Positions 1 through 64,000 of a stretch of 64,000 nt of DNA are shown piece after piece. The stretch lies in IMG/VR virus record IMGVR_UViG_3300025849_003344. The stretch is one strand, 5' to 3'. The translations under genes were made by a program, and so were the position numbers. Under the pieces are notes generated by a model that saw only the letters and a program-made list of their open reading frames with translations, was not told where the DNA came from and ran no database searches. The DNA comes from a virus. Taxonomy: Duplodnaviria > Caudoviricetes. Positions within the stretch are counted from its first letter, which is position 1. Each line of letters begins with the position of its first letter.

Positions 1-10317: not shown

Positions 10318-10948
10318 TGTCTAATCCTTCATATGTTATAATAGCTGCAGAACTTGGCCTAATTTCGTTTTTAGCAAACCGTGAGCGTGACGCCGAATAT
10401 CCGGGTATTATATAAGCCAACTCAAAATCTTCGTGTGCTAAAAACCTATCCATACCCGGATACTTCCGCATATAATAATCACGTAAGCCAGTGTTAAAAT
10501 GTTTCCATACATTATGTATATCAGGGTTACTGGCATCCCATGTCATAACAGAACTGTTGATATGAACATCATAGTTAGATAATCGGCCATACAGCTTCTT
10601 AACTTTATGTAATTCATTGATAACAGTCAACTTTGACCAATCATGCCCACCATTCAAACGATTTATAATATCATCATTAATTAATGTATCGAGATCTAGG
10701 AATATCGTTTTTCCTTGCATAGGCATAGCTTCATCAAATAGCCTAAGCTTATTCCATACACCTTTAAGTGTAGGGGAACTAAAATTATTAATGATTGTAA
10801 TATTAGGATCTATATCTGTAGGATCGTCAGTATAGCAATAGAACTCAAAGGCATCTGTGCATTTAAGCTTTATATCATTATATAATTTGTTCACAAAATT
10901 AGAAGAATACTTTGTGCCAAATTTAACTGTTACTATGTTGTATTTCAT
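10277..10948 (-). CDS. GT-A fold glycosyltransferase-like protein
   Basis: YNIVTVKFGTKYSSNFVNKLY..., WNKLRLF, IFLDLDTLI (DxD), INSSVMTW; start placed at MKYNIV. Confidence 0.75.
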   Translation of the reverse strand: MKYNIVTVKFGTKYSSNFVNKLYNDIKLKCTDAFEFYCYTDDPTDIDPNITIINNFSSPTLKGVWNKLRLFDEAMPMQGKTIFLDLDTLINDDIINRLNGGHDWSKLTVINELHKVKKLYGRLSNYDVHINSSVMTWDASNPDIHNVWKHFNTGLRDYYMRKYPGMDRFLAHEDFELAYIIPGYSASRSRFAKNEIRPSSAAIITYEGLDIEFEDLISDAQAL

Positions 10949-12086
10949 TATACGCTGCAAATAATTGTGGTATCGATTTTGCCTTTCGTACCTTCATTTT
11001 CATTTCACGGCTCGGACTATTTTTTACTTCGGGCAAATCGAAAATAGCTAGCTTAGTTTTAAAAACAGTATCTTCATCTTCGAAATTATTTATAATAAAA
11101 TCTGCAACGTTTTTTGGTGTAACCGGATTGACTGTAGGTACTGACATATTAAATTTCTTATACATTTCAGCTTTTACTTGAGTAATCTGGCTATCGCGAT
11201 ATTGATCTGCCTCATCATATCTAGCAACAACCTGCTGATCAATTTCACTTTGAAGAACTTTTAATTGTTCTATTTTATACTGATCTGCTTCTTCATATCT
11301 AACTTTAACCTGTTCATCTATCTCAGCCTGAAGAATCTTTATTTGCTCTTCCTTATATTCATCGACTTCACCAAAACGAGATTCTACTTGTAACGAGATT
11401 TCATCTTCAAGTATTTTAAGCTGTTGCTCTTTATACAAAGCAACTTCATCGTAGCGAGATTCTATCTGTGCATCAACTTCAGCCTGAAGAATCCTAGTCT
11501 GCTCTGCCTTGTACTCATCGACTTTAATATATCCTTCAGCTACACGGCGTTCTACTTGTTCATCAAGTTCAGTTTGAAGATTTTTAGTCTGCTCTAGTTT
11601 GTACTCATCGACTTCAGCAAAACGAGATTCAACCTGTGCATCGACTTCAGTTTGGAGAATTCTAGTCTGTTTTATTTTGTACTCATCAACTTCGGCAAAC
11701 CGTTTTTCTATCTCATCAGACATTTCGCTCTGAAGTAAAGCCATTTGCTGTGATTTATATTCATCAGCTTCTTCAAACCGACGAGTTACTTGTTCGTCAA
11801 TTTCTTTCTGAATATCAACGAGCCACACAGCAAGCATATCTTTTGCAGCTTGTTCGATGGCTTTATGTTTAGCTTGGGATTGAGATTCAAAATATAATCT
11901 TGTGTAGTCTTGAACATCTTCAAGAGTGATCTCATCCATAAGATCTAAGAAGTCTTGATTAGTATAATCTATAGGTACAAAAAATACCATAAGATTATCG
12001 GTTCCCTCTTCATAAAGAACTTCAATAGTTTTCTCAGATGTATCTACAAATTTAGTAGATTTGATTTTACCTGAAAACTTTGCCAT
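10923..12086 (-). CDS. Acidic coiled-coil protein with eight 26-aa tandem repeats
   Basis: Repeats E(I/V)DxQVExR(F/Y)xEVDEYKxEQxKILQx. Confidence 0.7.
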   Translation of the reverse strand: MAKFSGKIKSTKFVDTSEKTIEVLYEEGTDNLMVFFVPIDYTNQDFLDLMDEITLEDVQDYTRLYFESQSQAKHKAIEQAAKDMLAVWLVDIQKEIDEQVTRRFEEADEYKSQQMALLQSEMSDEIEKRFAEVDEYKIKQTRILQTEVDAQVESRFAEVDEYKLEQTKNLQTELDEQVERRVAEGYIKVDEYKAEQTRILQAEVDAQIESRYDEVALYKEQQLKILEDEISLQVESRFGEVDEYKEEQIKILQAEIDEQVKVRYEEADQYKIEQLKVLQSEIDQQVVARYDEADQYRDSQITQVKAEMYKKFNMSVPTVNPVTPKNVADFIINNFEDEDTVFKTKLAIFDLPEVKNSPSREMKMKVRKAKSIPQLFAAYNEIQHSNS

Positions 12087-12104
12087 AATAAACCTCTCAT
12101 TATA

Positions 12105-13091
12105 TTAGCTGGCTCCAATACGCAGAAAGTGCGTACTTTGCACAGTCGGAGAACCCGTTGGCACGTTTTGTGCATAGTAAGTTGTAGCATCTGGTTGTTC
12201 AAACTTTGTCACATAAAGTGCAACATATGAGTTAGTTATACCTGATCCACGGGCTACGCCATAAGTTGTATATGTCGATGGGTATATCTGATATCGAATG
12301 CGTGAACCGGTATGATTAATCGCGGCCCATTGTACCCAATCCTGTAACATTTCACCAAGCGCTGTAGCCGGCGTATCTTGCACGTCATTGGTATTAATCT
12401 TAAGACATGCTGGCGTAACATAATCCACAGAAGGCGCGGGATCAACTCTATGTAAATAGAAACTAGTGGCAATAAATGACTGATCCTGTACCTCGGGTAA
12501 AGATCCAAGATTAAACGCATTTACATCAGCTACACTGTCTTGAAATACTGGAGCAGCATTTACAAGTGTCGCTCCGGCTTCAGATGTTGAGGTTGATATA
12601 AAATACGTGCCAGCCTGCCTTTCAGTTGTTCCTGATTCAATAAGTTTTGTTATAGCTGGTTCAATAAATGTATCTAAAAAGTCAGTAGCGTTCATAGCCT
12701 GAATATTTCCAGATGCAGTCATATAAACTGGAAATGAATAATTTGCGTATATTGTAGGAGCACGTTTAGGATTAGTACCACCAAAATTATTATTTAGATA
12801 ATCAGTATAATCACCGGCGCTTTGATCTCTAACATTATCGTAGTTAACAGATTGGTAAGTTGCGGCATCAGCGGTTGGTTCTGGGCCAGACGACGTCGCT
12901 AATGGACCCGCTATCATATAATAATCAACTAAAGTAGTTAAAGTGCCATTACCCTGATCTATATTTAATACGACGGACGGACTATTACCATACTGCCTAA
13001 TAGTTTCATCAACTATTAAAGCAATTTCAGCAGCATTCATAGACTTCAGGTCACCGTTAGGTAACCTTTTGAGCGGTTTGCGCAAGGCCAT
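12105..13091 (-). CDS. Putative virion structural protein (328 aa)
   Basis: Long ORF in the late structural operon; T/S/A-rich. Confidence 0.55.
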   Translation of the reverse strand: MALRKPLKRLPNGDLKSMNAAEIALIVDETIRQYGNSPSVVLNIDQGNGTLTTLVDYYMIAGPLATSSGPEPTADAATYQSVNYDNVRDQSAGDYTDYLNNNFGGTNPKRAPTIYANYSFPVYMTASGNIQAMNATDFLDTFIEPAITKLIESGTTERQAGTYFISTSTSEAGATLVNAAPVFQDSVADVNAFNLGSLPEVQDQSFIATSFYLHRVDPAPSVDYVTPACLKINTNDVQDTPATALGEMLQDWVQWAAINHTGSRIRYQIYPSTYTTYGVARGSGITNSYVALYVTKFEQPDATTYYAQNVPTGSPTVQSTHFLRIGAS

Positions 13092-13093
13092 TA

Positions 13094-13456
13094 TTAAGCA
13101 CCTGCGCCAATAATCGTTTTAACTGTCGTTCCGTTTGAGTCAATTATATTTAAAGTTGTGGCTGATGTTAACTTGGCTCCACCCACAGTACCATTAATAA
13201 GTGTATTACCATTAATGGTAGCAATGCTTGTATCAATCATTTGTTGAACAGCCGCAGAATCTGTACCGTCTTGTCGATTATCAAATGCAGTTTGTAAAGT
13301 ATTGTGGTTAGCTTCTAATTCATTAATGGCGACAACAACATTTCCGTTTGCTGTAGTAGTAAGAGTTGCGATGTCACCTAGATGTGTACTAATTGTATTA
13401 GTCTTGGTCCGCCAAATACTAACTAAGTCGTTTAGGTCAATTGTAGTTACTGCCAT
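13094..13456 (-). CDS. Short fibre/whisker-like structural protein (120 aa)
   Basis: IDLNDLVSIWRTKTN N-terminal motif plus a short coiled coil. Confidence 0.5.
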   Translation of the reverse strand: MAVTTIDLNDLVSIWRTKTNTISTHLGDIATLTTTANGNVVVAINELEANHNTLQTAFDNRQDGTDSAAVQQMIDTSIATINGNTLINGTVGGAKLTSATTLNIIDSNGTTVKTIIGAGA

Positions 13457-13687
13457 TTACTTGTCCACCAGTTGTTTTAGCAAAGTCTTGATATCTGCCA
13501 TGTCTTTTTTCATGTGACTTACGTCATCTTTAAGATTATTAATCTCTTGTTCTTCTTCAAGCCTTTTGCGCTTTGCCGCACGTGCTCTTTCTATATCAGC
13601 TCTACTTGTATTTATGACAGCACCAGTATTTCGGTCCTTGACCATATTAGCGGAGCCTTCTATTTTTATATATCTATTATTCATCAC
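13457..13687 (-). CDS. Small coiled-coil protein (76 aa)
   Basis: MVKDRNTGAVINT plus a C-terminal heptad repeat; coupled to the VrlC-like gene. Confidence 0.6.
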   Translation of the reverse strand: MMNNRYIKIEGSANMVKDRNTGAVINTSRADIERARAAKRKRLEEEQEINNLKDDVSHMKKDMADIKTLLKQLVDK

Positions 13688-16600
13688 ACTGCCAAGGCGA
13701 TAATTCGTAGATCTTTGAATGTCGGAACCTTAGCATTATTAGAAGAAGTCATAACAATTTTTACTTGGAACTTAGTGAATGGTGCTGATAGTCCGGCATT
13801 ACCACCAACCAAATATTCATAGTCACGGTAGATCAAAGGATTTTCATCTGTAGGTAGATTATTGATCTTAGTTGTTTCTGTCCACGGCGTCTCAGTAAAC
13901 AATGCATCATCTGAAATTGCTTTGTAATAGACTCGAAAATCTGAAACAGAAGGTCTGTTAGCTGCTAACAAGATTTTAAGTCCAACAGCATCTTCGGCCA
14001 AAGTGATAGGTCGAGTAATATGCTTAGCAACCGAACTACCACCTGTCGCAGTAGTTTCTGGAGTGAACACATTAGGCACGTTTGTTAATGTTGTATCAGC
14101 ACCGGCAGAGTCAACCTGGTTATCAATAATGTTATGAATAGCCCAAAGCGATGTTCTTTGCATATCAATAACCGGAGAAACAAAAGTTGTTGCTGTATTC
14201 ATATCAATTTTAACTTCAACAGACTTAGTACCAGTCGCAAGATTTGATATCTCATTTGTTTCAGTAGCAACAAGCCTAGGAGAGTTAAAGAAGTTATTTT
14301 GTCTTAGTGCAAGTGCCGAGTAATTTAGATCCTTCGAGTACGGAGTTTCTTCACCGGCAGTAGATTTGCCTGTCATGAATTTACCGGTCACATTTATACT
14401 TGTAGAGGCTGGAATAATATTTTCAATTTGTGGGATAAGAGTTTCAAACGGTATTTGAGATTTAGCAGTAATAGCTGTACCGCCAACTGCTGCATCGTTA
14501 TTACCATTCGAGTCCATAGCAAACGTATAAGTGTTTTCGTCGTATGCAGTAATAGTTCTTGGACCCATGATACCAGTACCAAGAATACCACCATACTTAA
14601 GAGCGGAATCAAATCCAAACAGCTCTGCAACATCACCTACCTGGAAACCATGTCCTGGGTGTGTAATAGTTGCTTTATTATTAGTTGAGTTAACTTGTAC
14701 AGGAAATTCCGGTAATGCATTTCTTACAGTACCAGTATTTTCAAGTACAGCATAACCACCTGCAGTACTAAATGTTGCCTTATGAATTTTAAACATAAGA
14801 TCCATAGTTTGATCTGGTTCCCATGTTGATGCATTCTGAGATTTAAAGAACGAACCAAGATATGGTTGAGATGTAATACGCTTCTCAGTAGAGTTAAGTA
14901 TAAACTCACCTGTTTTTGCGATGTACATATTGTAGTTAATAGATTCTGCAAGGAACACTACAGCATATTCAGTATAAGGATTTAAGAATATTGGTTCTTC
15001 AAATGTAAAGGTTGTTGCAGAAGTAGCATCGTCAGAAATATTAACATTAGACGGTGACACAAACACAACCGATCCAGGTATAACTGTATCAGATGATGGG
15101 CTACCGTTAACCATTGGACGCAATTGCATTTGAACTGGAATGCTAGTATCTTTTGTTTTAAAGTATGCATCAATCTTTGTTACAAATACACCATCTGTTT
15201 CTGTTACTAAGAATGATTCGGCTACTGGATCTGACCAGCGAACTCGCACAGGTGGGGCTGACCAACTACTTGTAACAACTCTATTAGATGTTACAGTTGA
15301 TCTTTCAGAAGATACACCAAGAATTCGAGTTGAAAGAACATCTCTTTGGAACGTTTCGATAACACCTTGAGCAACAAATAATGCAATACCTACAGAAGAC
15401 GCATCTTCTTCGTTAGGCGCTGTAATATCAAGAAGTTTAAGCTCTCTTGAACCAGCCCTGAACTTAATAGCATCTGTGTTAGGAATAAAGAATGTGCCAG
15501 TCATTTTACCTTCACCATCAGTGAATAGGCTCGATGCACCATCTGGGTGAGCAACCGCTGTATTGTATCTTGTACCATAGTCTATGTTGGTATCAGACAC
15601 GCGTGTGAATACTCCGCCTTCGTCTCTTACCCAATCGGAAACATCAATATCGTCAAAGAAAGCAAACATGCGACTGTTAGGCTTAAGACCTTCGGCTTTA
15701 AACGCAACCTTTTGTGAACGCATGAATGGAATTAATGCAACGTCAACTACACGATCACCAACGATTTCTCTAATAGTCTCGTTAAGCACAACTCTATTAA
15801 CTGTAGTGACTGTGTTTGTTTGTGTGCCTGACTGACCGCCTGTTCCCCAGTTTTGAGAAAAACTTACTCGGGATGAATTAGTACTTGTGTTTACAACGCG
15901 ACCAACGCTCAGGTTGTTAATATCGGTTCCGCCCCAGTTCCATTCCCAATTATTCCACAGATTTGCTTGTCTTGTATTTAACCTTTGACCACCGTCAATA
16001 ATTCTATCTGCAGCACGTATAGTTTCTTTCCAATTATCTGAAGCTGGAGAAAGTGTTACCGCACCAAGGTTTGTAATAGCAGAGAACGGGTTAATGTTAA
16101 TTGTACCAGATGCTTGATCCTGTACAATGTATTCGCCTTCTCCGTATTTCAGGTAAATGTTATCACCCTTCTTAATAACACCAGATGATTTATCTGAGTC
16201 ATACTTAAGAAGAATATTGTTTTCAATAAATGACGGACGTAAAATTTTATCACGTGGATCTATTGATGCACGGTATTCAACGTTGTATGTGTCTGTTGCT
16301 AATTGATCTGAGAAGTTATCTACTAGGAAACCGGCTTTTGTTCTGTCAACACCAGAGCCATCAAAAACAAGAAGATTTTTAAGGTCAAGTTCTAGTAATG
16401 ATAGTGTAGCAATCTCTTCTACTTGGTTAATTCTTGATTCAAGCTTACCAATGTCTTTCATTGTATAACGCTTATTCTCAATTGGTGTAGTAACCATATC
16501 GGTTGTAGATATTGTATAAGGATTTAGATCAGATCGCCAAATCTCAAGAGAGTTATTTGGAGTTTCTGGGTATTTCGGAGTAAGAGACGATTGACCTTCA

Positions 16601-18828
16601 ATAACAGTAATGTCGCCTTCTTGTGTAGCAACAATCTTGTCTTGACGTGGTAGATAATATTGAGTGTCAAATTGAATCAAATCAGTGTTATCTGGTAGTT
16701 CGTTAATACGAGCAGTAGCAGATGTAAAGTCAGAATCTTTGTCAGTTTTACGTGGTCTAAAGTCAAGTACATTACGTAACTGAACAACAGAGCCATCATT
16801 TAATGTATGAGAAGGAATATTTTCATAGTTAACTTGGCCCTGATAAGAGTTAACCGCAAAAAAGTCTCCAGACGCGCCGTGTGTAAAATATTTAAATCGT
16901 ACAAACACATTGCCTGTTGGAGATGTTACGCCGCCCTTAAGAATTAATTTTGCTGGTGCATACCAGTTATCACGTTGACCGTTGTCAATAATAAAACGAT
17001 TAGCTAAGCTTGAACCATTTGAGTCTGAGTCAGTTAATCTAACAACTTCATATAGATCAGGCTTATCAAGAGAAACAAATTTGTTACCAGTTCCGTCAGA
17101 TTCAATCGCAGCACTAAGTGTAGTTTCAACAAGCGTCTTGGCCCGAACAGCACCAGCAGACTTATTAACCTTGGCCATAACTTCGATGTTAGAACTTGTA
17201 GGTCCGCCACTAATCGCAGCAGATTGTGTCCCTGCTCCTGATATTGATGTACTAATAATAGCACCATCAGAATCAACCGATACAATCCAATCGTTAGTAT
17301 TAGAAAATGTTTCGCCAGCCGCAGTCAAAGTAAGCGATGCGTTTCCTGAAGGATCGAGTGTGGCGTTAAACTTACGTTGTACTTCAAGAGAAATATCTGA
17401 TATAATCTTAGGTCGAGCAGTAGGTAGAGCAAACAACAAACTGTTGTCAGATACTTCTTTAATAACTGCAACATTATTTTCAAGAAGAATATCTGCATAG
17501 TCAAGTATCGAACCACCGACTGATTTTACATTTCTAAATGATTGACCACTATTCATCTTGATATCAAATAGATACAATCTATAGTTAGCACCATCTTCTT
17601 CGACAGCACGGACACGACAAGTACCAATAGTAGAACCACCGTGGGTAACCGCTGATCTTAGGTTTCTTTGTTGAAACACGTTGATGTTAGGAACGCCAAC
17701 CATGTTGTCTGAGATAACATAATTACCGTATGTTGCCGCAACAACATCGTTATTAATTGAAATTGTTTCTCGGGCTTTATTTACATCAAATGATTTTGGT
17801 GTAGGAACATCTACCCTAAAGCCATTTACATATGCAATACCAGGTGATATAGTAAGCTTAAGTTTAGTGTCATCAGTCTCATGCTCGACATACTTAATCT
17901 TAAATTGTTTAGCAGTAAAGTCACCATTGGTTTCACTTGTTCTTTTTGCCAAGCGATCTTCAAGAATATTATAGCTATTATTTCCAGATACCGTTTCGAC
18001 AACAAGACCATTCACAACTCGACAGAAGAACAAGAAGTTCTCATCAGAGTCTACTAAATCTTTTGTAGTAAGTTGTAATCTAATACGATAACGATCTGCA
18101 CCTGGTGCGGAACGGTTAGCCGTTGCCCCTTGGTTATCAAATAATGCTTCAAAGTCGCCTGAACCAACAATGTCTTGTGATACAATAAATCCTACAACTG
18201 CACTTGGAGATGTTCCGTACTTAGAAAGAATAAGCTCTTGCTTTGTAGCAAACACGAAGTGGCCTTGTGTAAAGTAATCACCACCACGTACAGAGATTTT
18301 AGAACCTTGGCCGATAGCAGGGTTTGCAACGGTGTTAGTAGTCTGTGCCGTAACAGTAACACCTGAACTCGCCCCAACAAGATCTTCGGATGGATCAATT
18401 CGAATAGGAGTTGTGCCAGCAGTACCACCAAGAGTGTCAGTATAATTTACATATAGCGTTGCAGGATCTGATGCTGTAGCATTAACAACCTGAAGAACTT
18501 TAAACTTAACAGTAGAATTCTGTCCTGTAAATTCGTCGCCAAGCATAGTTGACGTGTCGGTAGGCAATGAATTAGAAGTCGTATCAAGTTTTATAAACTC
18601 ATAACGAGTATTAATGGTTAAGCCACCTGGATTAACGGATGCGCCTTCTTTAAAAACATTACGACCAAATCTTTCGATTTCTCGTTGAATAATTGTCTGC
18701 GACTGCGTTAATTCTCTTGCCTGTAGAGCACGACCAGAATTAAAAAGAATTCTATGATAGTGATCACTATCCTTAAAATCATCTTTGTATGTTGTCGCGA
18801 AAAGCGTATCTGTATATTTTATTGACAT
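13684..18828 (-). CDS. vrlC: VrlC-like (DUF4815) large virion structural protein (1714 aa)
   Basis: YKDDF...YHRILFNSGRALQARELTQSQTI N-terminus, YLPRQDKI, RYTMKDIGKLESRI, KAGFLVDNF. Confidence 0.85.
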   Translation of the reverse strand: MSIKYTDTLFATTYKDDFKDSDHYHRILFNSGRALQARELTQSQTIIQREIERFGRNVFKEGASVNPGGLTINTRYEFIKLDTTSNSLPTDTSTMLGDEFTGQNSTVKFKVLQVVNATASDPATLYVNYTDTLGGTAGTTPIRIDPSEDLVGASSGVTVTAQTTNTVANPAIGQGSKISVRGGDYFTQGHFVFATKQELILSKYGTSPSAVVGFIVSQDIVGSGDFEALFDNQGATANRSAPGADRYRIRLQLTTKDLVDSDENFLFFCRVVNGLVVETVSGNNSYNILEDRLAKRTSETNGDFTAKQFKIKYVEHETDDTKLKLTISPGIAYVNGFRVDVPTPKSFDVNKARETISINNDVVAATYGNYVISDNMVGVPNINVFQQRNLRSAVTHGGSTIGTCRVRAVEEDGANYRLYLFDIKMNSGQSFRNVKSVGGSILDYADILLENNVAVIKEVSDNSLLFALPTARPKIISDISLEVQRKFNATLDPSGNASLTLTAAGETFSNTNDWIVSVDSDGAIISTSISGAGTQSAAISGGPTSSNIEVMAKVNKSAGAVRAKTLVETTLSAAIESDGTGNKFVSLDKPDLYEVVRLTDSDSNGSSLANRFIIDNGQRDNWYAPAKLILKGGVTSPTGNVFVRFKYFTHGASGDFFAVNSYQGQVNYENIPSHTLNDGSVVQLRNVLDFRPRKTDKDSDFTSATARINELPDNTDLIQFDTQYYLPRQDKIVATQEGDITVIEGQSSLTPKYPETPNNSLEIWRSDLNPYTISTTDMVTTPIENKRYTMKDIGKLESRINQVEEIATLSLLELDLKNLLVFDGSGVDRTKAGFLVDNFSDQLATDTYNVEYRASIDPRDKILRPSFIENNILLKYDSDKSSGVIKKGDNIYLKYGEGEYIVQDQASGTININPFSAITNLGAVTLSPASDNWKETIRAADRIIDGGQRLNTRQANLWNNWEWNWGGTDINNLSVGRVVNTSTNSSRVSFSQNWGTGGQSGTQTNTVTTVNRVVLNETIREIVGDRVVDVALIPFMRSQKVAFKAEGLKPNSRMFAFFDDIDVSDWVRDEGGVFTRVSDTNIDYGTRYNTAVAHPDGASSLFTDGEGKMTGTFFIPNTDAIKFRAGSRELKLLDITAPNEEDASSVGIALFVAQGVIETFQRDVLSTRILGVSSERSTVTSNRVVTSSWSAPPVRVRWSDPVAESFLVTETDGVFVTKIDAYFKTKDTSIPVQMQLRPMVNGSPSSDTVIPGSVVFVSPSNVNISDDATSATTFTFEEPIFLNPYTEYAVVFLAESINYNMYIAKTGEFILNSTEKRITSQPYLGSFFKSQNASTWEPDQTMDLMFKIHKATFSTAGGYAVLENTGTVRNALPEFPVQVNSTNNKATITHPGHGFQVGDVAELFGFDSALKYGGILGTGIMGPRTITAYDENTYTFAMDSNGNNDAAVGGTAITAKSQIPFETLIPQIENIIPASTSINVTGKFMTGKSTAGEETPYSKDLNYSALALRQNNFFNSPRLVATETNEISNLATGTKSVEVKIDMNTATTFVSPVIDMQRTSLWAIHNIIDNQVDSAGADTTLTNVPNVFTPETTATGGSSVAKHITRPITLAEDAVGLKILLAANRPSVSDFRVYYKAISDDALFTETPWTETTKINNLPTDENPLIYRDYEYLVGGNAGLSAPFTKFQVKIVMTSSNNAKVPTFKDLRIIALAV

Positions 18829-18842
18829 TTAGTTTTCTACTC

Positions 18843-20219
18843 TCAGAGTTGAATAATAATTTTTACGTCTTCGGTCTGGTCATCGGACCGCTCAATAGCC
18901 GCTCTATTATCTATGTATAGAAGAGTGCCAGACATGTTATTAACCGTCGGTAGTGTCTCTGCATTAGCATCGCCATCGATGCCTACGGCATCTAAAATGC
19001 CTTCACCGTTACCATCTGTTTCTGTGATTGTCTCGCCCTCGATAAATGGGGTAAAGCCAGTTAATTCTGTCTGGTGGTACCAAACGTAGTTTGAATCTGA
19101 TTTGTCAACAACGGCTGATGCAGCAGAGGTTGAACCAAGAATTGCTTTATCTTCAGTAAAGTTTGCACTGATAGAACCGAAATGCAATCTATTTAGTACA
19201 TTTGCAGATGATTGTTCCCAGTCAGAATCTGTTGAAAGAGGTCCGACCTTAGGATCTCTAATAAGACCAATTTGCCTAAAATCATTACCAGTTATAATAG
19301 AGTTAGTCTCGTTACCAATCATCTGAGTATTGAACATAAGACCGGTTGATCTAAGATCATCACGTGGATCTCCACCCATACCAAGAGCAGGTGCCATTAC
19401 GACACGAGCAATCGCTCCGGTTCCACCGCCACCAGTTAGTTTAGCACTAGCTTGTGTATAGCCTCGACCAAAGGCTTTACCTGAACCTGAATCATCCATC
19501 TCAATTTTAACAACAGTACCACCACTTACTGTCGCAGTAGCTTTTGGTATTTTAGTTCCGTTGCCAGTAAAGGTTATTGTGGGAGCCGATGTGTAACCAT
19601 TTCCGCCTGAAATAAGTTTAACCGCAGTAATCTCTCCAGGTACAGCACCAGTTTGAATTGATTTTTGTTCAATCTCAAGTGCAGATGAGTTTGAATCTGT
19701 CGTGCCAATAAGCTCAACCGGCACAAAGTTTGATGAAGTAAACTTTGTAGCCCTGAGAGCACCAATAGTGTACAGATATTTCCATACATAACCGTCACCA
19801 GTCGTAAGAGGCAAGATGCTTGTTCCTGTTGGTTTAACTGTTGAAGTAACAATTGCGCCGTTAGCATCTCTACCTTGCTGTAGACATGTATAAATGGCAT
19901 TCTCATCGGTAAGTACATAGTACGCATTTGAAGGATAGCCTTGAACAGCATCGTCATAGCTAGAATAAATTGTACCTGAAGACCAGTTATGTCGAGGAAT
20001 AACAAATGAAACATCTTCGCCGGACTTCATAGCCTGCATAGAGTTTCTAAAATCTCGTACATCTTTCAGAGTATTCAATGGAATAGTTGGCGTATCCGAA
20101 CTATCCCAATCCTCTGAACGACCAATAGCGATATAGTATGATGCCGCCGAGTCTTTGACACTTGTATAGAGGTTATCTAGTACTTGTCTTTTAAATGCGT
20201 CTGTAATAATTGCAACCAT
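18843..20219 (-). CDS. gp8: Baseplate wedge subunit gp8
   Basis: YYIAIGRSEDW, VIPRHNWSSGTIY, GDGYVWKYLY, LYIDNRAAIERSDDQTEDVKIIIQL. Confidence 0.9.
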   Translation of the reverse strand: MVAIITDAFKRQVLDNLYTSVKDSAASYYIAIGRSEDWDSSDTPTIPLNTLKDVRDFRNSMQAMKSGEDVSFVIPRHNWSSGTIYSSYDDAVQGYPSNAYYVLTDENAIYTCLQQGRDANGAIVTSTVKPTGTSILPLTTGDGYVWKYLYTIGALRATKFTSSNFVPVELIGTTDSNSSALEIEQKSIQTGAVPGEITAVKLISGGNGYTSAPTITFTGNGTKIPKATATVSGGTVVKIEMDDSGSGKAFGRGYTQASAKLTGGGGTGAIARVVMAPALGMGGDPRDDLRSTGLMFNTQMIGNETNSIITGNDFRQIGLIRDPKVGPLSTDSDWEQSSANVLNRLHFGSISANFTEDKAILGSTSAASAVVDKSDSNYVWYHQTELTGFTPFIEGETITETDGNGEGILDAVGIDGDANAETLPTVNNMSGTLLYIDNRAAIERSDDQTEDVKIIIQL

Positions 20220-20231
20220 TGTCTGTTCCTA

Positions 20232-21239
20232 TTAAGCTACTGTCGCGCCATGTTGGGCAAGCAGATTCCAGTTAGCTCCGTCCCATATGAGGGTTGTTGT
20301 GTCATGTTGATCAAGTGCGATCGATGTACCTTGTGCAAAGTTCGTAGGAGTAATCGTAGTAATACCTGCGCCCTTGTTTGTAAATATTTTATACTCTCCA
20401 CCCACAGTACCGTTAGATAAAGTTATAGCAAGAGTAGTACCGCTGTTAGCTATTATATATGTAGCTAACAGACTAGCAGTACCAGAAGTTGTCTGAGTAT
20501 TTGTGCCATAAGCACCTTTCGCAACTACGACTGATCCATTACCCTTTGCATTTACTAGAAGGTTGATGTTAGTATCATCACCTGCAACACTAAGTCGCGC
20601 ACCTGATCCAGCTACAGAATTTTTAATTTTTATATGGTTAACCGCAGAAGCGGTTGCTTCGACTTCAAGAATTTCTGCACCATTAACATCATCAACTCTA
20701 TTAGTTAATTTTGGTGTAACAAGTGTTGCTGATGTCAAAGTTTTATTTGTGAGCGTTTGGTTAGTGGCCGCAAATATAAACGAATCACTATCAGTAAGTA
20801 CAGGCAATCGTATATTATAATCAGCCGCAAGCTCAGGTGTTATAAGATTATATTTGTGGTTATTTGAGTAATCATTAATTTGTAATGTTGGGTTTCCAAA
20901 ACCAATGTTATTCAATACTGCGTTGGTCAAAGTTTTGTTAGTTACAGTCTGCAAAGCAGTTGATAACACAATTTCGCCAGAAGCATCAGGTAATGTAATA
21001 GCACGATCACCAGTAGGATTTACTGCTGTTAGATTAGTTTCAAAATCATCAACTGCTGAACCTTCAAACTGTAGTCCTTCCGAGGTTACAGCAATTCTAC
21101 CAGAAAGAACATCACTATCTCCGCCAAGCTTATTATATAGCTCAACGAAGTTTGCATTAATCTTTGTGCCTGTCTGTCTTAGTGTATCACCACTACCATC
21201 GTTGGCCGTAGTACCGACACCAATATTCTGACGAGTCAT
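20232..21239 (-). CDS. gp9: Baseplate wedge tail-fibre connector, gp9/gp10 family
   Basis: RQNIGVGTTANDGSGDTLRQTGTKINANFVELY N-terminal gp9/10 motif. Confidence 0.8.
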   Translation of the reverse strand: MTRQNIGVGTTANDGSGDTLRQTGTKINANFVELYNKLGGDSDVLSGRIAVTSEGLQFEGSAVDDFETNLTAVNPTGDRAITLPDASGEIVLSTALQTVTNKTLTNAVLNNIGFGNPTLQINDYSNNHKYNLITPELAADYNIRLPVLTDSDSFIFAATNQTLTNKTLTSATLVTPKLTNRVDDVNGAEILEVEATASAVNHIKIKNSVAGSGARLSVAGDDTNINLLVNAKGNGSVVVAKGAYGTNTQTTSGTASLLATYIIANSGTTLAITLSNGTVGGEYKIFTNKGAGITTITPTNFAQGTSIALDQHDTTTLIWDGANWNLLAQHGATVA

Positions 21240-21266
21240 TCAAATGTCCTCTTTTCTTATTAACTG

Positions 21267-21274
21267 TATTTATA
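21267..21274 (-). promoter_or_regulatory. T4-type late promoter TATAAATA
   Basis: Exact motif in the gap upstream of 21239. Confidence 0.75.
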
Positions 21275-21281
21275 TACTTTT

Positions 21282-22259
21282 TTATGATGAATCAGCGGCA
21301 TGCGTGTAAGTATTCTGATCCATTGTTTCAACATTATTGCTTAGTCTTATTCCGTACAAATAAGCATTTTCAGTCATACTTTGACCGGCAAAGGAATCAA
21401 GATATGTACTATCTGACATTAATGGCGAGTTTACATGCATAGCACCATGTAGACGATTATAGTTTAGGATAAAGCTAGATACCGGCATATCTGCAAACTT
21501 TGCTGCAGTTGCTGATAGACTGATATATTCAATGCGTGTATCTGCATCTTCATCATCTGGTAATTTACCGATAATCTCTGAAAATGTAATTGGAGTACCA
21601 AGCCCTGCAGTACCAACAACAGTGATTGGAGGTGGCGGTGCCGGAATATTGTCGGGCATAGTAAGAATATTTGAGTTTGTGGACGGAAGTTCAAGAACAA
21701 CCGAACCGCCAAGATAGAATCCGGCCGGATGTACAAACTTCTTATACAACGTACGCCACTGAGCAATAGGAATAGCAGACTTAATTAACACACTGAAGAT
21801 CTGATATAGTGCACCATTTTGAATATAGCGCAATGATTCAGTACCAATTTGTGATTCGCTCACAATAAACAAATTATCTTTTGGATGATCTATTTCAATG
21901 TCTGATGAAAAGAACGCTCTAAAGAAACCTTCGGCAGCATATGTCGTACCTTTAACACGGTAGAAGTTAGCAAAGTTACGAAGCACTTCACGAGGATCAC
22001 TAAAGTATTCGGCATTTGCGCCATCAGCAATCATGTTAAAGATTTTTTCAAGGTTAGCCAGCGAAGTCCGTTCGATATCAAATACCGAATATAGATCACG
22101 AATAGTGGATATCACTTCATCTTCATCAGCATTCTCATAATAACCTTCAAGAAAGGCAACTAACATAGGATAGTCGTCAGTAAAGTGCTGTGGTAATACC
22201 GACTTAACCTGATATTTTCTAAGGTTAGCTTCAACCCTATCGTAATTTATTAACGACAT
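21282..22259 (-). CDS. gp7: Baseplate wedge initiator, short gp7-like protein
   Basis: FYRVKGT...FFRAFF and KKFVHPAGFY motifs; follows gp6. Confidence 0.75.
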   Translation of the reverse strand: MSLINYDRVEANLRKYQVKSVLPQHFTDDYPMLVAFLEGYYENADEDEVISTIRDLYSVFDIERTSLANLEKIFNMIADGANAEYFSDPREVLRNFANFYRVKGTTYAAEGFFRAFFSSDIEIDHPKDNLFIVSESQIGTESLRYIQNGALYQIFSVLIKSAIPIAQWRTLYKKFVHPAGFYLGGSVVLELPSTNSNILTMPDNIPAPPPPITVVGTAGLGTPITFSEIIGKLPDDEDADTRIEYISLSATAAKFADMPVSSFILNYNRLHGAMHVNSPLMSDSTYLDSFAGQSMTENAYLYGIRLSNNVETMDQNTYTHAADSS

Positions 22260-24136
22260 TAATAAGAACCTAATGTTGAGATTACACCCACACCATCACC
22301 AAGTGCAATATCAGTTTGCTGTCTATCTACGACACCAGTAGCAAATGTTGGGCCCGCATCTAGATCTAGAATATATGATCTGAGCGGTCGTACAGTAGAT
22401 TGATTTGACGGAACTGCAGATACTTTAAGATATGTAACGCCTGATGTAATTTCTGTAGGCGCAAAACCTGTGATAATAATCTTGCCTTGTAGGTTATCAA
22501 ATGATCCGATGTTGTCGACCTCAACTTCACCAACCGAGTTAATAACTTGAAGCTTCGTATCATTTAGCTTATTCTTAATAGAACAAACTTTACCATTGAA
22601 TCTAAATGTCGACGTCGTGACCGTATAATCTACAGCACTAGGAGCCGCTAATTCATTTGGAAAGTATATATCGTATGACGTTTTAACATTAAGCGTAGGC
22701 GTAAAACGTTGTTGAAGCTTAACCGATACTCTTGAGTTAAGAATCGCAGCACTGATATCATCTATCTCTGCAAGTAATTCTGAACGTCTAAACACACCAC
22801 TAAATTTCTTAAGATTACTAGAAACATATCCATTAATCACGCCTAGCACATTAGCTTCTGTTGATTTAATTGTTGCACCAGTAAGGTTAGGATCAAAGTT
22901 AAACGAAGCAACTAGTTCTAGGTATGTTGTGGTAGGATCAGTAAACTTGGTATCAATAGATATAATTGATAGGTTGTTTGTAATTTGCTGTACAATTTGG
23001 TCTTTAATAGAAGCAATGGCTGCAGCAGATGTATTGTCCTCAAATACTAATGAAACGAACACAGATCCAAACTCTGCCGGAGTATTGTCTTCCCCGCCCC
23101 ACGCAATAGCATCTGTCACTGTACTAAAGTTACTTTGAATAATAGCACGATAATCATCTGCAGTAACGAGTCTTTGTTGTGCCGCAAATGCAATAGGGGC
23201 ATTCTGCCTGACTGATTCAATCGATTGCTTAGGTGCACCAGTAACAGAATTTGTTATTGTAGTAACCGATAAGTTATATCCATTGCCGAGTACTGATACT
23301 TGGGAAGTAGGCGTAAATGTAGATCCGCCGTTTGCTTCTGCACCAAGGCATGATAGATACGATACAACAATCTTATTGCCAGCAACAGGTGCTTTACCAA
23401 ACGAAATACCATCACCAAAGTTTAGTTCATAATAACCGTTAGGGGCTTCGTTAATAGAATAGTAACGAGAAGTTGATGTAACTGATACCGCAGTATTAAT
23501 AGATGTATATGCACTGAATGATGCACCGTTCGTGGTATCAAATACGTTTACCGCAGCAGTAGAGGTATCAATCGTATCATCCGGAATAACATATAGCTGA
23601 CGCTCACCTACTTCACCAACATAGAATGTCTTAGTTTTCAGTGTACCTTCAAATAAAGGAATAGTCAGTGATCCGGCAGTGTTTAAGAACTGGTACAAAC
23701 CAGATCCGTTATCTGTCGCAACATAGTCTTCGATAGTCTGATACGTATATGTAATATCACCTACAGAAGATGTGAACGAAGTACCTGCACCAATTATTAC
23801 TGACGAAGGTCTATTTGCAACACCGTTTAGATTGATGCTTAGTTGCACTTCTGCACGTGACGCAGTCCTACTTCGAGGAGCATAACCAAGAGTCGCAGCA
23901 TGTGATACAACAGAGGAGCGCAACTGCGCAGTCGAGAGGAACGACTCATTTAATGCAAAGTTGGCAGTCAATGCATTAAAGTGTGTATTGTATGCTAGTA
24001 CGTCCAGGATATTAGAAAGGCCTGATGCTTCAAAATTATAATCTGAAAATTGAGTATCCTGAGCAAGATAAGTTTTAAGCTTATTCTTGATCTCAGTGAA
24101 GTCAAGCTGTGTAGATGTTACTGTTACGTCTGCCAT
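22259..24136 (-). CDS. gp6: Baseplate wedge subunit gp6
   Basis: LDFTEIKNKLKTYL...DYNFEASGLSNILDVLAYNTHF...ESFLSTAQLRSSVVSHA; QQRLVTADDY. Confidence 0.95.
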   Translation of the reverse strand: MADVTVTSTQLDFTEIKNKLKTYLAQDTQFSDYNFEASGLSNILDVLAYNTHFNALTANFALNESFLSTAQLRSSVVSHAATLGYAPRSRTASRAEVQLSINLNGVANRPSSVIIGAGTSFTSSVGDITYTYQTIEDYVATDNGSGLYQFLNTAGSLTIPLFEGTLKTKTFYVGEVGERQLYVIPDDTIDTSTAAVNVFDTTNGASFSAYTSINTAVSVTSTSRYYSINEAPNGYYELNFGDGISFGKAPVAGNKIVVSYLSCLGAEANGGSTFTPTSQVSVLGNGYNLSVTTITNSVTGAPKQSIESVRQNAPIAFAAQQRLVTADDYRAIIQSNFSTVTDAIAWGGEDNTPAEFGSVFVSLVFEDNTSAAAIASIKDQIVQQITNNLSIISIDTKFTDPTTTYLELVASFNFDPNLTGATIKSTEANVLGVINGYVSSNLKKFSGVFRRSELLAEIDDISAAILNSRVSVKLQQRFTPTLNVKTSYDIYFPNELAAPSAVDYTVTTSTFRFNGKVCSIKNKLNDTKLQVINSVGEVEVDNIGSFDNLQGKIIITGFAPTEITSGVTYLKVSAVPSNQSTVRPLRSYILDLDAGPTFATGVVDRQQTDIALGDGVGVISTLGSY

Positions 24137-24137
24137 A

Positions 24138-24584
24138 TTATCTTAGCCTTGATAGAGAAGTTTCGAGTGTCACAACTTCTGATGTATTTATTACCCCAAA
24201 TTTAAGACGTATATCAAGAGCATTACCATCAGGTCTTGCCTGCACATTGATATCAGCAACGACTGCTCTTGGTTCAAACGTCTTAATGGCTGCTCTAATA
24301 TTAATCTCTGCATTAAATGCAGTTAGATCATCCATAGGTTCAAATAAAATGTTACCCATACCTCCACCAAAAGATGGATTAAATGGTTTTTCTTGGAATC
24401 CAGTGAGTACAAGATTTTTTACTGATTGCTTTACTGCAGCAGCATCGTTCTTTCGATAGACGTCACCGTCAGGTCTGGCCACAAAAGAAAGATCGATATC
24501 CTTGTAATCTTTACTTCGTGCAGTAATGAGCGAGACGGTGCCAAGCTGGCCATCTTCTGCTGCAAATGCTCTGTTTGTTGCCAT
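24138..24584 (-). CDS. gp25: Baseplate wedge subunit gp25
   Basis: YKDIDLSF...AVKQSVKNLVLT...EKPFNPSFG...FEPR. Confidence 0.92.
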   Translation of the reverse strand: MATNRAFAAEDGQLGTVSLITARSKDYKDIDLSFVARPDGDVYRKNDAAAVKQSVKNLVLTGFQEKPFNPSFGGGMGNILFEPMDDLTAFNAEINIRAAIKTFEPRAVVADINVQARPDGNALDIRLKFGVINTSEVVTLETSLSRLR

Positions 24585-24611
24585 GTGATCAATACTCTAG
24601 ATTGTTTAAAC

Positions 24612-24619
24612 TATTTATA
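24612..24619 (-). promoter_or_regulatory. T4-type late promoter TATAAATA
   Basis: Exact motif upstream of gp25. Confidence 0.75.
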
Positions 24620-24625
24620 CAATAT

Positions 24626-25270
24626 CTAAGCGAGTATTTCTACTAACTCTCCAGAAGTTTGGAGATTGCCATTGTACCGGGTTTCTAATTGTTTTTTGAA
24701 CTTAGCCGTAAATGTACTTGATACAACAGGCATCTGTAATATGATATGACACTCAAGACTTCCGTCCGGGTTAAACGAATCGTAGTCGAGTATTAGTTTA
24801 TCATACAACAAAGAATCCTTCCAGTACACAGCTAAATCAAACATAGTTGCATGATCTGGAATGCCATTTTGGTTAATGAGCTGATAGACTACGACTTGAC
24901 CTTTTGTCGCAAGATCATTCAATCCACCACTCACAAGTGTTTCACTTTCGCCCTTACGATATAAGCCTTCAATTACGATAAGCCTATGGTTCCTAAACGC
25001 CCCAAAATTTTGAGATACAAGATTGATTGCTTCTGCCTGCAGATATAGTTGTCTTGCGATCTGTAGTTTGTCAGCTTCATTTGTGATATGATTCAAGTTA
25101 GTCGATTCACCTGCACCACCAAGAAATCTTGCTATAGTAACACCGCGTGCTAATTTAGTAGCAGCCGTAATCGCAGGTGCGTTGTTTGGATTAAATGTAG
25201 GATCAGGTATAACAGTCTTTAGACTTGGATTAGGGGTAAACTGTTGATACGATTCAGGTCTCTGTGTCAT
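24626..25270 (-). CDS. gp5-associated protein resembling a degenerate M15 (Hedgehog/DD-peptidase) fold
   Basis: IEGLYR...KGQVV...LAVYWKDSLLYDKLILDY follows the M15 pattern SGYR...H..G.A.D...A.WI...FDQLILE, but the Zn ligands appear absent. Confidence 0.45.
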   Translation of the reverse strand: MTQRPESYQQFTPNPSLKTVIPDPTFNPNNAPAITAATKLARGVTIARFLGGAGESTNLNHITNEADKLQIARQLYLQAEAINLVSQNFGAFRNHRLIVIEGLYRKGESETLVSGGLNDLATKGQVVVYQLINQNGIPDHATMFDLAVYWKDSLLYDKLILDYDSFNPDGSLECHIILQMPVVSSTFTAKFKKQLETRYNGNLQTSGELVEILA

Positions 25271-26820
25271 CAGTGCGGTCCTATTGTCGTTTCATTATTT
25301 TGTGGCACAGGTTTCGGGCCAGCAGTTCTACCTATTTCTTTGGGCTGTGGCTTTGTATATTCAGGATTGATCTTACCTTCGGCCACTTGTACTGCCATGA
25401 AGTCTGTATTATTAAGTGTGCCATTATCTCGCATTTTAGATCTGGCCTCTGCAGTAGTTAGCTGTCTTGGTGTAATTCCACCGGTTGATCCTGTTCTATC
25501 AATAGATGATAGCAAGTCACCATTTGGGTCCACCTTCACACTCTGGACGCCATATGAGGACTTCTGGTATGTTGTAGCCATTCCTGCATTGGGTAACGCA
25601 GTAGCCTTAATATCATCAGCCAGAACATCGGTGTTAATTGCATTATTTGTAATTGGAGCTCCTGGCGCACCTACATTACCACCAGAACCAGGTCCTGTAT
25701 CCGGATCAGAATACAGTTGGTGTCTGGACTGTCGAGCTTCTTCTGCAACACCGTCAAGATCACCATGAAACGTAGGTGCAGTCATACTATTACTTGCTAC
25801 AATGTCGCCTTCTACTTCAATACGCACAGCACGAATCGTATCTACGTTAATCGTACCAGCGCCACCTTCACCATCGCCTAACCATAATGTATTACCAAGA
25901 TGATGATTATATGAATATAGTATAATGTTCTCACCACCAAATGTACCTGTATCACCAAAGACCGATAGCTTTGATGCATGAATATTTGTATCCGGAGATG
26001 TTATATTCTGTTGTACCTCAGACGTGACTCGCATAGCTCCACTCGAAAATAATCCGGCAGTACCGTCAACCGCTGTTTCCCATGCACCTTTGACAGCAGC
26101 CGTAAATCCTCCAAGATATGTATCGACCACACCTTTGGCCACAGTAGTGAACTTGCCACCTTTGACAATCAGTCCATCGTTCTTTGCAATATTATATCTT
26201 CGAGCACCATCAATCTCGGCACGTTCGTCACCTGCAATAAACTTATTATAGTTACCCGCAATGTTCAGATTATAATCACCTGTTACATCAACATTCACAT
26301 TACCTTGATATGTCATATGTGCATTGCCTTCAACAACAACATGTGCATCATCTGCAGCAGACACAATAAGACTATTACCAGATGCAAGATAAATAGAACC
26401 ATCAGGTTTAATTTCAATACCCGAACCGCTCTTATGTCTAATCAATATTCTTTCGTTACCAAGCGTATCATCCATTTCAATGATATGACCACCCGGCGTT
26501 TCGGTAACCTGGTTGTTCGGATAGCTTGATGCCGCCTTGTTTGTATCAATCTTGGCCTGATTTGCAATCTCAGGAATCTCTGACTGCAAATCGTAGTTTA
26601 CTTTTTTTGCAGTCTGCAAAGAGGGAATACCGCCATTTGTCGTAAGATCATTACGATTCGTGCCGAGTGATGTTTTATTAAGTGAAGACTGATGCCAATA
26701 GTCTTGACGAGGATACACACCAGCAGGATCTTGAAAACCGTTCGGAAATACTCCGATCTTCTGTGCCGACTGCCCGCCTTCTAATATGCGGTCTTCTAGT
26801 TCATCATTTGTTGTTGTCAT
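25270..26820 (-). CDS. gp5: gp5 C-terminal needle portion (triple beta-helix)
   Basis: GFQDPAGVYP, YPNNQVTETPGGHIIEMDDTLGNERILIRHKSGS, then V.G/I.G beta-helix repeats. Confidence 0.85.
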   Translation of the reverse strand: MTTTNDELEDRILEGGQSAQKIGVFPNGFQDPAGVYPRQDYWHQSSLNKTSLGTNRNDLTTNGGIPSLQTAKKVNYDLQSEIPEIANQAKIDTNKAASSYPNNQVTETPGGHIIEMDDTLGNERILIRHKSGSGIEIKPDGSIYLASGNSLIVSAADDAHVVVEGNAHMTYQGNVNVDVTGDYNLNIAGNYNKFIAGDERAEIDGARRYNIAKNDGLIVKGGKFTTVAKGVVDTYLGGFTAAVKGAWETAVDGTAGLFSSGAMRVTSEVQQNITSPDTNIHASKLSVFGDTGTFGGENIILYSYNHHLGNTLWLGDGEGGAGTINVDTIRAVRIEVEGDIVASNSMTAPTFHGDLDGVAEEARQSRHQLYSDPDTGPGSGGNVGAPGAPITNNAINTDVLADDIKATALPNAGMATTYQKSSYGVQSVKVDPNGDLLSSIDRTGSTGGITPRQLTTAEARSKMRDNGTLNNTDFMAVQVAEGKINPEYTKPQPKEIGRTAGPKPVPQNNETTIGPH

Positions 26821-28466
26821 ACTGTAGCTGTGCTCCGTGCTGTTGATATTTGTGCTACCGTGAGAGGTGCACTCGTACCAGTCGTAATATTATTCTTATT
26901 AAATACCGATGTAACATAACTAGGAACACTGAAACCAGGATCAATTTTATTACCTGGATCGGTATCACTGTGCCCAAATGCCTGTCCACCCGGGAATACT
27001 TTATAGAACGTAGCCAAAAATTCATTCATCGCCTTGTTCTGTGCTGTAGTGAATGATTCTTTACCTACTAAATTCTGATAGCCCGAAGTACCGGACACAC
27101 AAGTATATCCACCCACTAGTGATATACCAATCGATTTATTATTATGACCATTTGCTTTTGCATGTGCACCAGTCTTACCTATAGGTCTACCACGCTGAAG
27201 TCTTCCGTCTCTTCGAATAATATAATGGTATCCGCAGCCGCTGAATCCTCTAGCCAGGTGCCACTGATGTACCTCTTCACTACCAATATCTTGATCCATA
27301 AACGTAGCAGTCCAATGGATAACAACTTCGGTTATCTCACGTGAAGATGATCTCATCTCGGCTTCAAGCTCTTCGGCACCTGCAATGTATGTGAAGTTAT
27401 AAGGCTCTGAATTACTGGACCCGCCACCACTAGTAGTAGCGGCGGGGGCACTAGTAGTAGCGGCGGGGGCACTAGTAGTGGCGCCACCAGTAATACTACC
27501 GCTACTACTGCCAAGTGCTGCGTTATAATTAGAATTAGGTGTATTTGTACGAACGCCATCCCAACCTTGTGCATTTGATCCAATATCAAAGTTAGGCAGA
27601 GTAAGTACAGCATTTCCATACGTAACACGATCAGACAGTTTAGTACTCAGCCCATTAATACCAGATTCAATTTCTCCGATAGGTAATGTTGATACTCCGG
27701 CGACAGCCGCAATAGCTCCGGTGTAATTACCATTTTCAATAAGACGAGCAATTGAATTGAGTTGTGCAGTTTTTAGTTTACCTTGTGTAAGCCCTGATAT
27801 AATCTGTACGACCGGAGTATCAAGCGCATCGACAATGTTTTGTAGAGTCGAGCCAAGCGCAGTGCCAATAGTAAGATTTGCCCGAACATTAAATTCTGAA
27901 ATAACAGGTCCAAGTGTCGCACCCAACGCTTGCTTCATAGCATTTTGAATAAACTTTGCAGACCCTGCAGCCTGCACCGTAGATACTGCTGAAAGCAATT
28001 GGCTTATAGGTTTACCTGTTGCAGTACCTAATAACCTTTGAATAGACTCTCCACCACTTCCAGCAAAATAACTTTGCAAATATCCTGAAGCCGGACCACC
28101 CTGAGTTACTGCAGCCAATGCCGCAGCAGTGTTTAATACGTCCGTAAATGTTGAATGCCCACCAGAACCACCAGAAAATAAACTTGCAATGTCAGTTACA
28201 AGCGATGATGCAAACCCGTCTACAGCATCAGTAAGTTTTATTGTTGCTGTACCAAATATATTGTCACCAAACTGTCCTGGATAATCTGCGACAGAAGTCA
28301 GGGCTTGAATTCCGTTTAGTATTTCTCCTTGAGACCCACCAAGCTTTGATGTGAGCTGAGCATTATACTCTCCTACAACCTGGTTGCCTGCAGCAAGCAA
28401 ACCATCACGCGGAAGTCTTTGGTCAAATGTAGATAAAACACTATTAACTTTGTTAAACGAAACCAT
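26817..28466 (-). CDS. Virion-associated N-acetylmuramoyl-L-alanine amidase (T7-lysozyme/Amidase_2 type) with a long A/G/S-rich N-terminus
   Basis: VVIHWTAT, GYHYIIRRDG..RGRP, GAH, SIGISLVGG, GHSD Zn-amidase motifs. Confidence 0.85.
   Translation of the reverse strand: MVSFNKVNSVLSTFDQRLPRDGLLAAGNQVVGEYNAQLTSKLGGSQGEILNGIQALTSVADYPGQFGDNIFGTATIKLTDAVDGFASSLVTDIASLFSGGSGGHSTFTDVLNTAAALAAVTQGGPASGYLQSYFAGSGGESIQRLLGTATGKPISQLLSAVSTVQAAGSAKFIQNAMKQALGATLGPVISEFNVRANLTIGTALGSTLQNIVDALDTPVVQIISGLTQGKLKTAQLNSIARLIENGNYTGAIAAVAGVSTLPIGEIESGINGLSTKLSDRVTYGNAVLTLPNFDIGSNAQGWDGVRTNTPNSNYNAALGSSSGSITGGATTSAPAATTSAPAATTSGGGSSNSEPYNFTYIAGAEELEAEMRSSSREITEVVIHWTATFMDQDIGSEEVHQWHLARGFSGCGYHYIIRRDGRLQRGRPIGKTGAHAKANGHNNKSIGISLVGGYTCVSGTSGYQNLVGKESFTTAQNKAMNEFLATFYKVFPGGQAFGHSDTDPGNKIDPGFSVPSYVTSVFNKNNITTGTSAPLTVAQISTARSTATV
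27428..27479. repeat. Perfect 21-bp tandem repeat, about 2.5 copies, encoding an ATTSAPA linker
   Basis: cactagtagtagcggcggggg x2 plus a partial copy. Confidence 0.9.
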
Positions 28467-29299
28467 TAGGTTCTAATTCCTTCCCACACTGCAATCCCGG
28501 CAGGCTTGCGGCCATACCATGGACCCCATCCACCACGTTTTGCCTGGGCCAATGCAAATTCTACTTGTTTAGTAACACCGGCTTTCGTATTGTCAGTCGC
28601 AAGATCTCTTCCGGTAGCGCGCTCATAATCATTACCCATACCTCCACCAACATACAACTGAAAAGGACCGTACGATGCTTCGCGACCATTCCTTTTTAAT
28701 TGATTGCCTGTAGTAACACCTGACTGATACTGACCTCCGCCTTCGGCTTTCCATAATCTAACCGCAACATTTGGATCAATACTTACTTTGTTTGCTTCAC
28801 TTCTGATCGTCTGTTCTATCCATGCGAGAGATATATCGGGCGGATATACCGGAATACCTGTAGTAGATGTCGTTGATGCGCTTGAACCCATACTGTTGTT
28901 TACTGTACCCACAGCCCGTGCAAGAGCAGGATCGACTTGTCCAACACCATAACCAATTTCGACTGATTGCGCCTTGACAAGCTGTTGTTCAGACGGCACT
29001 TCAAGATGTGGAACTACGCCTATGATAAGTGGAAGCTGTGATCCTTCGCCGTCCATAAAGAACCCAACAACCTGTGCACCCGGTAAAAGCATAGGCATCG
29101 CACCGATACCTGAAGTACCGCCGCTTGTTGTTGGTTGCATCACTGTAGCCCAAGGCAGTTTGGCATTAGGAATTGCATCTAGCGCCGAGTTATGGATACC
29201 AAAAATGCGAACTTGTGTTCTTCCGAGCATAAGCGGATCTAGGTTATTAACTACTACGCCCATGAACCAGCGAAAGTTATCACCATAATGACTCATCAT
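28466..29299 (-). CDS. gp5: gp5 N-terminal OB-fold domain fused to a lysozyme/SLT-like domain
   Basis: FRWFMGVVVNNLDPLMLGRTQVRIFG...LPWA...VVGFFMDG; C-terminal LWKAEGG...ASYGPFQL...GWGPW. Confidence 0.8.
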   Translation of the reverse strand: MMSHYGDNFRWFMGVVVNNLDPLMLGRTQVRIFGIHNSALDAIPNAKLPWATVMQPTTSGGTSGIGAMPMLLPGAQVVGFFMDGEGSQLPLIIGVVPHLEVPSEQQLVKAQSVEIGYGVGQVDPALARAVGTVNNSMGSSASTTSTTGIPVYPPDISLAWIEQTIRSEANKVSIDPNVAVRLWKAEGGGQYQSGVTTGNQLKRNGREASYGPFQLYVGGGMGNDYERATGRDLATDNTKAGVTKQVEFALAQAKRGGWGPWYGRKPAGIAVWEGIRT

Positions 29300-30687
29300 A
29301 GCTTTGTATTACCTTTATAGTTTGTTATCTTAACAAGCGATAACTTTACTGAATACTCAGTCTTACCAAATATGTGATTACAACCATATATCAAATAGTC
29401 ACCAGATCTTTTCTGATCAATTTCTACCTCTTCATTCGAACCTTTAGGTTGTTGATTGGCCATAGTAAGAATAGAAACAATTTGACCAATAGTCCGATGG
29501 TCGCCTTGTGGAAAGAATTGTCTACCTGCAACATGTATTTCTACAGATGATTTACCTAACATATTACGCAGTGATATACTTATTGCCTTTGAGAAATGTC
29601 TTGACGTCGTGCCTTCTTCATATATATTAGACATTCCGGGTTCAAATGTTGATGTCGTAGCAATACGACTCACTCGCTTTGTCCTATATTCGTTAGCCGA
29701 TTTATTATTAAATTGTGTCATAATATCAAATACAGGATTAGCTCCGGACGGCAAGACATGCTTAAATACCTTACCCACATCATATGCAAAAGAATGTTCT
29801 AGTGCAGTAGTGGTATCAAGGTATTCGTACTGTGCACCTACATCGCCATTCATAATAAGAGCCAAGGCATTCTCATTGTTCTTCATATCAAAGGACATGA
29901 TATTAAGTGACACTGCATCACCAGCACCAGGATTCTGTTGTGCATATACAGTAGAATATAAAAATGGATTCTCGGCATTCATCGATGGTTCTGTCAAGAG
30001 TGTATATAGATCAAAGAATCTCAGATCATTATCGTTAAGACTTGAGTAACAAAAATAAGGAGCACCTTGCAGACCGCTAGCCCGCATCTTCATTTTTTCA
30101 ATAATCTCAAGCGGTGTCATATTAGGCACTAGATATCGCATAGTGTTCTGCATTTCTGCTGAAGAACTACTTGCAGCAGCAACTATCTCAGGAAGATCTG
30201 ATCCTGCATCACTTGCACTTGAACTGCCTTGCTTATATAATCTTTTGGTTGAACCAAAGTTATCAAGTAGCACATGCTCTATAATTTCAGATGGCTTACC
30301 CTCGTACATCTTATTAACATTAATCATCGATGAGATGTATGAGTCTTTGTCTATAAGCTTAAGTGTCACAACATCTGAGGTATCTGATGCAGGATGTATT
30401 GAACTTATTTCGCGCACCGCAAATTCTTTTTTAATCTTGTAGTCTGTTTGATATAGGCCAGCAATAATAGTAATAGTCTCTGTACCATTAAAGTCCACAG
30501 CCTCAACAATTCTTGCGTCATCATAGAATACAAGTGAGCCTGTAAGATACGCACGGTTTAGATTTTCAAATACCTCGATCTCTACGACAGACGCAGTAAT
30601 ATCGAATTCATGTTCATTCCTGCCGTGTGTAATCGTAACCTTCTCAAGCTTATACTCGAGTGGGCTTTTTGGGGTATACTCTGACAT
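29296..30687 (-). CDS. Baseplate hub protein (gp27-like)
   Basis: DITASVVEIEVFENL...LTGSLVFYD; D..RSGDYLI..CNHIF C-terminal pattern; lies between gp53 and gp5. Confidence 0.65.
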   Translation of the reverse strand: MSEYTPKSPLEYKLEKVTITHGRNEHEFDITASVVEIEVFENLNRAYLTGSLVFYDDARIVEAVDFNGTETITIIAGLYQTDYKIKKEFAVREISSIHPASDTSDVVTLKLIDKDSYISSMINVNKMYEGKPSEIIEHVLLDNFGSTKRLYKQGSSSASDAGSDLPEIVAAASSSSAEMQNTMRYLVPNMTPLEIIEKMKMRASGLQGAPYFCYSSLNDNDLRFFDLYTLLTEPSMNAENPFLYSTVYAQQNPGAGDAVSLNIMSFDMKNNENALALIMNGDVGAQYEYLDTTTALEHSFAYDVGKVFKHVLPSGANPVFDIMTQFNNKSANEYRTKRVSRIATTSTFEPGMSNIYEEGTTSRHFSKAISISLRNMLGKSSVEIHVAGRQFFPQGDHRTIGQIVSILTMANQQPKGSNEEVEIDQKRSGDYLIYGCNHIFGKTEYSVKLSLVKITNYKGNTKL

Positions 30688-31421
30688 TATCTAAACTCTT
30701 CGCGGAACGCTTTTGCAATCTGGGTAATAGATCCAGGCTTTATAACCTTTATCTCTTTGAGGCCGTCGTTCTGTTCTCTATAATATTCAAGATTAGTTAT
30801 AGGTGTAAGTTCGGACGAAATAACACCTGAGTGAGGATTAATATCACTTAGCTGTTTATCTCCATTTACATAATGCTTAATCGCATTAACCTGATCAATA
30901 GAGTTTGTGAGTGTGACCGATTGAATAGAATCACCAACCTGTGATGTAATAATTTCGGTCTTTCTAAAGGTACCAACAATCGTAGTCCTATCAATAATGA
31001 TCTGACCTAGATCTAGATTACGTCCAATGATTTTACCTGTAGCACCAGAGGTTGAACCGGATATCATTGCTCCGACTTTAAATATGCCTGTTAAAATTGC
31101 ATTGGTAGTTAATACTTGGTGTGGAAAGTCTGTTGTAGCCCTCTCTTTGAGTTGCTGTTCTGACAGTGGCCAACCTTGTTCACGTATATTATCATTCATC
31201 ATAAAGAATGTATAATAGTAATCAGGTGTGTCATACAGTTGCATAGAGACCTGATCAGGACGATCACCTTCTTGGATGTAGAACTTACGATAAAAAGCTA
31301 TAGTATCCTTTACTACATCAATTACTTCTACATATGCAGATATATTAGGAAAGCCTACGTTCGCAAGGTTATTACCAAATGAATATGGTGTAATCGGAAA
31401 GTTTTTAAAGTATGTTGACAT
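30687..31421 (-). CDS. gp53: Baseplate wedge subunit gp53
   Basis: YFKNFP..., YIQEGDRPDQVSMQLYDTPDYYYTFFMMN...GWPLSE. Confidence 0.9.
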   Translation of the reverse strand: MSTYFKNFPITPYSFGNNLANVGFPNISAYVEVIDVVKDTIAFYRKFYIQEGDRPDQVSMQLYDTPDYYYTFFMMNDNIREQGWPLSEQQLKERATTDFPHQVLTTNAILTGIFKVGAMISGSTSGATGKIIGRNLDLGQIIIDRTTIVGTFRKTEIITSQVGDSIQSVTLTNSIDQVNAIKHYVNGDKQLSDINPHSGVISSELTPITNLEYYREQNDGLKEIKVIKPGSITQIAKAFREEFR

Positions 31422-32416
31422 TATTGGACTCCACTCTGCGCATTAGCATTAGGCAGGTGGCTGGTTTCAGCTATCTGTGTATCTAAAAATGTCTGCCACC
31501 ATTCTTTATAGTTACCGCCAATTGGATCAAGATCGTATGTAATATCATCGCGAGACATTGTAACGTGTTCAATAAAGTTGAGACTCAAATCAATCTCACT
31601 AAATTTGCCATCCTTATAGAAACTCTGGGATGTACCATTGTAAGTTGTTGATACTGATCTAAGGAATGCGGGTAGCAATCGCTGTCCAATCTGCTTACCG
31701 TTATATAGCATCTGAATAGCAAACTTGTTAGGAAATTTATAACCTACCGAAATATCACCAACTTGAATAGACTCAGGATACAATTCGGTTCGAAAAAACT
31801 TAACGATGTTTTCAATTTCACGTCCTTCTTCCACATTACGTGGTAGGAATTTAAATTGGAATGAATGTTCTCTATGGTTAACAGTCTTGAATGTAGCTCT
31901 TGTGTTAGGATTTACCGCAGTCTGAGTTGCGTTAGAAGCGATTGCACCGGCCCTATCACCCGCTAGTCCGCTTAGTTTACTCATAACAACACCACCAACA
32001 TCTTTGTTAGCCTTTGCTGCATCAAGAATAGCACTAATACCTGTCAGGCCGGCAGTAGCCTTTAGCATCTCGCCTGCCTGCTGCATTGTACTTTGTGCAT
32101 CGTTCACTGTTTGTAACGCAGCAACACCTGATGCGCCAAGCGCAACATTGTCAAATGACACACCGTCTTGCATCTGCAGTGCAGATGGCATATACAACAT
32201 ACAAGATCCTCCTTTGGATCCATCATAGTTTGCACTATTATTAACGATAGTCAGAAAGTTGTTCACAAAGTTTTCAAAGAAATTACCTGAACTTGTAGGA
32301 GTATTTGCATTCAGAAAATTAATAGTCTTCGTATCTTCAGACAATACACGAAACATAATCTTCGCTTTATAATCGTCTTGATCACTGAGTGGGAATCTGT
32401 AACCCTGATTAGCCAT
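31421..32416 (-). CDS. gp48: Baseplate tail-tube cap gp48
   Basis: LYMPSALQ, VNPNTRATFKTVNHREHSFQFKFLPRNVEE...I..IVKFFR..LYP. Confidence 0.88.
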   Translation of the reverse strand: MANQGYRFPLSDQDDYKAKIMFRVLSEDTKTINFLNANTPTSSGNFFENFVNNFLTIVNNSANYDGSKGGSCMLYMPSALQMQDGVSFDNVALGASGVAALQTVNDAQSTMQQAGEMLKATAGLTGISAILDAAKANKDVGGVVMSKLSGLAGDRAGAIASNATQTAVNPNTRATFKTVNHREHSFQFKFLPRNVEEGREIENIVKFFRTELYPESIQVGDISVGYKFPNKFAIQMLYNGKQIGQRLLPAFLRSVSTTYNGTSQSFYKDGKFSEIDLSLNFIEHVTMSRDDITYDLDPIGGNYKEWWQTFLDTQIAETSHLPNANAQSGVQ

Positions 32417-32455
32417 TTGAATTGTCCAATAAATACTGTATAGATTTGTTTAAAC

Positions 32456-32467
32456 TATTTATAAGTA
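32456..32467. promoter_or_regulatory. Overlapping divergent late promoters (TATAAATA on minus 32456-32463; TATAAGTA on plus 32460-32467)
   Basis: Sits at the strand switch between gp48 and gp4. Confidence 0.65.
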
Positions 32468-32472
32468 TAATC

Positions 32473-32967
32473 ATGGCATATTCTGGAAAATACACAGTTA
32501 AGAACCCCGTAAAATATCAAGGTGACCCATCAAAGGTAATATATCGATCTTTATGGGAAAAATATTGCTTTAAGTGGGCTGATCTAAGTCCGGATGTAAA
32601 GGGTTGGTCCAGTGAAGAGGTCGTGATTCCTTATTACTATGACATAGATAAAAAGTATCATAGGTACTTCATGGACCTAAAGGTTACATGGTCGAACGGT
32701 AAGACTTGGTTGATAGAAATAAAACCTGAGAAAGAGACACAACCACCAAAGGGTGACAGACGCACAAAGCGATACCTGCAAGAAGGTATGACCTATGTTA
32801 AGAATATGAACAAGTGGGAAGCTGCAAATAAATATGCGCTTGACCGCAAATGGGAATTTCATATATGGACAGAGAAGAAGCTACAGGAAATGGGACTAAT
32901 GCCTAAGCCCCTTAAGAAACTAAAGCCTTTACCTAAACCTAAGAAAAAGCCAAAGAAAAAAGTATAA
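32473..32967 (+). CDS. gp4: Head completion nuclease gp4
   Basis: MAYSGKY.VKNP.KY.GDP..VIYRSLWE...WSSEEVVIPY...HRYFMD...IEIKP; start placed at MAYSG. Confidence 0.93.
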   Translation: MAYSGKYTVKNPVKYQGDPSKVIYRSLWEKYCFKWADLSPDVKGWSSEEVVIPYYYDIDKKYHRYFMDLKVTWSNGKTWLIEIKPEKETQPPKGDRRTKRYLQEGMTYVKNMNKWEAANKYALDRKWEFHIWTEKKLQEMGLMPKPLKKLKPLPKPKKKPKKKV

Positions 32968-32970
32968 ATA
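32963..32970 (+). promoter_or_regulatory. T4-type late promoter TATAAATA
   Basis: Exact motif upstream of gp2. Confidence 0.7.
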
Positions 32971-32975
32971 CCCGT

Positions 32976-33560
32976 ATGAGCAATATATTTAATCAATTAG
33001 AAATCGAAGCATTTCGTGCAGGCATTACGCCCCGGACCAAGGAATCAATTAAATGGTTCCAGAAAAAAGCCGGAGCAATGGGTAAGGTTAAACGTAGTGA
33101 GTTGATGAACGAAGATCCGATCAAGCTGAGAAATCGGCATGGCGTTGGACAAATGTATATGTACTTCTATGATCCTAAGCATAAAGCTACTCTGCCTTAT
33201 TATGATACCTTTCCTTTGACTATTGTTATTGGTCCGGCCAAAGGTGGATTTATGGGTTTGAACCTGCATTATCTACCACCTCCGCTGCGTGCAAGGATGC
33301 TAGATGGGCTTATGGGAATAACAAACAACAAGAAGTACGATCAGTCAACTAAGTTTGCAGTATCATACGAACTATTACAAAAAACATCGAAGCTTAAATG
33401 GTATAAACCATGTGTAAAACATTATCTTGGCTCTCAGGTAAGAAGTAGGTTTGCACATGTACCCGCACCTGAGTGGGAAATTGCTACGTTCTTACCGACC
33501 GCAGACTTCCAGAAGTCAAGCAAAGCAAATGTTTATAAAGCTTCACGGAGTATGATCTAA
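32976..33560 (+). CDS. gp2: DNA end protector protein gp2
   Basis: MYMYFYDPKHKATLPYYDTFPL...GFMGLNLHYLPP..R. Confidence 0.93.
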   Translation: MSNIFNQLEIEAFRAGITPRTKESIKWFQKKAGAMGKVKRSELMNEDPIKLRNRHGVGQMYMYFYDPKHKATLPYYDTFPLTIVIGPAKGGFMGLNLHYLPPPLRARMLDGLMGITNNKKYDQSTKFAVSYELLQKTSKLKWYKPCVKHYLGSQVRSRFAHVPAPEWEIATFLPTADFQKSSKANVYKASRSMI

Positions 33561-34141
33561 TGTCATTTTCAGTAGACGAATTTAAAGGTGCTATCAGTAA
33601 GGGTATTGCGGTACCTAATATGTTCCGTGTGTACTTACCTGCCTTACCAGGTGTTGTGACCACTCGTCAATTGAATTTACTATGTAAAGATGTACAGCTT
33701 CCGGGCAGACAGATATTAACTAACGAACGTGTCATTGGAATGAAGCAAGTCAAGCAAGCTTATGGCTATGCATCAGAAGATGTGAGTCTGACATTCTATG
33801 TAACTAACGACTATGGCCTGCGTCAATATTTTGAGAAATGGCAAGATCTTATTATAACAGATAAGGAACTGAATTACCCGGATGAGTATGGGTTTGAAGT
33901 ACGAATAGAGCAACTGCAAAAGGGTGCAGCGCTCGACTTACCGGTAGATATTAACTTCAATCTATTTGGTTTAAACATCGATATAGACTTTGATTTATTC
34001 AAAGACGCAAAGAGTATATACACGTGTGTACTTGACAAGGCATTCCCTACCACCATGAATGCTATTCAACTGAATAATGAGCAAGGTGGGCTCGTTGAAT
34101 TGAACGTACAATTGTCCTATAAGGACTGGAGATCAGTATAA
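33560..34141 (+). CDS. gp54: Tail-tube initiator gp54 / gp19-family protein
   Basis: NMFRVYLP, LLCKDVQLPGRQI, FEKWQDLI, AFPTTMNAIQL...ELNVQLSYKDW. Confidence 0.75.
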   Translation: MSFSVDEFKGAISKGIAVPNMFRVYLPALPGVVTTRQLNLLCKDVQLPGRQILTNERVIGMKQVKQAYGYASEDVSLTFYVTNDYGLRQYFEKWQDLIITDKELNYPDEYGFEVRIEQLQKGAALDLPVDINFNLFGLNIDIDFDLFKDAKSIYTCVLDKAFPTTMNAIQLNNEQGGLVELNVQLSYKDWRSV

Positions 34142-34142
34142 A

Positions 34143-34853
34143 ATGGCTTTACCTAAATTAAACTCTACACCAAAATACGATATTACCATACCGTCGACAC
34201 AACAAGCTGTCCGCTTTAGACCTTATCTTGTAAAAGAAGAGAAGGTTCTGATGCTTGCGATGGAGTCACAGGACCAAAAACAATCACTTGCTGCAATCGT
34301 AGATACTATTGTTGCGTGTGTTAGCGAAGATATTGAGCGCACAAAGCTTACGACGTTTGATGTTGAATATATGTTCACACAGATTAGATCTAAGTCAGTA
34401 GGCGAAACATCTAAGGTGTCTATCAAATGCAAAGAGTGCGATCACGCCAATGAGGTTGTGATTCCGCTCGAATCAATTAAAATTGATATGCCTGAGAATG
34501 TCATCAGTCTGATAGAACTAACTGATGAAATCTCGGTACAACTAAAATGGCCAACATATTCTGATCTAGGCGATCTTGACATGGCCGATGGAGCAAGTCA
34601 GGTTACTCAAACCTTTGACATGATTGCTAAGTGTATTGACTCAGTTCTTACTGGTGATGAACGCATTAGTATGAAAGATGAACCAAAACAAGAAGTCATG
34701 GACTTCATTGAATCACTCACATCTGAGCAGTTTGATAAGATCCGTGAGTATGTTGAGCTGATGCCTAAACTAAAACACGATGTGGAGTTTACATGTGTAT
34801 CATGCAGTGACACAAATAAAATTACCTTGGAGGGTATGAACGATTTTTTCTAA
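34143..34853 (+). CDS. gp26: Baseplate hub assembly chaperone gp26
   Basis: MALPKLNSTPKYDITIPST...RFRPYLVKEEKVL, FDVEYMFTQIRSKSVGE, CxxC motifs, LEGMNDFF. Confidence 0.92.
   Translation: MALPKLNSTPKYDITIPSTQQAVRFRPYLVKEEKVLMLAMESQDQKQSLAAIVDTIVACVSEDIERTKLTTFDVEYMFTQIRSKSVGETSKVSIKCKECDHANEVVIPLESIKIDMPENVISLIELTDEISVQLKWPTYSDLGDLDMADGASQVTQTFDMIAKCIDSVLTGDERISMKDEPKQEVMDFIESLTSEQFDKIREYVELMPKLKHDVEFTCVSCSDTNKITLEGMNDFF
34829..34850 (+). promoter_or_regulatory. Candidate -1 ribosomal frameshift signal (internal SD GGAGG, 10 nt, then T TTT TTC)
   Basis: Slippery heptamer 34844-34850 directly precedes the gp26 stop; the -1 frame is open and gp51-like. Confidence 0.6.
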
Positions 34854-35041
34854 TAGCCCTTTCTCACGAATCTCTGATCGGATACTTTAAGACGAATTTC
34901 TCCCTGATGCAACATCATCATTATTCATTAACCGAAATAGAAGAGATGATACCATGGGAAAGGGAGGTATATTTAACAATGCTCATTGAACATATAAAAG
35001 AAGAAAATGAACGAGCCAAGGAACAGCAAAGTAAAAGATAA
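34844..35041 (+). CDS. gp51: gp51-like baseplate hub assembly catalyst (-1 frame relative to gp26; not in the ORF track)
   Basis: FFLIALSHESLIGYFKTNFSLMQHHHYSLTEIEEMIPWEREVYLTMLIEHIKEENERAKEQQSKR*; first ATG only at 34907; stop overlaps the tape measure ATG. Confidence 0.85.
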   Translation, partial: FFLIALSHESLIGYFKTNFSLMQHHHYSLTEIEEMIPWEREVYLTMLIEHIKEENERAKEQQSKR

Positions 35042-37131
35042 TGGCTGATAAAATAACACTGTCTGACTTAAAAGACGAAATTGCAAAAGGTAATAAAGCG
35101 CAGTCAAATACGACTGACGCTATTATGAAGCTTAATTCTACTTTTGCAAAGCAGTTTAAATTGCAGGCACGTGGTGCTGGTGACAGACTAGAAGATAAGC
35201 TAGAAGGATCTAAAACTCCTAAGGTCGTACAAAAAGAAATGACTGGCTTTAAGCCTCTTGACAATGCTAGCGGTAATATCAATGCTTTTTTTGGTAGACT
35301 TGCTAACATCGGAAAAATGCTTGCAGGCTTTACGGCAGGCCTTGCTGCTGTAGCTGCTGCATTTGCGGGCATGCGTGGATGGGAACTTCCTATTCTAAAA
35401 CGAATTAGTAATATTAAGTTTGACAATTTGTTTCCGGAGTCATTATCCAAAACCCTTAATCAAAAATTTCTAAATGTTCGGGCACGTGTATTAAGATTTT
35501 TTAATATGAGTGCGGTTCTTCCTAAGGGTGAAGATGGCAAACAGATCACATCTATTGGTGGGCAAATAGCTAATGCATTTAAGAATGCCAAAGCAAGCAT
35601 ACTCAAAGGATTTGGTATCGGCATTGATGGAAAGCTTATTGCTTTGCAGGGCGAAGATGGTAAATTTAAGTCTCCAAGGATAGGCAGATTCCTTATCCAG
35701 ATGAAATCGCTGTTTAGTCCTATCACTAAAACCTCGGCTGCGATTGGTGAATTCTTTACGAGTGGTTTTGGATCAAAGATAGTTACCTTTATGAAGGGTG
35801 GAGCAACAAAACTTTTAGCAGTATTTGGTAAAATACTTTGGCCTATCGGTGTTCTGGTGTCAGCCTTCAAAGGTGTCACAGACTTTATTGGCACCGAAGG
35901 AACGCTATATGAAAAGTTTACGGCCGGTATTAGTACTGCACTTGCAGACTTCATTGGCGCACCGCTAAACCTTTTAAAGGATCTGATGGCATGGGGTCTA
36001 AAGAAGCTTGGCTTTGATGAAGGCGCCGAATGGCTAAAAGGTATTGACTTTGTTAAACCAATAAAAGATATGATTACTAATGTCATGGAATGGTTCGGTA
36101 CGCTGTTCACAAATCCTGTAGAAGCATTAAAGCAATTATGGACAACACTTCTTGATGGCGTGGCCAGCCTAGGTATGTGGATATATGATAATACTATAAA
36201 ACCAGTGTTTGATTATTTTACTGGTATATTCAAGTGGTCTGTAGACGGTGTAACAAAGGTTACTGATAGCATCGCAACTATAGTAGGAGATATGGTAACC
36301 GGCGCATGGGATTATGTCAAAAAGCTATTTGTATTTGATGAGGGTGTCGAAGGCATTATTGCATCACTAATCAATGTGACGACAATCGTACCTAACCTTG
36401 TCAAAGACGCAATCTTAGGTATTACATCATGGCTAGCCAGCAAACTAGGGTTTAATAAAGAAGCCGAAGAGCTTTCTAAATGGAAAGACTATAGTATAGG
36501 TGATCTTGCTGTAATGGCATTTAACGGCGTTAAAAATTGGTTATCAAGTAAGTTTAGTAGTGAGGTTAATCTAGGCGGACTGTCATTTAGCCTGTCTGAT
36601 ATAGTCACAGCTCTTAGTGATAACATTGGCCTGATGAAGGATATTTTAGTAGCACAGATATCATTCAGTGTTAAAAGGTTGGTTAACGGATTTAAGGCAA
36701 GCTTCGAAAGGGCTGCTAACTTCATAGCAAATCTTGGTGATGAAATATACTTAATGATCTCTAAGAATTTCCGATTTAAACTTCCTGAAATTAATATTCC
36801 TGAAACATTTCTTACACCGGCGTTTAATCTTATCCCAGCAATTGATGTAGGTGTAGGTGATGCAGGCACTAGAGCTGCAGCCCAAACTCGTATTGATAAT
36901 AGGGACACCGAAAGCGCTTCAAGAGTCAATAAGCTACAGAGTGAAACTGGCAATGAATTAGCAAATCTTCAGTCATTGCAAGCTCAGCTAGCATCAAATT
37001 TACAATCGGTTGTTGTTAATAATAATACAACTAATACTGCAAACAATAATTCTTCTAGTGCTAACTCCACAAACTTAAATGGGACCGCCTCTGCAGGCGA
37101 TCCCTTTGCTCTTATGCCAGGGGCATTTTAA
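35041..37131 (+). CDS. Tape measure / gp29-like protein (696 aa)
   Basis: Helical, with periodic W/F repeats and an N/S-rich tail (VVVNNNTTN); follows gp26/gp51. Confidence 0.7.
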   Translation: MADKITLSDLKDEIAKGNKAQSNTTDAIMKLNSTFAKQFKLQARGAGDRLEDKLEGSKTPKVVQKEMTGFKPLDNASGNINAFFGRLANIGKMLAGFTAGLAAVAAAFAGMRGWELPILKRISNIKFDNLFPESLSKTLNQKFLNVRARVLRFFNMSAVLPKGEDGKQITSIGGQIANAFKNAKASILKGFGIGIDGKLIALQGEDGKFKSPRIGRFLIQMKSLFSPITKTSAAIGEFFTSGFGSKIVTFMKGGATKLLAVFGKILWPIGVLVSAFKGVTDFIGTEGTLYEKFTAGISTALADFIGAPLNLLKDLMAWGLKKLGFDEGAEWLKGIDFVKPIKDMITNVMEWFGTLFTNPVEALKQLWTTLLDGVASLGMWIYDNTIKPVFDYFTGIFKWSVDGVTKVTDSIATIVGDMVTGAWDYVKKLFVFDEGVEGIIASLINVTTIVPNLVKDAILGITSWLASKLGFNKEAEELSKWKDYSIGDLAVMAFNGVKNWLSSKFSSEVNLGGLSFSLSDIVTALSDNIGLMKDILVAQISFSVKRLVNGFKASFERAANFIANLGDEIYLMISKNFRFKLPEINIPETFLTPAFNLIPAIDVGVGDAGTRAAAQTRIDNRDTESASRVNKLQSETGNELANLQSLQAQLASNLQSVVVNNNTTNTANNNSSSANSTNLNGTASAGDPFALMPGAF

Positions 37132-38027
37132 TCGTCTTGAGCAAGCTTGGCAAAGTATGATAGTGTGTCATCATCATTTGATTTCTCACTAATAGACTCT
37201 GCCGTTACCGGAGCATTAATCATTGGATCAGGTGCTGGCTCATTCATTTGAGCAGCCTGGGCCAATGACTGCTGACCGGCATCTGCAGATTCACCAAGAA
37301 CTTTCATAAGCTTGGCTTTAAGCTCAGCATATGTTTTATAATTCTTAGGATCTTCAAACTCTGCTAGATCGTACATACCATTATATAGAGCTTCAAGCTT
37401 ATCCTCATCGCTAGAGATAGCTGCAGGAGAAGCAAACTCAGACTTATCGTAATTACGATAGCCTTCAACGTTACGAATCTTAAGTTTAAAGTCTGCACCT
37501 TCCCACATATCAAACGGATTTGTAGGAGTTTCGTCCGCAAACTCTGGCTGCATCATATCCATGATTTTGTCATGGATTTTCTTACCATACTGATACAAGA
37601 AGGTTTTGCCTTCACGCTCAGGATTAGCAGGATCTGATACAATTAGAATATTTGAGACATAGTGTAACCGACGCTTTTGTTGGCGTGCAGTTCCTTTATC
37701 CTCTTCGATACCTGTATTCCATAACTTGGAATTCAATTCACCGACAGGATCTGTTTGGCCAATTGATGTAAGAGACCGTTCGATGTACCATTGGCCAGTT
37801 GGGCCTTTAAAACCGTGATCCCAATACCGAACCCAAGGAAGTTCTTGGCCTTCACCGGCTGGAAGGAAACGTAGGACAGCATAGCCGTTGCCGGCTTTAT
37901 CTACTGTTGGTTTCCAGATACGATCATCACCGTAGCTTTTCTTTTCTCCACCACCGCCAGCAGTTTCGGCTGCTTGGATGAGTTTAGAGATTGAGCTTTT
38001 ATTTCGTTTTAGTTCTGCAAAAGACAT
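37128..38027 (-). CDS. gp32: Single-stranded DNA-binding protein gp32
   Basis: DDRIWKPTVDKAGNGYAVLRFLP, WDHGFKGPTGQWYIE, GADFKLKIR, acidic tail ending YFAKLAQDD. Confidence 0.97.
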   Translation of the reverse strand: MSFAELKRNKSSISKLIQAAETAGGGGEKKSYGDDRIWKPTVDKAGNGYAVLRFLPAGEGQELPWVRYWDHGFKGPTGQWYIERSLTSIGQTDPVGELNSKLWNTGIEEDKGTARQQKRRLHYVSNILIVSDPANPEREGKTFLYQYGKKIHDKIMDMMQPEFADETPTNPFDMWEGADFKLKIRNVEGYRNYDKSEFASPAAISSDEDKLEALYNGMYDLAEFEDPKNYKTYAELKAKLMKVLGESADAGQQSLAQAAQMNEPAPDPMINAPVTAESISEKSNDDDTLSYFAKLAQDD

Positions 38028-38075
38028 ATGATAGTTCCTCTTATTTGCTGTAGTATTGCTGTATTGTGTTTTTGT

Positions 38076-38116
38076 ATTATACCACGTTCATGCGTCGTAG
38101 TACACCGCTATTTATA
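38076..38116 (-). promoter_or_regulatory. Tandem gp32 promoters: early-type TGTACT-N17-TATAAT plus late TATAAATA
   Basis: -35 at 38099-38104, -10 at 38076-38081, late motif at 38109-38116. Confidence 0.75.
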
Positions 38117-38118
38117 CT

Positions 38119-39150
38119 TTATTCTTCGAAGACAACGGAATCTCCATCGCTATACTGATCTTCGATCTTTTTCCAATGATCGGGATCAGCGTTATTTATG
38201 GTTTGACAGGCGCCAATAGTATTACATGGATAGCCAATCTTACCATAGTTATGCATCTTAATATTGTTCATAAAGTTTCGGCGTTCAGGTGAATTCCAAA
38301 CTTCTATTAAGGTTTGCTCTTTCAGATTTCCTACAACCAAGTCCTGATTATCATCAAGGCAGCATGCATAGAAATCTCCGTTAGGTGCTACATACATAGT
38401 TTCTGTCATAACATTAACCATAGGACATTTAGAATCTGGGTGAGCTTCAAATTCTCCTGATTTAAATCGAGGTCTTTCTGCCCACATACCTGAACTGCTA
38501 TGTCTAACTACACTCAGCGAGTTGAATATATCTTCGCCTAATATTTCTGTTAGGCTTTTACATACCAAACTGTATGAGCTAAATGGTACACTTGTACCAG
38601 CCGGAATTTGAATTGGGTTCTTGTCATATACCGAGAAGATTGTGGCAGCATATTCAAAGGCAGGCATTACGTTAATACCAAAATCTAAATCAGGATAATG
38701 TTCCATCCGCAAACCTAAGAAATGTTTTAGGTTTTTCATTACAGATTTAAACGGAATACCTTTGACAGCCTTATAAGATTCGTCGTTGTGCCCATCAATA
38801 TTAACTTGAATAGAATCGAACAGTTTCTCTCTCACAAGTATCTCAGCAACCTTCTTAGACATTAGTCCAAAGTTGCTTAGCATATCAACCTTCACATTAG
38901 GAAGTTTCTTTTTAATATATCGAAGGATCTCAACAAAGTCTCTATGATATAGTGCCTCGCCATTTTCACTCATATGCATACGCTGCAATTCATACGGAAA
39001 ATCAGGGTGAGCCGCTTCATCTATAATTTTAAATACTAACTCTTTGTCCATATCAAAATTACTTTTAGTGCCACGACTTGCCGGGCACCACACACAAGTA
39101 GCATTGCATCTATTAGACAGTACAAAATTTATATTCTGAAGTGGTTTCAT
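38119..39150 (-). CDS. Radical SAM protein with C-terminal SPASM/twitch domain
   Basis: CNATCVWC (CX3CX2C); YVAPNGDFYACC...GNL...WNS...C. Confidence 0.9.
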   Translation of the reverse strand: MKPLQNINFVLSNRCNATCVWCPASRGTKSNFDMDKELVFKIIDEAAHPDFPYELQRMHMSENGEALYHRDFVEILRYIKKKLPNVKVDMLSNFGLMSKKVAEILVREKLFDSIQVNIDGHNDESYKAVKGIPFKSVMKNLKHFLGLRMEHYPDLDFGINVMPAFEYAATIFSVYDKNPIQIPAGTSVPFSSYSLVCKSLTEILGEDIFNSLSVVRHSSSGMWAERPRFKSGEFEAHPDSKCPMVNVMTETMYVAPNGDFYACCLDDNQDLVVGNLKEQTLIEVWNSPERRNFMNNIKMHNYGKIGYPCNTIGACQTINNADPDHWKKIEDQYSDGDSVVFEE

Positions 39151-39153
39151 TGT

Positions 39154-39384
39154 TCACTCAAATGTTAATTCATTACCGCGTGGTAAGTAATTTAGTTTCA
39201 TTGCTTCGGCTTCAATCTTATCTTTGATAGGCGCAGATATAAACTTGCGCACATCCTGAGTATCGATATTATGCTTTTCGCAAATGTCACACACCGCATC
39301 GATGTATGACATTTTTTGTTTAATTACGGCATTCTCAATAAGAACAGAGAATTTTGATTTTGTTAAAAATTGCGTTTCTATCAT
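39154..39384 (-). CDS. gp33: Late transcription coactivator gp33
   Basis: FSVLIENAVIKQKMSYIDAV...C....I.....KFIS.PIKDKIEAEAMKLNYL. Confidence 0.88.
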   Translation of the reverse strand: MIETQFLTKSKFSVLIENAVIKQKMSYIDAVCDICEKHNIDTQDVRKFISAPIKDKIEAEAMKLNYLPRGNELTFE

Positions 39385-39887
39385 TCAACCTCGTTTTCCG
39401 CCAAATCATTCCAGACAAAACCAAGGTCTGAATAAAATACGCCATGTGTTCGTTTAATATTACCTTCTTTATCATAGGCCGGATGCAGACATCTCCACTT
39501 TACTGCGTGTTCCCTATGTTCACCATAGAAGTCATCACAGTAATCTCCGGTACGTAAGAACCTATCTAGGTTTGCAATGTATCCGGCAGTAGCAGATACC
39601 TTTGCATAAAGGCCCTTTGTATTAGGTTCTTTACGGAGGAGAGATCTATCTTCTTTCAAGATCTCTTTCTGTGTTGCCTGCCACCGTCTGATATTTTTAA
39701 GAGAGAACACATCATCTTCAGGTAATGCCAATATATTATCAGCAATGTATGCATATGTCGGTGGATTTTTTAGTAGCTTTTCGGCCCGAGCTTTAGCAAA
39801 ACGCTCAGCAACCTGCTTGCGCTGTTCCTCTGACATAGGCTTGCGTGGCTTCTTAGACTTGATTTTTATAGTATTTCTCTTAACCAT
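39381..39887 (-). CDS. Hypothetical basic protein
   Basis: ORF with GGAGG SD before MVKRN. Confidence 0.6.
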   Translation of the reverse strand: MVKRNTIKIKSKKPRKPMSEEQRKQVAERFAKARAEKLLKNPPTYAYIADNILALPEDDVFSLKNIRRWQATQKEILKEDRSLLRKEPNTKGLYAKVSATAGYIANLDRFLRTGDYCDDFYGEHREHAVKWRCLHPAYDKEGNIKRTHGVFYSDLGFVWNDLAENEVE

Positions 39888-39905
39888 GGTATCCTCCAAA
39901 ACGTT

Positions 39906-39955
39906 GCTATAATACATCCTACAACATTATTAATAGGTTGTACACACTTATTTTA
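39906..39955 (-). promoter_or_regulatory. Early-promoter-like element with a 28-nt spacer holding a 24-bp inverted repeat
   Basis: AAAATAAGTGTGTACA upstream half and ATGTATTATAGC downstream half; near-palindrome at 39920-39943. Confidence 0.4.
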
Positions 39956-40165
39956 TAATTCTGCTTCCAGAGGAATGATTTCGATTTCACCGTCAGATAA
40001 ATGCCTATGCTTTATATAGCCTTCTTTACAAAGGTATGTGATAGTGTCCTCAATAGCTCTTTCATTATCTGCATCGTGATTTGTACGAGCAATTAGATAT
40101 CCGGTCAAAGCACTAAGCCCGACACATGCAAACGCTACCCAAAATGGTTCGATATAAAAATTCAT
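39953..40165 (-). CDS. Small membrane-anchored hypothetical protein
   Basis: N-terminal hydrophobic helix; late promoter upstream. Confidence 0.6.
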   Translation of the reverse strand: MNFYIEPFWVAFACVGLSALTGYLIARTNHDADNERAIEDTITYLCKEGYIKHRHLSDGEIEIIPLEAEL

Positions 40166-40182
40166 AAGTCAGCCTTTTACTG

Positions 40183-40211
40183 TGTACAGATATTAGAAAT
40201 GGTGGTATAAT
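40183..40211 (+). promoter_or_regulatory. Plus-strand early-type promoter with no downstream sense gene
   Basis: TGTACA-N17(ending TGG)-TATAAT then TAAAGAG; faces minus-strand genes. Confidence 0.6.
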
Positions 40212-40249
40212 TAAAGAGTTCCTTTGAGGGTGGATGGATGCTAAATACC

Positions 40250-40257
40250 TATTTATA
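40250..40257 (-). promoter_or_regulatory. T4-type late promoter TATAAATA
   Basis: Exact motif overlapping the stop codon of 40253. Confidence 0.6.
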
Positions 40258-40513
40258 GACTTTCAAAATCGAGCACACTATCAACTCTGAAGGATCTCCA
40301 ACCGTCAGATCCTGTATCATATACTACAACAACTTCTTCATTCAATGCACGAACTTTTTTCTGACTTAGCGCATCGTCCTTTTTAGCCGTCGGTAAGACA
40401 GATGGATGCAGCGTGCAGTACATCACACGAGATGTACCGTCTTTTTTAGTGAATGTTACTTTGCACTCATTTTCTAGCAAAGCATTTACAAGCCATTCTC
40501 TTTCATATTTCAT
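40253..40513 (-). CDS. SH3/WYL-like beta-barrel protein
   Basis: CKVTFTKKDGTSRVMYCTL...VVYDT...GWRSFRVDSV; start moved to MKYER. Confidence 0.7.
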   Translation of the reverse strand: MKYEREWLVNALLENECKVTFTKKDGTSRVMYCTLHPSVLPTAKKDDALSQKKVRALNEEVVVVYDTGSDGWRSFRVDSVLDFESL

Positions 40514-40514
40514 A

Positions 40515-40784
40515 TCAATTCCAATCATTATCAAATTTCGTTGTTTCATGTGCAGTTTCGCCATAATACATCTTTGCATATTTCGGTGCATCGGTGTATG
40601 TATTGATATTAGTCATGTCATCAGTCGGAATGAAAATGCCATGAACAAGCTTACTCTTTTTTGGCAACATATCAGAATTTAATAGAGCCTTAGATTTAGC
40701 TTTAAGATTTGCCATTTTATTGCGACGATTACCAACTTTTTTGATTAAAGCCAAACGATCTTTCATTTGTTCATCAGTCATCAC
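40515..40784 (-). CDS. Hypothetical protein (89 aa)
   Basis: ORF in a coupled run of small genes. Confidence 0.6.
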   Translation of the reverse strand: MMTDEQMKDRLALIKKVGNRRNKMANLKAKSKALLNSDMLPKKSKLVHGIFIPTDDMTNINTYTDAPKYAKMYYGETAHETTKFDNDWN

Positions 40785-40939
40785 TAAATTCTTCCTCCGA
40801 GTGTGGATTTAATTGCATCAGTATTCTTACGAATACTACGAATATCATCATGGTGCGTTAAAACGCGTGCTTCAACCCTAGACAATTTTGTCTCGATGAT
40901 TTTTAATTTATCAATAATGTTCATAATCTCAACTTGCAT
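40784..40939 (-). CDS. Small coiled-coil hypothetical protein (51 aa; not in the ORF track)
   Basis: MQVEIMNIIDKLKIIETKLSRVEARVLTHHDDIRSIRKNTDAIKSTLGGRI fills the gap. Confidence 0.5.
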   Translation of the reverse strand: MQVEIMNIIDKLKIIETKLSRVEARVLTHHDDIRSIRKNTDAIKSTLGGRI

Positions 40940-40950
40940 ATGCTCATTAG

Positions 40951-41181
40951 TCATTCTTTATTCCTTGTATGGAAACTGCCTTCCGGCTGTTTGAGTGCTA
41001 GTAATAGTTCAGCGAACATCATAGGAGACATGATAATCAAGTCGTGCTCGTCCCGTGATACATTCCACTGTCTTATGTATACTTCATTTTCGTCGATGAA
41101 CATTTGCACGTCTTCGTAAGCATCGGCCTCACATAAGACAGTAGTAATACTTTCATCCCAATCAATTTCGTTTGTAAACAT
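40951..41181 (-). CDS. Hypothetical acidic protein (76 aa)
   Basis: Coupled ORF (TAATG overlap). Confidence 0.6.
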   Translation of the reverse strand: MFTNEIDWDESITTVLCEADAYEDVQMFIDENEVYIRQWNVSRDEHDLIIMSPMMFAELLLALKQPEGSFHTRNKE

Positions 41182-41363
41182 TAATCGACCACATCCATTT
41201 CTAGAGGTTCATTTTCATCCTCAAAAGTTTTGAATTCTAGCTCCTTACGTGCCAACAAGTCCGTTAACATAGTCATTGCACTACGCTTCTCATCTGAAGC
41301 GCCTTCACTAATTCCAATAATAACACTCCGAAGTGTTTCAATATCTCTGATTAAACCAACCAT
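41181..41363 (-). CDS. Hypothetical protein (60 aa)
   Basis: Coupled ORF with GAGGAG SD. Confidence 0.6.
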   Translation of the reverse strand: MVGLIRDIETLRSVIIGISEGASDEKRSAMTMLTDLLARKELEFKTFEDENEPLEMDVVD

Positions 41364-41506
41364 TACGCACTCTCCTCAGTTAAACATAAATCTGTCCATT
41401 GTACTTCAGCGGTAAATTGTGCACCACTCATTTCACTCATATCCAAAAAACACATTTTATCAAATATGATTTTGGCATAAGCCTCATCACATTCTAAAAT
41501 TTTCAT
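41363..41506 (-). CDS. Hypothetical protein (47 aa; not in the ORF track)
   Basis: MKILECDEAYAKIIFDKMCF...; its stop overlaps the next ATG. Confidence 0.45.
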   Translation of the reverse strand: MKILECDEAYAKIIFDKMCFLDMSEMSGAQFTAEVQWTDLCLTEESA

Positions 41507-41526
41507 AATCAGCTGCAGATAAAACA

Positions 41527-41703
41527 TCACATACCTCCTCTGCGCAATGCATTAAGAAAGCCATGCTGAAAAGAACTGTCTGCAGGATCATCCTCAAAAG
41601 ATTTAATCGCGGCGAATAAGTCGAAGTCCGGATGTTTCATTTCTTCGGTGGCCGCAGCTTGACCGCTTTGATAGTTATGAAAATTAGTTAAATCAGGTTT
41701 CAT
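41527..41703 (-). CDS. Hypothetical protein (58 aa; not in the ORF track)
   Basis: MKPDLTNFHNYQSGQAAATEEMKHPDFDLF...; ATGA overlap with 41700..42047. Confidence 0.55.
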   Translation of the reverse strand: MKPDLTNFHNYQSGQAAATEEMKHPDFDLFAAIKSFEDDPADSSFQHGFLNALRRGGM

Positions 41704-42047
41704 GCCGCCACCTCGATTTTTTCAAAACCAAAGTTACACACCATGAAGAATTCGCCGTTATCCATTTCAAGGATATCGCCAACTGATGTTGAATGATTAC
41801 GATCGCCAATAACTTCTACAATGTGTTGGTTGTTCCAAAGATTAGTATATTCAAATGCAAGATTTTTATCATCTGTGTGAACTTGGAATGCTTCTGAGTA
41901 GAAAGCAAAGTTTTCGGTTTTAAACTTAGATGCACCAAAGAATGATACGGCCAATTTAGCTGATTGAGCAGGAACTGCATCGTGACCTTCTGCATTGATA
42001 AGGTCTACTTGAGCTTCTGTCAATTGAATTTGGTGAATCTTGATCAT
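41700..42047 (-). CDS. Early hypothetical protein, YodL-like C-terminus
   Basis: HSTSVGDIL...F..C..FGFEKI; AGGAG SD; early promoter upstream. Confidence 0.6.
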   Translation of the reverse strand: MIKIHQIQLTEAQVDLINAEGHDAVPAQSAKLAVSFFGASKFKTENFAFYSEAFQVHTDDKNLAFEYTNLWNNQHIVEVIGDRNHSTSVGDILEMDNGEFFMVCNFGFEKIEVAA

Positions 42048-42079
42048 CTTGTTTTCTCCTAATCACTGTTTCTGTAATT

Positions 42080-42108
42080 AGAATAATACATCTGGAATCA
42101 TATGTAAA
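42080..42108 (-). promoter_or_regulatory. Early promoter TTTACA-N17-TATTCT
   Basis: GTTTACA -35 box with an A-rich UP region, as in the other copies. Confidence 0.7.
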
Positions 42109-42119
42109 CAGTTAATTTG

Positions 42120-42485
42120 CTATTTTTTCACTTTTTTTTCTTTTACAGTGCCATCAGTTCTGCCAATCTGTTCAATTGGTCTATCTGGCCCGCATATTTT
42201 TCTACATGCCCGCGGTGCATATTCAAGACCTTCGTTTGCTCCTTTTACTACAGCATCAGAAAAAGCTAACCATTCATCTGTCAATAGAATATCTTCGATA
42301 GACTCATTATTTGAAAGTTTAAGCTCTTCGTTCAATAATGCGCTATATAGCGGATCTGGCGGTTTGTGCTCATAGTCAATGTGACAACACGGTATTAAAT
42401 ATCCGGTAGCAGTATGAGCAAATCCTTCTTTTTTCATAAGCAAGGATTTTTTAATGAGACACATAGGTTCAAATTCATTTACCAT
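42120..42485 (-). CDS. Stand-alone SPASM/twitch-like Fe-S protein
   Basis: C...HTATGYLIPCC...DILLTDEW...ACRKIC; no CX3CX2C. Confidence 0.65.
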   Translation of the reverse strand: MVNEFEPMCLIKKSLLMKKEGFAHTATGYLIPCCHIDYEHKPPDPLYSALLNEELKLSNNESIEDILLTDEWLAFSDAVVKGANEGLEYAPRACRKICGPDRPIEQIGRTDGTVKEKKVKK

Positions 42486-43213
42486 ATTTCTTCACTTCCG
42501 TCAGGATAATATACTTTATTTAACATTGGTATCGTAGATTGGAATTCTGTGTCTGGCCTGAATTCTTCGGACGGAAATCGGTTTGAATATACCACGTTAA
42601 ATATGACGCCGATATCACGTGCCATTTTTTTACAAGTTTCAATATCATGTTGGTTGTATTTGAATACAATGTATTTCCATATGATATTATTAGGATCCAT
42701 GTATTCTGTAGACATCTTCATCATATCAAAAAGCTTTTTGCCGTCTTGCCTTACACGATACTTGTGTGAATCTTCTGGTAGTCCGTCTATTCCAAAAAAC
42801 CACGAAATATTTTCATTAGTACATTCTTCATATATTTCTTTGTACCACTTTACTGGCTTATGTGATGCTGCTGTGTGTACTGAGGCACTTTTACCATACT
42901 CTATAACCTTGTGCAATATGCCTTTAAAATCTGGATGCATAGACGGGTCTGAAACTTGTCCACTAAAATCAAAATGGTCAAAATACTTAAGATACTTTTC
43001 AAAGTCTTTTATAGAAAGTGTCTCACCTAAAACTTTACCATATTTTTTCATATGCTGTAAGCGTCTGCAACATGGGCATTCTAACGTGCATTTATTAGAT
43101 ATATCCATGTTGATAGTACGAGAAAAGTTTACGTGCGGATTAGATCTTTCAAGAAAGTGGAGTAGTGTCTGGTTCATCACAAAAGGTCCTGCATGCAGAT
43201 GGAAGAGTTTCAT
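42479..43213 (-). CDS. Radical SAM core-only protein
   Basis: CTLECPCC; FSGQVSDP; FGIDG; WKYIVFKYNQH. Confidence 0.85.
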   Translation of the reverse strand: MKLFHLHAGPFVMNQTLLHFLERSNPHVNFSRTINMDISNKCTLECPCCRRLQHMKKYGKVLGETLSIKDFEKYLKYFDHFDFSGQVSDPSMHPDFKGILHKVIEYGKSASVHTAASHKPVKWYKEIYEECTNENISWFFGIDGLPEDSHKYRVRQDGKKLFDMMKMSTEYMDPNNIIWKYIVFKYNQHDIETCKKMARDIGVIFNVVYSNRFPSEEFRPDTEFQSTIPMLNKVYYPDGSEEIW

Positions 43214-43523
43214 AGCTTTCCCATGATTCAGGAAGATCTACGTTAAACCAATCAGAAGTCAATATTTCTTCAAGGGTGTGGCCATTCAAATTATACTTAT
43301 GCCTATTCTTTTTATACTTATTTAATACAGACCCATCCTTATCCCAGCCAGACCTGTTTGATGGATCTGATAGGTTTAAGAAATTGGTATTACCTAAATA
43401 GCAACACGGTAGTACCTGACCATCTGGGTTTACGAGTATTTTTTCTTCATTTAACCACTTGCACGTAATGCATGGTTTATTCTCTGTGAGATCTGTGTCC
43501 ATGGATTGTCCAATCTTTAGCAT
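43149..43523 (-). CDS. Stand-alone SPASM/twitch domain protein
   Basis: C.W...ILVNPDGQVLPCCY...LEEILTSDWF...ACRTFC. Confidence 0.75.
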   Translation of the reverse strand: MLKIGQSMDTDLTENKPCITCKWLNEEKILVNPDGQVLPCCYLGNTNFLNLSDPSNRSGWDKDGSVLNKYKKNRHKYNLNGHTLEEILTSDWFNVDLPESWESYETLPSACRTFCDEPDTTPLS

Positions 43524-44277
43524 ACTTGCTTTTGTCAGTTTTATTATGTGTTGCCATCATATTCTTTGAAGCATTATCGATCCAAGGATTTTGAATTATG
43601 TGATTTAAGTCTTTAGTTATTTCTTCAAGAACTTCTTTTTCACCAAACTCATTAATAAACTCAAACCTATCATTGATCAAAAATCTATCAGACTTAATAA
43701 TATAGACTTCTTGGGCACCGTACATTCTACACATTTTTCTTATATCATAGACATAATCTTGATTGTGTTTGAATAGAATTATAAACGCTTTTGTATGAGC
43801 ACGTGTAATAGAAAGTGCTTCCATGTTGTTAAGCGTTATGTTTAAATCTACACCTTTCCTGTACTTCTGATGCATTTCGTTATCAACACCATCAATATCA
43901 AAATATACCGTCAGGCGCTCTTTACAATAGTTTCCAAGATCTTCCCACCAAGTTTCTGTTCGCATTCCACCGTTTGTATTCAAATGTATTTGAGCATCCG
44001 AGTTATCGATAATATATTTACATATTTTGCCAACATCTTTACTCATAATAGGATCACCCCAAGTTCCACAAATTTCAAACTGTGAAACAAAGTCTATTGA
44101 TCCTGGCGGAAACTTTCGTGTAAAGTCTTCTAACGACCATTTTATAAGTGGAAGCCATGGCATCTTACCAAGCCCGTTAGGATCAGTACGGTGACATTGT
44201 GGGCAAGCTGCATTACAATATGTAGAAAGGTCTAGCGCAATTCTAACTTGCTTATTTACTAAATCAGCAAATGACAT
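43477..44277 (-). CDS. Radical SAM core-only protein
   Basis: CNAACPQC; CGTWGDP; TNGG; FDIDG; FIILFKHNQD. Confidence 0.88.
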   Translation of the reverse strand: MSFADLVNKQVRIALDLSTYCNAACPQCHRTDPNGLGKMPWLPLIKWSLEDFTRKFPPGSIDFVSQFEICGTWGDPIMSKDVGKICKYIIDNSDAQIHLNTNGGMRTETWWEDLGNYCKERLTVYFDIDGVDNEMHQKYRKGVDLNITLNNMEALSITRAHTKAFIILFKHNQDYVYDIRKMCRMYGAQEVYIIKSDRFLINDRFEFINEFGEKEVLEEITKDLNHIIQNPWIDNASKNMMATHNKTDKSKYAKDWTIHGHRSHRE

Positions 44278-44876
44278 GATGTTAACGCCTCCAGATACTC
44301 TAATGTTTTTTCAGGCTCTTCAAAATACCTCATCTTGTCTTCGCGCGATTCAAATACTTTATGATTTGGGTAGGTATGTAGTTGTAGTCCGATAACTTCT
44401 TCAAAAGTAATCTTCTTATCATATTGCGTCATTTTTCCTAAAGTGCGAGCTTGCATTAGATGGTAAGCAGAAACAACCGTCACATATTCATACGGTACCT
44501 TTATATCGCCAAGATTGTTTAACACTTTATTTTTATCTCTATCATATGATACTGACCAATATTGGCCATAGCCATCAGTCTCTTGTTTATATTGCATTAT
44601 AAGATTTGACATTATGTGATCAACCATATCTTCTCTTGGGGCTAGTACATGTATTTCACACTCTTTAATAATATCCTGGTAGTGTACGATATAGCGCCCC
44701 AATTGTAAAAACATCACTTTAGCGATATAAGGGTTTATATTGCTTCTATCAATTGAGTTAATAGTTTCAAGCTTTTCACCGGCATCAATAAGATTGTGTT
44801 CTTGAGCCATAGCCCTTTGATAATATGTAGATGCAGTTCTTGGTACCGATACTATCAAAATATTTTTACGGGTCAT
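44259..44876 (-). CDS. Sulfotransferase-like protein (Stf0-like P-loop)
   Basis: LIVSVPRTASTYY resembles the 5'-PSB loop; start moved to MTRKN (ATGA overlap). Confidence 0.55.
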   Translation of the reverse strand: MTRKNILIVSVPRTASTYYQRAMAQEHNLIDAGEKLETINSIDRSNINPYIAKVMFLQLGRYIVHYQDIIKECEIHVLAPREDMVDHIMSNLIMQYKQETDGYGQYWSVSYDRDKNKVLNNLGDIKVPYEYVTVVSAYHLMQARTLGKMTQYDKKITFEEVIGLQLHTYPNHKVFESREDKMRYFEEPEKTLEYLEALTSCHLLI

Positions 44877-45922
44877 GGATGTAAATCGTCTGGTTTTGAT
44901 TCTGTATAAGAATCCATTAACCAATTTGCAATTTGATCTTCTACTAAATGTCGGAGTTTATTATATTCATTGAGCTTTTTTCGCCGAGCAGTCATAGTAG
45001 ATAACTTATCATAAATGACCTTAAGCTCATCCGTAGGCAGGTTCCATATCGATAGGTGCCTCGGATAAAGCACGGTATTAAACCAAAGCTTTACATCATG
45101 CTTATGACAAAAGTCTAAGAACGATGGCATCTCTTCCCAGTTATTACGCATAGGATTTACCATAACCGATATTTGTACATCCTTCTTCTTACAGTGATCC
45201 TTAAAGATTTCTAAGTTTTCCATAACTTTACTGAGATCGCCGTTAATACGAATTTTTGAATATGCCTCAGGAATTAAACTATCAATACTAATGTTGATTT
45301 GGATGTTACAGATATCTAATAGATGGCGTACTCGCTTATTCATCACAGTACCATTTGTAGCAATACTAATAGGAAGACCAGGATTGATTTCTGCTATGTC
45401 TTCGCAAATATCTAACACTAGTTTTTGAGCAAATGGTTCTCCGCCATTAAATCGAAGCTCTTTAAGATGCGGATAGTATTCCTTTAATTGCTCTCTAAAT
45501 GAATCATCATACGGTTCTAGCATTCCACGATGATCGCCCATACCGGCTTTCTTTGCAAGGCCATTACTTAATAGTGGTGAACACATTATACATTCGAGAT
45601 TACACTGGTTGCTTACCTCAAGCTCAATCATGCTTGGATAACCATTCTTATTCACAGGTAATTCGCCATATGCCTTTGCAAGAGGCCATACGTCATTATC
45701 CATTTCGTGCTTGCACTCTTTACATCTATCTAAGAATTTGTTTTGTAATAGCGCATCACGATACTTTTGAAAATGCTCACCATTCCATATATCATTTACA
45801 GATCGATCCTTAGACCACTTGTCACCAAATCCAGGAAGCTTCCAACACGGAGCAACTTCACCTTGGGTGTTAAAATACATATTATTAAATGGAGCATTAC
45901 ATGGGGAAAATTCACCGTACAT
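44873..45922 (-). CDS. Radical SAM protein with N-terminal SPASM/twitch domain
   Basis: CNAPF...GEVAPCW...IWNG...CKEC, then CNLECIMC and GGEPF. Confidence 0.9.
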   Translation of the reverse strand: MYGEFSPCNAPFNNMYFNTQGEVAPCWKLPGFGDKWSKDRSVNDIWNGEHFQKYRDALLQNKFLDRCKECKHEMDNDVWPLAKAYGELPVNKNGYPSMIELEVSNQCNLECIMCSPLLSNGLAKKAGMGDHRGMLEPYDDSFREQLKEYYPHLKELRFNGGEPFAQKLVLDICEDIAEINPGLPISIATNGTVMNKRVRHLLDICNIQINISIDSLIPEAYSKIRINGDLSKVMENLEIFKDHCKKKDVQISVMVNPMRNNWEEMPSFLDFCHKHDVKLWFNTVLYPRHLSIWNLPTDELKVIYDKLSTMTARRKKLNEYNKLRHLVEDQIANWLMDSYTESKPDDLHP

Positions 45923-47024
45923 TATCTAATATCTCACTCCATTCAGGAAAAGCTTTTGCAAAATTATTGTCTCTCAGTTCATCATAGTATTTTATATGTG
46001 CTCGAAAGTGTTCGATCTTATTAACGCCTTCTAAGTTCATTCTATTAAGTATCAACTGAATTCGTTCGTCTTTATTATCTTTAAACTTCTTGTTTACGAT
46101 TGCTTTTACTTCAACCGGCAAATTAGTGATATTTAGATTCACCGGTTGTTCAACATATTGAATTGAAACCGGTGTGCCAAAATCATCAGCATATTCTAAA
46201 AACTCATCTATGTAGTATATATTGTACCAGTTCATAGTACAATTAAACATTACTTTATCCGGAAAATTGTTTATAAATTTTATAAAGTTTTTTTCTATAA
46301 CTTCAAAGTCTGAGCCTTCACGCTGATAGTTATTTCTTTCATAGATATCATCTAAACTTATTCTAATATCAAGCGACTTCAGTTTTTTTAGCTGAGAGAC
46401 AAACTTAGTATTCCAGTGAGTTCCGTTTGTGACCATTAAAGTTCTTATGTCATTAAGACCTTCTTCGTCTATGTAATCCATAATCTTTTTAATTTCTTGA
46501 TTTACAAATGGTTCGCCACCTGCAAATAGGATATAATCAGCTTGCTTCAGCCAATCGCGTATGATTGGCTCGTGATGTGTGCCGAGTATTTTATGAGCTA
46601 GATAATGTGCTCTCACGTCAGGCGTTTCGGTTTCTTTTGCAATTTGACTAGAATTGAATGATCCACACATACGGCATTTAAGGTTGCACACATTTGTAGT
46701 TTTAAATTCCCAAAATACAGGCGGAGTATCTAAAACGGCGGACTTGAATTTTTCGGGCAGTAACTTATCATCGGTCCAACGATTTATTACCTGCCTAAGA
46801 CTTTCAATACCTGATTCTTCGGCCTTCCAGCAATCATTACATTCTTTAGGTTTTTCACCATCTAAAAACCTTTGACGAAGATCTTGGAATTTTTCATTAT
46901 TCCAGCCTTCATCAATTCGCTCATCTTTCATATCCGATAATGATTTTGGATATCGACAGCATGGCAATAGCACGCCCCTGGGATCTATAGACAATTGTGT
47001 AAAAGGTGCACTGCAAAAGCTCAT
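45912..47024 (-). CDS. Radical SAM protein with N-terminal SPASM/twitch domain
   Basis: CSAPF...GVLLPCC...WN...CNDCW, then CNLKCRMC and GGEPF. Confidence 0.9.
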   Translation of the reverse strand: MSFCSAPFTQLSIDPRGVLLPCCRYPKSLSDMKDERIDEGWNNEKFQDLRQRFLDGEKPKECNDCWKAEESGIESLRQVINRWTDDKLLPEKFKSAVLDTPPVFWEFKTTNVCNLKCRMCGSFNSSQIAKETETPDVRAHYLAHKILGTHHEPIIRDWLKQADYILFAGGEPFVNQEIKKIMDYIDEEGLNDIRTLMVTNGTHWNTKFVSQLKKLKSLDIRISLDDIYERNNYQREGSDFEVIEKNFIKFINNFPDKVMFNCTMNWYNIYYIDEFLEYADDFGTPVSIQYVEQPVNLNITNLPVEVKAIVNKKFKDNKDERIQLILNRMNLEGVNKIEHFRAHIKYYDELRDNNFAKAFPEWSEILDNVR

Positions 47025-47066
47025 AACAAATCCTTAATTAAATAGGCTATTAGATACAAAAGTATA

Positions 47067-47074
47067 TATAAATA
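47067..47074 (+). promoter_or_regulatory. T4-type late promoter TATAAATA
   Basis: Exact motif upstream of 47146. Confidence 0.6.
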
Positions 47075-47145
47075 GTTTTGACTCATATTATTTTATATCA
47101 TTTCTTTGTGACTTGAAAGGGAGAAAATACAAGGTAATATAGTTC

Positions 47146-47628
47146 ATGATAGATCCGGTAACTGCAATTGGCTTGGCATCGGCTGCATACCGTGGCATCA
47201 AATCAGCCATACAAACAGGAAAAGAACTGCACGATATGGCCGGCCAACTTTCCCAATGGGCCGGCGCTATGAGCGACTTAGACTTTTCGCACAAGCAAGC
47301 TGAAAATCCACCAATGTTTAAGAAAATATTTGGAGCAAGTAAAATAGAAGCTAATGCTTTAGAAGTGTGGGGACATAAGCAAAAGGCAAAAGAATTGCGT
47401 GAAGATTTGCGCAGTCATATATCCTTATATTACGGACCATCGGCTTGGGATGAAATTGTACGCATTGAAGGTCAAATGCGGAAGAAACGTGCTGCAGAAG
47501 TTTATGCAGCCGAAGAACGCAAACAAATGATAATTGAATGGATAGTGGGCATTGTAATGGCAGTAGTATTATCTAGTGTATTAGGTGGCATCTTGTATTT
47601 GGTGGGTGCCGGAACAGGGAAATGGTAA
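47146..47628 (+). CDS. Hypothetical membrane protein (helical, C-terminal TM)
   Basis: MIDPVTAIGLASAAY...; C-terminal hydrophobic helix. Confidence 0.7.
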   Translation: MIDPVTAIGLASAAYRGIKSAIQTGKELHDMAGQLSQWAGAMSDLDFSHKQAENPPMFKKIFGASKIEANALEVWGHKQKAKELREDLRSHISLYYGPSAWDEIVRIEGQMRKKRAAEVYAAEERKQMIIEWIVGIVMAVVLSSVLGGILYLVGAGTGKW

Positions 47629-47629
47629 C

Positions 47630-47809
47630 ATGTGGTTATTAATATGGTTTGTGTTTATACCTGATCAAGGTATCAAATATTATCATTTAGATACTTTTAC
47701 ATCTGAGACGATGTGTAAGGTTGGAATGTCCCAGGCTGTGGTTTTGGCCTATGACAAAAAAGAAGTACTAGAGTGCATTTATATAAAGCCTACTAAAGAT
47801 AAGCTATAA
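47630..47809 (+). CDS. Small hypothetical protein with two Cys
   Basis: MWLLIWFVF...C...C; start moved to 47630. Confidence 0.5.
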   Translation: MWLLIWFVFIPDQGIKYYHLDTFTSETMCKVGMSQAVVLAYDKKEVLECIYIKPTKDKL

Positions 47810-48031
47810 ATTAAATTTTTTACATTTTGCAATGAAGGTAGTGCGCTTCAAGCCAAGGCGTTCACTTGCCTTGGTTTTATTCCAATCGTGATCTATTAAT
47901 GCTTTCTTGACTTTTTCGTAAATTATATCGTCAATCTCTTCATTTAGAGAGACAAATTCAGGCTCTGGCCAAATCTCATCGAATGTATCAAAAAATACCT
48001 CTTGTTCTATTTTTGTATCAGGTTCTAACAT
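47804..48031 (-). CDS. Fis-family helix-turn-helix protein
   Basis: KKALIDHDWNKTKASERLGLKRTTFIAKCKKFNL matches the Fis/NtrC HTH_8 pattern. Confidence 0.85.
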   Translation of the reverse strand: MLEPDTKIEQEVFFDTFDEIWPEPEFVSLNEEIDDIIYEKVKKALIDHDWNKTKASERLGLKRTTFIAKCKKFNL

Positions 48032-48036
48032 GTGAT

Positions 48037-48075
48037 TATTTATACTGTCAAAAAGTGGACAGTTGGGTATAAATA
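48037..48075. promoter_or_regulatory. Divergent pair of late promoters
   Basis: TATAAATA on minus (48037-48044) and on plus (48068-48075). Confidence 0.75.
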
Positions 48076-48105
48076 ATACCTGAGGGATATAAGGAAACTA
48101 GAAGT

Positions 48106-49098
48106 ATGCACAGATTTTTACTGATAGCCGCTTTTCTTGCGGCCGGGCCAGTCTATGGTCAAGTGGCTAATGATGCTGATGGTAATTATGATTCTACAAG
48201 TTATGTGAACACAGATAGCAATACGACTACTACGACCGATAGCACAGTAAATAGCACCAATACTAATAACAACACATCTGCTATTACGAGCACAAATACT
48301 AATACAAATAACAATAATAACACCTCGAATTCAACTTCGACTAATACTAATACTAACGCAAATACCAACACTAACACTAACACTAATACCAATAATACGA
48401 CAGTAAATTCTACTGGAAACAACACCAATACAAACACTAATACAAATACTAATACAAGTAATAACACAAATAATAACACAAATAATTCTACCGTAAACTC
48501 AACAAGTAATAACACAAACAATTCAACTGTAAATAGTACGTCCACCGTTGACCAGACGGTAAATTCAACTGCTACTAACACTAACACCAATACTAACACT
48601 AATAGTAACACAAATAATACCACAGTAAATTCTACTGGAAATAACACAAACACAAATCAGAACACATCCGATATTACTCAAACATTAAAGACTCCACCTC
48701 CATCGGCCATTGCGCCGACTGTTATGCTAGGCGGAAATGATACATGTACTGTTTCTTATTCAGCTGCAGTTCAAACTCAGATCTTAGGTGCTTCTGGTGG
48801 TGGTACAGTTCGTGACTTAAATTGTGAACGTCTTAAAAATGCCAAAACACTTTATAACATGGGCATGAAGGTAGCATCGGTTGCTTTGATGTGTCAAGAA
48901 AAATCAATATTTGAAGCTATGGAAATGGCCGGAACTCCATGTCCGTTCAAAGGTACTATTGGAACTGAAGCTCAAGCGTTGTGGGATAATGATCCTGCTC
49001 GGAAACCTGTGGCCCAAAGAGGAAATCAAGATAATGATGCAGTCAAGAAGATTCTTGCTGGTGTGTTATTTGTTGCTTTGTTGTCACTCGGCCTATAG
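48106..49098 (+). CDS. Secreted/membrane-anchored protein with a Thr/Asn low-complexity stalk and a Cys-containing C-terminal domain
   Basis: Signal peptide; long T/N/S repeat tract; four Cys; C-terminal TM helix. Confidence 0.8.
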   Translation: MHRFLLIAAFLAAGPVYGQVANDADGNYDSTSYVNTDSNTTTTTDSTVNSTNTNNNTSAITSTNTNTNNNNNTSNSTSTNTNTNANTNTNTNTNTNNTTVNSTGNNTNTNTNTNTNTSNNTNNNTNNSTVNSTSNNTNNSTVNSTSTVDQTVNSTATNTNTNTNTNSNTNNTTVNSTGNNTNTNQNTSDITQTLKTPPPSAIAPTVMLGGNDTCTVSYSAAVQTQILGASGGGTVRDLNCERLKNAKTLYNMGMKVASVALMCQEKSIFEAMEMAGTPCPFKGTIGTEAQALWDNDPARKPVAQRGNQDNDAVKKILAGVLFVALLSLGL

Positions 49099-51157
49099 CC
49101 AAACTACAACTAATGCTGAACTAGCGCCCGAAGATCCTTATGAGGCAGTGCCTGGTGTTCCGTATATCAGTGACAATTTAGTTGAAGATCCTCTATCGTG
49201 GAGTGGGCCCGAAAGTCAAGGAGATTGTACGTATCGTCCGGCTGGTCATGGAGCGTACGCTAGCGATGAAAGAATTTTTGCGGGTGATTGGTATTCTAAT
49301 CCAGGCTATCGTGGTTGCCCCCAAATATCTGAAGATGGTACAATGCGGTTTAGTTGGCGCCCTGAAGATAATATGGGGCTGGTTAATACCATTGATGATA
49401 ATAGTATGGACAGTAAGATCGCGGCTTACGCTGCAGCCTTTGGTGATCTAGGTATCACAGTCAATGGATACACATACTCATGGATAATTAAAAGTAAAGA
49501 TGCCGAGAATGCTGAGAATACAATAGCCGAAGGGCCTTATGATAAGAAGGGTTTGGGGTATAGTCAGGATTTATTATCTATTCAAGTTGAGTTTCTAGGT
49601 GAAACTAACGAAGATGTTCTGTTCGATAAAACGTATGATTATGACTATCAAATCGCAAACTGGACCACTTTTAGTGGACAAGAAGATTTTGAACTAGATG
49701 GCAAAGATGTTAGTAAGATTCGTATGACTATCAATGGATATGATGCTGGCTATAGTATGGGGTATTATGGACCTGAAGTTCGAGATGTACAATTACAGTT
49801 GTTGTTTACTGTAAAGGAAGCGCCTATTGATTGCGCCGCTGATCCTGGATCTAGTCCTACATGCTATGGCTATCAAGATGCTTTCAATGAATCAATTGGA
49901 TTACCGACTCAAGCTGAAATGATAGCTGATCTAGAAAAAGAGTATGGAGGTTATGATGATGGTATTCCAGAGTTTGATGGGCAAGATGATGGTATTCCAG
50001 AGTTTGATGGACAAGATGATGGTATTCCAGAGTTTGAATTGACTGAAGCTGAGAAGCAAGGTATGGATGCTGAAATAGAAGCAATGGGTAGCATTGTAGA
50101 TGATGGTTCTATGAATGGGTCATTTGAAGATGACGGTTCTATACCAATGGATGGATCATTTCCTGAAGATAGCTTTTCTGGGAATTTAGCGGAAGACTAT
50201 AGCGGCATTCCTTTGGATGATTTTAGTAGTAAGCCAGAAGAGGCCTTTGATAGTGAGCCTGACCAATTCTTTGAACCACTAGAAGAAATTGACGCCACAG
50301 GCCTCCCACCGGTTGATGAGGTGTTCATAGAAGAGCTTCCAATTTTAGATGATAACTTACCAACAGATATATCCAATGAAACACAAAAGGCGCCTAGCAT
50401 TTCTATTAATCCTATTGCTATTGCAAAAGGTGCAGCAAATGCTGGAAATGTTGTGGCAACTGAAGCAACGAGTGAGGCGCTTACTTCGTCAGCTGTATCA
50501 TCAGAATCCGATATAACATTTAGCACTAATCAAAGTCTTACTGCATCAATAAACAGCAATACAATAGATGCAAACCCTGGACAGACTAATGCTTTTGGCC
50601 AGATTGAAAGTAATATGGGCGGAGGATTTGATGGATCGGATAGTGGATATGGTGATGGTGCCGAAAATATTGGATCTAATGGTGATATTGTTATAGATAA
50701 TAATGCTATTGATTTTAGTCAACAGGATTTTAATTCCAACTTTGATAATACTAATGAATATGAAGTTGTTGGAATTACTGTAGAGATTGAGATTGACGCG
50801 ATTAGTTCTAAGCTCGTAAATAATGCTATTAAAAATATAGTTAACACACTTATCGAGCAAGGACAAATAGTGCCTGAAGAAGAACAGTCTCCAGGCCTAG
50901 ATAATAATGCAGAAGACGCTTTAGTTGAAGCGGCAATATCTGGTGATACTAGTGAAGATGCTCAGTCTGCATTACTTGGTTATAATCCAAACTTTCGAGT
51001 CTATGTAACTCCTCAGATGCCAGATAATACTTTCTATCTGCCAAAGGACATTTACCCTGGACAAGAAAATTATGATAACCCGGCCGGGCGTTTCTTTAGC
51101 GGTGCTTCGGATGAAAAGCATAAAGAAATGGTCCGGCAGCAATACGAAAGAAATTAA
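49034..51157 (+). CDS. Large acidic secreted protein (about 707 aa)
   Basis: Signal-like MMQSRRFLLVCYLLLCCHSAYSQ; globular N-terminal domain, acidic linker; start moved from 48911. Confidence 0.75.
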   Translation: MMQSRRFLLVCYLLLCCHSAYSQTTTNAELAPEDPYEAVPGVPYISDNLVEDPLSWSGPESQGDCTYRPAGHGAYASDERIFAGDWYSNPGYRGCPQISEDGTMRFSWRPEDNMGLVNTIDDNSMDSKIAAYAAAFGDLGITVNGYTYSWIIKSKDAENAENTIAEGPYDKKGLGYSQDLLSIQVEFLGETNEDVLFDKTYDYDYQIANWTTFSGQEDFELDGKDVSKIRMTINGYDAGYSMGYYGPEVRDVQLQLLFTVKEAPIDCAADPGSSPTCYGYQDAFNESIGLPTQAEMIADLEKEYGGYDDGIPEFDGQDDGIPEFDGQDDGIPEFELTEAEKQGMDAEIEAMGSIVDDGSMNGSFEDDGSIPMDGSFPEDSFSGNLAEDYSGIPLDDFSSKPEEAFDSEPDQFFEPLEEIDATGLPPVDEVFIEELPILDDNLPTDISNETQKAPSISINPIAIAKGAANAGNVVATEATSEALTSSAVSSESDITFSTNQSLTASINSNTIDANPGQTNAFGQIESNMGGGFDGSDSGYGDGAENIGSNGDIVIDNNAIDFSQQDFNSNFDNTNEYEVVGITVEIEIDAISSKLVNNAIKNIVNTLIEQGQIVPEEEQSPGLDNNAEDALVEAAISGDTSEDAQSALLGYNPNFRVYVTPQMPDNTFYLPKDIYPGQENYDNPAGRFFSGASDEKHKEMVRQQYERN
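49955..50037. repeat. 30-bp intragenic tandem repeat, about 2.8 copies (DDGIPEFDGQ)
   Basis: gatgatggtattccagagtttgatgg(g/a)caa. Confidence 0.9.
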
Positions 51158-51502
51158 ATGGCACAGAAAAAATTAGCCGTCAATTCAAAATATGCGGCAT
51201 ACGATTTAGATGGTGATGGAACAGTGACGGATGAAGAAATGGCAAAAGCCGAACATATGATTACAGTTGAAAATGAAGATAAAAAGCAGGACGCACAACG
51301 TAACATGGCATGGTTTGCTTTGTTTGGTATGTTGTTGTACCCATTTGCAGTAGTTATTGCAATTGCATTTGGACTTGACTCTGCCGGTACTATTCTAGGT
51401 AATATGGCACCAACATACTTTGTATCAGTTGCTGCAATTGTTGCTGCATTCTATGGTACTCAGGCATATGCAAGTAAGTCTACGAAAACAGAAGATTACT
51501 AA
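51158..51502 (+). CDS. EF-hand-like loop plus two-TM membrane protein (holin-like)
   Basis: YDLDGDGTVTDEE followed by two hydrophobic helices. Confidence 0.6.
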   Translation: MAQKKLAVNSKYAAYDLDGDGTVTDEEMAKAEHMITVENEDKKQDAQRNMAWFALFGMLLYPFAVVIAIAFGLDSAGTILGNMAPTYFVSVAAIVAAFYGTQAYASKSTKTEDY

Positions 51503-51514
51503 AAGGAGAATAGT

Positions 51515-52189
51515 ATGGCCGAGGTAGAATTTGGTGGAGTTAAATTTACTGGTGGGAAGATGGTTGCCGTGTTAACTGCGCTATCTACTCTCGGTGGTGC
51601 TACGTGGGGAGGATTTGAAGTCTATAAAGATTATATGGATATGAAAGAAATCATCCAAAATATCGATATAGATGAAATTGATGCCCGCAACAACGAAATA
51701 GAAATAAAACTCGATGCAGCTATTAGCTACACTCGAGACATTAAGAACGACCTTAAAGATGATATTGGTAGGATAGATGTTGGCTTAGATAAACTAAAGG
51801 CTAAAGTAGAAGCATCTAAAATTCACGTTGAATCTAGCGTAGAGAAATTCGAGGACAAGACTGAGATTGCTATAGAAAATTTTGAAGCAAAAACTAAAGC
51901 TCAATTAAGAGAAGCTGAGCAGGATCTTAAAAAAGCTCAGGCTGAGTTAGAAGCTATGGCAGACGAGCTTGATGCTGAGCTCGAAAAAATACGTGATACT
52001 ATGGGTGAAATCAGGTCTGAAAGCGGTGCAACCCTGCGAGACGTAGAAACGACAATGCGCGAATCTGAGAAAGACACGCGCGATATAATGAAAGGAACTA
52101 CTAAAGATATAAACGAAGCTATGGCTGCACTTAAGAAAGATATACAAGAGAGAATTGAGGAGGCCCTTGATAATCCACTAAATGACTAA
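51515..52189 (+). CDS. N-anchored coiled-coil protein
   Basis: N-terminal TM segment then a long charged heptad repeat. Confidence 0.7.
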   Translation: MAEVEFGGVKFTGGKMVAVLTALSTLGGATWGGFEVYKDYMDMKEIIQNIDIDEIDARNNEIEIKLDAAISYTRDIKNDLKDDIGRIDVGLDKLKAKVEASKIHVESSVEKFEDKTEIAIENFEAKTKAQLREAEQDLKKAQAELEAMADELDAELEKIRDTMGEIRSESGATLRDVETTMRESEKDTRDIMKGTTKDINEAMAALKKDIQERIEEALDNPLND

Positions 52190-52389
52190 TATAGATCCTT
52201 AAGATCTTTGTCAGTATCCCAATGGTAACATGTGTATCCTACTATAGTCCACCCATTTTCCTCAGCTTGCGTATATCCTGCAGCTAGACTTTCTAGACAT
52301 GCTTCTAATGTAGGAAGTGGCTGGGGAAATGCCATAACACGACAGTTGCCCATTTCTAATGAACAGCCTAATATTATTGCGCTAAACAT
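52186..52389 (-). CDS. Small Cys-rich hypothetical protein
   Basis: MFSAIILGC...C...C...C. Confidence 0.5.
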   Translation of the reverse strand: MFSAIILGCSLEMGNCRVMAFPQPLPTLEACLESLAAGYTQAEENGWTIVGYTCYHWDTDKDLKDLY

Positions 52390-52473
52390 TTCACTTACCT
52401 CCTAAATATTTTGGAACATCTGATTCCTTTTTAACTAGCCAAGAATCGTATGAAGTTTTAATCCATTTAATCA

Positions 52474-52716
52474 TTAGTCACCTTTATAGATTTTAGTCAA
52501 ATGCGTTTCAAACTCTTCAACCTTAGCAAGGCGATTTGGCCATAAGATATAATCCTTTTGTGGATTAGCCTTAAGATTGTTAAGCAATGGCGTTATAGCA
52601 TTATACAATGCATCAAGACGATCTTCAGCAGTTCCGGCAGCTGACGCTGCCGTTTGTACTGACTCAAGTTCATTTTCGTCTACTGCTGTAAAACCAAAAT
52701 CGAATATGTCTGACAT
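52474..52716 (-). CDS. Hypothetical protein (80 aa)
   Basis: MSDIFDFGFTAVDE...YILWPNR; coupled to the upstream gene. Confidence 0.65.
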   Translation of the reverse strand: MSDIFDFGFTAVDENELESVQTAASAAGTAEDRLDALYNAITPLLNNLKANPQKDYILWPNRLAKVEEFETHLTKIYKGD

Positions 52717-53219
52717 TATTTTGCCCTTAGTGAAACTTCTACAGGAATACGATTTCCTACTTGGTATTTATTATAAGTCATGGCAGTGCCTTCATGTCCA
52801 TTCCATGTGAACCATATTTTATAGTGTTTAATAGTTTTTTCATTGTGTGAATCATATACCGTTTGGCATTGTTGCTCTAAACGGTAGCCAGTAACCACTT
52901 GCGATGTTTTACCGCCTTGCTGAGAATTAGCGCCCATGATAGCACCAAGAACAGTCATAATGTCTTTGCCTTGTCCGCTACCAAACTGGTTACCAATAAC
53001 ACCGCCGATAATAGCACCGCCCAAAACTTCACCATCACTACTACGACGTTGGACGTTACCGTAAATAGGAACCTCAACATTCTGACATATATTGCGAGGC
53101 GTATTTACGGTCGAATTTGTATAGATTGGATCTACACGTGAAATTGTAGCGCGAACAGTGTCCGCATAAGCTGGCAATGCAATTGCAATTGCTGTCAATG
53201 TAGTCATTAAAAGTTTCAT
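52716..53219 (-). CDS. Glycine-zipper 2TM envelope protein (YcfJ-like)
   Basis: Signal peptide; CQNVEVP; GGAIIGGVIGNQFGSGQGKDIMTVLGAIMG. Confidence 0.8.
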   Translation of the reverse strand: MKLLMTTLTAIAIALPAYADTVRATISRVDPIYTNSTVNTPRNICQNVEVPIYGNVQRRSSDGEVLGGAIIGGVIGNQFGSGQGKDIMTVLGAIMGANSQQGGKTSQVVTGYRLEQQCQTVYDSHNEKTIKHYKIWFTWNGHEGTAMTYNKYQVGNRIPVEVSLRAK

Positions 53220-53247
53220 GATATTTTTCCTTATGCGAACATTAAGT

Positions 53248-53397
53248 TTAATTAGGTAATTTTTTACTTTTTCGTCGGAGCTTTCTCATCTTTGAGAAAA
53301 GCCTGCTAGATTTTCCTAGCATGACTTCCTTTAAGTCTCGTCGTCGTAATCTTGCTGACTCTGACTTGGCGATACGTTCTGATCTAGTAGTTTGCAC
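53248..53397 (-). CDS. Small highly basic protein (49 aa, GTG start; not in the ORF track)
   Basis: MQTTRSERIAKSESARLRRRDLKEVMLGKSSRLFSKMRKLRRKSKKLPN; AGGA SD; promoters upstream. Confidence 0.5.
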   Translation of the reverse strand: MQTTRSERIAKSESARLRRRDLKEVMLGKSSRLFSKMRKLRRKSKKLPN

Positions 53398-53426
53398 TTC
53401 CTATTCCTTTCGTATGAGAGCAATAA

Positions 53427-53462
53427 TATTTATACAATAACATATGTTATATGAGATGTAAA
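53427..53462 (-). promoter_or_regulatory. Tandem early-type (TTTACA-N17-TATTGT) and late (TATAAATA) promoters with a 14-bp palindrome
   Basis: Late motif 53427-53434; -35 at 53457-53462; ATAACATATGTTAT at 53437-53450. Confidence 0.6.
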
Positions 53463-53478
53463 CACTTTTTTTAATGTT

Positions 53479-53554
53479 TGGTACTCCCGGTAGGACTCGA
53501 ACCTACAACCAAAACGTTATGAGCGTTCTGCTCTGACCATTGAGCTACAGGAGT
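53479..53554 (-). tRNA. tRNA with CAT anticodon (probably Ile2, possibly Met)
   Basis: 76-nt cloverleaf, loop CTCATAA, TTCGA T-loop, encoded CCA. Confidence 0.9.
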
Positions 53555-53560
53555 ATTATT

Positions 53561-53638
53561 TGGTGATCTCTGTAGGACTCGAACCTACGACCTAGTCATT
53601 AGAAGTGACTTGCTCTAATCCAGCTGAGCTAAGAGACC
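53561..53638 (-). tRNA. tRNA-Arg(TCT)
   Basis: Cloverleaf, AGTCA-CTTCTAA-TGACT anticodon arm, encoded CCA. Confidence 0.93.
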
Positions 53639-53728
53639 AATTCTGCTATAGGAACTTAGATGTGATATTCACTACATTTGCTATAACGAGCAATATTACT
53701 ATAACCTCAAAAGAGCGCATAATATAGG

Positions 53729-53935
53729 TCAACCTACAATCTCCATTCCGTCATACTCTGTTTCAATAAGAGGTTCAGATGGATTATTATCTGCCATAAA
53801 ACCACTGCGAACCATAGCAGAGTATTTAGACAAATCCATATGGATTTGGCGGGATTGCTCTCGCGTCAGACCTTCCCATATTTGGGTTTTGCCGTCTTCC
53901 CAATTCTCTATTAACTCAACATACCACATTATCAT
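53729..53935 (-). CDS. Hypothetical protein (68 aa)
   Basis: ORF in the early operon upstream of the tRNAs. Confidence 0.55.
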   Translation of the reverse strand: MIMWYVELIENWEDGKTQIWEGLTREQSRQIHMDLSKYSAMVRSGFMADNNPSEPLIETEYDGMEIVG

Positions 53936-53936
53936 A

Positions 53937-54326
53937 TCAATCCTTATATTTTACAATAGCCAAAAGTTCTTTGACTAAAGTCTTTCCATAGTCAGTAAAT
54001 AAAATACCTTGATCCCAGACGAAGTGTTCCACACACTGTCCGCTCCAAAAGGTTTCGCTTTGGGTTAACCAATCTAATGCTTGCGTACGTGACTTAGCAC
54101 CAGAAGATATTACTTTAGCAACAAGCTCTTCAAAAAGAATAACATCTTTTTCCGCTTGATTTTTGTTGCTAATTTCGTTTTGCTTGAGTTGTTCGCAGAG
54201 TTCATCGAATATGGTATCTTTACCCGCTTTATCAAGCGAGTCAAAAGAATTTAGATAATCAGCATTAGGCCTGAAGCCGTGTACATCTTTATGTAAATCC
54301 GATATTAGATCATAATCGCCTTGCAT
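53937..54326 (-). CDS. Hypothetical early protein (129 aa)
   Basis: SDLHKDVHGFRP motif; GAGGAG SD; promoter upstream. Confidence 0.7.
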   Translation of the reverse strand: MQGDYDLISDLHKDVHGFRPNADYLNSFDSLDKAGKDTIFDELCEQLKQNEISNKNQAEKDVILFEELVAKVISSGAKSRTQALDWLTQSETFWSGQCVEHFVWDQGILFTDYGKTLVKELLAIVKYKD

Positions 54327-54356
54327 TAACTTTCTCCTCTTGCATCTGATATGTCC

Positions 54357-54385
54357 TTTATAATAGGTTTCTCAGGCAAAGTAAA
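54357..54385 (-). promoter_or_regulatory. Early promoter TTTACT-N17-TATAAA
   Basis: Preceded by AAAATAAGTGAAATTAACTG, shared with the other copies. Confidence 0.7.
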
Positions 54386-54603
54386 CAGTTAATTTCACTT
54401 ATTTTCAAGTCTTTCTTCACGGAACATCCGTAAGATCCACTCGTGGTATCGTTCTTGCTTCTCTTGGTTCATCGTGTACGTACCTTATCCATAATGTAAT
54501 GTTATCTATAATGTTATCATGCGGGTCATCAAGCTGCGCCTGCCATAGGCGCTGCTCGTCGTCATCCATTCATAATTCCGTTTATAATTTCTATTATTCA
54601 ATA

Positions 54604-55020
54604 TTATTTATAATATAGCGCAATTAGACTCTTTTCTAATGAGTTCGCTTCTATTTCCCAAGGCCTATCATCGTATTCCATGTCTAGGGGATATAGAACT
54701 TTCTCATAAAACACATCTCTTGCCCACTCTTGTTTCATCTGCTTAGTCACATATTGTTTGACGTGCACAAGCTCGTGTATTACAGTTGAGATGAGTTCGT
54801 ATTCTGATTGTGCTATATCAAGCCTAATCGTAAAGTCTCTATCTTCTTCATCCATGCAATCGCCATGAATACCTTCATTGGCTCTTAGTTTTCGCATAAG
54901 TTTAAATGTTACGCACACATTTTTGTGGCGTGGAAATAGATTCTTCTTAGCAAAAAACGCAGCTTCATATATGACATCTTCTAACTTTGCATTACGAGCG
55001 CCAATAAAATCTATTTCCAT
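54604..55020 (-). CDS. Zincin (SprT-like) metallopeptidase
   Basis: TVIHELVHVKQ (HExxH) and RPWEIEA. Confidence 0.8.
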   Translation of the reverse strand: MEIDFIGARNAKLEDVIYEAAFFAKKNLFPRHKNVCVTFKLMRKLRANEGIHGDCMDEEDRDFTIRLDIAQSEYELISTVIHELVHVKQYVTKQMKQEWARDVFYEKVLYPLDMEYDDRPWEIEANSLEKSLIALYYK

Positions 55021-55021
55021 A

Positions 55022-55627
55022 CTATTTTAATTTATTCACGACTACTTCTACATTGTCAGGCAATGAGACCTTTGGCTTACCGTGCATGTGATGTACGACG
55101 AATTGTGTGTTAGGAAACTCACGAAATAAGCCTTCCCAAATAGGTCGCCAGTTTACGGCTAATCGGTGTGTGTTAAATGCATCTCTATTTGAATTAAGTA
55201 CAAAGTCAGTGGTACTAATTAGATTAAAGTCAAATATTGAATCAAATCCGTACATATGGATCTCATCGCAGTTAAGCTTGTTTGCTGTATAATGAGTACA
55301 CATATGCCCACAGTTAAAGTCGGTGTAGTTATTAGCATATCGTGGTAGATCTAAATAGAAATCTTTAATATGCCTAGAAAAGCGCATATGGAATTGTGGA
55401 TTCATCTCAGTGAATTTTTTAGGCCTTGCACCCATAATCCAATCGTATCCACGTAAGTCCACACTACCCTCTTCAATAGCGCGACACATTTTAAAATCTA
55501 CGATAGCTGTACCATACACATTATCAATGGCGGTAGGTGGCAGATTGCATGTGAGCTTTAAGCCCTTAGCGGGTTTATAGAACCTGTAACTATCACCATT
55601 ACCAATAATATGAGCAACCTTAGGCAT
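55022..55627 (-). CDS. Rossmann-like protein (MptE/GT29-like), function uncertain
   Basis: AHIIGNGDS, NCGHM, EIHMYGFD motifs. Confidence 0.5.
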   Translation of the reverse strand: MPKVAHIIGNGDSYRFYKPAKGLKLTCNLPPTAIDNVYGTAIVDFKMCRAIEEGSVDLRGYDWIMGARPKKFTEMNPQFHMRFSRHIKDFYLDLPRYANNYTDFNCGHMCTHYTANKLNCDEIHMYGFDSIFDFNLISTTDFVLNSNRDAFNTHRLAVNWRPIWEGLFREFPNTQFVVHHMHGKPKVSLPDNVEVVVNKLK

Positions 55628-56288
55628 TCATTAAACTCCGAATATGTTCTTTACCCTTCGCACCAGTGTGATGCTTAATGCGGATATCTTTAACTTTGTT
55701 ACCATCAAGTCCATCTAATCGTAGGTAGTTATATTGTGGTGGTAACCTGTTTATGTATATAGCCTTTGCAAGAGGATCTAACATAGCGTGTAAGACTTCT
55801 TGATCTCCACGTTGCTGTGGATTTTCGAAGCATGCCTGTGCCCACCTTCTTAGCATCTCAGGTTTACCCTCAAATGCGACAACGCCTGAGTTGTACCATT
55901 CTTCTCCTGACCGTTTAGTCCATGGTGTATCCATACACATATTCAGTTTTTGTGCTAAACAATGATTCCAAATATCTGAAATATTACCAACCACTTCACA
56001 ATCAACATCAACCCATACTGTTCGTTTGTATGGTGAGTTCATCATTGCGCCAGGTTTTTTAAACCATGTTGCTTGACCAGTTGCTTGCTCAAGGTGTCCA
56101 ATAGAACTAACTTTTGTTTCAACATAGTCAATCATTTTTTGGGACATACCAAAATTTATAACTGACAATGGCATATCATTATGTTTATAATAATTCTCAA
56201 TAAACCAAGGGAGCATCCATTCAGCTTCTCTATCACATCCGGTTAGGACGCATTCACTTAAATCAGGTTTAGACATCAATAATCTCAT
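55620..56288 (-). CDS. GT-A fold glycosyltransferase
   Basis: WFKKP, VWVDVDCEV (DxD), WYNSGVV, GDQEVL, HHTG. Confidence 0.8.
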   Translation of the reverse strand: MRLLMSKPDLSECVLTGCDREAEWMLPWFIENYYKHNDMPLSVINFGMSQKMIDYVETKVSSIGHLEQATGQATWFKKPGAMMNSPYKRTVWVDVDCEVVGNISDIWNHCLAQKLNMCMDTPWTKRSGEEWYNSGVVAFEGKPEMLRRWAQACFENPQQRGDQEVLHAMLDPLAKAIYINRLPPQYNYLRLDGLDGNKVKDIRIKHHTGAKGKEHIRSLMNA

Positions 56289-56922
56289 ATCTTTGGTTAA
56301 AATTATGTTTGGCTTGACAACCGGCCGGAGCTTGAATTGTAGTAAATGTATCTTTGGCTTCTACAGGCCATGGATATATTTCTTCAAGGAAGGGAAAAGT
56401 CGCTTTATTTAGAAACACGTCTGTAGGACGAGCTTCCATAATTGCTTGTTGAATAAGCTGTTCAGCTCCCGCCGGATTTACTCTATACGCATGCGCACCA
56501 GGGAAATACGGTTTAGACACCAACGGTTGAACACCAAACCGTATAGGTTGATTGAACCTGCCATAAGACGGTTGTCCTAACGATACACATCCTTTAAACA
56601 CCATATTAGAACTAATATTATTAATACATATTGCGTCATGTTCAAAGATAGTAATCGATTCTTTGGTGCGTACACATTCTTGCCATAAGCTGAAATGTGA
56701 TAGGAATGCAGCAATACAATTTTCCGTACGAGAATATACTTCATCCATTGCTGCAACATTAATGCCAAAGGCTTTTACTATACCATTTAAATCATCGGCC
56801 GGAGTAGTAGCTTTCCATTTTTCAATAGTAAGTCCACCTGTGCTTAAACCAGATTTAATACACCGCTCTGCAGCCTTAACAGACTTTTCGTTATCAGCTA
56901 TAGTAATTACGTAATGTTTCAT
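56269..56922 (-). CDS. Glycosyltransferase family 25
   Basis: AAFLSHFSLWQEC...ITIFEHDA; GAHAYRVNP.GA..L. Confidence 0.8.
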   Translation of the reverse strand: MKHYVITIADNEKSVKAAERCIKSGLSTGGLTIEKWKATTPADDLNGIVKAFGINVAAMDEVYSRTENCIAAFLSHFSLWQECVRTKESITIFEHDAICINNISSNMVFKGCVSLGQPSYGRFNQPIRFGVQPLVSKPYFPGAHAYRVNPAGAEQLIQQAIMEARPTDVFLNKATFPFLEEIYPWPVEAKDTFTTIQAPAGCQAKHNFNQRYEIIDV

Positions 56923-57617
56923 AATGTAGTTGTACTAGGAAGTCCTTGTACCCTTGTATAATATCGTTTGGTGACCCGTAGGAAATTAAAGTTCTGATAA
57001 CAAAGAAGCGCGTCGTTTGGCCATGCTCCAATTCTATTAACAGTTTCGATAACCTTCTTAGCTGCGCTTGGTGTAATTATATATGCACTGTTTCCGGCTA
57101 ACCCTTGAGGCACATCCCATGTGTCAATCTTAGGTAATTGTTGTATTACCTTATCATTTTTTTGTATAATATCGTGGAATAATCCTGCCATACGTGTAGC
57201 ACCACGAGGATCATTGATGCCCAGCACACAGTCATATCCTGGCTCAGCCTCGCCAGGATCAACTAGCTTATTAGTAAATATTGCATCATGTTCTAGAATT
57301 AAATAATTCTCAGATGATTTAGCAGCTTCTTTCCACAACCTATAATGACTCATAAAACATGCTACGCGTTTACGCGGATCTGCACCAGAGTATGCACTTA
57401 GTTTCAAACCTGTTGCTATATCAGATTGCTGACCTTCCCACGGATAAGTCCAACGTAAACCTTCACGTGTAAAAAGCTTATTACTTTCATCTGCCGTAAT
57501 AGCATCGAAGGTTTTAATATCAAACTCATTCTCAAATAAGGCCGAAGATTCTCTTAATACTCCGGCCCCTGTTTCAGAAAGATGATTGCCTTTAATAGTT
57601 ATTACTCTAGCTTGCAT
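56919..57617 (-). CDS. Glycosyltransferase family 25
   Basis: FDAITA, ACFMSHYRLWKE...LILEHDA, GNSAYIITPSAAKK. Confidence 0.85.
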   Translation of the reverse strand: MQARVITIKGNHLSETGAGVLRESSALFENEFDIKTFDAITADESNKLFTREGLRWTYPWEGQQSDIATGLKLSAYSGADPRKRVACFMSHYRLWKEAAKSSENYLILEHDAIFTNKLVDPGEAEPGYDCVLGINDPRGATRMAGLFHDIIQKNDKVIQQLPKIDTWDVPQGLAGNSAYIITPSAAKKVIETVNRIGAWPNDALLCYQNFNFLRVTKRYYTRVQGLPSTTTL

Positions 57618-58239
57618 TTCTTAACTCAATAATATAACTGTCAGGTGCTCCAGTTAGCTTACGCTGATCATGACGCTTGATATTCATACCAGATTTTTCT
57701 ATTGTTCCAAGGAACATCTCATTATCAAGATGGTTATATCGGTCAGGATATTTCTGTAACCATTCTAGTTGTAGTTCTTTAGTAGTCATAATCTCTAGTG
57801 GAAACACATCTTCAATAAAGAAGACACCATCGTCAGCTAAAAATTGTGATAGATTTTTAAACGTCTGCATGTTGGCTTTAGGTGTATGCATTCCGTCATC
57901 AATGATAACATCAAACTTAATGTCTCCCCACTTCGAACGAATTTCACGTGCAATAGATGGATCAGTACTACTCGCTTTAATCCAATCAGCACGGTCATAC
58001 GTGTAACAATTTAAATCTTGAGGTTTAGTTCGAGTAAAAATGTCTACTCCATACATATTAGCCATAGGTAAGTATTGGAGAAAAGCTTCTGTGCTATGGC
58101 CGTTAAATACGCCGACCTCAAGAATGTTGATACGCTTATTCATCATCGTATCCATCACTGGTGCATATACACGATCATATTGATGCTTACGCGTTTTGTC
58201 ACATCCATACTTATTAAATAGATCGCCTAGTTCACTCAT
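57607..58239 (-). CDS. Class I SAM-dependent methyltransferase (glycan O-methyltransferase-like)
   Basis: GCDK...H.YD..Y, ILEVGVFNGHS, FDVIIDDGMH, FFIEDV. Confidence 0.85.
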   Translation of the reverse strand: MSELGDLFNKYGCDKTRKHQYDRVYAPVMDTMMNKRINILEVGVFNGHSTEAFLQYLPMANMYGVDIFTRTKPQDLNCYTYDRADWIKASSTDPSIAREIRSKWGDIKFDVIIDDGMHTPKANMQTFKNLSQFLADDGVFFIEDVFPLEIMTTKELQLEWLQKYPDRYNHLDNEMFLGTIEKSGMNIKRHDQRKLTGAPDSYIIELRNAS

Positions 58240-58927
58240 TATCTAATCTCCAATAGTTTTTGGTCGCAGCACTATTAAAATCAAATCCCCAATGGTCAAT
58301 ATCTTTCTTGTACCAATCAGCGACAATTTGAATCGTCTTATCATTATATATCTTCTGATAAGTGCCCTCATTTAGTGCTGTTACATTCCTAGCACGAGAC
58401 ATTTGCGGAATTTTAAAATACGCAATTAATTCGGCATTAAGATGTTCGAATCTTAACATATCGCATTTAACATTACCCTTTTCATCTGAGACGTGGTCAA
58501 ACGCCGGATACCAACCACGAATAGCACGATGCCACATGAATGGATGATTCCCCCATTTGTGACGCTCTTCAAGAAATGCTTCAAAGCTAGAAACATCTGC
58601 ATAGGTTGGGTCAGCCTTTTTTTCTACTTGGATTACTTTTTTTGCGAAAAAATATCGAGATACCACACGACTCCAAGGGTTCCTAATAATGCCGAAAGCT
58701 CCAAATTGTTTAGTGTAATCTGGGTTAAGATCTCTCCAACGGGCATGCTCAATTCCATGATGATCTCCTGTCATTGCCATAGTATCTAGTAGCTCTTGAG
58801 TATATTCACGACTCTTGTGTGTATTTTGATTATTGACTAAAATCTTATCTCTTAAGAATGGGCTATGACGAATGGTCATGCCAGCATTTTTAGGGATATG
58901 AACAAAAATCTTTTTATTATCCAACAT
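58232..58927 (-). CDS. Sulfotransferase family 2 (carbohydrate sulfotransferase-like)
   Basis: FVHIPKNAGMTI (5'-PSB), IIRNPWSRVVSRY (3'-PB), LRFEHL, YKKDIDHWGF. Confidence 0.88.
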   Translation of the reverse strand: MLDNKKIFVHIPKNAGMTIRHSPFLRDKILVNNQNTHKSREYTQELLDTMAMTGDHHGIEHARWRDLNPDYTKQFGAFGIIRNPWSRVVSRYFFAKKVIQVEKKADPTYADVSSFEAFLEERHKWGNHPFMWHRAIRGWYPAFDHVSDEKGNVKCDMLRFEHLNAELIAYFKIPQMSRARNVTALNEGTYQKIYNDKTIQIVADWYKKDIDHWGFDFNSAATKNYWRLDNE

Positions 58928-59714
58928 GTTTCATTAATTCCTCTACATTTTCTCCACGGTTTGGCAACTTGTCTTTCAAAAAGAAGTGTACAAAATTGCA
59001 CTCAGGAACTTTATTCATTTCAATTCCAGTAAACAAACCATTCCAATTGAAAGTTAGGTTTTTTACCATCATCTTTGATTCCTTTACCCAAACATTTAGT
59101 AGCGTCTGATCTGTTGACCATTTCCAATTACCAATTCCATCTATGAAAGCTTTAAATTCAGGACGCATAAGAAATTGCATCGGCGTTTGATTACGAGTAT
59201 GTTGTAGGATACCTTTATTTAGTACCATCATCCCCATGTTGTAAAAGTCAGCCCCAGCTCCACTCTTATGCTTCCAATCAAACAAATGATTAATGTTTGA
59301 CATGCCATATTGCATACGAGAATAGTTTGCAATCTTATGAAGGTACTGTGGAGTGACAGGCATGTCTCGTTCAAGTACTCCGCCAAAATCATATTCCATC
59401 GGCACTTCATCAAAAATATTAGGAGATCCTGGACGAATCCAAATATCTGAGTCAATGATTGCCACAGAGTCATATTCTTTTAGATAAGCAAAAGCATTTT
59501 CTTTTTCAAAAATAGGCAGATATCCGCCATGCTTTTCATAAGATTCTTTACTACGATTTGTAGCAAAAACATCAGGCTTAATGCGCAAAATAGGCTGGCG
59601 CTGAATAACATGGTCTATATTATGTGCTTTACAATATTCTGCTACAGAAGCCGTACACGCATCATATAACTTTGATTTCTTACCGACATATACCTGGTAG
59701 ATCAAACGTTTCAT
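58917..59714 (-). CDS. GT-A fold glycosyltransferase (GT8-like)
   Basis: AIIDSDIWI (DxD), FYNMGMMV, TDQTLLN, FVHFF. Confidence 0.8.
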   Translation of the reverse strand: MKRLIYQVYVGKKSKLYDACTASVAEYCKAHNIDHVIQRQPILRIKPDVFATNRSKESYEKHGGYLPIFEKENAFAYLKEYDSVAIIDSDIWIRPGSPNIFDEVPMEYDFGGVLERDMPVTPQYLHKIANYSRMQYGMSNINHLFDWKHKSGAGADFYNMGMMVLNKGILQHTRNQTPMQFLMRPEFKAFIDGIGNWKWSTDQTLLNVWVKESKMMVKNLTFNWNGLFTGIEMNKVPECNFVHFFLKDKLPNRGENVEELMKHVG

Positions 59715-59717
59715 TAT

Positions 59718-59942
59718 TCACTCCCCTTCAAATTCGCAAATAATATATTTTGCGATATGCATTGCTCTATCATATGATGGTCTAAGTCTATTAGAAGATC
59801 GACTGTTATTAATAAACCATATGAGACTATGTATACCACTGTTCTTATGCTCTTCAGGAATCTTATAGTTTCGTGTAATAGAGTCGAATTCAGTTCTAAG
59901 ATTTAGAATATTAGCTAGGCTGATAGGGTGTGATAAGTTCAT
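59718..59942 (-). CDS. Hypothetical protein (about 74 aa)
   Basis: Start moved to MNLSHP; fills the gap. Confidence 0.45.
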   Translation of the reverse strand: MNLSHPISLANILNLRTEFDSITRNYKIPEEHKNSGIHSLIWFINNSRSSNRLRPSYDRAMHIAKYIICEFEGE

Positions 59943-60531
59943 AGAGTGACTTCCAATCTGTGCAAACCTGGATACTATTTGGATTATGTTTTTCTTCCCG
60001 CATGTGCATATTATGTCCATGTTCTATAAGATATGATTCAAGACCTAGTTTAGAACCAAGCTCAGCATTCTCAACCTTGTCTTCAACCCAAATTAATCCA
60101 CTATCTCTATATGGTTCTAGCACTTCATCCTTATCGGCCCCAGTATCACAAAAAATAAATTTAGTGAATGTTGTTTCGCCAAATAGCTTTTTAGTATTAG
60201 CAATGCGTAAATCCTGAGCATGAGTGTCTAAGGACAAGGAAGTAATCATATGAAATGTAAAACCATGCAGCCTATGAAGGAGATCTACGTAATACATTGC
60301 ATCACGAAGAGGTGGAAGAAATCCAATTGCGGCTGATTCGTTGAAGATCTTAACTACACTCTTTTTTTCAGTATTATTTAAACCATATCGTTCACCCATA
60401 TCATAGGCATATTTGTTCTCAGGTTTAATAGTATAACCTCTGTGCGACATCCAAGTATTGAACGCAAATTCCCAATTCATTAGTACGCCATCACAATCTG
60501 TGAGTATTACTTTATCCATATTGTTAATCAT
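59911..60531 (-). CDS. HAD-family 5'-nucleotidase
   Basis: ILTDCDGVL (DxD), ITS, WVEDK..NA. Confidence 0.85.
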   Translation of the reverse strand: MINNMDKVILTDCDGVLMNWEFAFNTWMSHRGYTIKPENKYAYDMGERYGLNNTEKKSVVKIFNESAAIGFLPPLRDAMYYVDLLHRLHGFTFHMITSLSLDTHAQDLRIANTKKLFGETTFTKFIFCDTGADKDEVLEPYRDSGLIWVEDKVENAELGSKLGLESYLIEHGHNMHMREEKHNPNSIQVCTDWKSLYELITPYQPS

Positions 60532-61211
60532 CCGAACAACACCTCTTTCTTTTGGCTATTATATAGTTCAATAGTTTCATGCAATTTTTGTGTCCAATTG
60601 TCTCTATGCTCTTTAAAGACAATAGGTTTGCCACCATCTACGTCCATAAGAATAGCAAGATTAGGAATAGCCATTCCGGTTTGCTCTTCCCACATGATAG
60701 CATATGCCGCGGCTTGTTGAAAATATCCACCAATCATAGATTTTTTCTTAGGCCATTTAGAAGTCTTAAAGTCTACGATAGTAGGAACACCTTCAAATAT
60801 ACAAACACAATCACATGTGCCTGCCATTTTGAGATGATCACTAAAAAGCGCAACCTCTAGCTCATAGATTTTTTCTATGCCATCATTTAAAATTGGTTTT
60901 AGATTTACTAGACTTTGCATAATATGTGGCGAGATGCCCTTAGCATAGTCTGGATTATTTGAAAGATATTGCTCTATCAAATCGTGAACTGCGGTTCCAC
61001 GCTTGGCGGCTTTACTGCCGATCTTATTGGCCTCTTCTTCGCCTACTCTTGCTTTCCATTTAGCAATACTTGCAGCGCTTAGAATGCCAGTAACTGTTGT
61101 TACTGAAGGATAGGCCACTCCATCGGGTGTAACGTATCGTCTGCCATTGTCTGTAGTTTCTCGATTAAGAGTATCATAACCCTTTGAGATCTTTTCATGT
61201 ATAAACTGCAT
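60528..61211 (-). CDS. PD-(D/E)xK (RecB-like) exonuclease
   Basis: YPSVTTVTG, RGTAVH, AGTCDCV...IVDFKTS, QQAAAYA. Confidence 0.88.
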   Translation of the reverse strand: MQFIHEKISKGYDTLNRETTDNGRRYVTPDGVAYPSVTTVTGILSAASIAKWKARVGEEEANKIGSKAAKRGTAVHDLIEQYLSNNPDYAKGISPHIMQSLVNLKPILNDGIEKIYELEVALFSDHLKMAGTCDCVCIFEGVPTIVDFKTSKWPKKKSMIGGYFQQAAAYAIMWEEQTGMAIPNLAILMDVDGGKPIVFKEHRDNWTQKLHETIELYNSQKKEVLFG

Positions 61212-61265
61212 GTGATTCCTAACATAATATTTTACTATTATACCATATCACATGCAGCTTGTACA
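61203..61265 (-). promoter_or_regulatory. Early promoter TGTACA-N17-TATAAT plus an RNA hairpin able to cover the exonuclease start codon
   Basis: -35 at 61260-61265, -10 at 61237-61242; inverted repeat CTGCATGTGAT (61206-61216 and 61247-61257). Confidence 0.75.
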
Positions 61266-61268
61266 CAC

Positions 61269-62135
61269 TTAACCTAGAAGTTTTTCTAACGTATTTGGTC
61301 CAGCAATACCATCAGGAGTTAAACCTTTTGACGCTTGCCATTTTTTAAGCGCTCGCTCAGTTCCTGGTCCAAACGAACCGTCAGCTCCGATGCCTAATGC
61401 TTCTTGCATCATTTTTACACCAGCACCACGTGAACCTTTACGCAATACACCAATGTCATCAACATCAGGTGCATCATCATTATCATTTAATGAGTCAAGC
61501 ACGACAGGAGCACCAAGGACAGCCATCGCTTTTACATAACGAGCTTGGCGATCAGCCAAACCAATATTACCACCATTGATTTTTTTGGTCATACGTACTA
61601 CATCATCAGTGTCTGCAATATCATTTAGATTGTTTGCATCCCAAAACCAACAAGCACTTTCGACAGCGCCTTTTGGCGTAGCAACATACCGTGAAGCTTT
61701 TTCAGCATCCATACCGACTGACTTACCAAATCGCGTATAGTTCTCACGACCAGTAAGTTGTTTCAATCCACGACCTCGGAACATCCATCCATCTCCTGGA
61801 TTTACGTTACCCATTTTATATTTACGAAACTCATCCTGATATACGTAGTTTGCAATCTTTTCTGGTTTGCGTGCATATTCGGCAGCATTACGTTTAGTTC
61901 CGCCTGTACCAAAATACCGGCCGAATACAGCGTTCAAAGCTTTTTCACTATAGTTTAGATTTTCAGATAAACTACGGAAGTTGTTTGATTCGTGTGCACA
62001 CTGAGAAATGAAATGTGCGATCCTTCGTTTAGAAGTAATACCATACTTTGGCATAATGGCAGCCAAGGCTTCATGCCACGCTTTCACATCTTTGTTACCT
62101 GGGATTAGTTTTGCTAGTTCTGCTTCGTTTAGCAT
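61269..62135 (-). CDS. GH19-family endolysin with C-terminal peptidoglycan-binding domain
   Basis: FISQCAHES, ENLNYS, FRGRGLKQLTGRENY, SACWFW, INGG.IGL.DR; LRKGSRG...DGIAGPNT. Confidence 0.92.
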   Translation of the reverse strand: MLNEAELAKLIPGNKDVKAWHEALAAIMPKYGITSKRRIAHFISQCAHESNNFRSLSENLNYSEKALNAVFGRYFGTGGTKRNAAEYARKPEKIANYVYQDEFRKYKMGNVNPGDGWMFRGRGLKQLTGRENYTRFGKSVGMDAEKASRYVATPKGAVESACWFWDANNLNDIADTDDVVRMTKKINGGNIGLADRQARYVKAMAVLGAPVVLDSLNDNDDAPDVDDIGVLRKGSRGAGVKMMQEALGIGADGSFGPGTERALKKWQASKGLTPDGIAGPNTLEKLLG

Positions 62136-62144
62136 AGTGATTCC

Positions 62145-62846
62145 TTATAGGTTTAACATTTCTTTTGTCATAATATAATCTCTAACAAAATCAGATCGGA
62201 CAATATCTTCCCACCCAAAATTGATAATATCAAAATTCTTAAGTTGTTCTACAATCGATACAAATTTGTATATTCCTGATCTGTCATCGCTGTATTTAAA
62301 ATCAGTTTGAACCGAATCTCCTGAAAAGATTATTCTTGAGTTTTTGCCGACACGGGTTATTACGGAATCAAGTTCGTGGAAGTTAAGATTCTGCATTTCA
62401 TCAACAAGGATAACAGCATTATCTATAGTCACGCCACGAATAAATGATGTTGATTGAAATTCTATTCGTTTAGTATTTATCGCTTTACTCCAAGATCCCT
62501 TATCACCAAACAATTCATCACAAATTGCTTTGTATGGCGCAGTGTAAACATCTTCTTTTTCTTCTTTAGTGCCAGGAATGAATCCCATGTCACGCGTGGG
62601 AACCATAGATCTAATTACGATTAACCTATCCTGTAATGTTTCAGCATCAAGAATACATTCAAGTCCGAGATACATTCCCATAAAAGTTTTACCTGTTCCG
62701 GCAGATCCAGTAAGTATTAGATTATCACCTTCATCCCAACTTTCATAAGCTCTTGCTTGATTGTTAGTAAGAGGTTCATATTCCAATAGATCATCGATTC
62801 TAACCTGCATAGTTCGGTGCGGCTTTGCCATTTTACGAGTCTTCAT
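62145..62846 (-). CDS. phoH: PhoH-family ATPase
   Basis: GSAGTGKT, FIRGVT, VDEMQN, SGDSVQTD, DIVRS. Confidence 0.95.
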   Translation of the reverse strand: MKTRKMAKPHRTMQVRIDDLLEYEPLTNNQARAYESWDEGDNLILTGSAGTGKTFMGMYLGLECILDAETLQDRLIVIRSMVPTRDMGFIPGTKEEKEDVYTAPYKAICDELFGDKGSWSKAINTKRIEFQSTSFIRGVTIDNAVILVDEMQNLNFHELDSVITRVGKNSRIIFSGDSVQTDFKYSDDRSGIYKFVSIVEQLKNFDIINFGWEDIVRSDFVRDYIMTKEMLNL

Positions 62847-63079
62847 AATTTAATTGTGTTTCCTCTTCCCGAGCCCTTTTTGATTTCACCTAGATGATCT
62901 TTCCAAGCATTATCGGTTTTGTTAATCATATTTCCTGTACTAGTAACAAAATTTGGCGTGGAGAGACATTGCTCTAACTTATATTCTTCGCACATTTCTT
63001 GTAATTCTTTATAAGAACATCGTACTTCCCAAGAATTACTATCTTCTATGTCACTGCGCTTTACTCGATAAATCGGCAT
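62843..63079 (-). CDS. Hypothetical protein (78 aa)
   Basis: MPIY...; W..HL.EIKKGSG pattern; coupled to phoH. Confidence 0.6.
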   Translation of the reverse strand: MPIYRVKRSDIEDSNSWEVRCSYKELQEMCEEYKLEQCLSTPNFVTSTGNMINKTDNAWKDHLGEIKKGSGRGNTIKL

Positions 63080-63089
63080 TATGAATTCC

Positions 63090-63350
63090 TCACTTTTTTC
63101 TGCGTGATGCTATAGACTCAGCAGTTTTTTTCCACTTTGACCAAGCTTCATCAACATTGTATCTATACATCACATTCCATTGCTTAGACATATTAGACCA
63201 AAGTTGGATGTGTTTTATTTCGGCCTTATTAGAAAGGCAAACGAGTCTAAGCATAGTGTCACCTATGTTGACATTTTCAAGAATGTCGTAGTCTCGTTGA
63301 AAGAACCCAGCGTCCTCGGCGGTGCGTTTTTCTTTTTTACCTTTGACCAT
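63090..63350 (-). CDS. Hypothetical protein (86 aa)
   Basis: ORF in the early operon. Confidence 0.55.
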   Translation of the reverse strand: MVKGKKEKRTAEDAGFFQRDYDILENVNIGDTMLRLVCLSNKAEIKHIQLWSNMSKQWNVMYRYNVDEAWSKWKKTAESIASRRKK

Positions 63351-63645
63351 ATTTATCCCTTAATGATTCTAATCCACCTTGCACTCTAGATGGATAATCT
63401 CCAATAAAAGTGCCAGCAGTGAGTGTATCTATCGATAGGTAATCTTTATGAAAGTGGTGAATATTCATCCAATCGTCAAGCATAACTTTAGACATATTAT
63501 CAAAAAACGCATCAGACAATATTGGATTATCTTCGACATAATAAGCATATGATGCCATAAGATACCATGGCACCATCATACTAATGTTTTTGTCAAACAA
63601 AGATTGAGCTTGAGTATCAAGCATAAGCATTGATGAAGTTTTCAC
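63337..63645 (-). CDS. Stand-alone protein resembling NAD-dependent DNA ligase domain Ia
   Basis: YAYYVEDNPILSDAFFD resembles YY..D.P.ISDAEYD; no KxDG motif. Confidence 0.55.
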   Translation of the reverse strand: MKTSSMLMLDTQAQSLFDKNISMMVPWYLMASYAYYVEDNPILSDAFFDNMSKVMLDDWMNIHHFHKDYLSIDTLTAGTFIGDYPSRVQGGLESLRDKYGQR

Positions 63646-63874
63646 CAGCTAATGTGACGTATGCATAACCGTCTGATGGGCTAATGTGACGAGAAATAAA
63701 ACCAGCATCAATAAGCTGCTCCATTTTAGCACAATATGTTGCATATGATTTAGAGAAACCAGAAAGATCTGTACCAAAGTTGCTAACGTGAATCGGCTTA
63801 CGTACGCCATGTTTTGCTTCAGAAGCAACTGCGTTTTCAAGGATTTCACGCTGGATTTTTACGAGCTTTTTCAT
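63617..63874 (-). CDS. Hypothetical early protein, possible winged helix
   Basis: QLIDAGFI...AYVTLAGE pattern; first gene after an early promoter. Confidence 0.55.
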   Translation of the reverse strand: MKKLVKIQREILENAVASEAKHGVRKPIHVSNFGTDLSGFSKSYATYCAKMEQLIDAGFISRHISPSDGYAYVTLAGENFINAYA

Positions 63875-63909
63875 TTTGATCTCTTTCTTGTTATCTTGTT
63901 TCTATAACC

Positions 63910-63968
63910 AGAATAATACATTTGAGAAGTCTTGTACACACTTATTTTCACTTATTTTCACTTTTTTT
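63910..63968 (-). promoter_or_regulatory. Early promoter TGTACA-N17-TATTCT with a tandem AAAATAAGTG UP element
   Basis: -35 at 63933-63938, -10 at 63910-63915; CACTTATTTT x2. Confidence 0.75.
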
Positions 63969-64000
63969 GCATTTAAGCGGCAATAATATTAAACCATTGT

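What the first reader, a model, noticed from the sequence alone, without database searches (positions are those of the whole stretch)
34829..35041. Probable programmed -1 frameshift fusing gp26 to gp51, like a tail-assembly-chaperone G/GT pair in a T4-like phage
Seen: gp26 ends GAT TTT TTC TAA TAG. The heptamer T TTT TTC is a canonical X XXY YYZ site with GGAGG 10 nt upstream. The -1 frame reads FFLIALSHESLIGYFKTNFSLMQHHH..., and its gp51-like N-terminal part has no ATG/GTG/TTG until 34907. The tape measure gene follows immediately (TAATG). Known: an internal SD about 10 nt upstream stimulates -1 shifting (dnaX, IS911), and lambda-type G/GT chaperones frameshift just before the tape measure gene; in T4 itself gp26 and gp51 are separate genes. 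Inference: this phage makes gp26 and a gp26-51 fusion at a fixed ratio.
Basis: partly seen in the sequence, partly recalled or inferred. Interest (0 to 1): 0.75.

Follow-up and report, generated by a model that had tools for sequence, protein, structure and literature searches.

The report
Frameshift joining gp26 to gp51 tail
One tail-assembly gene of this uncultured marine T4-like phage very probably makes a short and a long protein because some ribosomes slip back one base at a conserved TTTTTTC run; the site looks real and strongly conserved, but a 2022 paper appears to have already described this arrangement in T4-like phages.

Summary
Observation confirmed. The gp26-family gene (34143-34853, Pfam PF12322, E 1.6e-62) ends GAT TTT TTC TAA. 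GGAGG lies 10 nt upstream. The -1 frame stays open to 35041 with no ATG/GTG/TTG before 34907, and its stop overlaps the start of a probable tape measure gene (TAATG).

The heptamer alone is not rare in the window (29 copies, about 21 expected). Its conservation is what counts:
- All 85 junctions compared, plus five distant T4-like phages, carry an in-frame T TTT TTN at the end of gp26.
- A 0-frame stop follows at once in 48 of 55 unique junctions.
- The gp51-like extension is always in the -1 frame.
- Codon-periodic conservation switches frame exactly at the heptamer.
- T4 gp51 is the same fusion encoded in frame. T4 has two PF12322 genes and no T run; four frameshift-type genomes have one.
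- The gp26 N-domain model resembles solved tail assembly chaperones (Z 6.7-8.4).

This is not new. Vladimirov, Gautam and Davidson (Virology 2022) identified the T4-like chaperone genes, and citing papers report poly-T slip sites there. I could not read that paper itself. This scan had already found the same site on at least seven other genomes. No experiment was available here.

The parts
33560..34141 (+). Tail-tube-like protein gene (193 aa) directly upstream. Its orthologous position is annotated 'baseplate tail tube initiator' or 'tail tube' in relatives.
   Evidence: phrog_45 'tail tube' 8.9e-33. Pfam PF23849 is weak, 1.3e-4. Neighbour annotations.
34143..34853 (+). gp26-family gene, the short chaperone form (236 aa, 26.8 kDa), 0 frame, stop included.
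   Evidence: PF12322 1.6e-62. phrog_150 1.9e-65. T4 gp26 BLASTP 2e-10 over the full length. Model pLDDT 86, with the N-domain resembling solved tail assembly chaperones.
34829..34833 (+). GGAGG, a Shine-Dalgarno-like motif 10 nt upstream of the heptamer. Possible local stimulator.
   Evidence: Sequence. GGAGG or AGGAG is present in only 9 of 55 unique relatives, and a 4-nt core in 25 of 55.
34844..34850 (+). Slippery heptamer T TTT TTC, the proposed -1 shift site.
   Evidence: In-frame T TTT TTN in 85 of 85 loci and in five distant phages. Zero entropy at all six T positions. Same heptamer class as the annotated P2 E/E+E' site T TTT TTG.
34851..34853 (+). 0-frame stop TAA immediately 3' of the heptamer. 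Likely a pause element.
   Evidence: A stop codon directly follows the heptamer in 48 of 55 unique junctions: TAA 26, TAG 21, TGA 1.
34850..35041 (+). -1 frame extension: 63 codons plus stop. It encodes the domain homologous to the C-terminus of T4 gp51.
   Evidence: phrog_634 'baseplate hub assembly catalyst' 1.1e-28, and the C-terminal part of phrog_150. T4 gp51 residues 200-244 align at 8e-6. 1037 representative proteins at E<=1e-3. 581 phage records by tblastn.
34143..35041 (+). Composite long form: 299 aa, 34.5 kDa, made by one -1 shift at 34844-34850. Junction ...EGMNDFF|LIALSHE...
   Evidence: Inferred. Size.
34907..35041 (+). 44-aa ATG ORF. Public records of relatives annotate this as a separate 'baseplate hub assembly catalyst'; it is probably not an independent gene.
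   Evidence: Conservation extends 21 codons upstream of this ATG. ATG is replaced by ATA, ATT, GTA or GTC in 15 of 55. No purine-rich SD precedes it.
35041..37131 (+). Probable tape measure protein gene (696 aa). Its start overlaps the extension's stop (TAATG).
   Evidence: phrog_6090 'tail length tape measure protein' 7.7e-6. Nearby genes downstream in the same order are annotated tape measure in Cr30 and phiM12. No significant similarity to T4 gp29 (E 0.67).
37107..37125 (+). Terminator-like hairpin after the tape measure gene. There is none between gp26 and the tape measure gene.

Best explanation
The gene at 34143-34853 encodes the short form of a T4-type tail (baseplate-hub) assembly chaperone. 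Most ribosomes end at the TAA at 34851.

A minority slip back one base on U UUU UUC, with the two tRNA-Phe re-pairing on UUU UUU. They then read CUA AUA GCC... in the -1 frame to the TAA at 35039-35041. This gives a 299-aa long form: the whole of gp26 plus a 63-residue domain equal to the C-terminus of T4 gp51.

The slip is probably helped by the stop codon right after the heptamer, and in this clade perhaps by the GGAGG 10 nt upstream. No downstream RNA structure appears to be involved.

By analogy with lambda G/GT and P2 E/E+E', both forms would coat the tape measure protein encoded immediately downstream, and the extra domain of the long form would recruit hub or tube proteins.

Shown here: the anatomy, its conservation, and the homology. 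Inferred: the slip itself, its rate and the binding partners.
For: 1. Anatomy is as described.
2. An in-frame T TTT TTN ends gp26 in 85 of 85 loci (55 unique). The extension is always in the -1 frame, and tblastn alignments start at the heptamer.
3. The same holds in Vibrio phi-ST2, Sinorhizobium phiM12, Caulobacter Cr30, Pseudomonas pf16 and S-PM2.
4. Third-position variability follows the 0 frame upstream of the heptamer and the -1 frame from just after it, 21 codons before the ATG. The X position is an invariant T.
5. 28 of 55 relatives have no ATG/GTG/TTG before extension codon 21, and codon 22 is ATG in only 40 of 55.
6. T4 gp51 is a PF12322 domain (residues 1-201, 3.9e-52) followed by a C-terminus that aligns to the window's extension from its second residue (8e-6). 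It is a natural in-frame fusion. Metagenomic in-frame fusions also exist, for example P0243.
7. Mosig, S-T4, S-PM2 and phi-ST2 each have one PF12322 gene; T4 has two. T4 lacks the T run in both: TTC TTT in gene 26 and a single TTT in gene 51.
8. The gp26 N-domain model matches HK97 tail assembly chaperone 2ob9 (Z 7.1, rmsd 4.1, 85 aligned), YqbN 3klu (Z 6.7) and 3fgx (Z 8.4), with the next hit at 4.8. Foldseek gives 2ob9 probability 0.91.
9. P2's annotated -1 site in E/E+E' is T TTT TTG, directly before its tape measure gene.
10. There is no + strand terminator between gp26 and the tape measure gene.
Against: - There is no protein-level or ribosome-level evidence for this phage or, as far as I could find, for any relative.
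- No conserved downstream stem-loop or pseudoknot exists: the alifold consensus is empty, and the window's own downstream 80 nt fold no better than shuffles (z +0.7).
- The GGAGG is not conserved.
- The host and its ribosomes are unknown.
- The ATG at 34907 is kept in 40 of 55 relatives, so some independent translation of a 44-aa peptide cannot be excluded.
- Ribosomal slippage and RNA polymerase slippage on the T run give the same protein and are not separated by these data.
Confidence: 0.85

Rival explanations
1. Transcriptional slippage. RNA polymerase occasionally adds one U at the T6 run, giving an mRNA in which gp26 and the extension are in one frame. The protein is the same, but the mechanism is not ribosomal.
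For: The conserved element is a homopolymeric T run, and it is T7 in 23 of 55 unique relatives. The product would be identical. The title of Vladimirov et al. [quoted passage not shown]
Against: From my knowledge of the literature, six T is short for efficient slippage by bacterial RNA polymerase, which usually needs runs of about 8-9 or more. The run is always in X XXY YYZ register, with a stop right after it in 48 of 55, which fits ribosomal pausing. An RNA-library contig (X16, 34776-35106) carries T6 without an indel, but contigs cannot show a minority form.
Confidence: 0.07
2. Independent small gene. The extension is translated on its own from the ATG at 34907 (44 aa), as public records of relatives annotate it, and no fusion is made.
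For: An ATG is present at this position in 40 of 55 unique relatives. GenBank and RefSeq records annotate a separate 44-57 aa 'baseplate hub assembly catalyst'.
Against: Amino-acid conservation and codon periodicity begin 21 codons upstream of the ATG, at the heptamer. The Met is Ile or Val in 15 of 55. No SD-like sequence precedes the ATG. It does not explain the invariant heptamer. T4 carries the domain fused in frame to a gp26-like body.
Confidence: 0.05
3. Termination-reinitiation. Ribosomes finishing gp26 restart at a non-canonical codon overlapping the stop (AUA at 34853), giving a free peptide of about 62 aa.
For: The 0-frame stop always overlaps the conserved Ile/Val codon at extension position 4 (TAATA or TAGTA). 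Conservation from position 4 onward would be compatible with this.
Against: AUA is a very poor start codon and GUA is not known to be used as one. The invariant T6 run and X position are unexplained. In 7 of 55 junctions the stop lies one or more codons further on. T4's in-frame fusion argues that the functional unit is the fused protein.
Confidence: 0.03

Closest known systems
[quoted passage not shown]
   Same: Same gene family (PF12322 plus the gp51 C-terminal domain) and the same short/long logic. Citing papers report that the work describes poly-T slip sites in the short-form genes of T4-like phages, and that some T4-like phages instead carry one short gene and one fused long gene. My own comparison reproduces both points.
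   Different: Nothing of substance that I can show. This is an unannotated instance in an uncultured marine phage. I could not read the paper itself, so I do not know whether it covers marine or cyanophage lineages, the adjacent stop codon, or the lack of a downstream structure.
Phage P2 E / E+E' (-1 frameshift annotated in RefSeq NC_001895)
   Same: A contractile-tail phage. The heptamer is T TTT TTG, near the end of the short gene. The -1 extension ends by overlapping the tape measure gene T. Fifteen of 55 relatives of the window have exactly T TTT TTG.
   Different: No detectable sequence similarity was looked for or seen. In P2 the 0-frame stop is six codons after the heptamer, whereas here it is immediately adjacent. 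gp26 is about twice the size of typical chaperones and carries four conserved Cys.
Phage lambda G / GT and the conserved tail-gene frameshift (Xu, Hendrix and Duda 2004; recalled from memory, cited)
   Same: Gene order is tube-like gene, chaperone with -1 overlap, tape measure gene. A short major form and a long minor form share their N-terminus.
   Different: Lambda's slip site is, from memory, G GGA AAG. The protein families are unrelated in sequence. The T4-type proteins are known as baseplate-hub assembly factors.
T4 gp51 (249 aa) and gp26 (208 aa)
   Same: gp51 is a PF12322 domain plus the C-terminal extension in one frame, which is the architecture predicted for the window's long form. 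gp26 is the short form.
   Different: In T4 the two forms come from two divergently transcribed paralogous genes without a T run. Here there is one gene plus a slip site.
E. coli dnaX -1 frameshift (upstream SD-like element, heptamer, downstream stem-loop; recalled from memory)
   Same: In this window a GGAGG lies 10 nt upstream of the heptamer, which is the dnaX spacing.
   Different: The SD-like element is not conserved among relatives (9 of 55), and no downstream stem-loop is present or conserved.

Membership tests
gp26 family (Pfam PF12322 T4_baseplate; phrog_150) | Full-length match to the family profile above the curated cut-off | tested here: met
   211.5 bits against a cut-off of 24.5, covering profile positions 2-218 of 219. 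phrog_150 1.9e-65. T4 gp26 BLASTP 2e-10.
gp51 C-terminal domain (phrog_634 'baseplate hub assembly catalyst') | The -1 frame translation matches the family and T4 gp51's C-terminus | tested here: met
   phrog_634 1.1e-28, profile positions 56-118 of 121. T4 gp51 residues 200-244 align at 8e-6.
Frameshifted tail assembly chaperone pair (lambda G/GT, P2 E/E+E' type) | Located between a tube-type gene and the tape measure gene | tested here: met
   Tube-like gene 33560-34141 (phrog_45). A 696-aa probable tape measure gene starts at 35041 (phrog_6090 7.7e-6). The tape measure assignment is only moderately supported.
Frameshifted tail assembly chaperone pair (lambda G/GT, P2 E/E+E' type) | The downstream ORF overlaps in the -1 frame, lacks its own conserved start, and is conserved as protein from the overlap onward | tested here: met
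Frameshifted tail assembly chaperone pair (lambda G/GT, P2 E/E+E' type) | Conserved X XXY YYZ slippery heptamer in the overlap | tested here: met
   T TTT TTN in 85 of 85 loci and in five distant phages.
Frameshifted tail assembly chaperone pair (lambda G/GT, P2 E/E+E' type) | Chaperone fold shared with solved tail assembly chaperones | tested here: inconclusive
   The N-domain (residues 1-96) has its three best hits at 3fgx (Z 8.4), HK97 chaperone 2ob9 (Z 7.1) and YqbN 3klu (Z 6.7), well above the next at 4.8. Z below 8 can be a common arrangement. The Foldseek E-value is only 0.34, though its probability is 0.91.
Frameshifted tail assembly chaperone pair (lambda G/GT, P2 E/E+E' type) | Two proteins with a common N-terminus are actually made; both are needed for tail assembly and are absent from virions | not testable with these tools
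   Needs proteomics, western blotting or genetics.
dnaX-type stimulated -1 frameshift | Conserved upstream SD-like element and downstream stem-loop | tested here: not met
   GGAGG is present in the window but in only 9 of 55 relatives. No consensus downstream structure exists, and the window's fold has z +0.7.
Transcriptional slippage sites | Long homopolymeric A/T run (typically 8-9 or more for bacterial RNA polymerase, from memory) and heterogeneous transcripts | tested here: inconclusive
   The run is T6 here and T6-T7 in relatives. RNA-library contigs show T6 only, but contigs cannot reveal minority forms.

The most novel reading that the evidence does not exclude
The 2022 paper, which I could not read, may cover only the two-gene solution of T4 and a few slip sites. 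In that case the following would still be unreported and experimentally unproven: a structure-less U UUU UUN slip site with an immediately adjacent stop codon, kept in essentially every non-Tevenvirinae member of the T4 superfamily sampled (cyanophages, pelagiphages, vibriophages, rhizobiophages, pf16, Cr30). It is also mis-annotated as a separate 44-57 aa gene, or left unannotated, in all nine public phage records I inspected.
Probability: 0.15. Interest if true: 0.45.

Novelty: already known. Interest (0 to 1): 0.2.

Why it matters
The finding brings the T4 superfamily under the near-universal rule that long-tailed phages make their tail assembly chaperone in a short and a long form. It also explains why the 'gp51' of cyanophages and marine vibriophages looks only about 20% as long as T4's (Sullivan et al. 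2010, PMC3037559).

The practical value is for annotation. All nine public phage records I inspected list the extension as a tiny separate gene with arbitrary starts, or leave it unannotated. No record I inspected joins it to gp26.

As biology it is not new, and the frameshift itself is still unproven by experiment.

Tried and rejected
- **Downstream RNA stimulator.** Single-sequence folds of nine junctions gave z from -2.4 to +0.8 (window +0.7). RNAalifold over 55 unique junctions gave no consensus pair. Rejected as a conserved element.
- **SD-like stimulator as a general feature.** Rejected: 9 of 55.
- **Tape measure homology to T4 gp29.** BLASTP E 0.67, no support. Pfam and NCBIfam gave nothing for the 696-aa protein.
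- **NCBIfam on gp26 and the extension.** No hits.
- **Own-genome search for a second PF12322 gene.** The assembly is not held, and the nearest record G001 is a 9%-complete fragment without the family. tblastn within the 64-kb window found no second copy.
- **Reads.** Only assembled contigs were available. RNA-library contigs X16 and X15 bridge the heptamer with T6 and no indel. This cannot show or exclude minority U7 transcripts, nor does it prove transcription.
- **Foldseek against PDB with the whole gp26 model.** No hit at E <= 0.001.
- **Primary literature.** Vladimirov et al. 2022 and Christie et al. 2002 are not held. Five full-text searches for gp26/gp51 with frameshift or chaperone terms returned nothing relevant.

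Full report
**What is in the sequence**

The ORF at 34143-34853 (236 aa) is a gp26-family protein. It matches Pfam PF12322 T4_baseplate at 1.6e-62 over the whole profile, phrog_150 'baseplate hub' at 1.9e-65, and T4 gp26 end to end at 2e-10.

It ends GAT TTT TTC TAA TAG. The heptamer T TTT TTC (34844-34850) is in X XXY YYZ register. GGAGG lies at 34829-34833, ten bases upstream.

The -1 frame is closed by TGA and TAA at 34808-34819. It is then open to the TAA at 35039-35041 and has no ATG, GTG or TTG before 34907. That stop overlaps the ATG of a 696-aa ORF as TAATG.

The 65 residues read from the heptamer in the -1 frame match phrog_634 'baseplate hub assembly catalyst' (gp51) at 1.1e-28. They also match the C-terminal end of the phrog_150 profile.

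**Is it more than chance?**

The heptamer alone is not. TTTTTTC occurs 29 times in the window against 21 +/- 4 in shuffles. The case rests on conservation.

I fetched 80 IMG/VR loci encoding gp26 relatives (52-99% identical) and four phage records: Pelagibacter phage Mosig and Synechococcus phages Sf-CH5, S-T4 and S-CAM4. With the window, that gives 85 loci and 55 unique junctions, and all 85 share three features:
- gp26 ends with an in-frame T TTT TTN;
- the gp51-like extension lies in the -1 frame;
- the tblastn alignment to the window's extension begins at residue 1, that is, at the heptamer.

Per-column entropy shows third-position variability in the gp26 frame upstream of the heptamer. 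From a few bases after it, 21 codons ahead of the ATG, the variability follows the -1 frame.

All six T positions are invariant. This includes the X position, which is the wobble base of a variable codon (GAT, AGT, AAT, TCT or GCT).

A 0-frame stop follows the heptamer directly in 48 of 55 junctions. Twenty-eight of 55 have no ATG/GTG/TTG before extension codon 21. The codon aligned with the window's ATG is ATG in only 40 of 55, and ATA, ATT, GTA or GTC in the rest.

Five much more distant T4-like phages show the same design: Vibrio phi-ST2, Sinorhizobium phiM12, Caulobacter Cr30, Pseudomonas pf16 and Synechococcus S-PM2. tblastn with the 65-residue piece finds 581 phage records, and 567 of them cover at least 80% of it.

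**The T4 control**

In T4, genes 26 and 51 are divergently transcribed, so no shift can join them. T4 gp51 (249 aa) has two parts:
- Residues 1-201 form a full PF12322 domain (3.9e-52).
- Residues 200-244 align with the window's -1 extension from its second residue (8e-6).

T4 gp51 is therefore the in-frame equivalent of the predicted long form, and gp26 is the short form.

The T run is absent from both T4 genes: gene 26 ends GAG TTC TTT GAG, and the gene 51 junction is GTG TTT AAG.

Whole-record searches give one PF12322 gene in each of Mosig, S-T4, S-PM2 and phi-ST2, and two in T4. In-frame fusions also occur among metagenomic proteins, for example P0243 (270 aa) with PF12322 followed by the extension.

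This reciprocal pattern is the strongest argument that the fused protein is the functional product. One side has a single gene with a slip site and a -1 extension. The other has two genes, one of them fused in frame, and no slip site.

**Chaperone character**

The AlphaFold model of gp26 was built from 24 sequences (mean pLDDT 86, pTM 0.80). It has an N-terminal domain (about residues 1-96) whose three best matches among 48,161 PDB representatives are:
- 3fgx, Z 8.4;
- the HK97 tail assembly chaperone 2ob9, Z 7.1, rmsd 4.1, 85 residues aligned;
- B. subtilis YqbN 3klu, Z 6.7.

The next hit is at 4.8. Foldseek gives 2ob9 probability 0.91 but an E-value of 0.34. This is suggestive, not decisive.

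Gene order fits. A tube-like gene (phrog_45) lies upstream, and a 696-aa gene with weak tape-measure profile hits (phrog_6090, 7.7e-6) lies downstream. No + strand terminator occurs before 37107.

P2, a contractile-tail phage, has a RefSeq-annotated -1 site in E/E+E' that uses T TTT TTG, just before its tape measure gene.

**Mechanism**

The best reading is ribosomal -1 slippage of two tRNA-Phe on U UUU UUC, probably aided by slow decoding of the adjacent stop.

The GGAGG at dnaX-like spacing may add to this in the window's own clade. It is found in only 9 of 55 unique junctions.

No downstream structure is conserved: RNAalifold returns no pairs, and the window's own fold is no better than shuffles.

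The product would be 299 aa (34.5 kDa), beside the 236-aa (26.8 kDa) short form.

Transcriptional slippage would give the same protein and cannot be excluded. RNA-library contigs bridging the site carry T6, but contigs hide minority forms. The rate of shifting and the partners of the extra domain remain inferences from lambda and P2.

**Novelty**

The PRFect paper (PMC10885494) and the phage Adele paper (PMC12846349) both cite Vladimirov, Gautam and Davidson, Virology 2022. According to these citing papers, that study makes three points:
- it describes poly-T slip sites in their short-form genes;
- it notes that some T4-like phages carry a short gene and a fused long gene instead.

The paper itself is not held, so its exact scope is unknown to me.

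This scan had already reported the same site on at least seven other genomes. Several of those reports said no paper describes it; that statement should be corrected.

Sullivan et al. 2010 had noted that cyanophage gp51 is only about 20% of the T4 length, without explaining it.

None of the nine public phage records I inspected joins the two ORFs.

**Verdict**

The phenomenon is already known, so interest is low.

Noticed in passing
window 34143-34853 (protein residues 96, 99, 218, 221): gp26 has two CxxC pairs. C96 and C99 are invariant, and C218 and C221 are at least 90% conserved in the 24-sequence alignment. Each pair sits in a beta-hairpin at the end of one half of the model, which suggests one zinc site bridging two similar halves. 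The second half (about residues 118-236) was not searched on its own.
   Followed up: partly
L001-L004, L086-L090 (public phage records): The extension is annotated inconsistently. It appears as a 44-57 aa 'baseplate hub assembly catalyst' starting at ATG, at TTG (S-T4), or directly after the gp26 stop, and it is not annotated at all in S-CAM4. No record joins it to gp26.
   Followed up: yes
L048, L064, L075 (IMG/VR loci), about 14-17 codons upstream of the heptamer: In 3 of 55 unique junctions the -1 frame is open for 21 codons upstream and holds ATG or TTG inside the second CxxC codons. Gene callers therefore predict 78-80 aa ORFs; many database proteins match the extension at their residues 15-78. 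In the window this frame is closed by TGA and TAA.
   Followed up: partly
window 34828-34867: In a seawater metagenome (run X7), a different and more abundant contig (866 nt, depth 87) matches only these 40 bases around the heptamer, with four differences. The junction is conserved at the nucleotide level among co-occurring phages.
   Followed up: no
window 37081-37125: Terminator-like hairpins on both strands overlap where the tape measure gene (+) meets the gp32-like single-strand DNA binding protein gene (-, 37128-38027). This looks like a bidirectional terminator between convergent genes.
   Followed up: no
window 35041-37131, C-terminus: The 696-aa tape measure candidate ends ...PGAF. T4 gp29 has PGVF seven residues from its end. 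This may be a conserved C-terminal motif despite no overall similarity, or it may be chance.
   Followed up: no
L087 (phiM12), L088 (Cr30), L001 (Mosig): In these phages one or two extra small ORFs (about 40-140 aa) lie between the extension and the tape measure gene. In the window and in Sf-CH5, S-PM2 and phi-ST2, the tape measure candidate follows directly.
   Followed up: no

What the first reader, a model, noticed from the sequence alone, without database searches (positions are those of the whole stretch)
54604..59714. Complete glycan-building and decorating cassette (GT8-like, sulfotransferase, methyltransferase, two GT25, GT-A, GT29/MptE-like)
Seen: seven overlapping genes with DxD, GT25, PAPS-binding and SAM-binding motifs. 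With 8406-10948 and 44259 the window carries about six GTs, two methyltransferases and two sulfotransferase-like genes. Known: GT25 enzymes extend LPS/LOS oligosaccharides; family-2 sulfotransferases sulfate carbohydrates. Inference: the phage builds a sulfated, methylated oligosaccharide on its own proteins (shielding, adhesion) or remodels host LPS (superinfection exclusion). No nucleotide-sugar synthesis genes are in the window, so host donors are implied.
Basis: partly seen in the sequence, partly recalled or inferred. Interest (0 to 1): 0.75.

Follow-up and report, generated by a model that had tools for sequence, protein, structure and literature searches.

The report
Conserved phage glycan-building operon, target unknown
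An uncultured marine T4-like phage carries a tightly packed operon of five sugar-adding enzymes, a sulfate-adding enzyme and a methyl-adding enzyme that recurs in the same gene order in dozens of ocean phage contigs, so these phages build their own decorated sugar chain, but what it is attached to is not yet known.

Summary
On the minus strand, 55022-59714 encodes seven overlapping enzyme genes:
- a GT8/GT24-like retaining glycosyltransferase (fold)
- a Sulfotransfer_2 enzyme with both PAPS-binding motifs
- a Methyltransf_24 enzyme
- two diverged GT25 enzymes
- a glycogenin-like GT8-type enzyme
- a 201-aa protein with no Pfam match whose model has the sialyltransferase/Maf/WaaZ (CMP-ulosonic-acid transferase) fold

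The eighth ORF in the stated range (54604-55020) is a small HExxH metallopeptidase-like protein, not a transferase.

The seven genes are colinear in 43 of 45 complete IMG/VR loci at 40-80% identity. Variable slots hold extra methyl-, sulfo- and glycosyltransferases. I found the operon in no cultured phage, and the 201-aa protein in no genuine bacterial genome.

The acceptor is unresolved. I favour the phage's own late proteins (about 0.4) over host LOS/LPS core (about 0.3). Promoter evidence is mixed.

Earlier runs of this scan found what look like related cassettes in other phage genomes. The literature I searched treats such genes only generically, as "LPS-related".

The parts
58917..59714 (-). 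o8: 265-aa retaining GT-A glycosyltransferase, GT8/GT24-like. First gene of the cassette.
   Evidence: No Pfam hit. AF2 pLDDT 92. Foldseek against PDB: UGGT catalytic domain E 5e-9, XXYLT1, LARGE1, PBCV-1 A64R. D88-x-D90 and H243 are invariant in 37 sequences. The Atlas holds viral fusions of this fold with GT9 and with methyltransferases.
58232..58927 (-). o7: 231-aa PAPS-dependent carbohydrate-type sulfotransferase.
   Evidence: PF03567 at 26.5 bits against a cut-off of 22; phrog_3347. The 5'-PSB motif (HIPKNAGMT) and 3'-PB motif (RNPWSRVVS) are kept in at least 90% of 68 homologues.
57607..58239 (-). o6: 210-aa SAM-dependent methyltransferase (Methyltransf_24; weak CmcI/rhamnosyl O-methyltransferase similarity). 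It occupies a variable slot.
   Evidence: PF13578 at 31.7 bits against 26.3; phrog_21658. Motif I (LExGvfxGxS) and the DDGxH motif are conserved. In some loci it is missing or replaced by other methyltransferases.
56919..57617 (-). o5: 232-aa GT25 glycosyltransferase.
   Evidence: PF01755 E 3.7e-14, 53.5 bits against 24. The SHxxLW and LEHDA (ExD) motifs are conserved.
56269..56922 (-). o4: 217-aa GT25 glycosyltransferase, a distant paralogue of o5.
   Evidence: PF01755 E 7.9e-9, 36.1 bits against 24. 25% identical to o5, E 3e-10. SHxxLW and FEHDA are conserved.
55620..56288 (-). o3: 222-aa GT8-like (glycogenin-like) GT-A glycosyltransferase.
   Evidence: PF01501 below cut-off (16.1 bits against 24.3). 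Profile A3 hits glycogenin-1 at E 7e-4 with DxD and the C-terminal H-x-G aligned. 12 of 28 family members hit PF01501. D94/D96 are invariant.
55022..55627 (-). o2: 201-aa protein with the sialyltransferase/Maf/MptE/WaaZ-like fold; probable CMP-ulosonic-acid (Kdo or nonulosonate) transferase. It belongs to a phage-restricted family that no Pfam model covers.
   Evidence: No Pfam, PHROG or NCBIfam hit. AF2 pLDDT 93. VIA-align: Maf 5mu5 Z 11.6, Cst-I Z 9.8, MptE Z 9.2. Atlas fold search: TM 0.70 to a bacterial WaaZ_KDO_III cluster. The N-terminal GNG, CN, NCGH and YGFD motifs are invariant.
54604..55020 (-). o1: 138-aa HExxH metallopeptidase-like protein (SprT-like, below cut-off). Last gene of the transcription unit and not a glycan enzyme.
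   Evidence: PF10263 at 17.4 bits against 25.6; phrog_10499 E 3.5e-23. HExxH and PWEIEA are conserved. Its position is not fixed in relatives.
59718..60020 (-). o9: 100-aa conserved small ORF directly upstream of o8. In relatives it carries an internal TATAAATA; here the site reads TATACATA.
   Evidence: Homologues in 31 loci. The motif is present in 21 of 65 distinct upstream sequences against 5.6% expected. Window sequence.
59911..60531 (-). o10: 206-aa phrog_420 protein, probably an NT5C/HAD-type nucleotidase. Same transcription unit.
   Evidence: phrog_420 E 4.8e-31. Atlas feature neighbours carry PF06941 NT5C, a family present on under half of the members of most of those clusters.
60528..61211 (-). 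o11: PD-(D/E)XK exonuclease, first gene behind the early-type promoter.
   Evidence: PF12705; phrog_298 E 6.6e-66.
61237..61265 (-). Sigma-70/early-type promoter, TGTACA-N17-TGgTATAAT, in the only intergenic gap upstream of the cassette.
   Evidence: The pattern occurs twice in the window against 0.13 expected.

Best explanation
Region 55022-59714 is a phage-specific, vertically inherited operon of seven translationally coupled soluble enzymes. They assemble a short, defined oligosaccharide of about five sugars in the infected cell's cytoplasm and decorate it. Inferred from family stereochemistry: the two retaining GT8/GT24-like enzymes (o8, o3) would make alpha linkages, and the two GT25 enzymes (o5, o4) beta linkages. 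The sialyltransferase/Maf/WaaZ-fold enzyme (o2) would add an ulosonic acid, most likely Kdo from CMP-Kdo, which the phage lineage makes itself with KdsA/KdsB. o6 would O-methylate and o7 O-sulfate the chain, using SAM and PAPS. The cassette contains no priming phosphoglycosyl transferase, flippase, polymerase or membrane protein, so the chain must be built directly on its final acceptor. My preferred acceptor is the phage's own late proteins (fibres or other virion surface proteins), glycosylated before assembly to give the particle a variable, negatively charged glycan coat. I put the enzyme-cassette part at about 0.85. The virion-protein acceptor is inference only, at about 0.4, and that is the confidence given for the whole statement.
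For: Enzyme identities: Pfam hits above cut-off for GT25 (twice), Sulfotransfer_2 and Methyltransf_24; confident folds for o8 and o2; a glycogenin profile hit for o3; catalytic motifs kept in at least 90% of homologues. One pathway: the gene order o8-o7-o6-o5-o4-o3-o2 is colinear in 43 of 45 loci, with overlapping stops and starts, at 40-80% identity. Viral proteins also fuse the o8 fold to methyltransferases or to GT9. Diversifying decoration: the variable slots hold extra Methyltransf_24/11, second Sulfotransfer_2 copies, a third GT25 and a second o8 paralogue. Soluble enzymes: no hydrophobic segment in any cassette protein. Donor supply: relative G002 has adjacent DAHP_synth_1 (KdsA-type) and CTP_transf_3 (KdsB-type) genes, plus a UDP-glucose dehydrogenase and an epimerase. 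Maf enzymes are reported to put Kdo on Ser/Thr of proteins (bioRxiv 10.1101/2020.06.03.131540). Phage-only distribution: the only 9 hits for o2 in 185,579 species genomes are MAG contigs, most of which (6 of 9) carry other cassette genes and in three cases PhoH or the exonuclease as well; the other three have no further phage marker in the stretch fetched. No cultured phage carries o7. In favour of a protein acceptor: virion proteins are the abundant acceptor made de novo in the cytoplasm (inference). A glycosyltransferase (phrog_1962) lies in the fibre module about 130 nt downstream of a TATAAATA at 11087. The cultured cyanophage S-8S55 has a GT25-like domain inside a 621-aa 2OG-oxygenase protein directly after its tail fibre gene. 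One third of relatives have a perfect T4-type late promoter motif about 0.5 kb upstream of o8. The best structural matches of o8 include protein-glycan enzymes and the PBCV-1 capsid-glycosylation enzyme.
Against: No glycan, acceptor or activity has been observed; every function is inferred from sequence and predicted fold. In this phage the cassette lies not in the structural module but behind an early-type promoter, together with an exonuclease and a nucleotidase. The late-promoter motif of the relatives is degenerate here, reading TATACATA. GT8, GT25 and sialyltransferase-like enzymes together with Kdo are exactly the toolkit of LOS/LPS core synthesis, and that is how the literature interprets such phage genes (PMC7029224, PMC12801897). 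The donor of o2 is not shown, and its fold is shared with pyrophosphokinases (MptE Z 9.2, thiamin pyrophosphokinase Z 7). The DS-rich fibre sequences sit inside structural repeats and need not be acceptor sites. A PAPS source is not identified.
Confidence: 0.4

Rival explanations
1. Host envelope remodelling. The enzymes act at the cytoplasmic face of the inner membrane on nascent lipid A-Kdo/heptose core (LOS-type synthesis, then flipped by host MsbA) or on a capsule primer. This would give infected cells a phage-specific sulfated and methylated outer core that blocks superinfection or stops progeny from re-adsorbing.
For: The family set matches the LOS outer-core toolkits: GT8 like LgtC/RfaI/J, GT25 like LgtB/LgtE/LpsA, and GT42-like or WaaZ-like enzymes (family knowledge). 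LOS-type synthesis needs no Wzx/Wzy or priming enzyme. KdsA/KdsB are present in a relative. An early-type promoter lies upstream in this phage. This is also the published interpretation for pelagimyophage and cyanomyophage glycosyltransferases (PMC7029224, PMC12801897). The o2 model has TM 0.70 to bacterial WaaZ_KDO_III LPS enzymes.
Against: Only newly made LPS could be changed, and an infected, non-growing cell inserts little of it (inference). The genes have no close cellular homologues and are inherited as a phage-only module rather than as host-derived morons. None of the proteins has an obvious membrane-association segment. No lytic T4-like phage has been shown to remodel LPS in the papers I read.
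Confidence: 0.3
2. DNA hypermodification. Some or all of the transferases glycosylate hydroxymethyl-cytosine in phage DNA, as T4 alpha- and beta-glucosyltransferases do. Kdo or hexoses would be the added sugars.
For: The cassette sits in an early-type unit with an exonuclease and a nucleotidase. In relative G002 the KdsA/KdsB genes lie next to a thymidylate-synthase-like (hydroxymethylase-type) gene. An unchecked note reports an hmC module in this genome (e1-5375410).
Against: Five glycosyltransferases plus sulfation and methylation would be far more elaborate than any DNA sugar modification I know of (one to a few sugars). The DNA glucosyltransferases I know of (T4 alpha- and beta-GT) are GT-B enzymes of other families; that is my own knowledge and was not tested here. 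According to the other agent's report, a separate module in the genome already accounts for base modification. A sulfated chain would add charge to packaged DNA.
Confidence: 0.07
3. Another acceptor. The operon makes a free or lipid-linked decorated oligosaccharide, or glycosylates a non-virion phage or host protein (for example an exported late protein), for a role such as signalling, decoy or osmoprotection.
For: Nothing in the cassette identifies an acceptor. A late-promoter block of exported or membrane proteins lies 3-7 kb away at 47146-52189 (unchecked notes e1-5375383 and e1-5375389). In two relatives a RuBisCO-like protein and a nucleotidyltransferase are inserted in the cassette, which hints at unusual sugar chemistry.
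Against: There is no transporter or export gene in the cassette. Nothing positively supports this reading.
Confidence: 0.12

Closest known systems
LPS-related / cell-wall-modification glycosyltransferase clusters of pelagimyophages and cyanomyophages (PMC7029224; S-SCSM2R, S-SCSM1 and P-SSM2 in PMC12801897)
   Same: Marine T4-like phages carrying several GT8-, GT24- and GT25-type genes, with KdsA/KdsB in S-SCSM2R. They are untested and read as O-chain or cell-wall modification.
   Different: [quoted passage not shown] Here there is a fixed seven-gene, translationally coupled operon with a sulfotransferase and an unmodelled sialyltransferase-fold enzyme, conserved in order across dozens of contigs. 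No cultured phage in the collection has the sulfotransferase. The nearest complete genome, C48C1, has only the o2 homologue, a homologue of the neighbouring nucleotidase gene o10 and a distant methyltransferase.
LOS outer-core synthesis of Neisseria, Haemophilus and Campylobacter (LgtC GT8; LgtB/LgtE/LpsA GT25; Cst-I/II GT42)
   Same: The same combination of enzyme families; soluble or peripheral enzymes that extend an acceptor one sugar at a time without a polymerase or flippase; an ulosonic-acid transferase of the same fold (Cst-I Z 9.8).
   Different: Sequence identity is negligible: o3 and o8 are below the GT8 cut-off and o2 hits no Pfam model. No lipid acceptor has been shown. The cassette adds sulfation and methylation. 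It is phage-only.
Chlorovirus PBCV-1 capsid glycosylation (A064R, A111/114R; PMC9614988, PMC7826918; PDB 2p6w)
   Same: A virus-encoded, cytoplasmic, multi-glycosyltransferase plus methyltransferase machinery that builds a short unusual glycan with methylated sugars on the virus's own capsid protein. o8 matches A64R domain 1 (TM by target about 0.7).
   Different: That is a eukaryotic virus with N-linked glycans, multidomain enzymes rather than an operon, and no sulfotransferase or ulosonic-acid transferase.
Mycobacteriophage virion O-glycosylation (Freeman et al. 2023, Cell Host Microbe 31:1216, PMC10527164; cited from the reference list of PMC12363180, not read here)
   Same: Phage-encoded glycosyltransferases, with an O-methyltransferase in some clusters, decorate capsid and tail proteins.
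   Different: Those genes lie inside the structural operon of siphoviruses of Gram-positive-type hosts. The enzyme families differ and no sulfation is involved.
Maf flagellin glycosyltransferases (PDB 5mu5; bioRxiv 10.1101/2020.06.03.131540)
   Same: This is the best structural match of o2 (Z 11.6, 165 residues aligned). These are CMP-ulosonic-acid-dependent O-glycosylation enzymes acting on protein Ser/Thr, with Kdo among the accepted donors.
   Different: o2 is a minimal 201-aa catalytic domain without Maf's flanking flagellin-binding domains. Identity is 10%, and activity is untested.

Membership tests
CAZy GT25 / Pfam PF01755 (o5, o4) | Profile match above the curated cut-off | tested here: met
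   53.5 and 36.1 bits against a cut-off of 24
CAZy GT25 / Pfam PF01755 (o5, o4) | Conserved SHxxLW and acidic-x-acidic (EDD-type) metal/nucleotide motif | tested here: met
   SHxxLW and (L/F)EHDA are kept in at least 90% of 41-44 homologues; the motif reads E-H-D rather than E-D-D
CAZy GT25 / Pfam PF01755 (o5, o4) | Inverting beta-glycosyl transfer to an LOS or hydroxylysine acceptor | not testable with these tools
   Needs an enzyme assay
CAZy GT8 / Pfam PF01501 (o3, o8) | Profile match above the curated cut-off | tested here: not met
   o3 scores 16.1 bits against 24.3; o8 has no hit. Among o3 homologues, 12 of 28 hit at E of 0.01 or better. I therefore call them GT8-like and do not file them as GT8 members.
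CAZy GT8 / Pfam PF01501 (o3, o8) | GT-A fold with DxD and a C-terminal His, as in retaining GT8/GT24 enzymes | tested here: met
   o8 model against UGGT (E 5e-9), XXYLT1 and LARGE1, with D88/D90/H243 invariant. o3 profile against glycogenin (E 7e-4) with DxD and H-x-G aligned. o3 itself was not folded.
Pfam Sulfotransfer_2 PF03567 (o7) | Profile match above cut-off, plus the 5'-phosphosulfate and 3'-phosphate binding motifs | tested here: met
   26.5 bits against 22. HIPKNAGMT and RNPWSRVVS are conserved.
Pfam Sulfotransfer_2 PF03567 (o7) | PAPS-dependent sulfation of a carbohydrate | not testable with these tools
   Needs an assay. No clear PAPS-synthesis gene was found; the only candidate is a weak P-loop match in G002.
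Class I SAM methyltransferase, Methyltransf_24 (o6) | Profile above cut-off and the glycine-rich SAM motif I | tested here: met
   31.7 bits against 26.3. LExGvfxGxS is conserved.
Sialyltransferase-like superfamily (GT42/GT29, Maf/DUF115, MptE-like PF01973, WaaZ_KDO_III PF27901) (o2) | Sequence-profile membership in one of these families | tested here: not met
   No Pfam, PHROG or NCBIfam hit for o2, nor a Pfam hit for 10 distant family representatives. The PDB profile search found nothing relevant.
Sialyltransferase-like superfamily (GT42/GT29, Maf/DUF115, MptE-like PF01973, WaaZ_KDO_III PF27901) (o2) | Shared fold over the whole catalytic domain | tested here: met
   VIA-align: Maf Z 11.6 (165 aa, rmsd 3.5), Cst-I Z 9.8, MptE Z 9.2, ST3Gal Z 8.2. 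Atlas: TM 0.70 to a WaaZ_KDO_III cluster, 0.67 to MptE-like, 0.64 to GT29. Foldseek against PDB is weak only (E 1e-2).
Sialyltransferase-like superfamily (GT42/GT29, Maf/DUF115, MptE-like PF01973, WaaZ_KDO_III PF27901) (o2) | Use of a CMP-activated ulosonic acid donor | not testable with these tools
   Indirect support only: a KdsA/KdsB pair in relative G002. The pyrophosphokinase members of this fold leave a non-glycosyltransferase activity possible.
Phage virion-glycosylation systems (mycobacteriophage type) | Glycosyltransferase genes embedded in the late structural operon next to their acceptor proteins | tested here: not met
   The cassette lies behind an early-type promoter with exonuclease and nucleotidase genes, and there is no perfect TATAAATA upstream on its strand. 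A separate glycosyltransferase (10277-10960) does lie in the fibre module, and 21 of 65 relatives have TATAAATA upstream of o8.
LOS/LPS core assembly system | Acts on lipid A-Kdo/heptose acceptors at the inner membrane | not testable with these tools
   No membrane segment was found. The acceptor is unknown.
SprT-like metallopeptidase PF10263 (o1) | Profile above cut-off; HExxH motif | tested here: inconclusive
   17.4 bits against 25.6. HExxH is conserved in 29 sequences.

The most novel reading that the evidence does not exclude
A large clade of uncultured ocean T4-like phages runs an autonomous cytoplasmic protein-glycosylation pathway. It coats virion fibres (or other late phage proteins) with a Kdo-containing, sulfated and methylated oligosaccharide, using a new minimal family of Maf/sialyltransferase-fold enzymes. 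The methyl, sulfate and sugar decorations vary between lineages through gene duplication inside the operon. As far as I know, this would be the first sulfated glycan and the first protein-linked Kdo-type sugar on any phage particle.
Probability: 0.35. Interest if true: 0.8.

Novelty: new variant of a known kind. Interest (0 to 1): 0.6.

Why it matters
Glycosyltransferase genes in marine T4-like phages are routinely labelled "LPS-related auxiliary metabolic genes" and left at that. This operon is not a host-derived moron. It is an old, phage-only, order-conserved pathway: o2 alone has 951 clusters at 90% identity in public data, and there are 172 IMG/VR loci for the sulfotransferase. It has its own donor supply in at least one relative and built-in slots for variable decoration. 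If the product sits on virions, phage particles in the sea carry charged glycan coats, which would affect adsorption, aggregation, grazing and decay. If it sits on host LPS, abundant lytic phages rewrite the surface of infected cells. Either way, the 201-aa enzyme is a compact new member of the sialyltransferase fold that could be tested as a Kdo or nonulosonate transferase.

Tried and rejected
- **PDB sequence and profile searches:** these gave nothing usable for o2, o8, o7 and o10. For o5 they gave only weak, non-significant GT25 rows, E 0.3-0.5.
- **Foldseek for o2:** the PDB and Swiss-Prot models gave only weak rows, E about 1e-2. The fold assignment rests on VIA-align and the Atlas search.
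- **Megablast against cultured phages:** no match for the region.
- **Other genes claimed in the window:** 44259-44924 as a second sulfotransferase has no similarity to o7 and no family hit. 8406-9296 and 9697-10317 as glycosyltransferase and methyltransferase have motifs visible by eye only (DFD, GGWYG) and no profile support.
- **PAPS supply:** the only candidate is a 140-aa P-loop protein in G002 that matches APS_kinase over about half the model and matches AAA_18/AAA_33 equally well. I did not accept it.
- **GT9 in G002:** one match below cut-off, E 6.6e-4. I did not use it.
- **DS dipeptide as a sequon:** it is enriched three-fold in two fibre-like proteins but embedded in YDSATGxxT / TDSDIRG repeats, so structural repeats explain it as well.
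- **pI and hydrophobicity:** these do not separate a membrane-peripheral from a soluble role.
- **RNA evidence:** one marine metatranscriptome holds short contigs (150-254 nt, 91-99% identical) over parts of o2/o3, o4, o5, o7/o8 and o9/o10. Contigs show neither strand nor start, and DNA carry-over cannot be excluded.
- **Apparent in-frame stops in L015/L016:** these came from my own ORF-end calculation and are not pseudogenes.
- **Not run:** Complex prediction was not used, because I claim no specific binding pair.

Full report
**What the window is.** The window belongs to an uncultured marine T4-like myovirus. Its baseplate gp6 homologue is 42% identical to Phage C48C1 (Kyanoviridae by its record) and 34% to Pelagibacter phage HTVC008M. 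Many baseplate and tail PHROGs are present. The assembly itself is not held. An 18-kb IMG/VR fragment, G001, is 98% identical over part of the region.

**Checking the observation.** The minus strand of 54604-59714 carries eight ORFs of 138-265 aa. Successive genes overlap by 4-20 nt, except for a 1-nt gap before the last.

Pfam places four of them above the curated cut-offs:
- 56919-57617 and 56269-56922 in GT25
- 57607-58239 in Methyltransf_24
- 58232-58927 in Sulfotransfer_2

The two GT25 proteins are distant paralogues, 25% identical.

The remaining three enzymes needed more work.
- **o8 (58917-59714):** I built alignments from homologues in related loci and folded the protein. The model (pLDDT 92) is a retaining GT-A enzyme. 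Its best matches are the UGGT catalytic domain (GT24, E 5e-9), XXYLT1 and LARGE1 (GT8), and PBCV-1 A64R. The DxD motif and a C-terminal His are invariant.
- **o3 (55620-56288):** its profile hits glycogenin (GT8) at E 7e-4 with the DxD aligned, and 12 of 28 family members touch PF01501.
- **o2 (55022-55627):** it has no hit in Pfam, PHROGs or NCBIfam. The model (pLDDT 93) aligns best to the flagellin glycosyltransferase Maf (Z 11.6), then Cst-I (9.8), MptE (9.2) and mammalian sialyltransferases. In the Atlas fold search it aligns to a bacterial WaaZ_KDO_III cluster (TM 0.70), an MptE-like cluster and a GT29 cluster.

The eighth ORF, 54604-55020, is a small HExxH protein, SprT-like below cut-off, and is not part of the glycan chemistry. 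Catalytic motifs are kept in at least 90% of homologues: PKxxGT and RxPxxRxxS in the sulfotransferase, SHxxLW and ExD in both GT25s, and SAM motif I in the methyltransferase.

**It is a conserved module, not a variable island.**
- A scan of IMG/VR with the sulfotransferase found 172 loci.
- In the 80 loci fetched, every locus that spans both ends was checked for gene order. The order o8-o7-o6-o5-o4-o3-o2 is colinear in 43 of 45, at 40-80% protein identity, mostly with overlapping stop and start codons.
- PhoH, a PD-(D/E)XK exonuclease and a phrog_420 protein usually lie upstream.
- o2 alone has 951 clusters at 90% identity in the large protein collection, all unnamed. A profile search of 1.8 billion representatives finds only 225 at E of 1e-3 or better. 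Ten distant representatives have no Pfam family.
- In 185,579 species genomes, o2 relatives occur on nine MAG contigs of unrelated phyla. Six of them carry other cassette genes, and three of those also carry PhoH or the exonuclease. These look like mis-binned phage DNA.
- No cultured phage has the sulfotransferase. C48C1 has only the o2 homologue (40%), a homologue of the neighbouring gene o10 (phrog_420, 50%) and a distant methyltransferase.

**Variable slots.** Between o8/o7, o7/o5 and o5/o4 the relatives carry extra genes:
- further Methyltransf_24 and Methyltransf_11 enzymes
- second Sulfotransfer_2 copies (25-30% identical to o7)
- a third GT25
- a second o8 paralogue (43%)
- a glutaredoxin
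- a 2OG-Fe(II) oxygenase
- in two loci, a nucleotidyltransferase with a RuBisCO-like protein

Viral proteins that fuse the o8 fold to methyltransferases or to GT9 heptosyltransferases exist in the Atlas. This is the pattern expected of one glycan pathway with a constant scaffold and diversifying decorations.

**Donors.** Relative G002 is 151 kb, 83% complete by CheckV, and its cassette is 53-75% identical. It encodes adjacent KdsA-type (DAHP_synth_1, E 5e-53) and KdsB-type (CTP_transf_3, E 1e-21) genes, next to a thymidylate-synthase-like gene, a UDP-glucose dehydrogenase and an epimerase. Other readers' unchecked notes place kdsA-kdsB and an ADP-heptose pathway in this same genome. A phage-made CMP-Kdo supply fits o2 being a CMP-ulosonic-acid transferase. 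Maf enzymes have been reported to transfer Kdo to Ser/Thr of proteins (bioRxiv 10.1101/2020.06.03.131540). I found no convincing PAPS-synthesis gene.

**Timing.** In this phage the only intergenic gap upstream of the cassette (61212-61268) holds TGTACA-N17-TGgTATAAT. That pattern occurs twice in the window against 0.13 expected. It would drive the exonuclease, the NT5C-like nucleotidase, o9 and the cassette as an early-type unit. There is no perfect T4-type late motif (TATAAATA) on this strand between 54613 and 64000.

However, 21 of 65 distinct relatives have a perfect TATAAATA 300-900 nt upstream of o8, against 5.6% expected; these sequences are not phylogenetically independent. In most of the twelve relatives I inspected, the motif lies inside the coding sequence of the o9 homologue. 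In this phage and its closest relatives the same site reads TATACATA or TATAGATA. Timing therefore does not decide the target.

**The target.** None of the seven proteins has a membrane segment. The cassette has no priming transferase, flippase or polymerase. So the chain must be built directly on its final acceptor in the cytoplasm. Two acceptors fit.

*Host LOS/LPS core:* the families are the classic LOS toolkit, and this is the published reading for such phage genes (PMC7029224, PMC12801897).

*The phage's own late proteins:* I weight this somewhat higher, for these reasons.
- They are the abundant acceptor made de novo, whereas an infected cell inserts little new LPS (inference).
- The module is phage-only and vertically inherited.
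- A separate glycosyltransferase (phrog_1962, 10277-10960) lies in the fibre module about 130 nt downstream of a late motif at 11087.
- The cultured cyanophage S-8S55 carries a GT25-like domain inside a 2OG-oxygenase protein directly after its tail fibre gene.
- A third of the relatives have a late motif upstream.

DNA glycosylation is unlikely for a five-transferase, sulfating and methylating pathway. I found no evidence that decides among these readings.

**Comparison with what is known, and novelty.** The kind of thing is known: virus-encoded glycan machinery, and glycosyltransferase clusters in marine T4-like phages. In the papers I searched I did not find these features:
- this fixed seven-gene operon
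- its sulfotransferase
- the unmodelled minimal sialyltransferase-fold family
- its variable decoration slots

Earlier runs of this scan reported what look like related cassettes in other phage genomes, with the same open question about the target. My results agree with those reports but rest on my own tests. I rate it a new variant of a known kind, interest 0.6.

Noticed in passing
L056:9293-11073 and L063:5491-7265: A RuBisCO-like protein (PF00016 E 2e-24, 354 aa) and an NTP_transferase (238 aa) are inserted inside the glycan cassette of two related phage contigs. This may be an unusual sugar-phosphate or nucleotide-sugar step.
   Followed up: no
window 4196-8023, 3-3479 and 3501-3809 (minus strand): The Asp-Ser dipeptide is about three-fold over expectation in two fibre-like proteins (34 against 11.1, and 17 against 7.2), while the reverse dipeptide Ser-Asp is not. 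Most copies lie in YDSATGxxT / TDSDIRG repeats. It could be an acceptor motif or simply a structural repeat.
   Followed up: partly
window 40183-40211 (+) and 61237-61265 (-): TGTACA-N17-TGGTATAAT occurs exactly twice (0.13 expected). It is probably this phage's early promoter type. The plus-strand copy faces a minus-strand gene block.
   Followed up: partly
window 8406-10960 (minus strand): A second small cluster lies inside the fibre module, with TATAAATA motifs at 11087 and 8417. It holds a glycosyltransferase (phrog_1962, DxD FLDLD), a methyltransferase-like ORF (GGWYG, no profile hit), a DUF454 membrane protein and a DFD-motif ORF with no family hit.
   Followed up: partly
L100 (Synechococcus phage S-8S55, OQ504983.1 29319-31184): A 621-aa protein annotated as 2OG-Fe(II) oxygenase contains a GT25-like domain. 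It follows two more 2OG oxygenases directly after a tail fibre gene, which recalls hydroxylase plus GT25 pairs that modify collagen-type proteins.
   Followed up: partly
L097:6628-9461 (relative G002): KdsA-like and KdsB-like genes lie immediately upstream of a thymidylate-synthase-like (possible hydroxymethylase) gene, with a UDP-glucose dehydrogenase and an epimerase nearby.
   Followed up: partly
Relatives, between o9 and o8 (for example L012:6854-7183, L052:3120-3485, L065:4822-5163): Many relatives have an extra ORF of about 110-135 aa with an EF-hand-like DxNGDGHIxxEE motif directly before the first glycosyltransferase. It is absent from this window.
   Followed up: no
window 53479-53638 (minus strand): Two tRNA genes, tRNA-Met (CAT) and tRNA-Arg (TCT), lie about 1 kb downstream of the cassette.
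   Followed up: no
window 61269-62135 (minus strand): An endolysin-like gene (phrog_181 E 2e-75) sits between PhoH and the exonuclease, immediately upstream of the early-type promoter.
   Followed up: no
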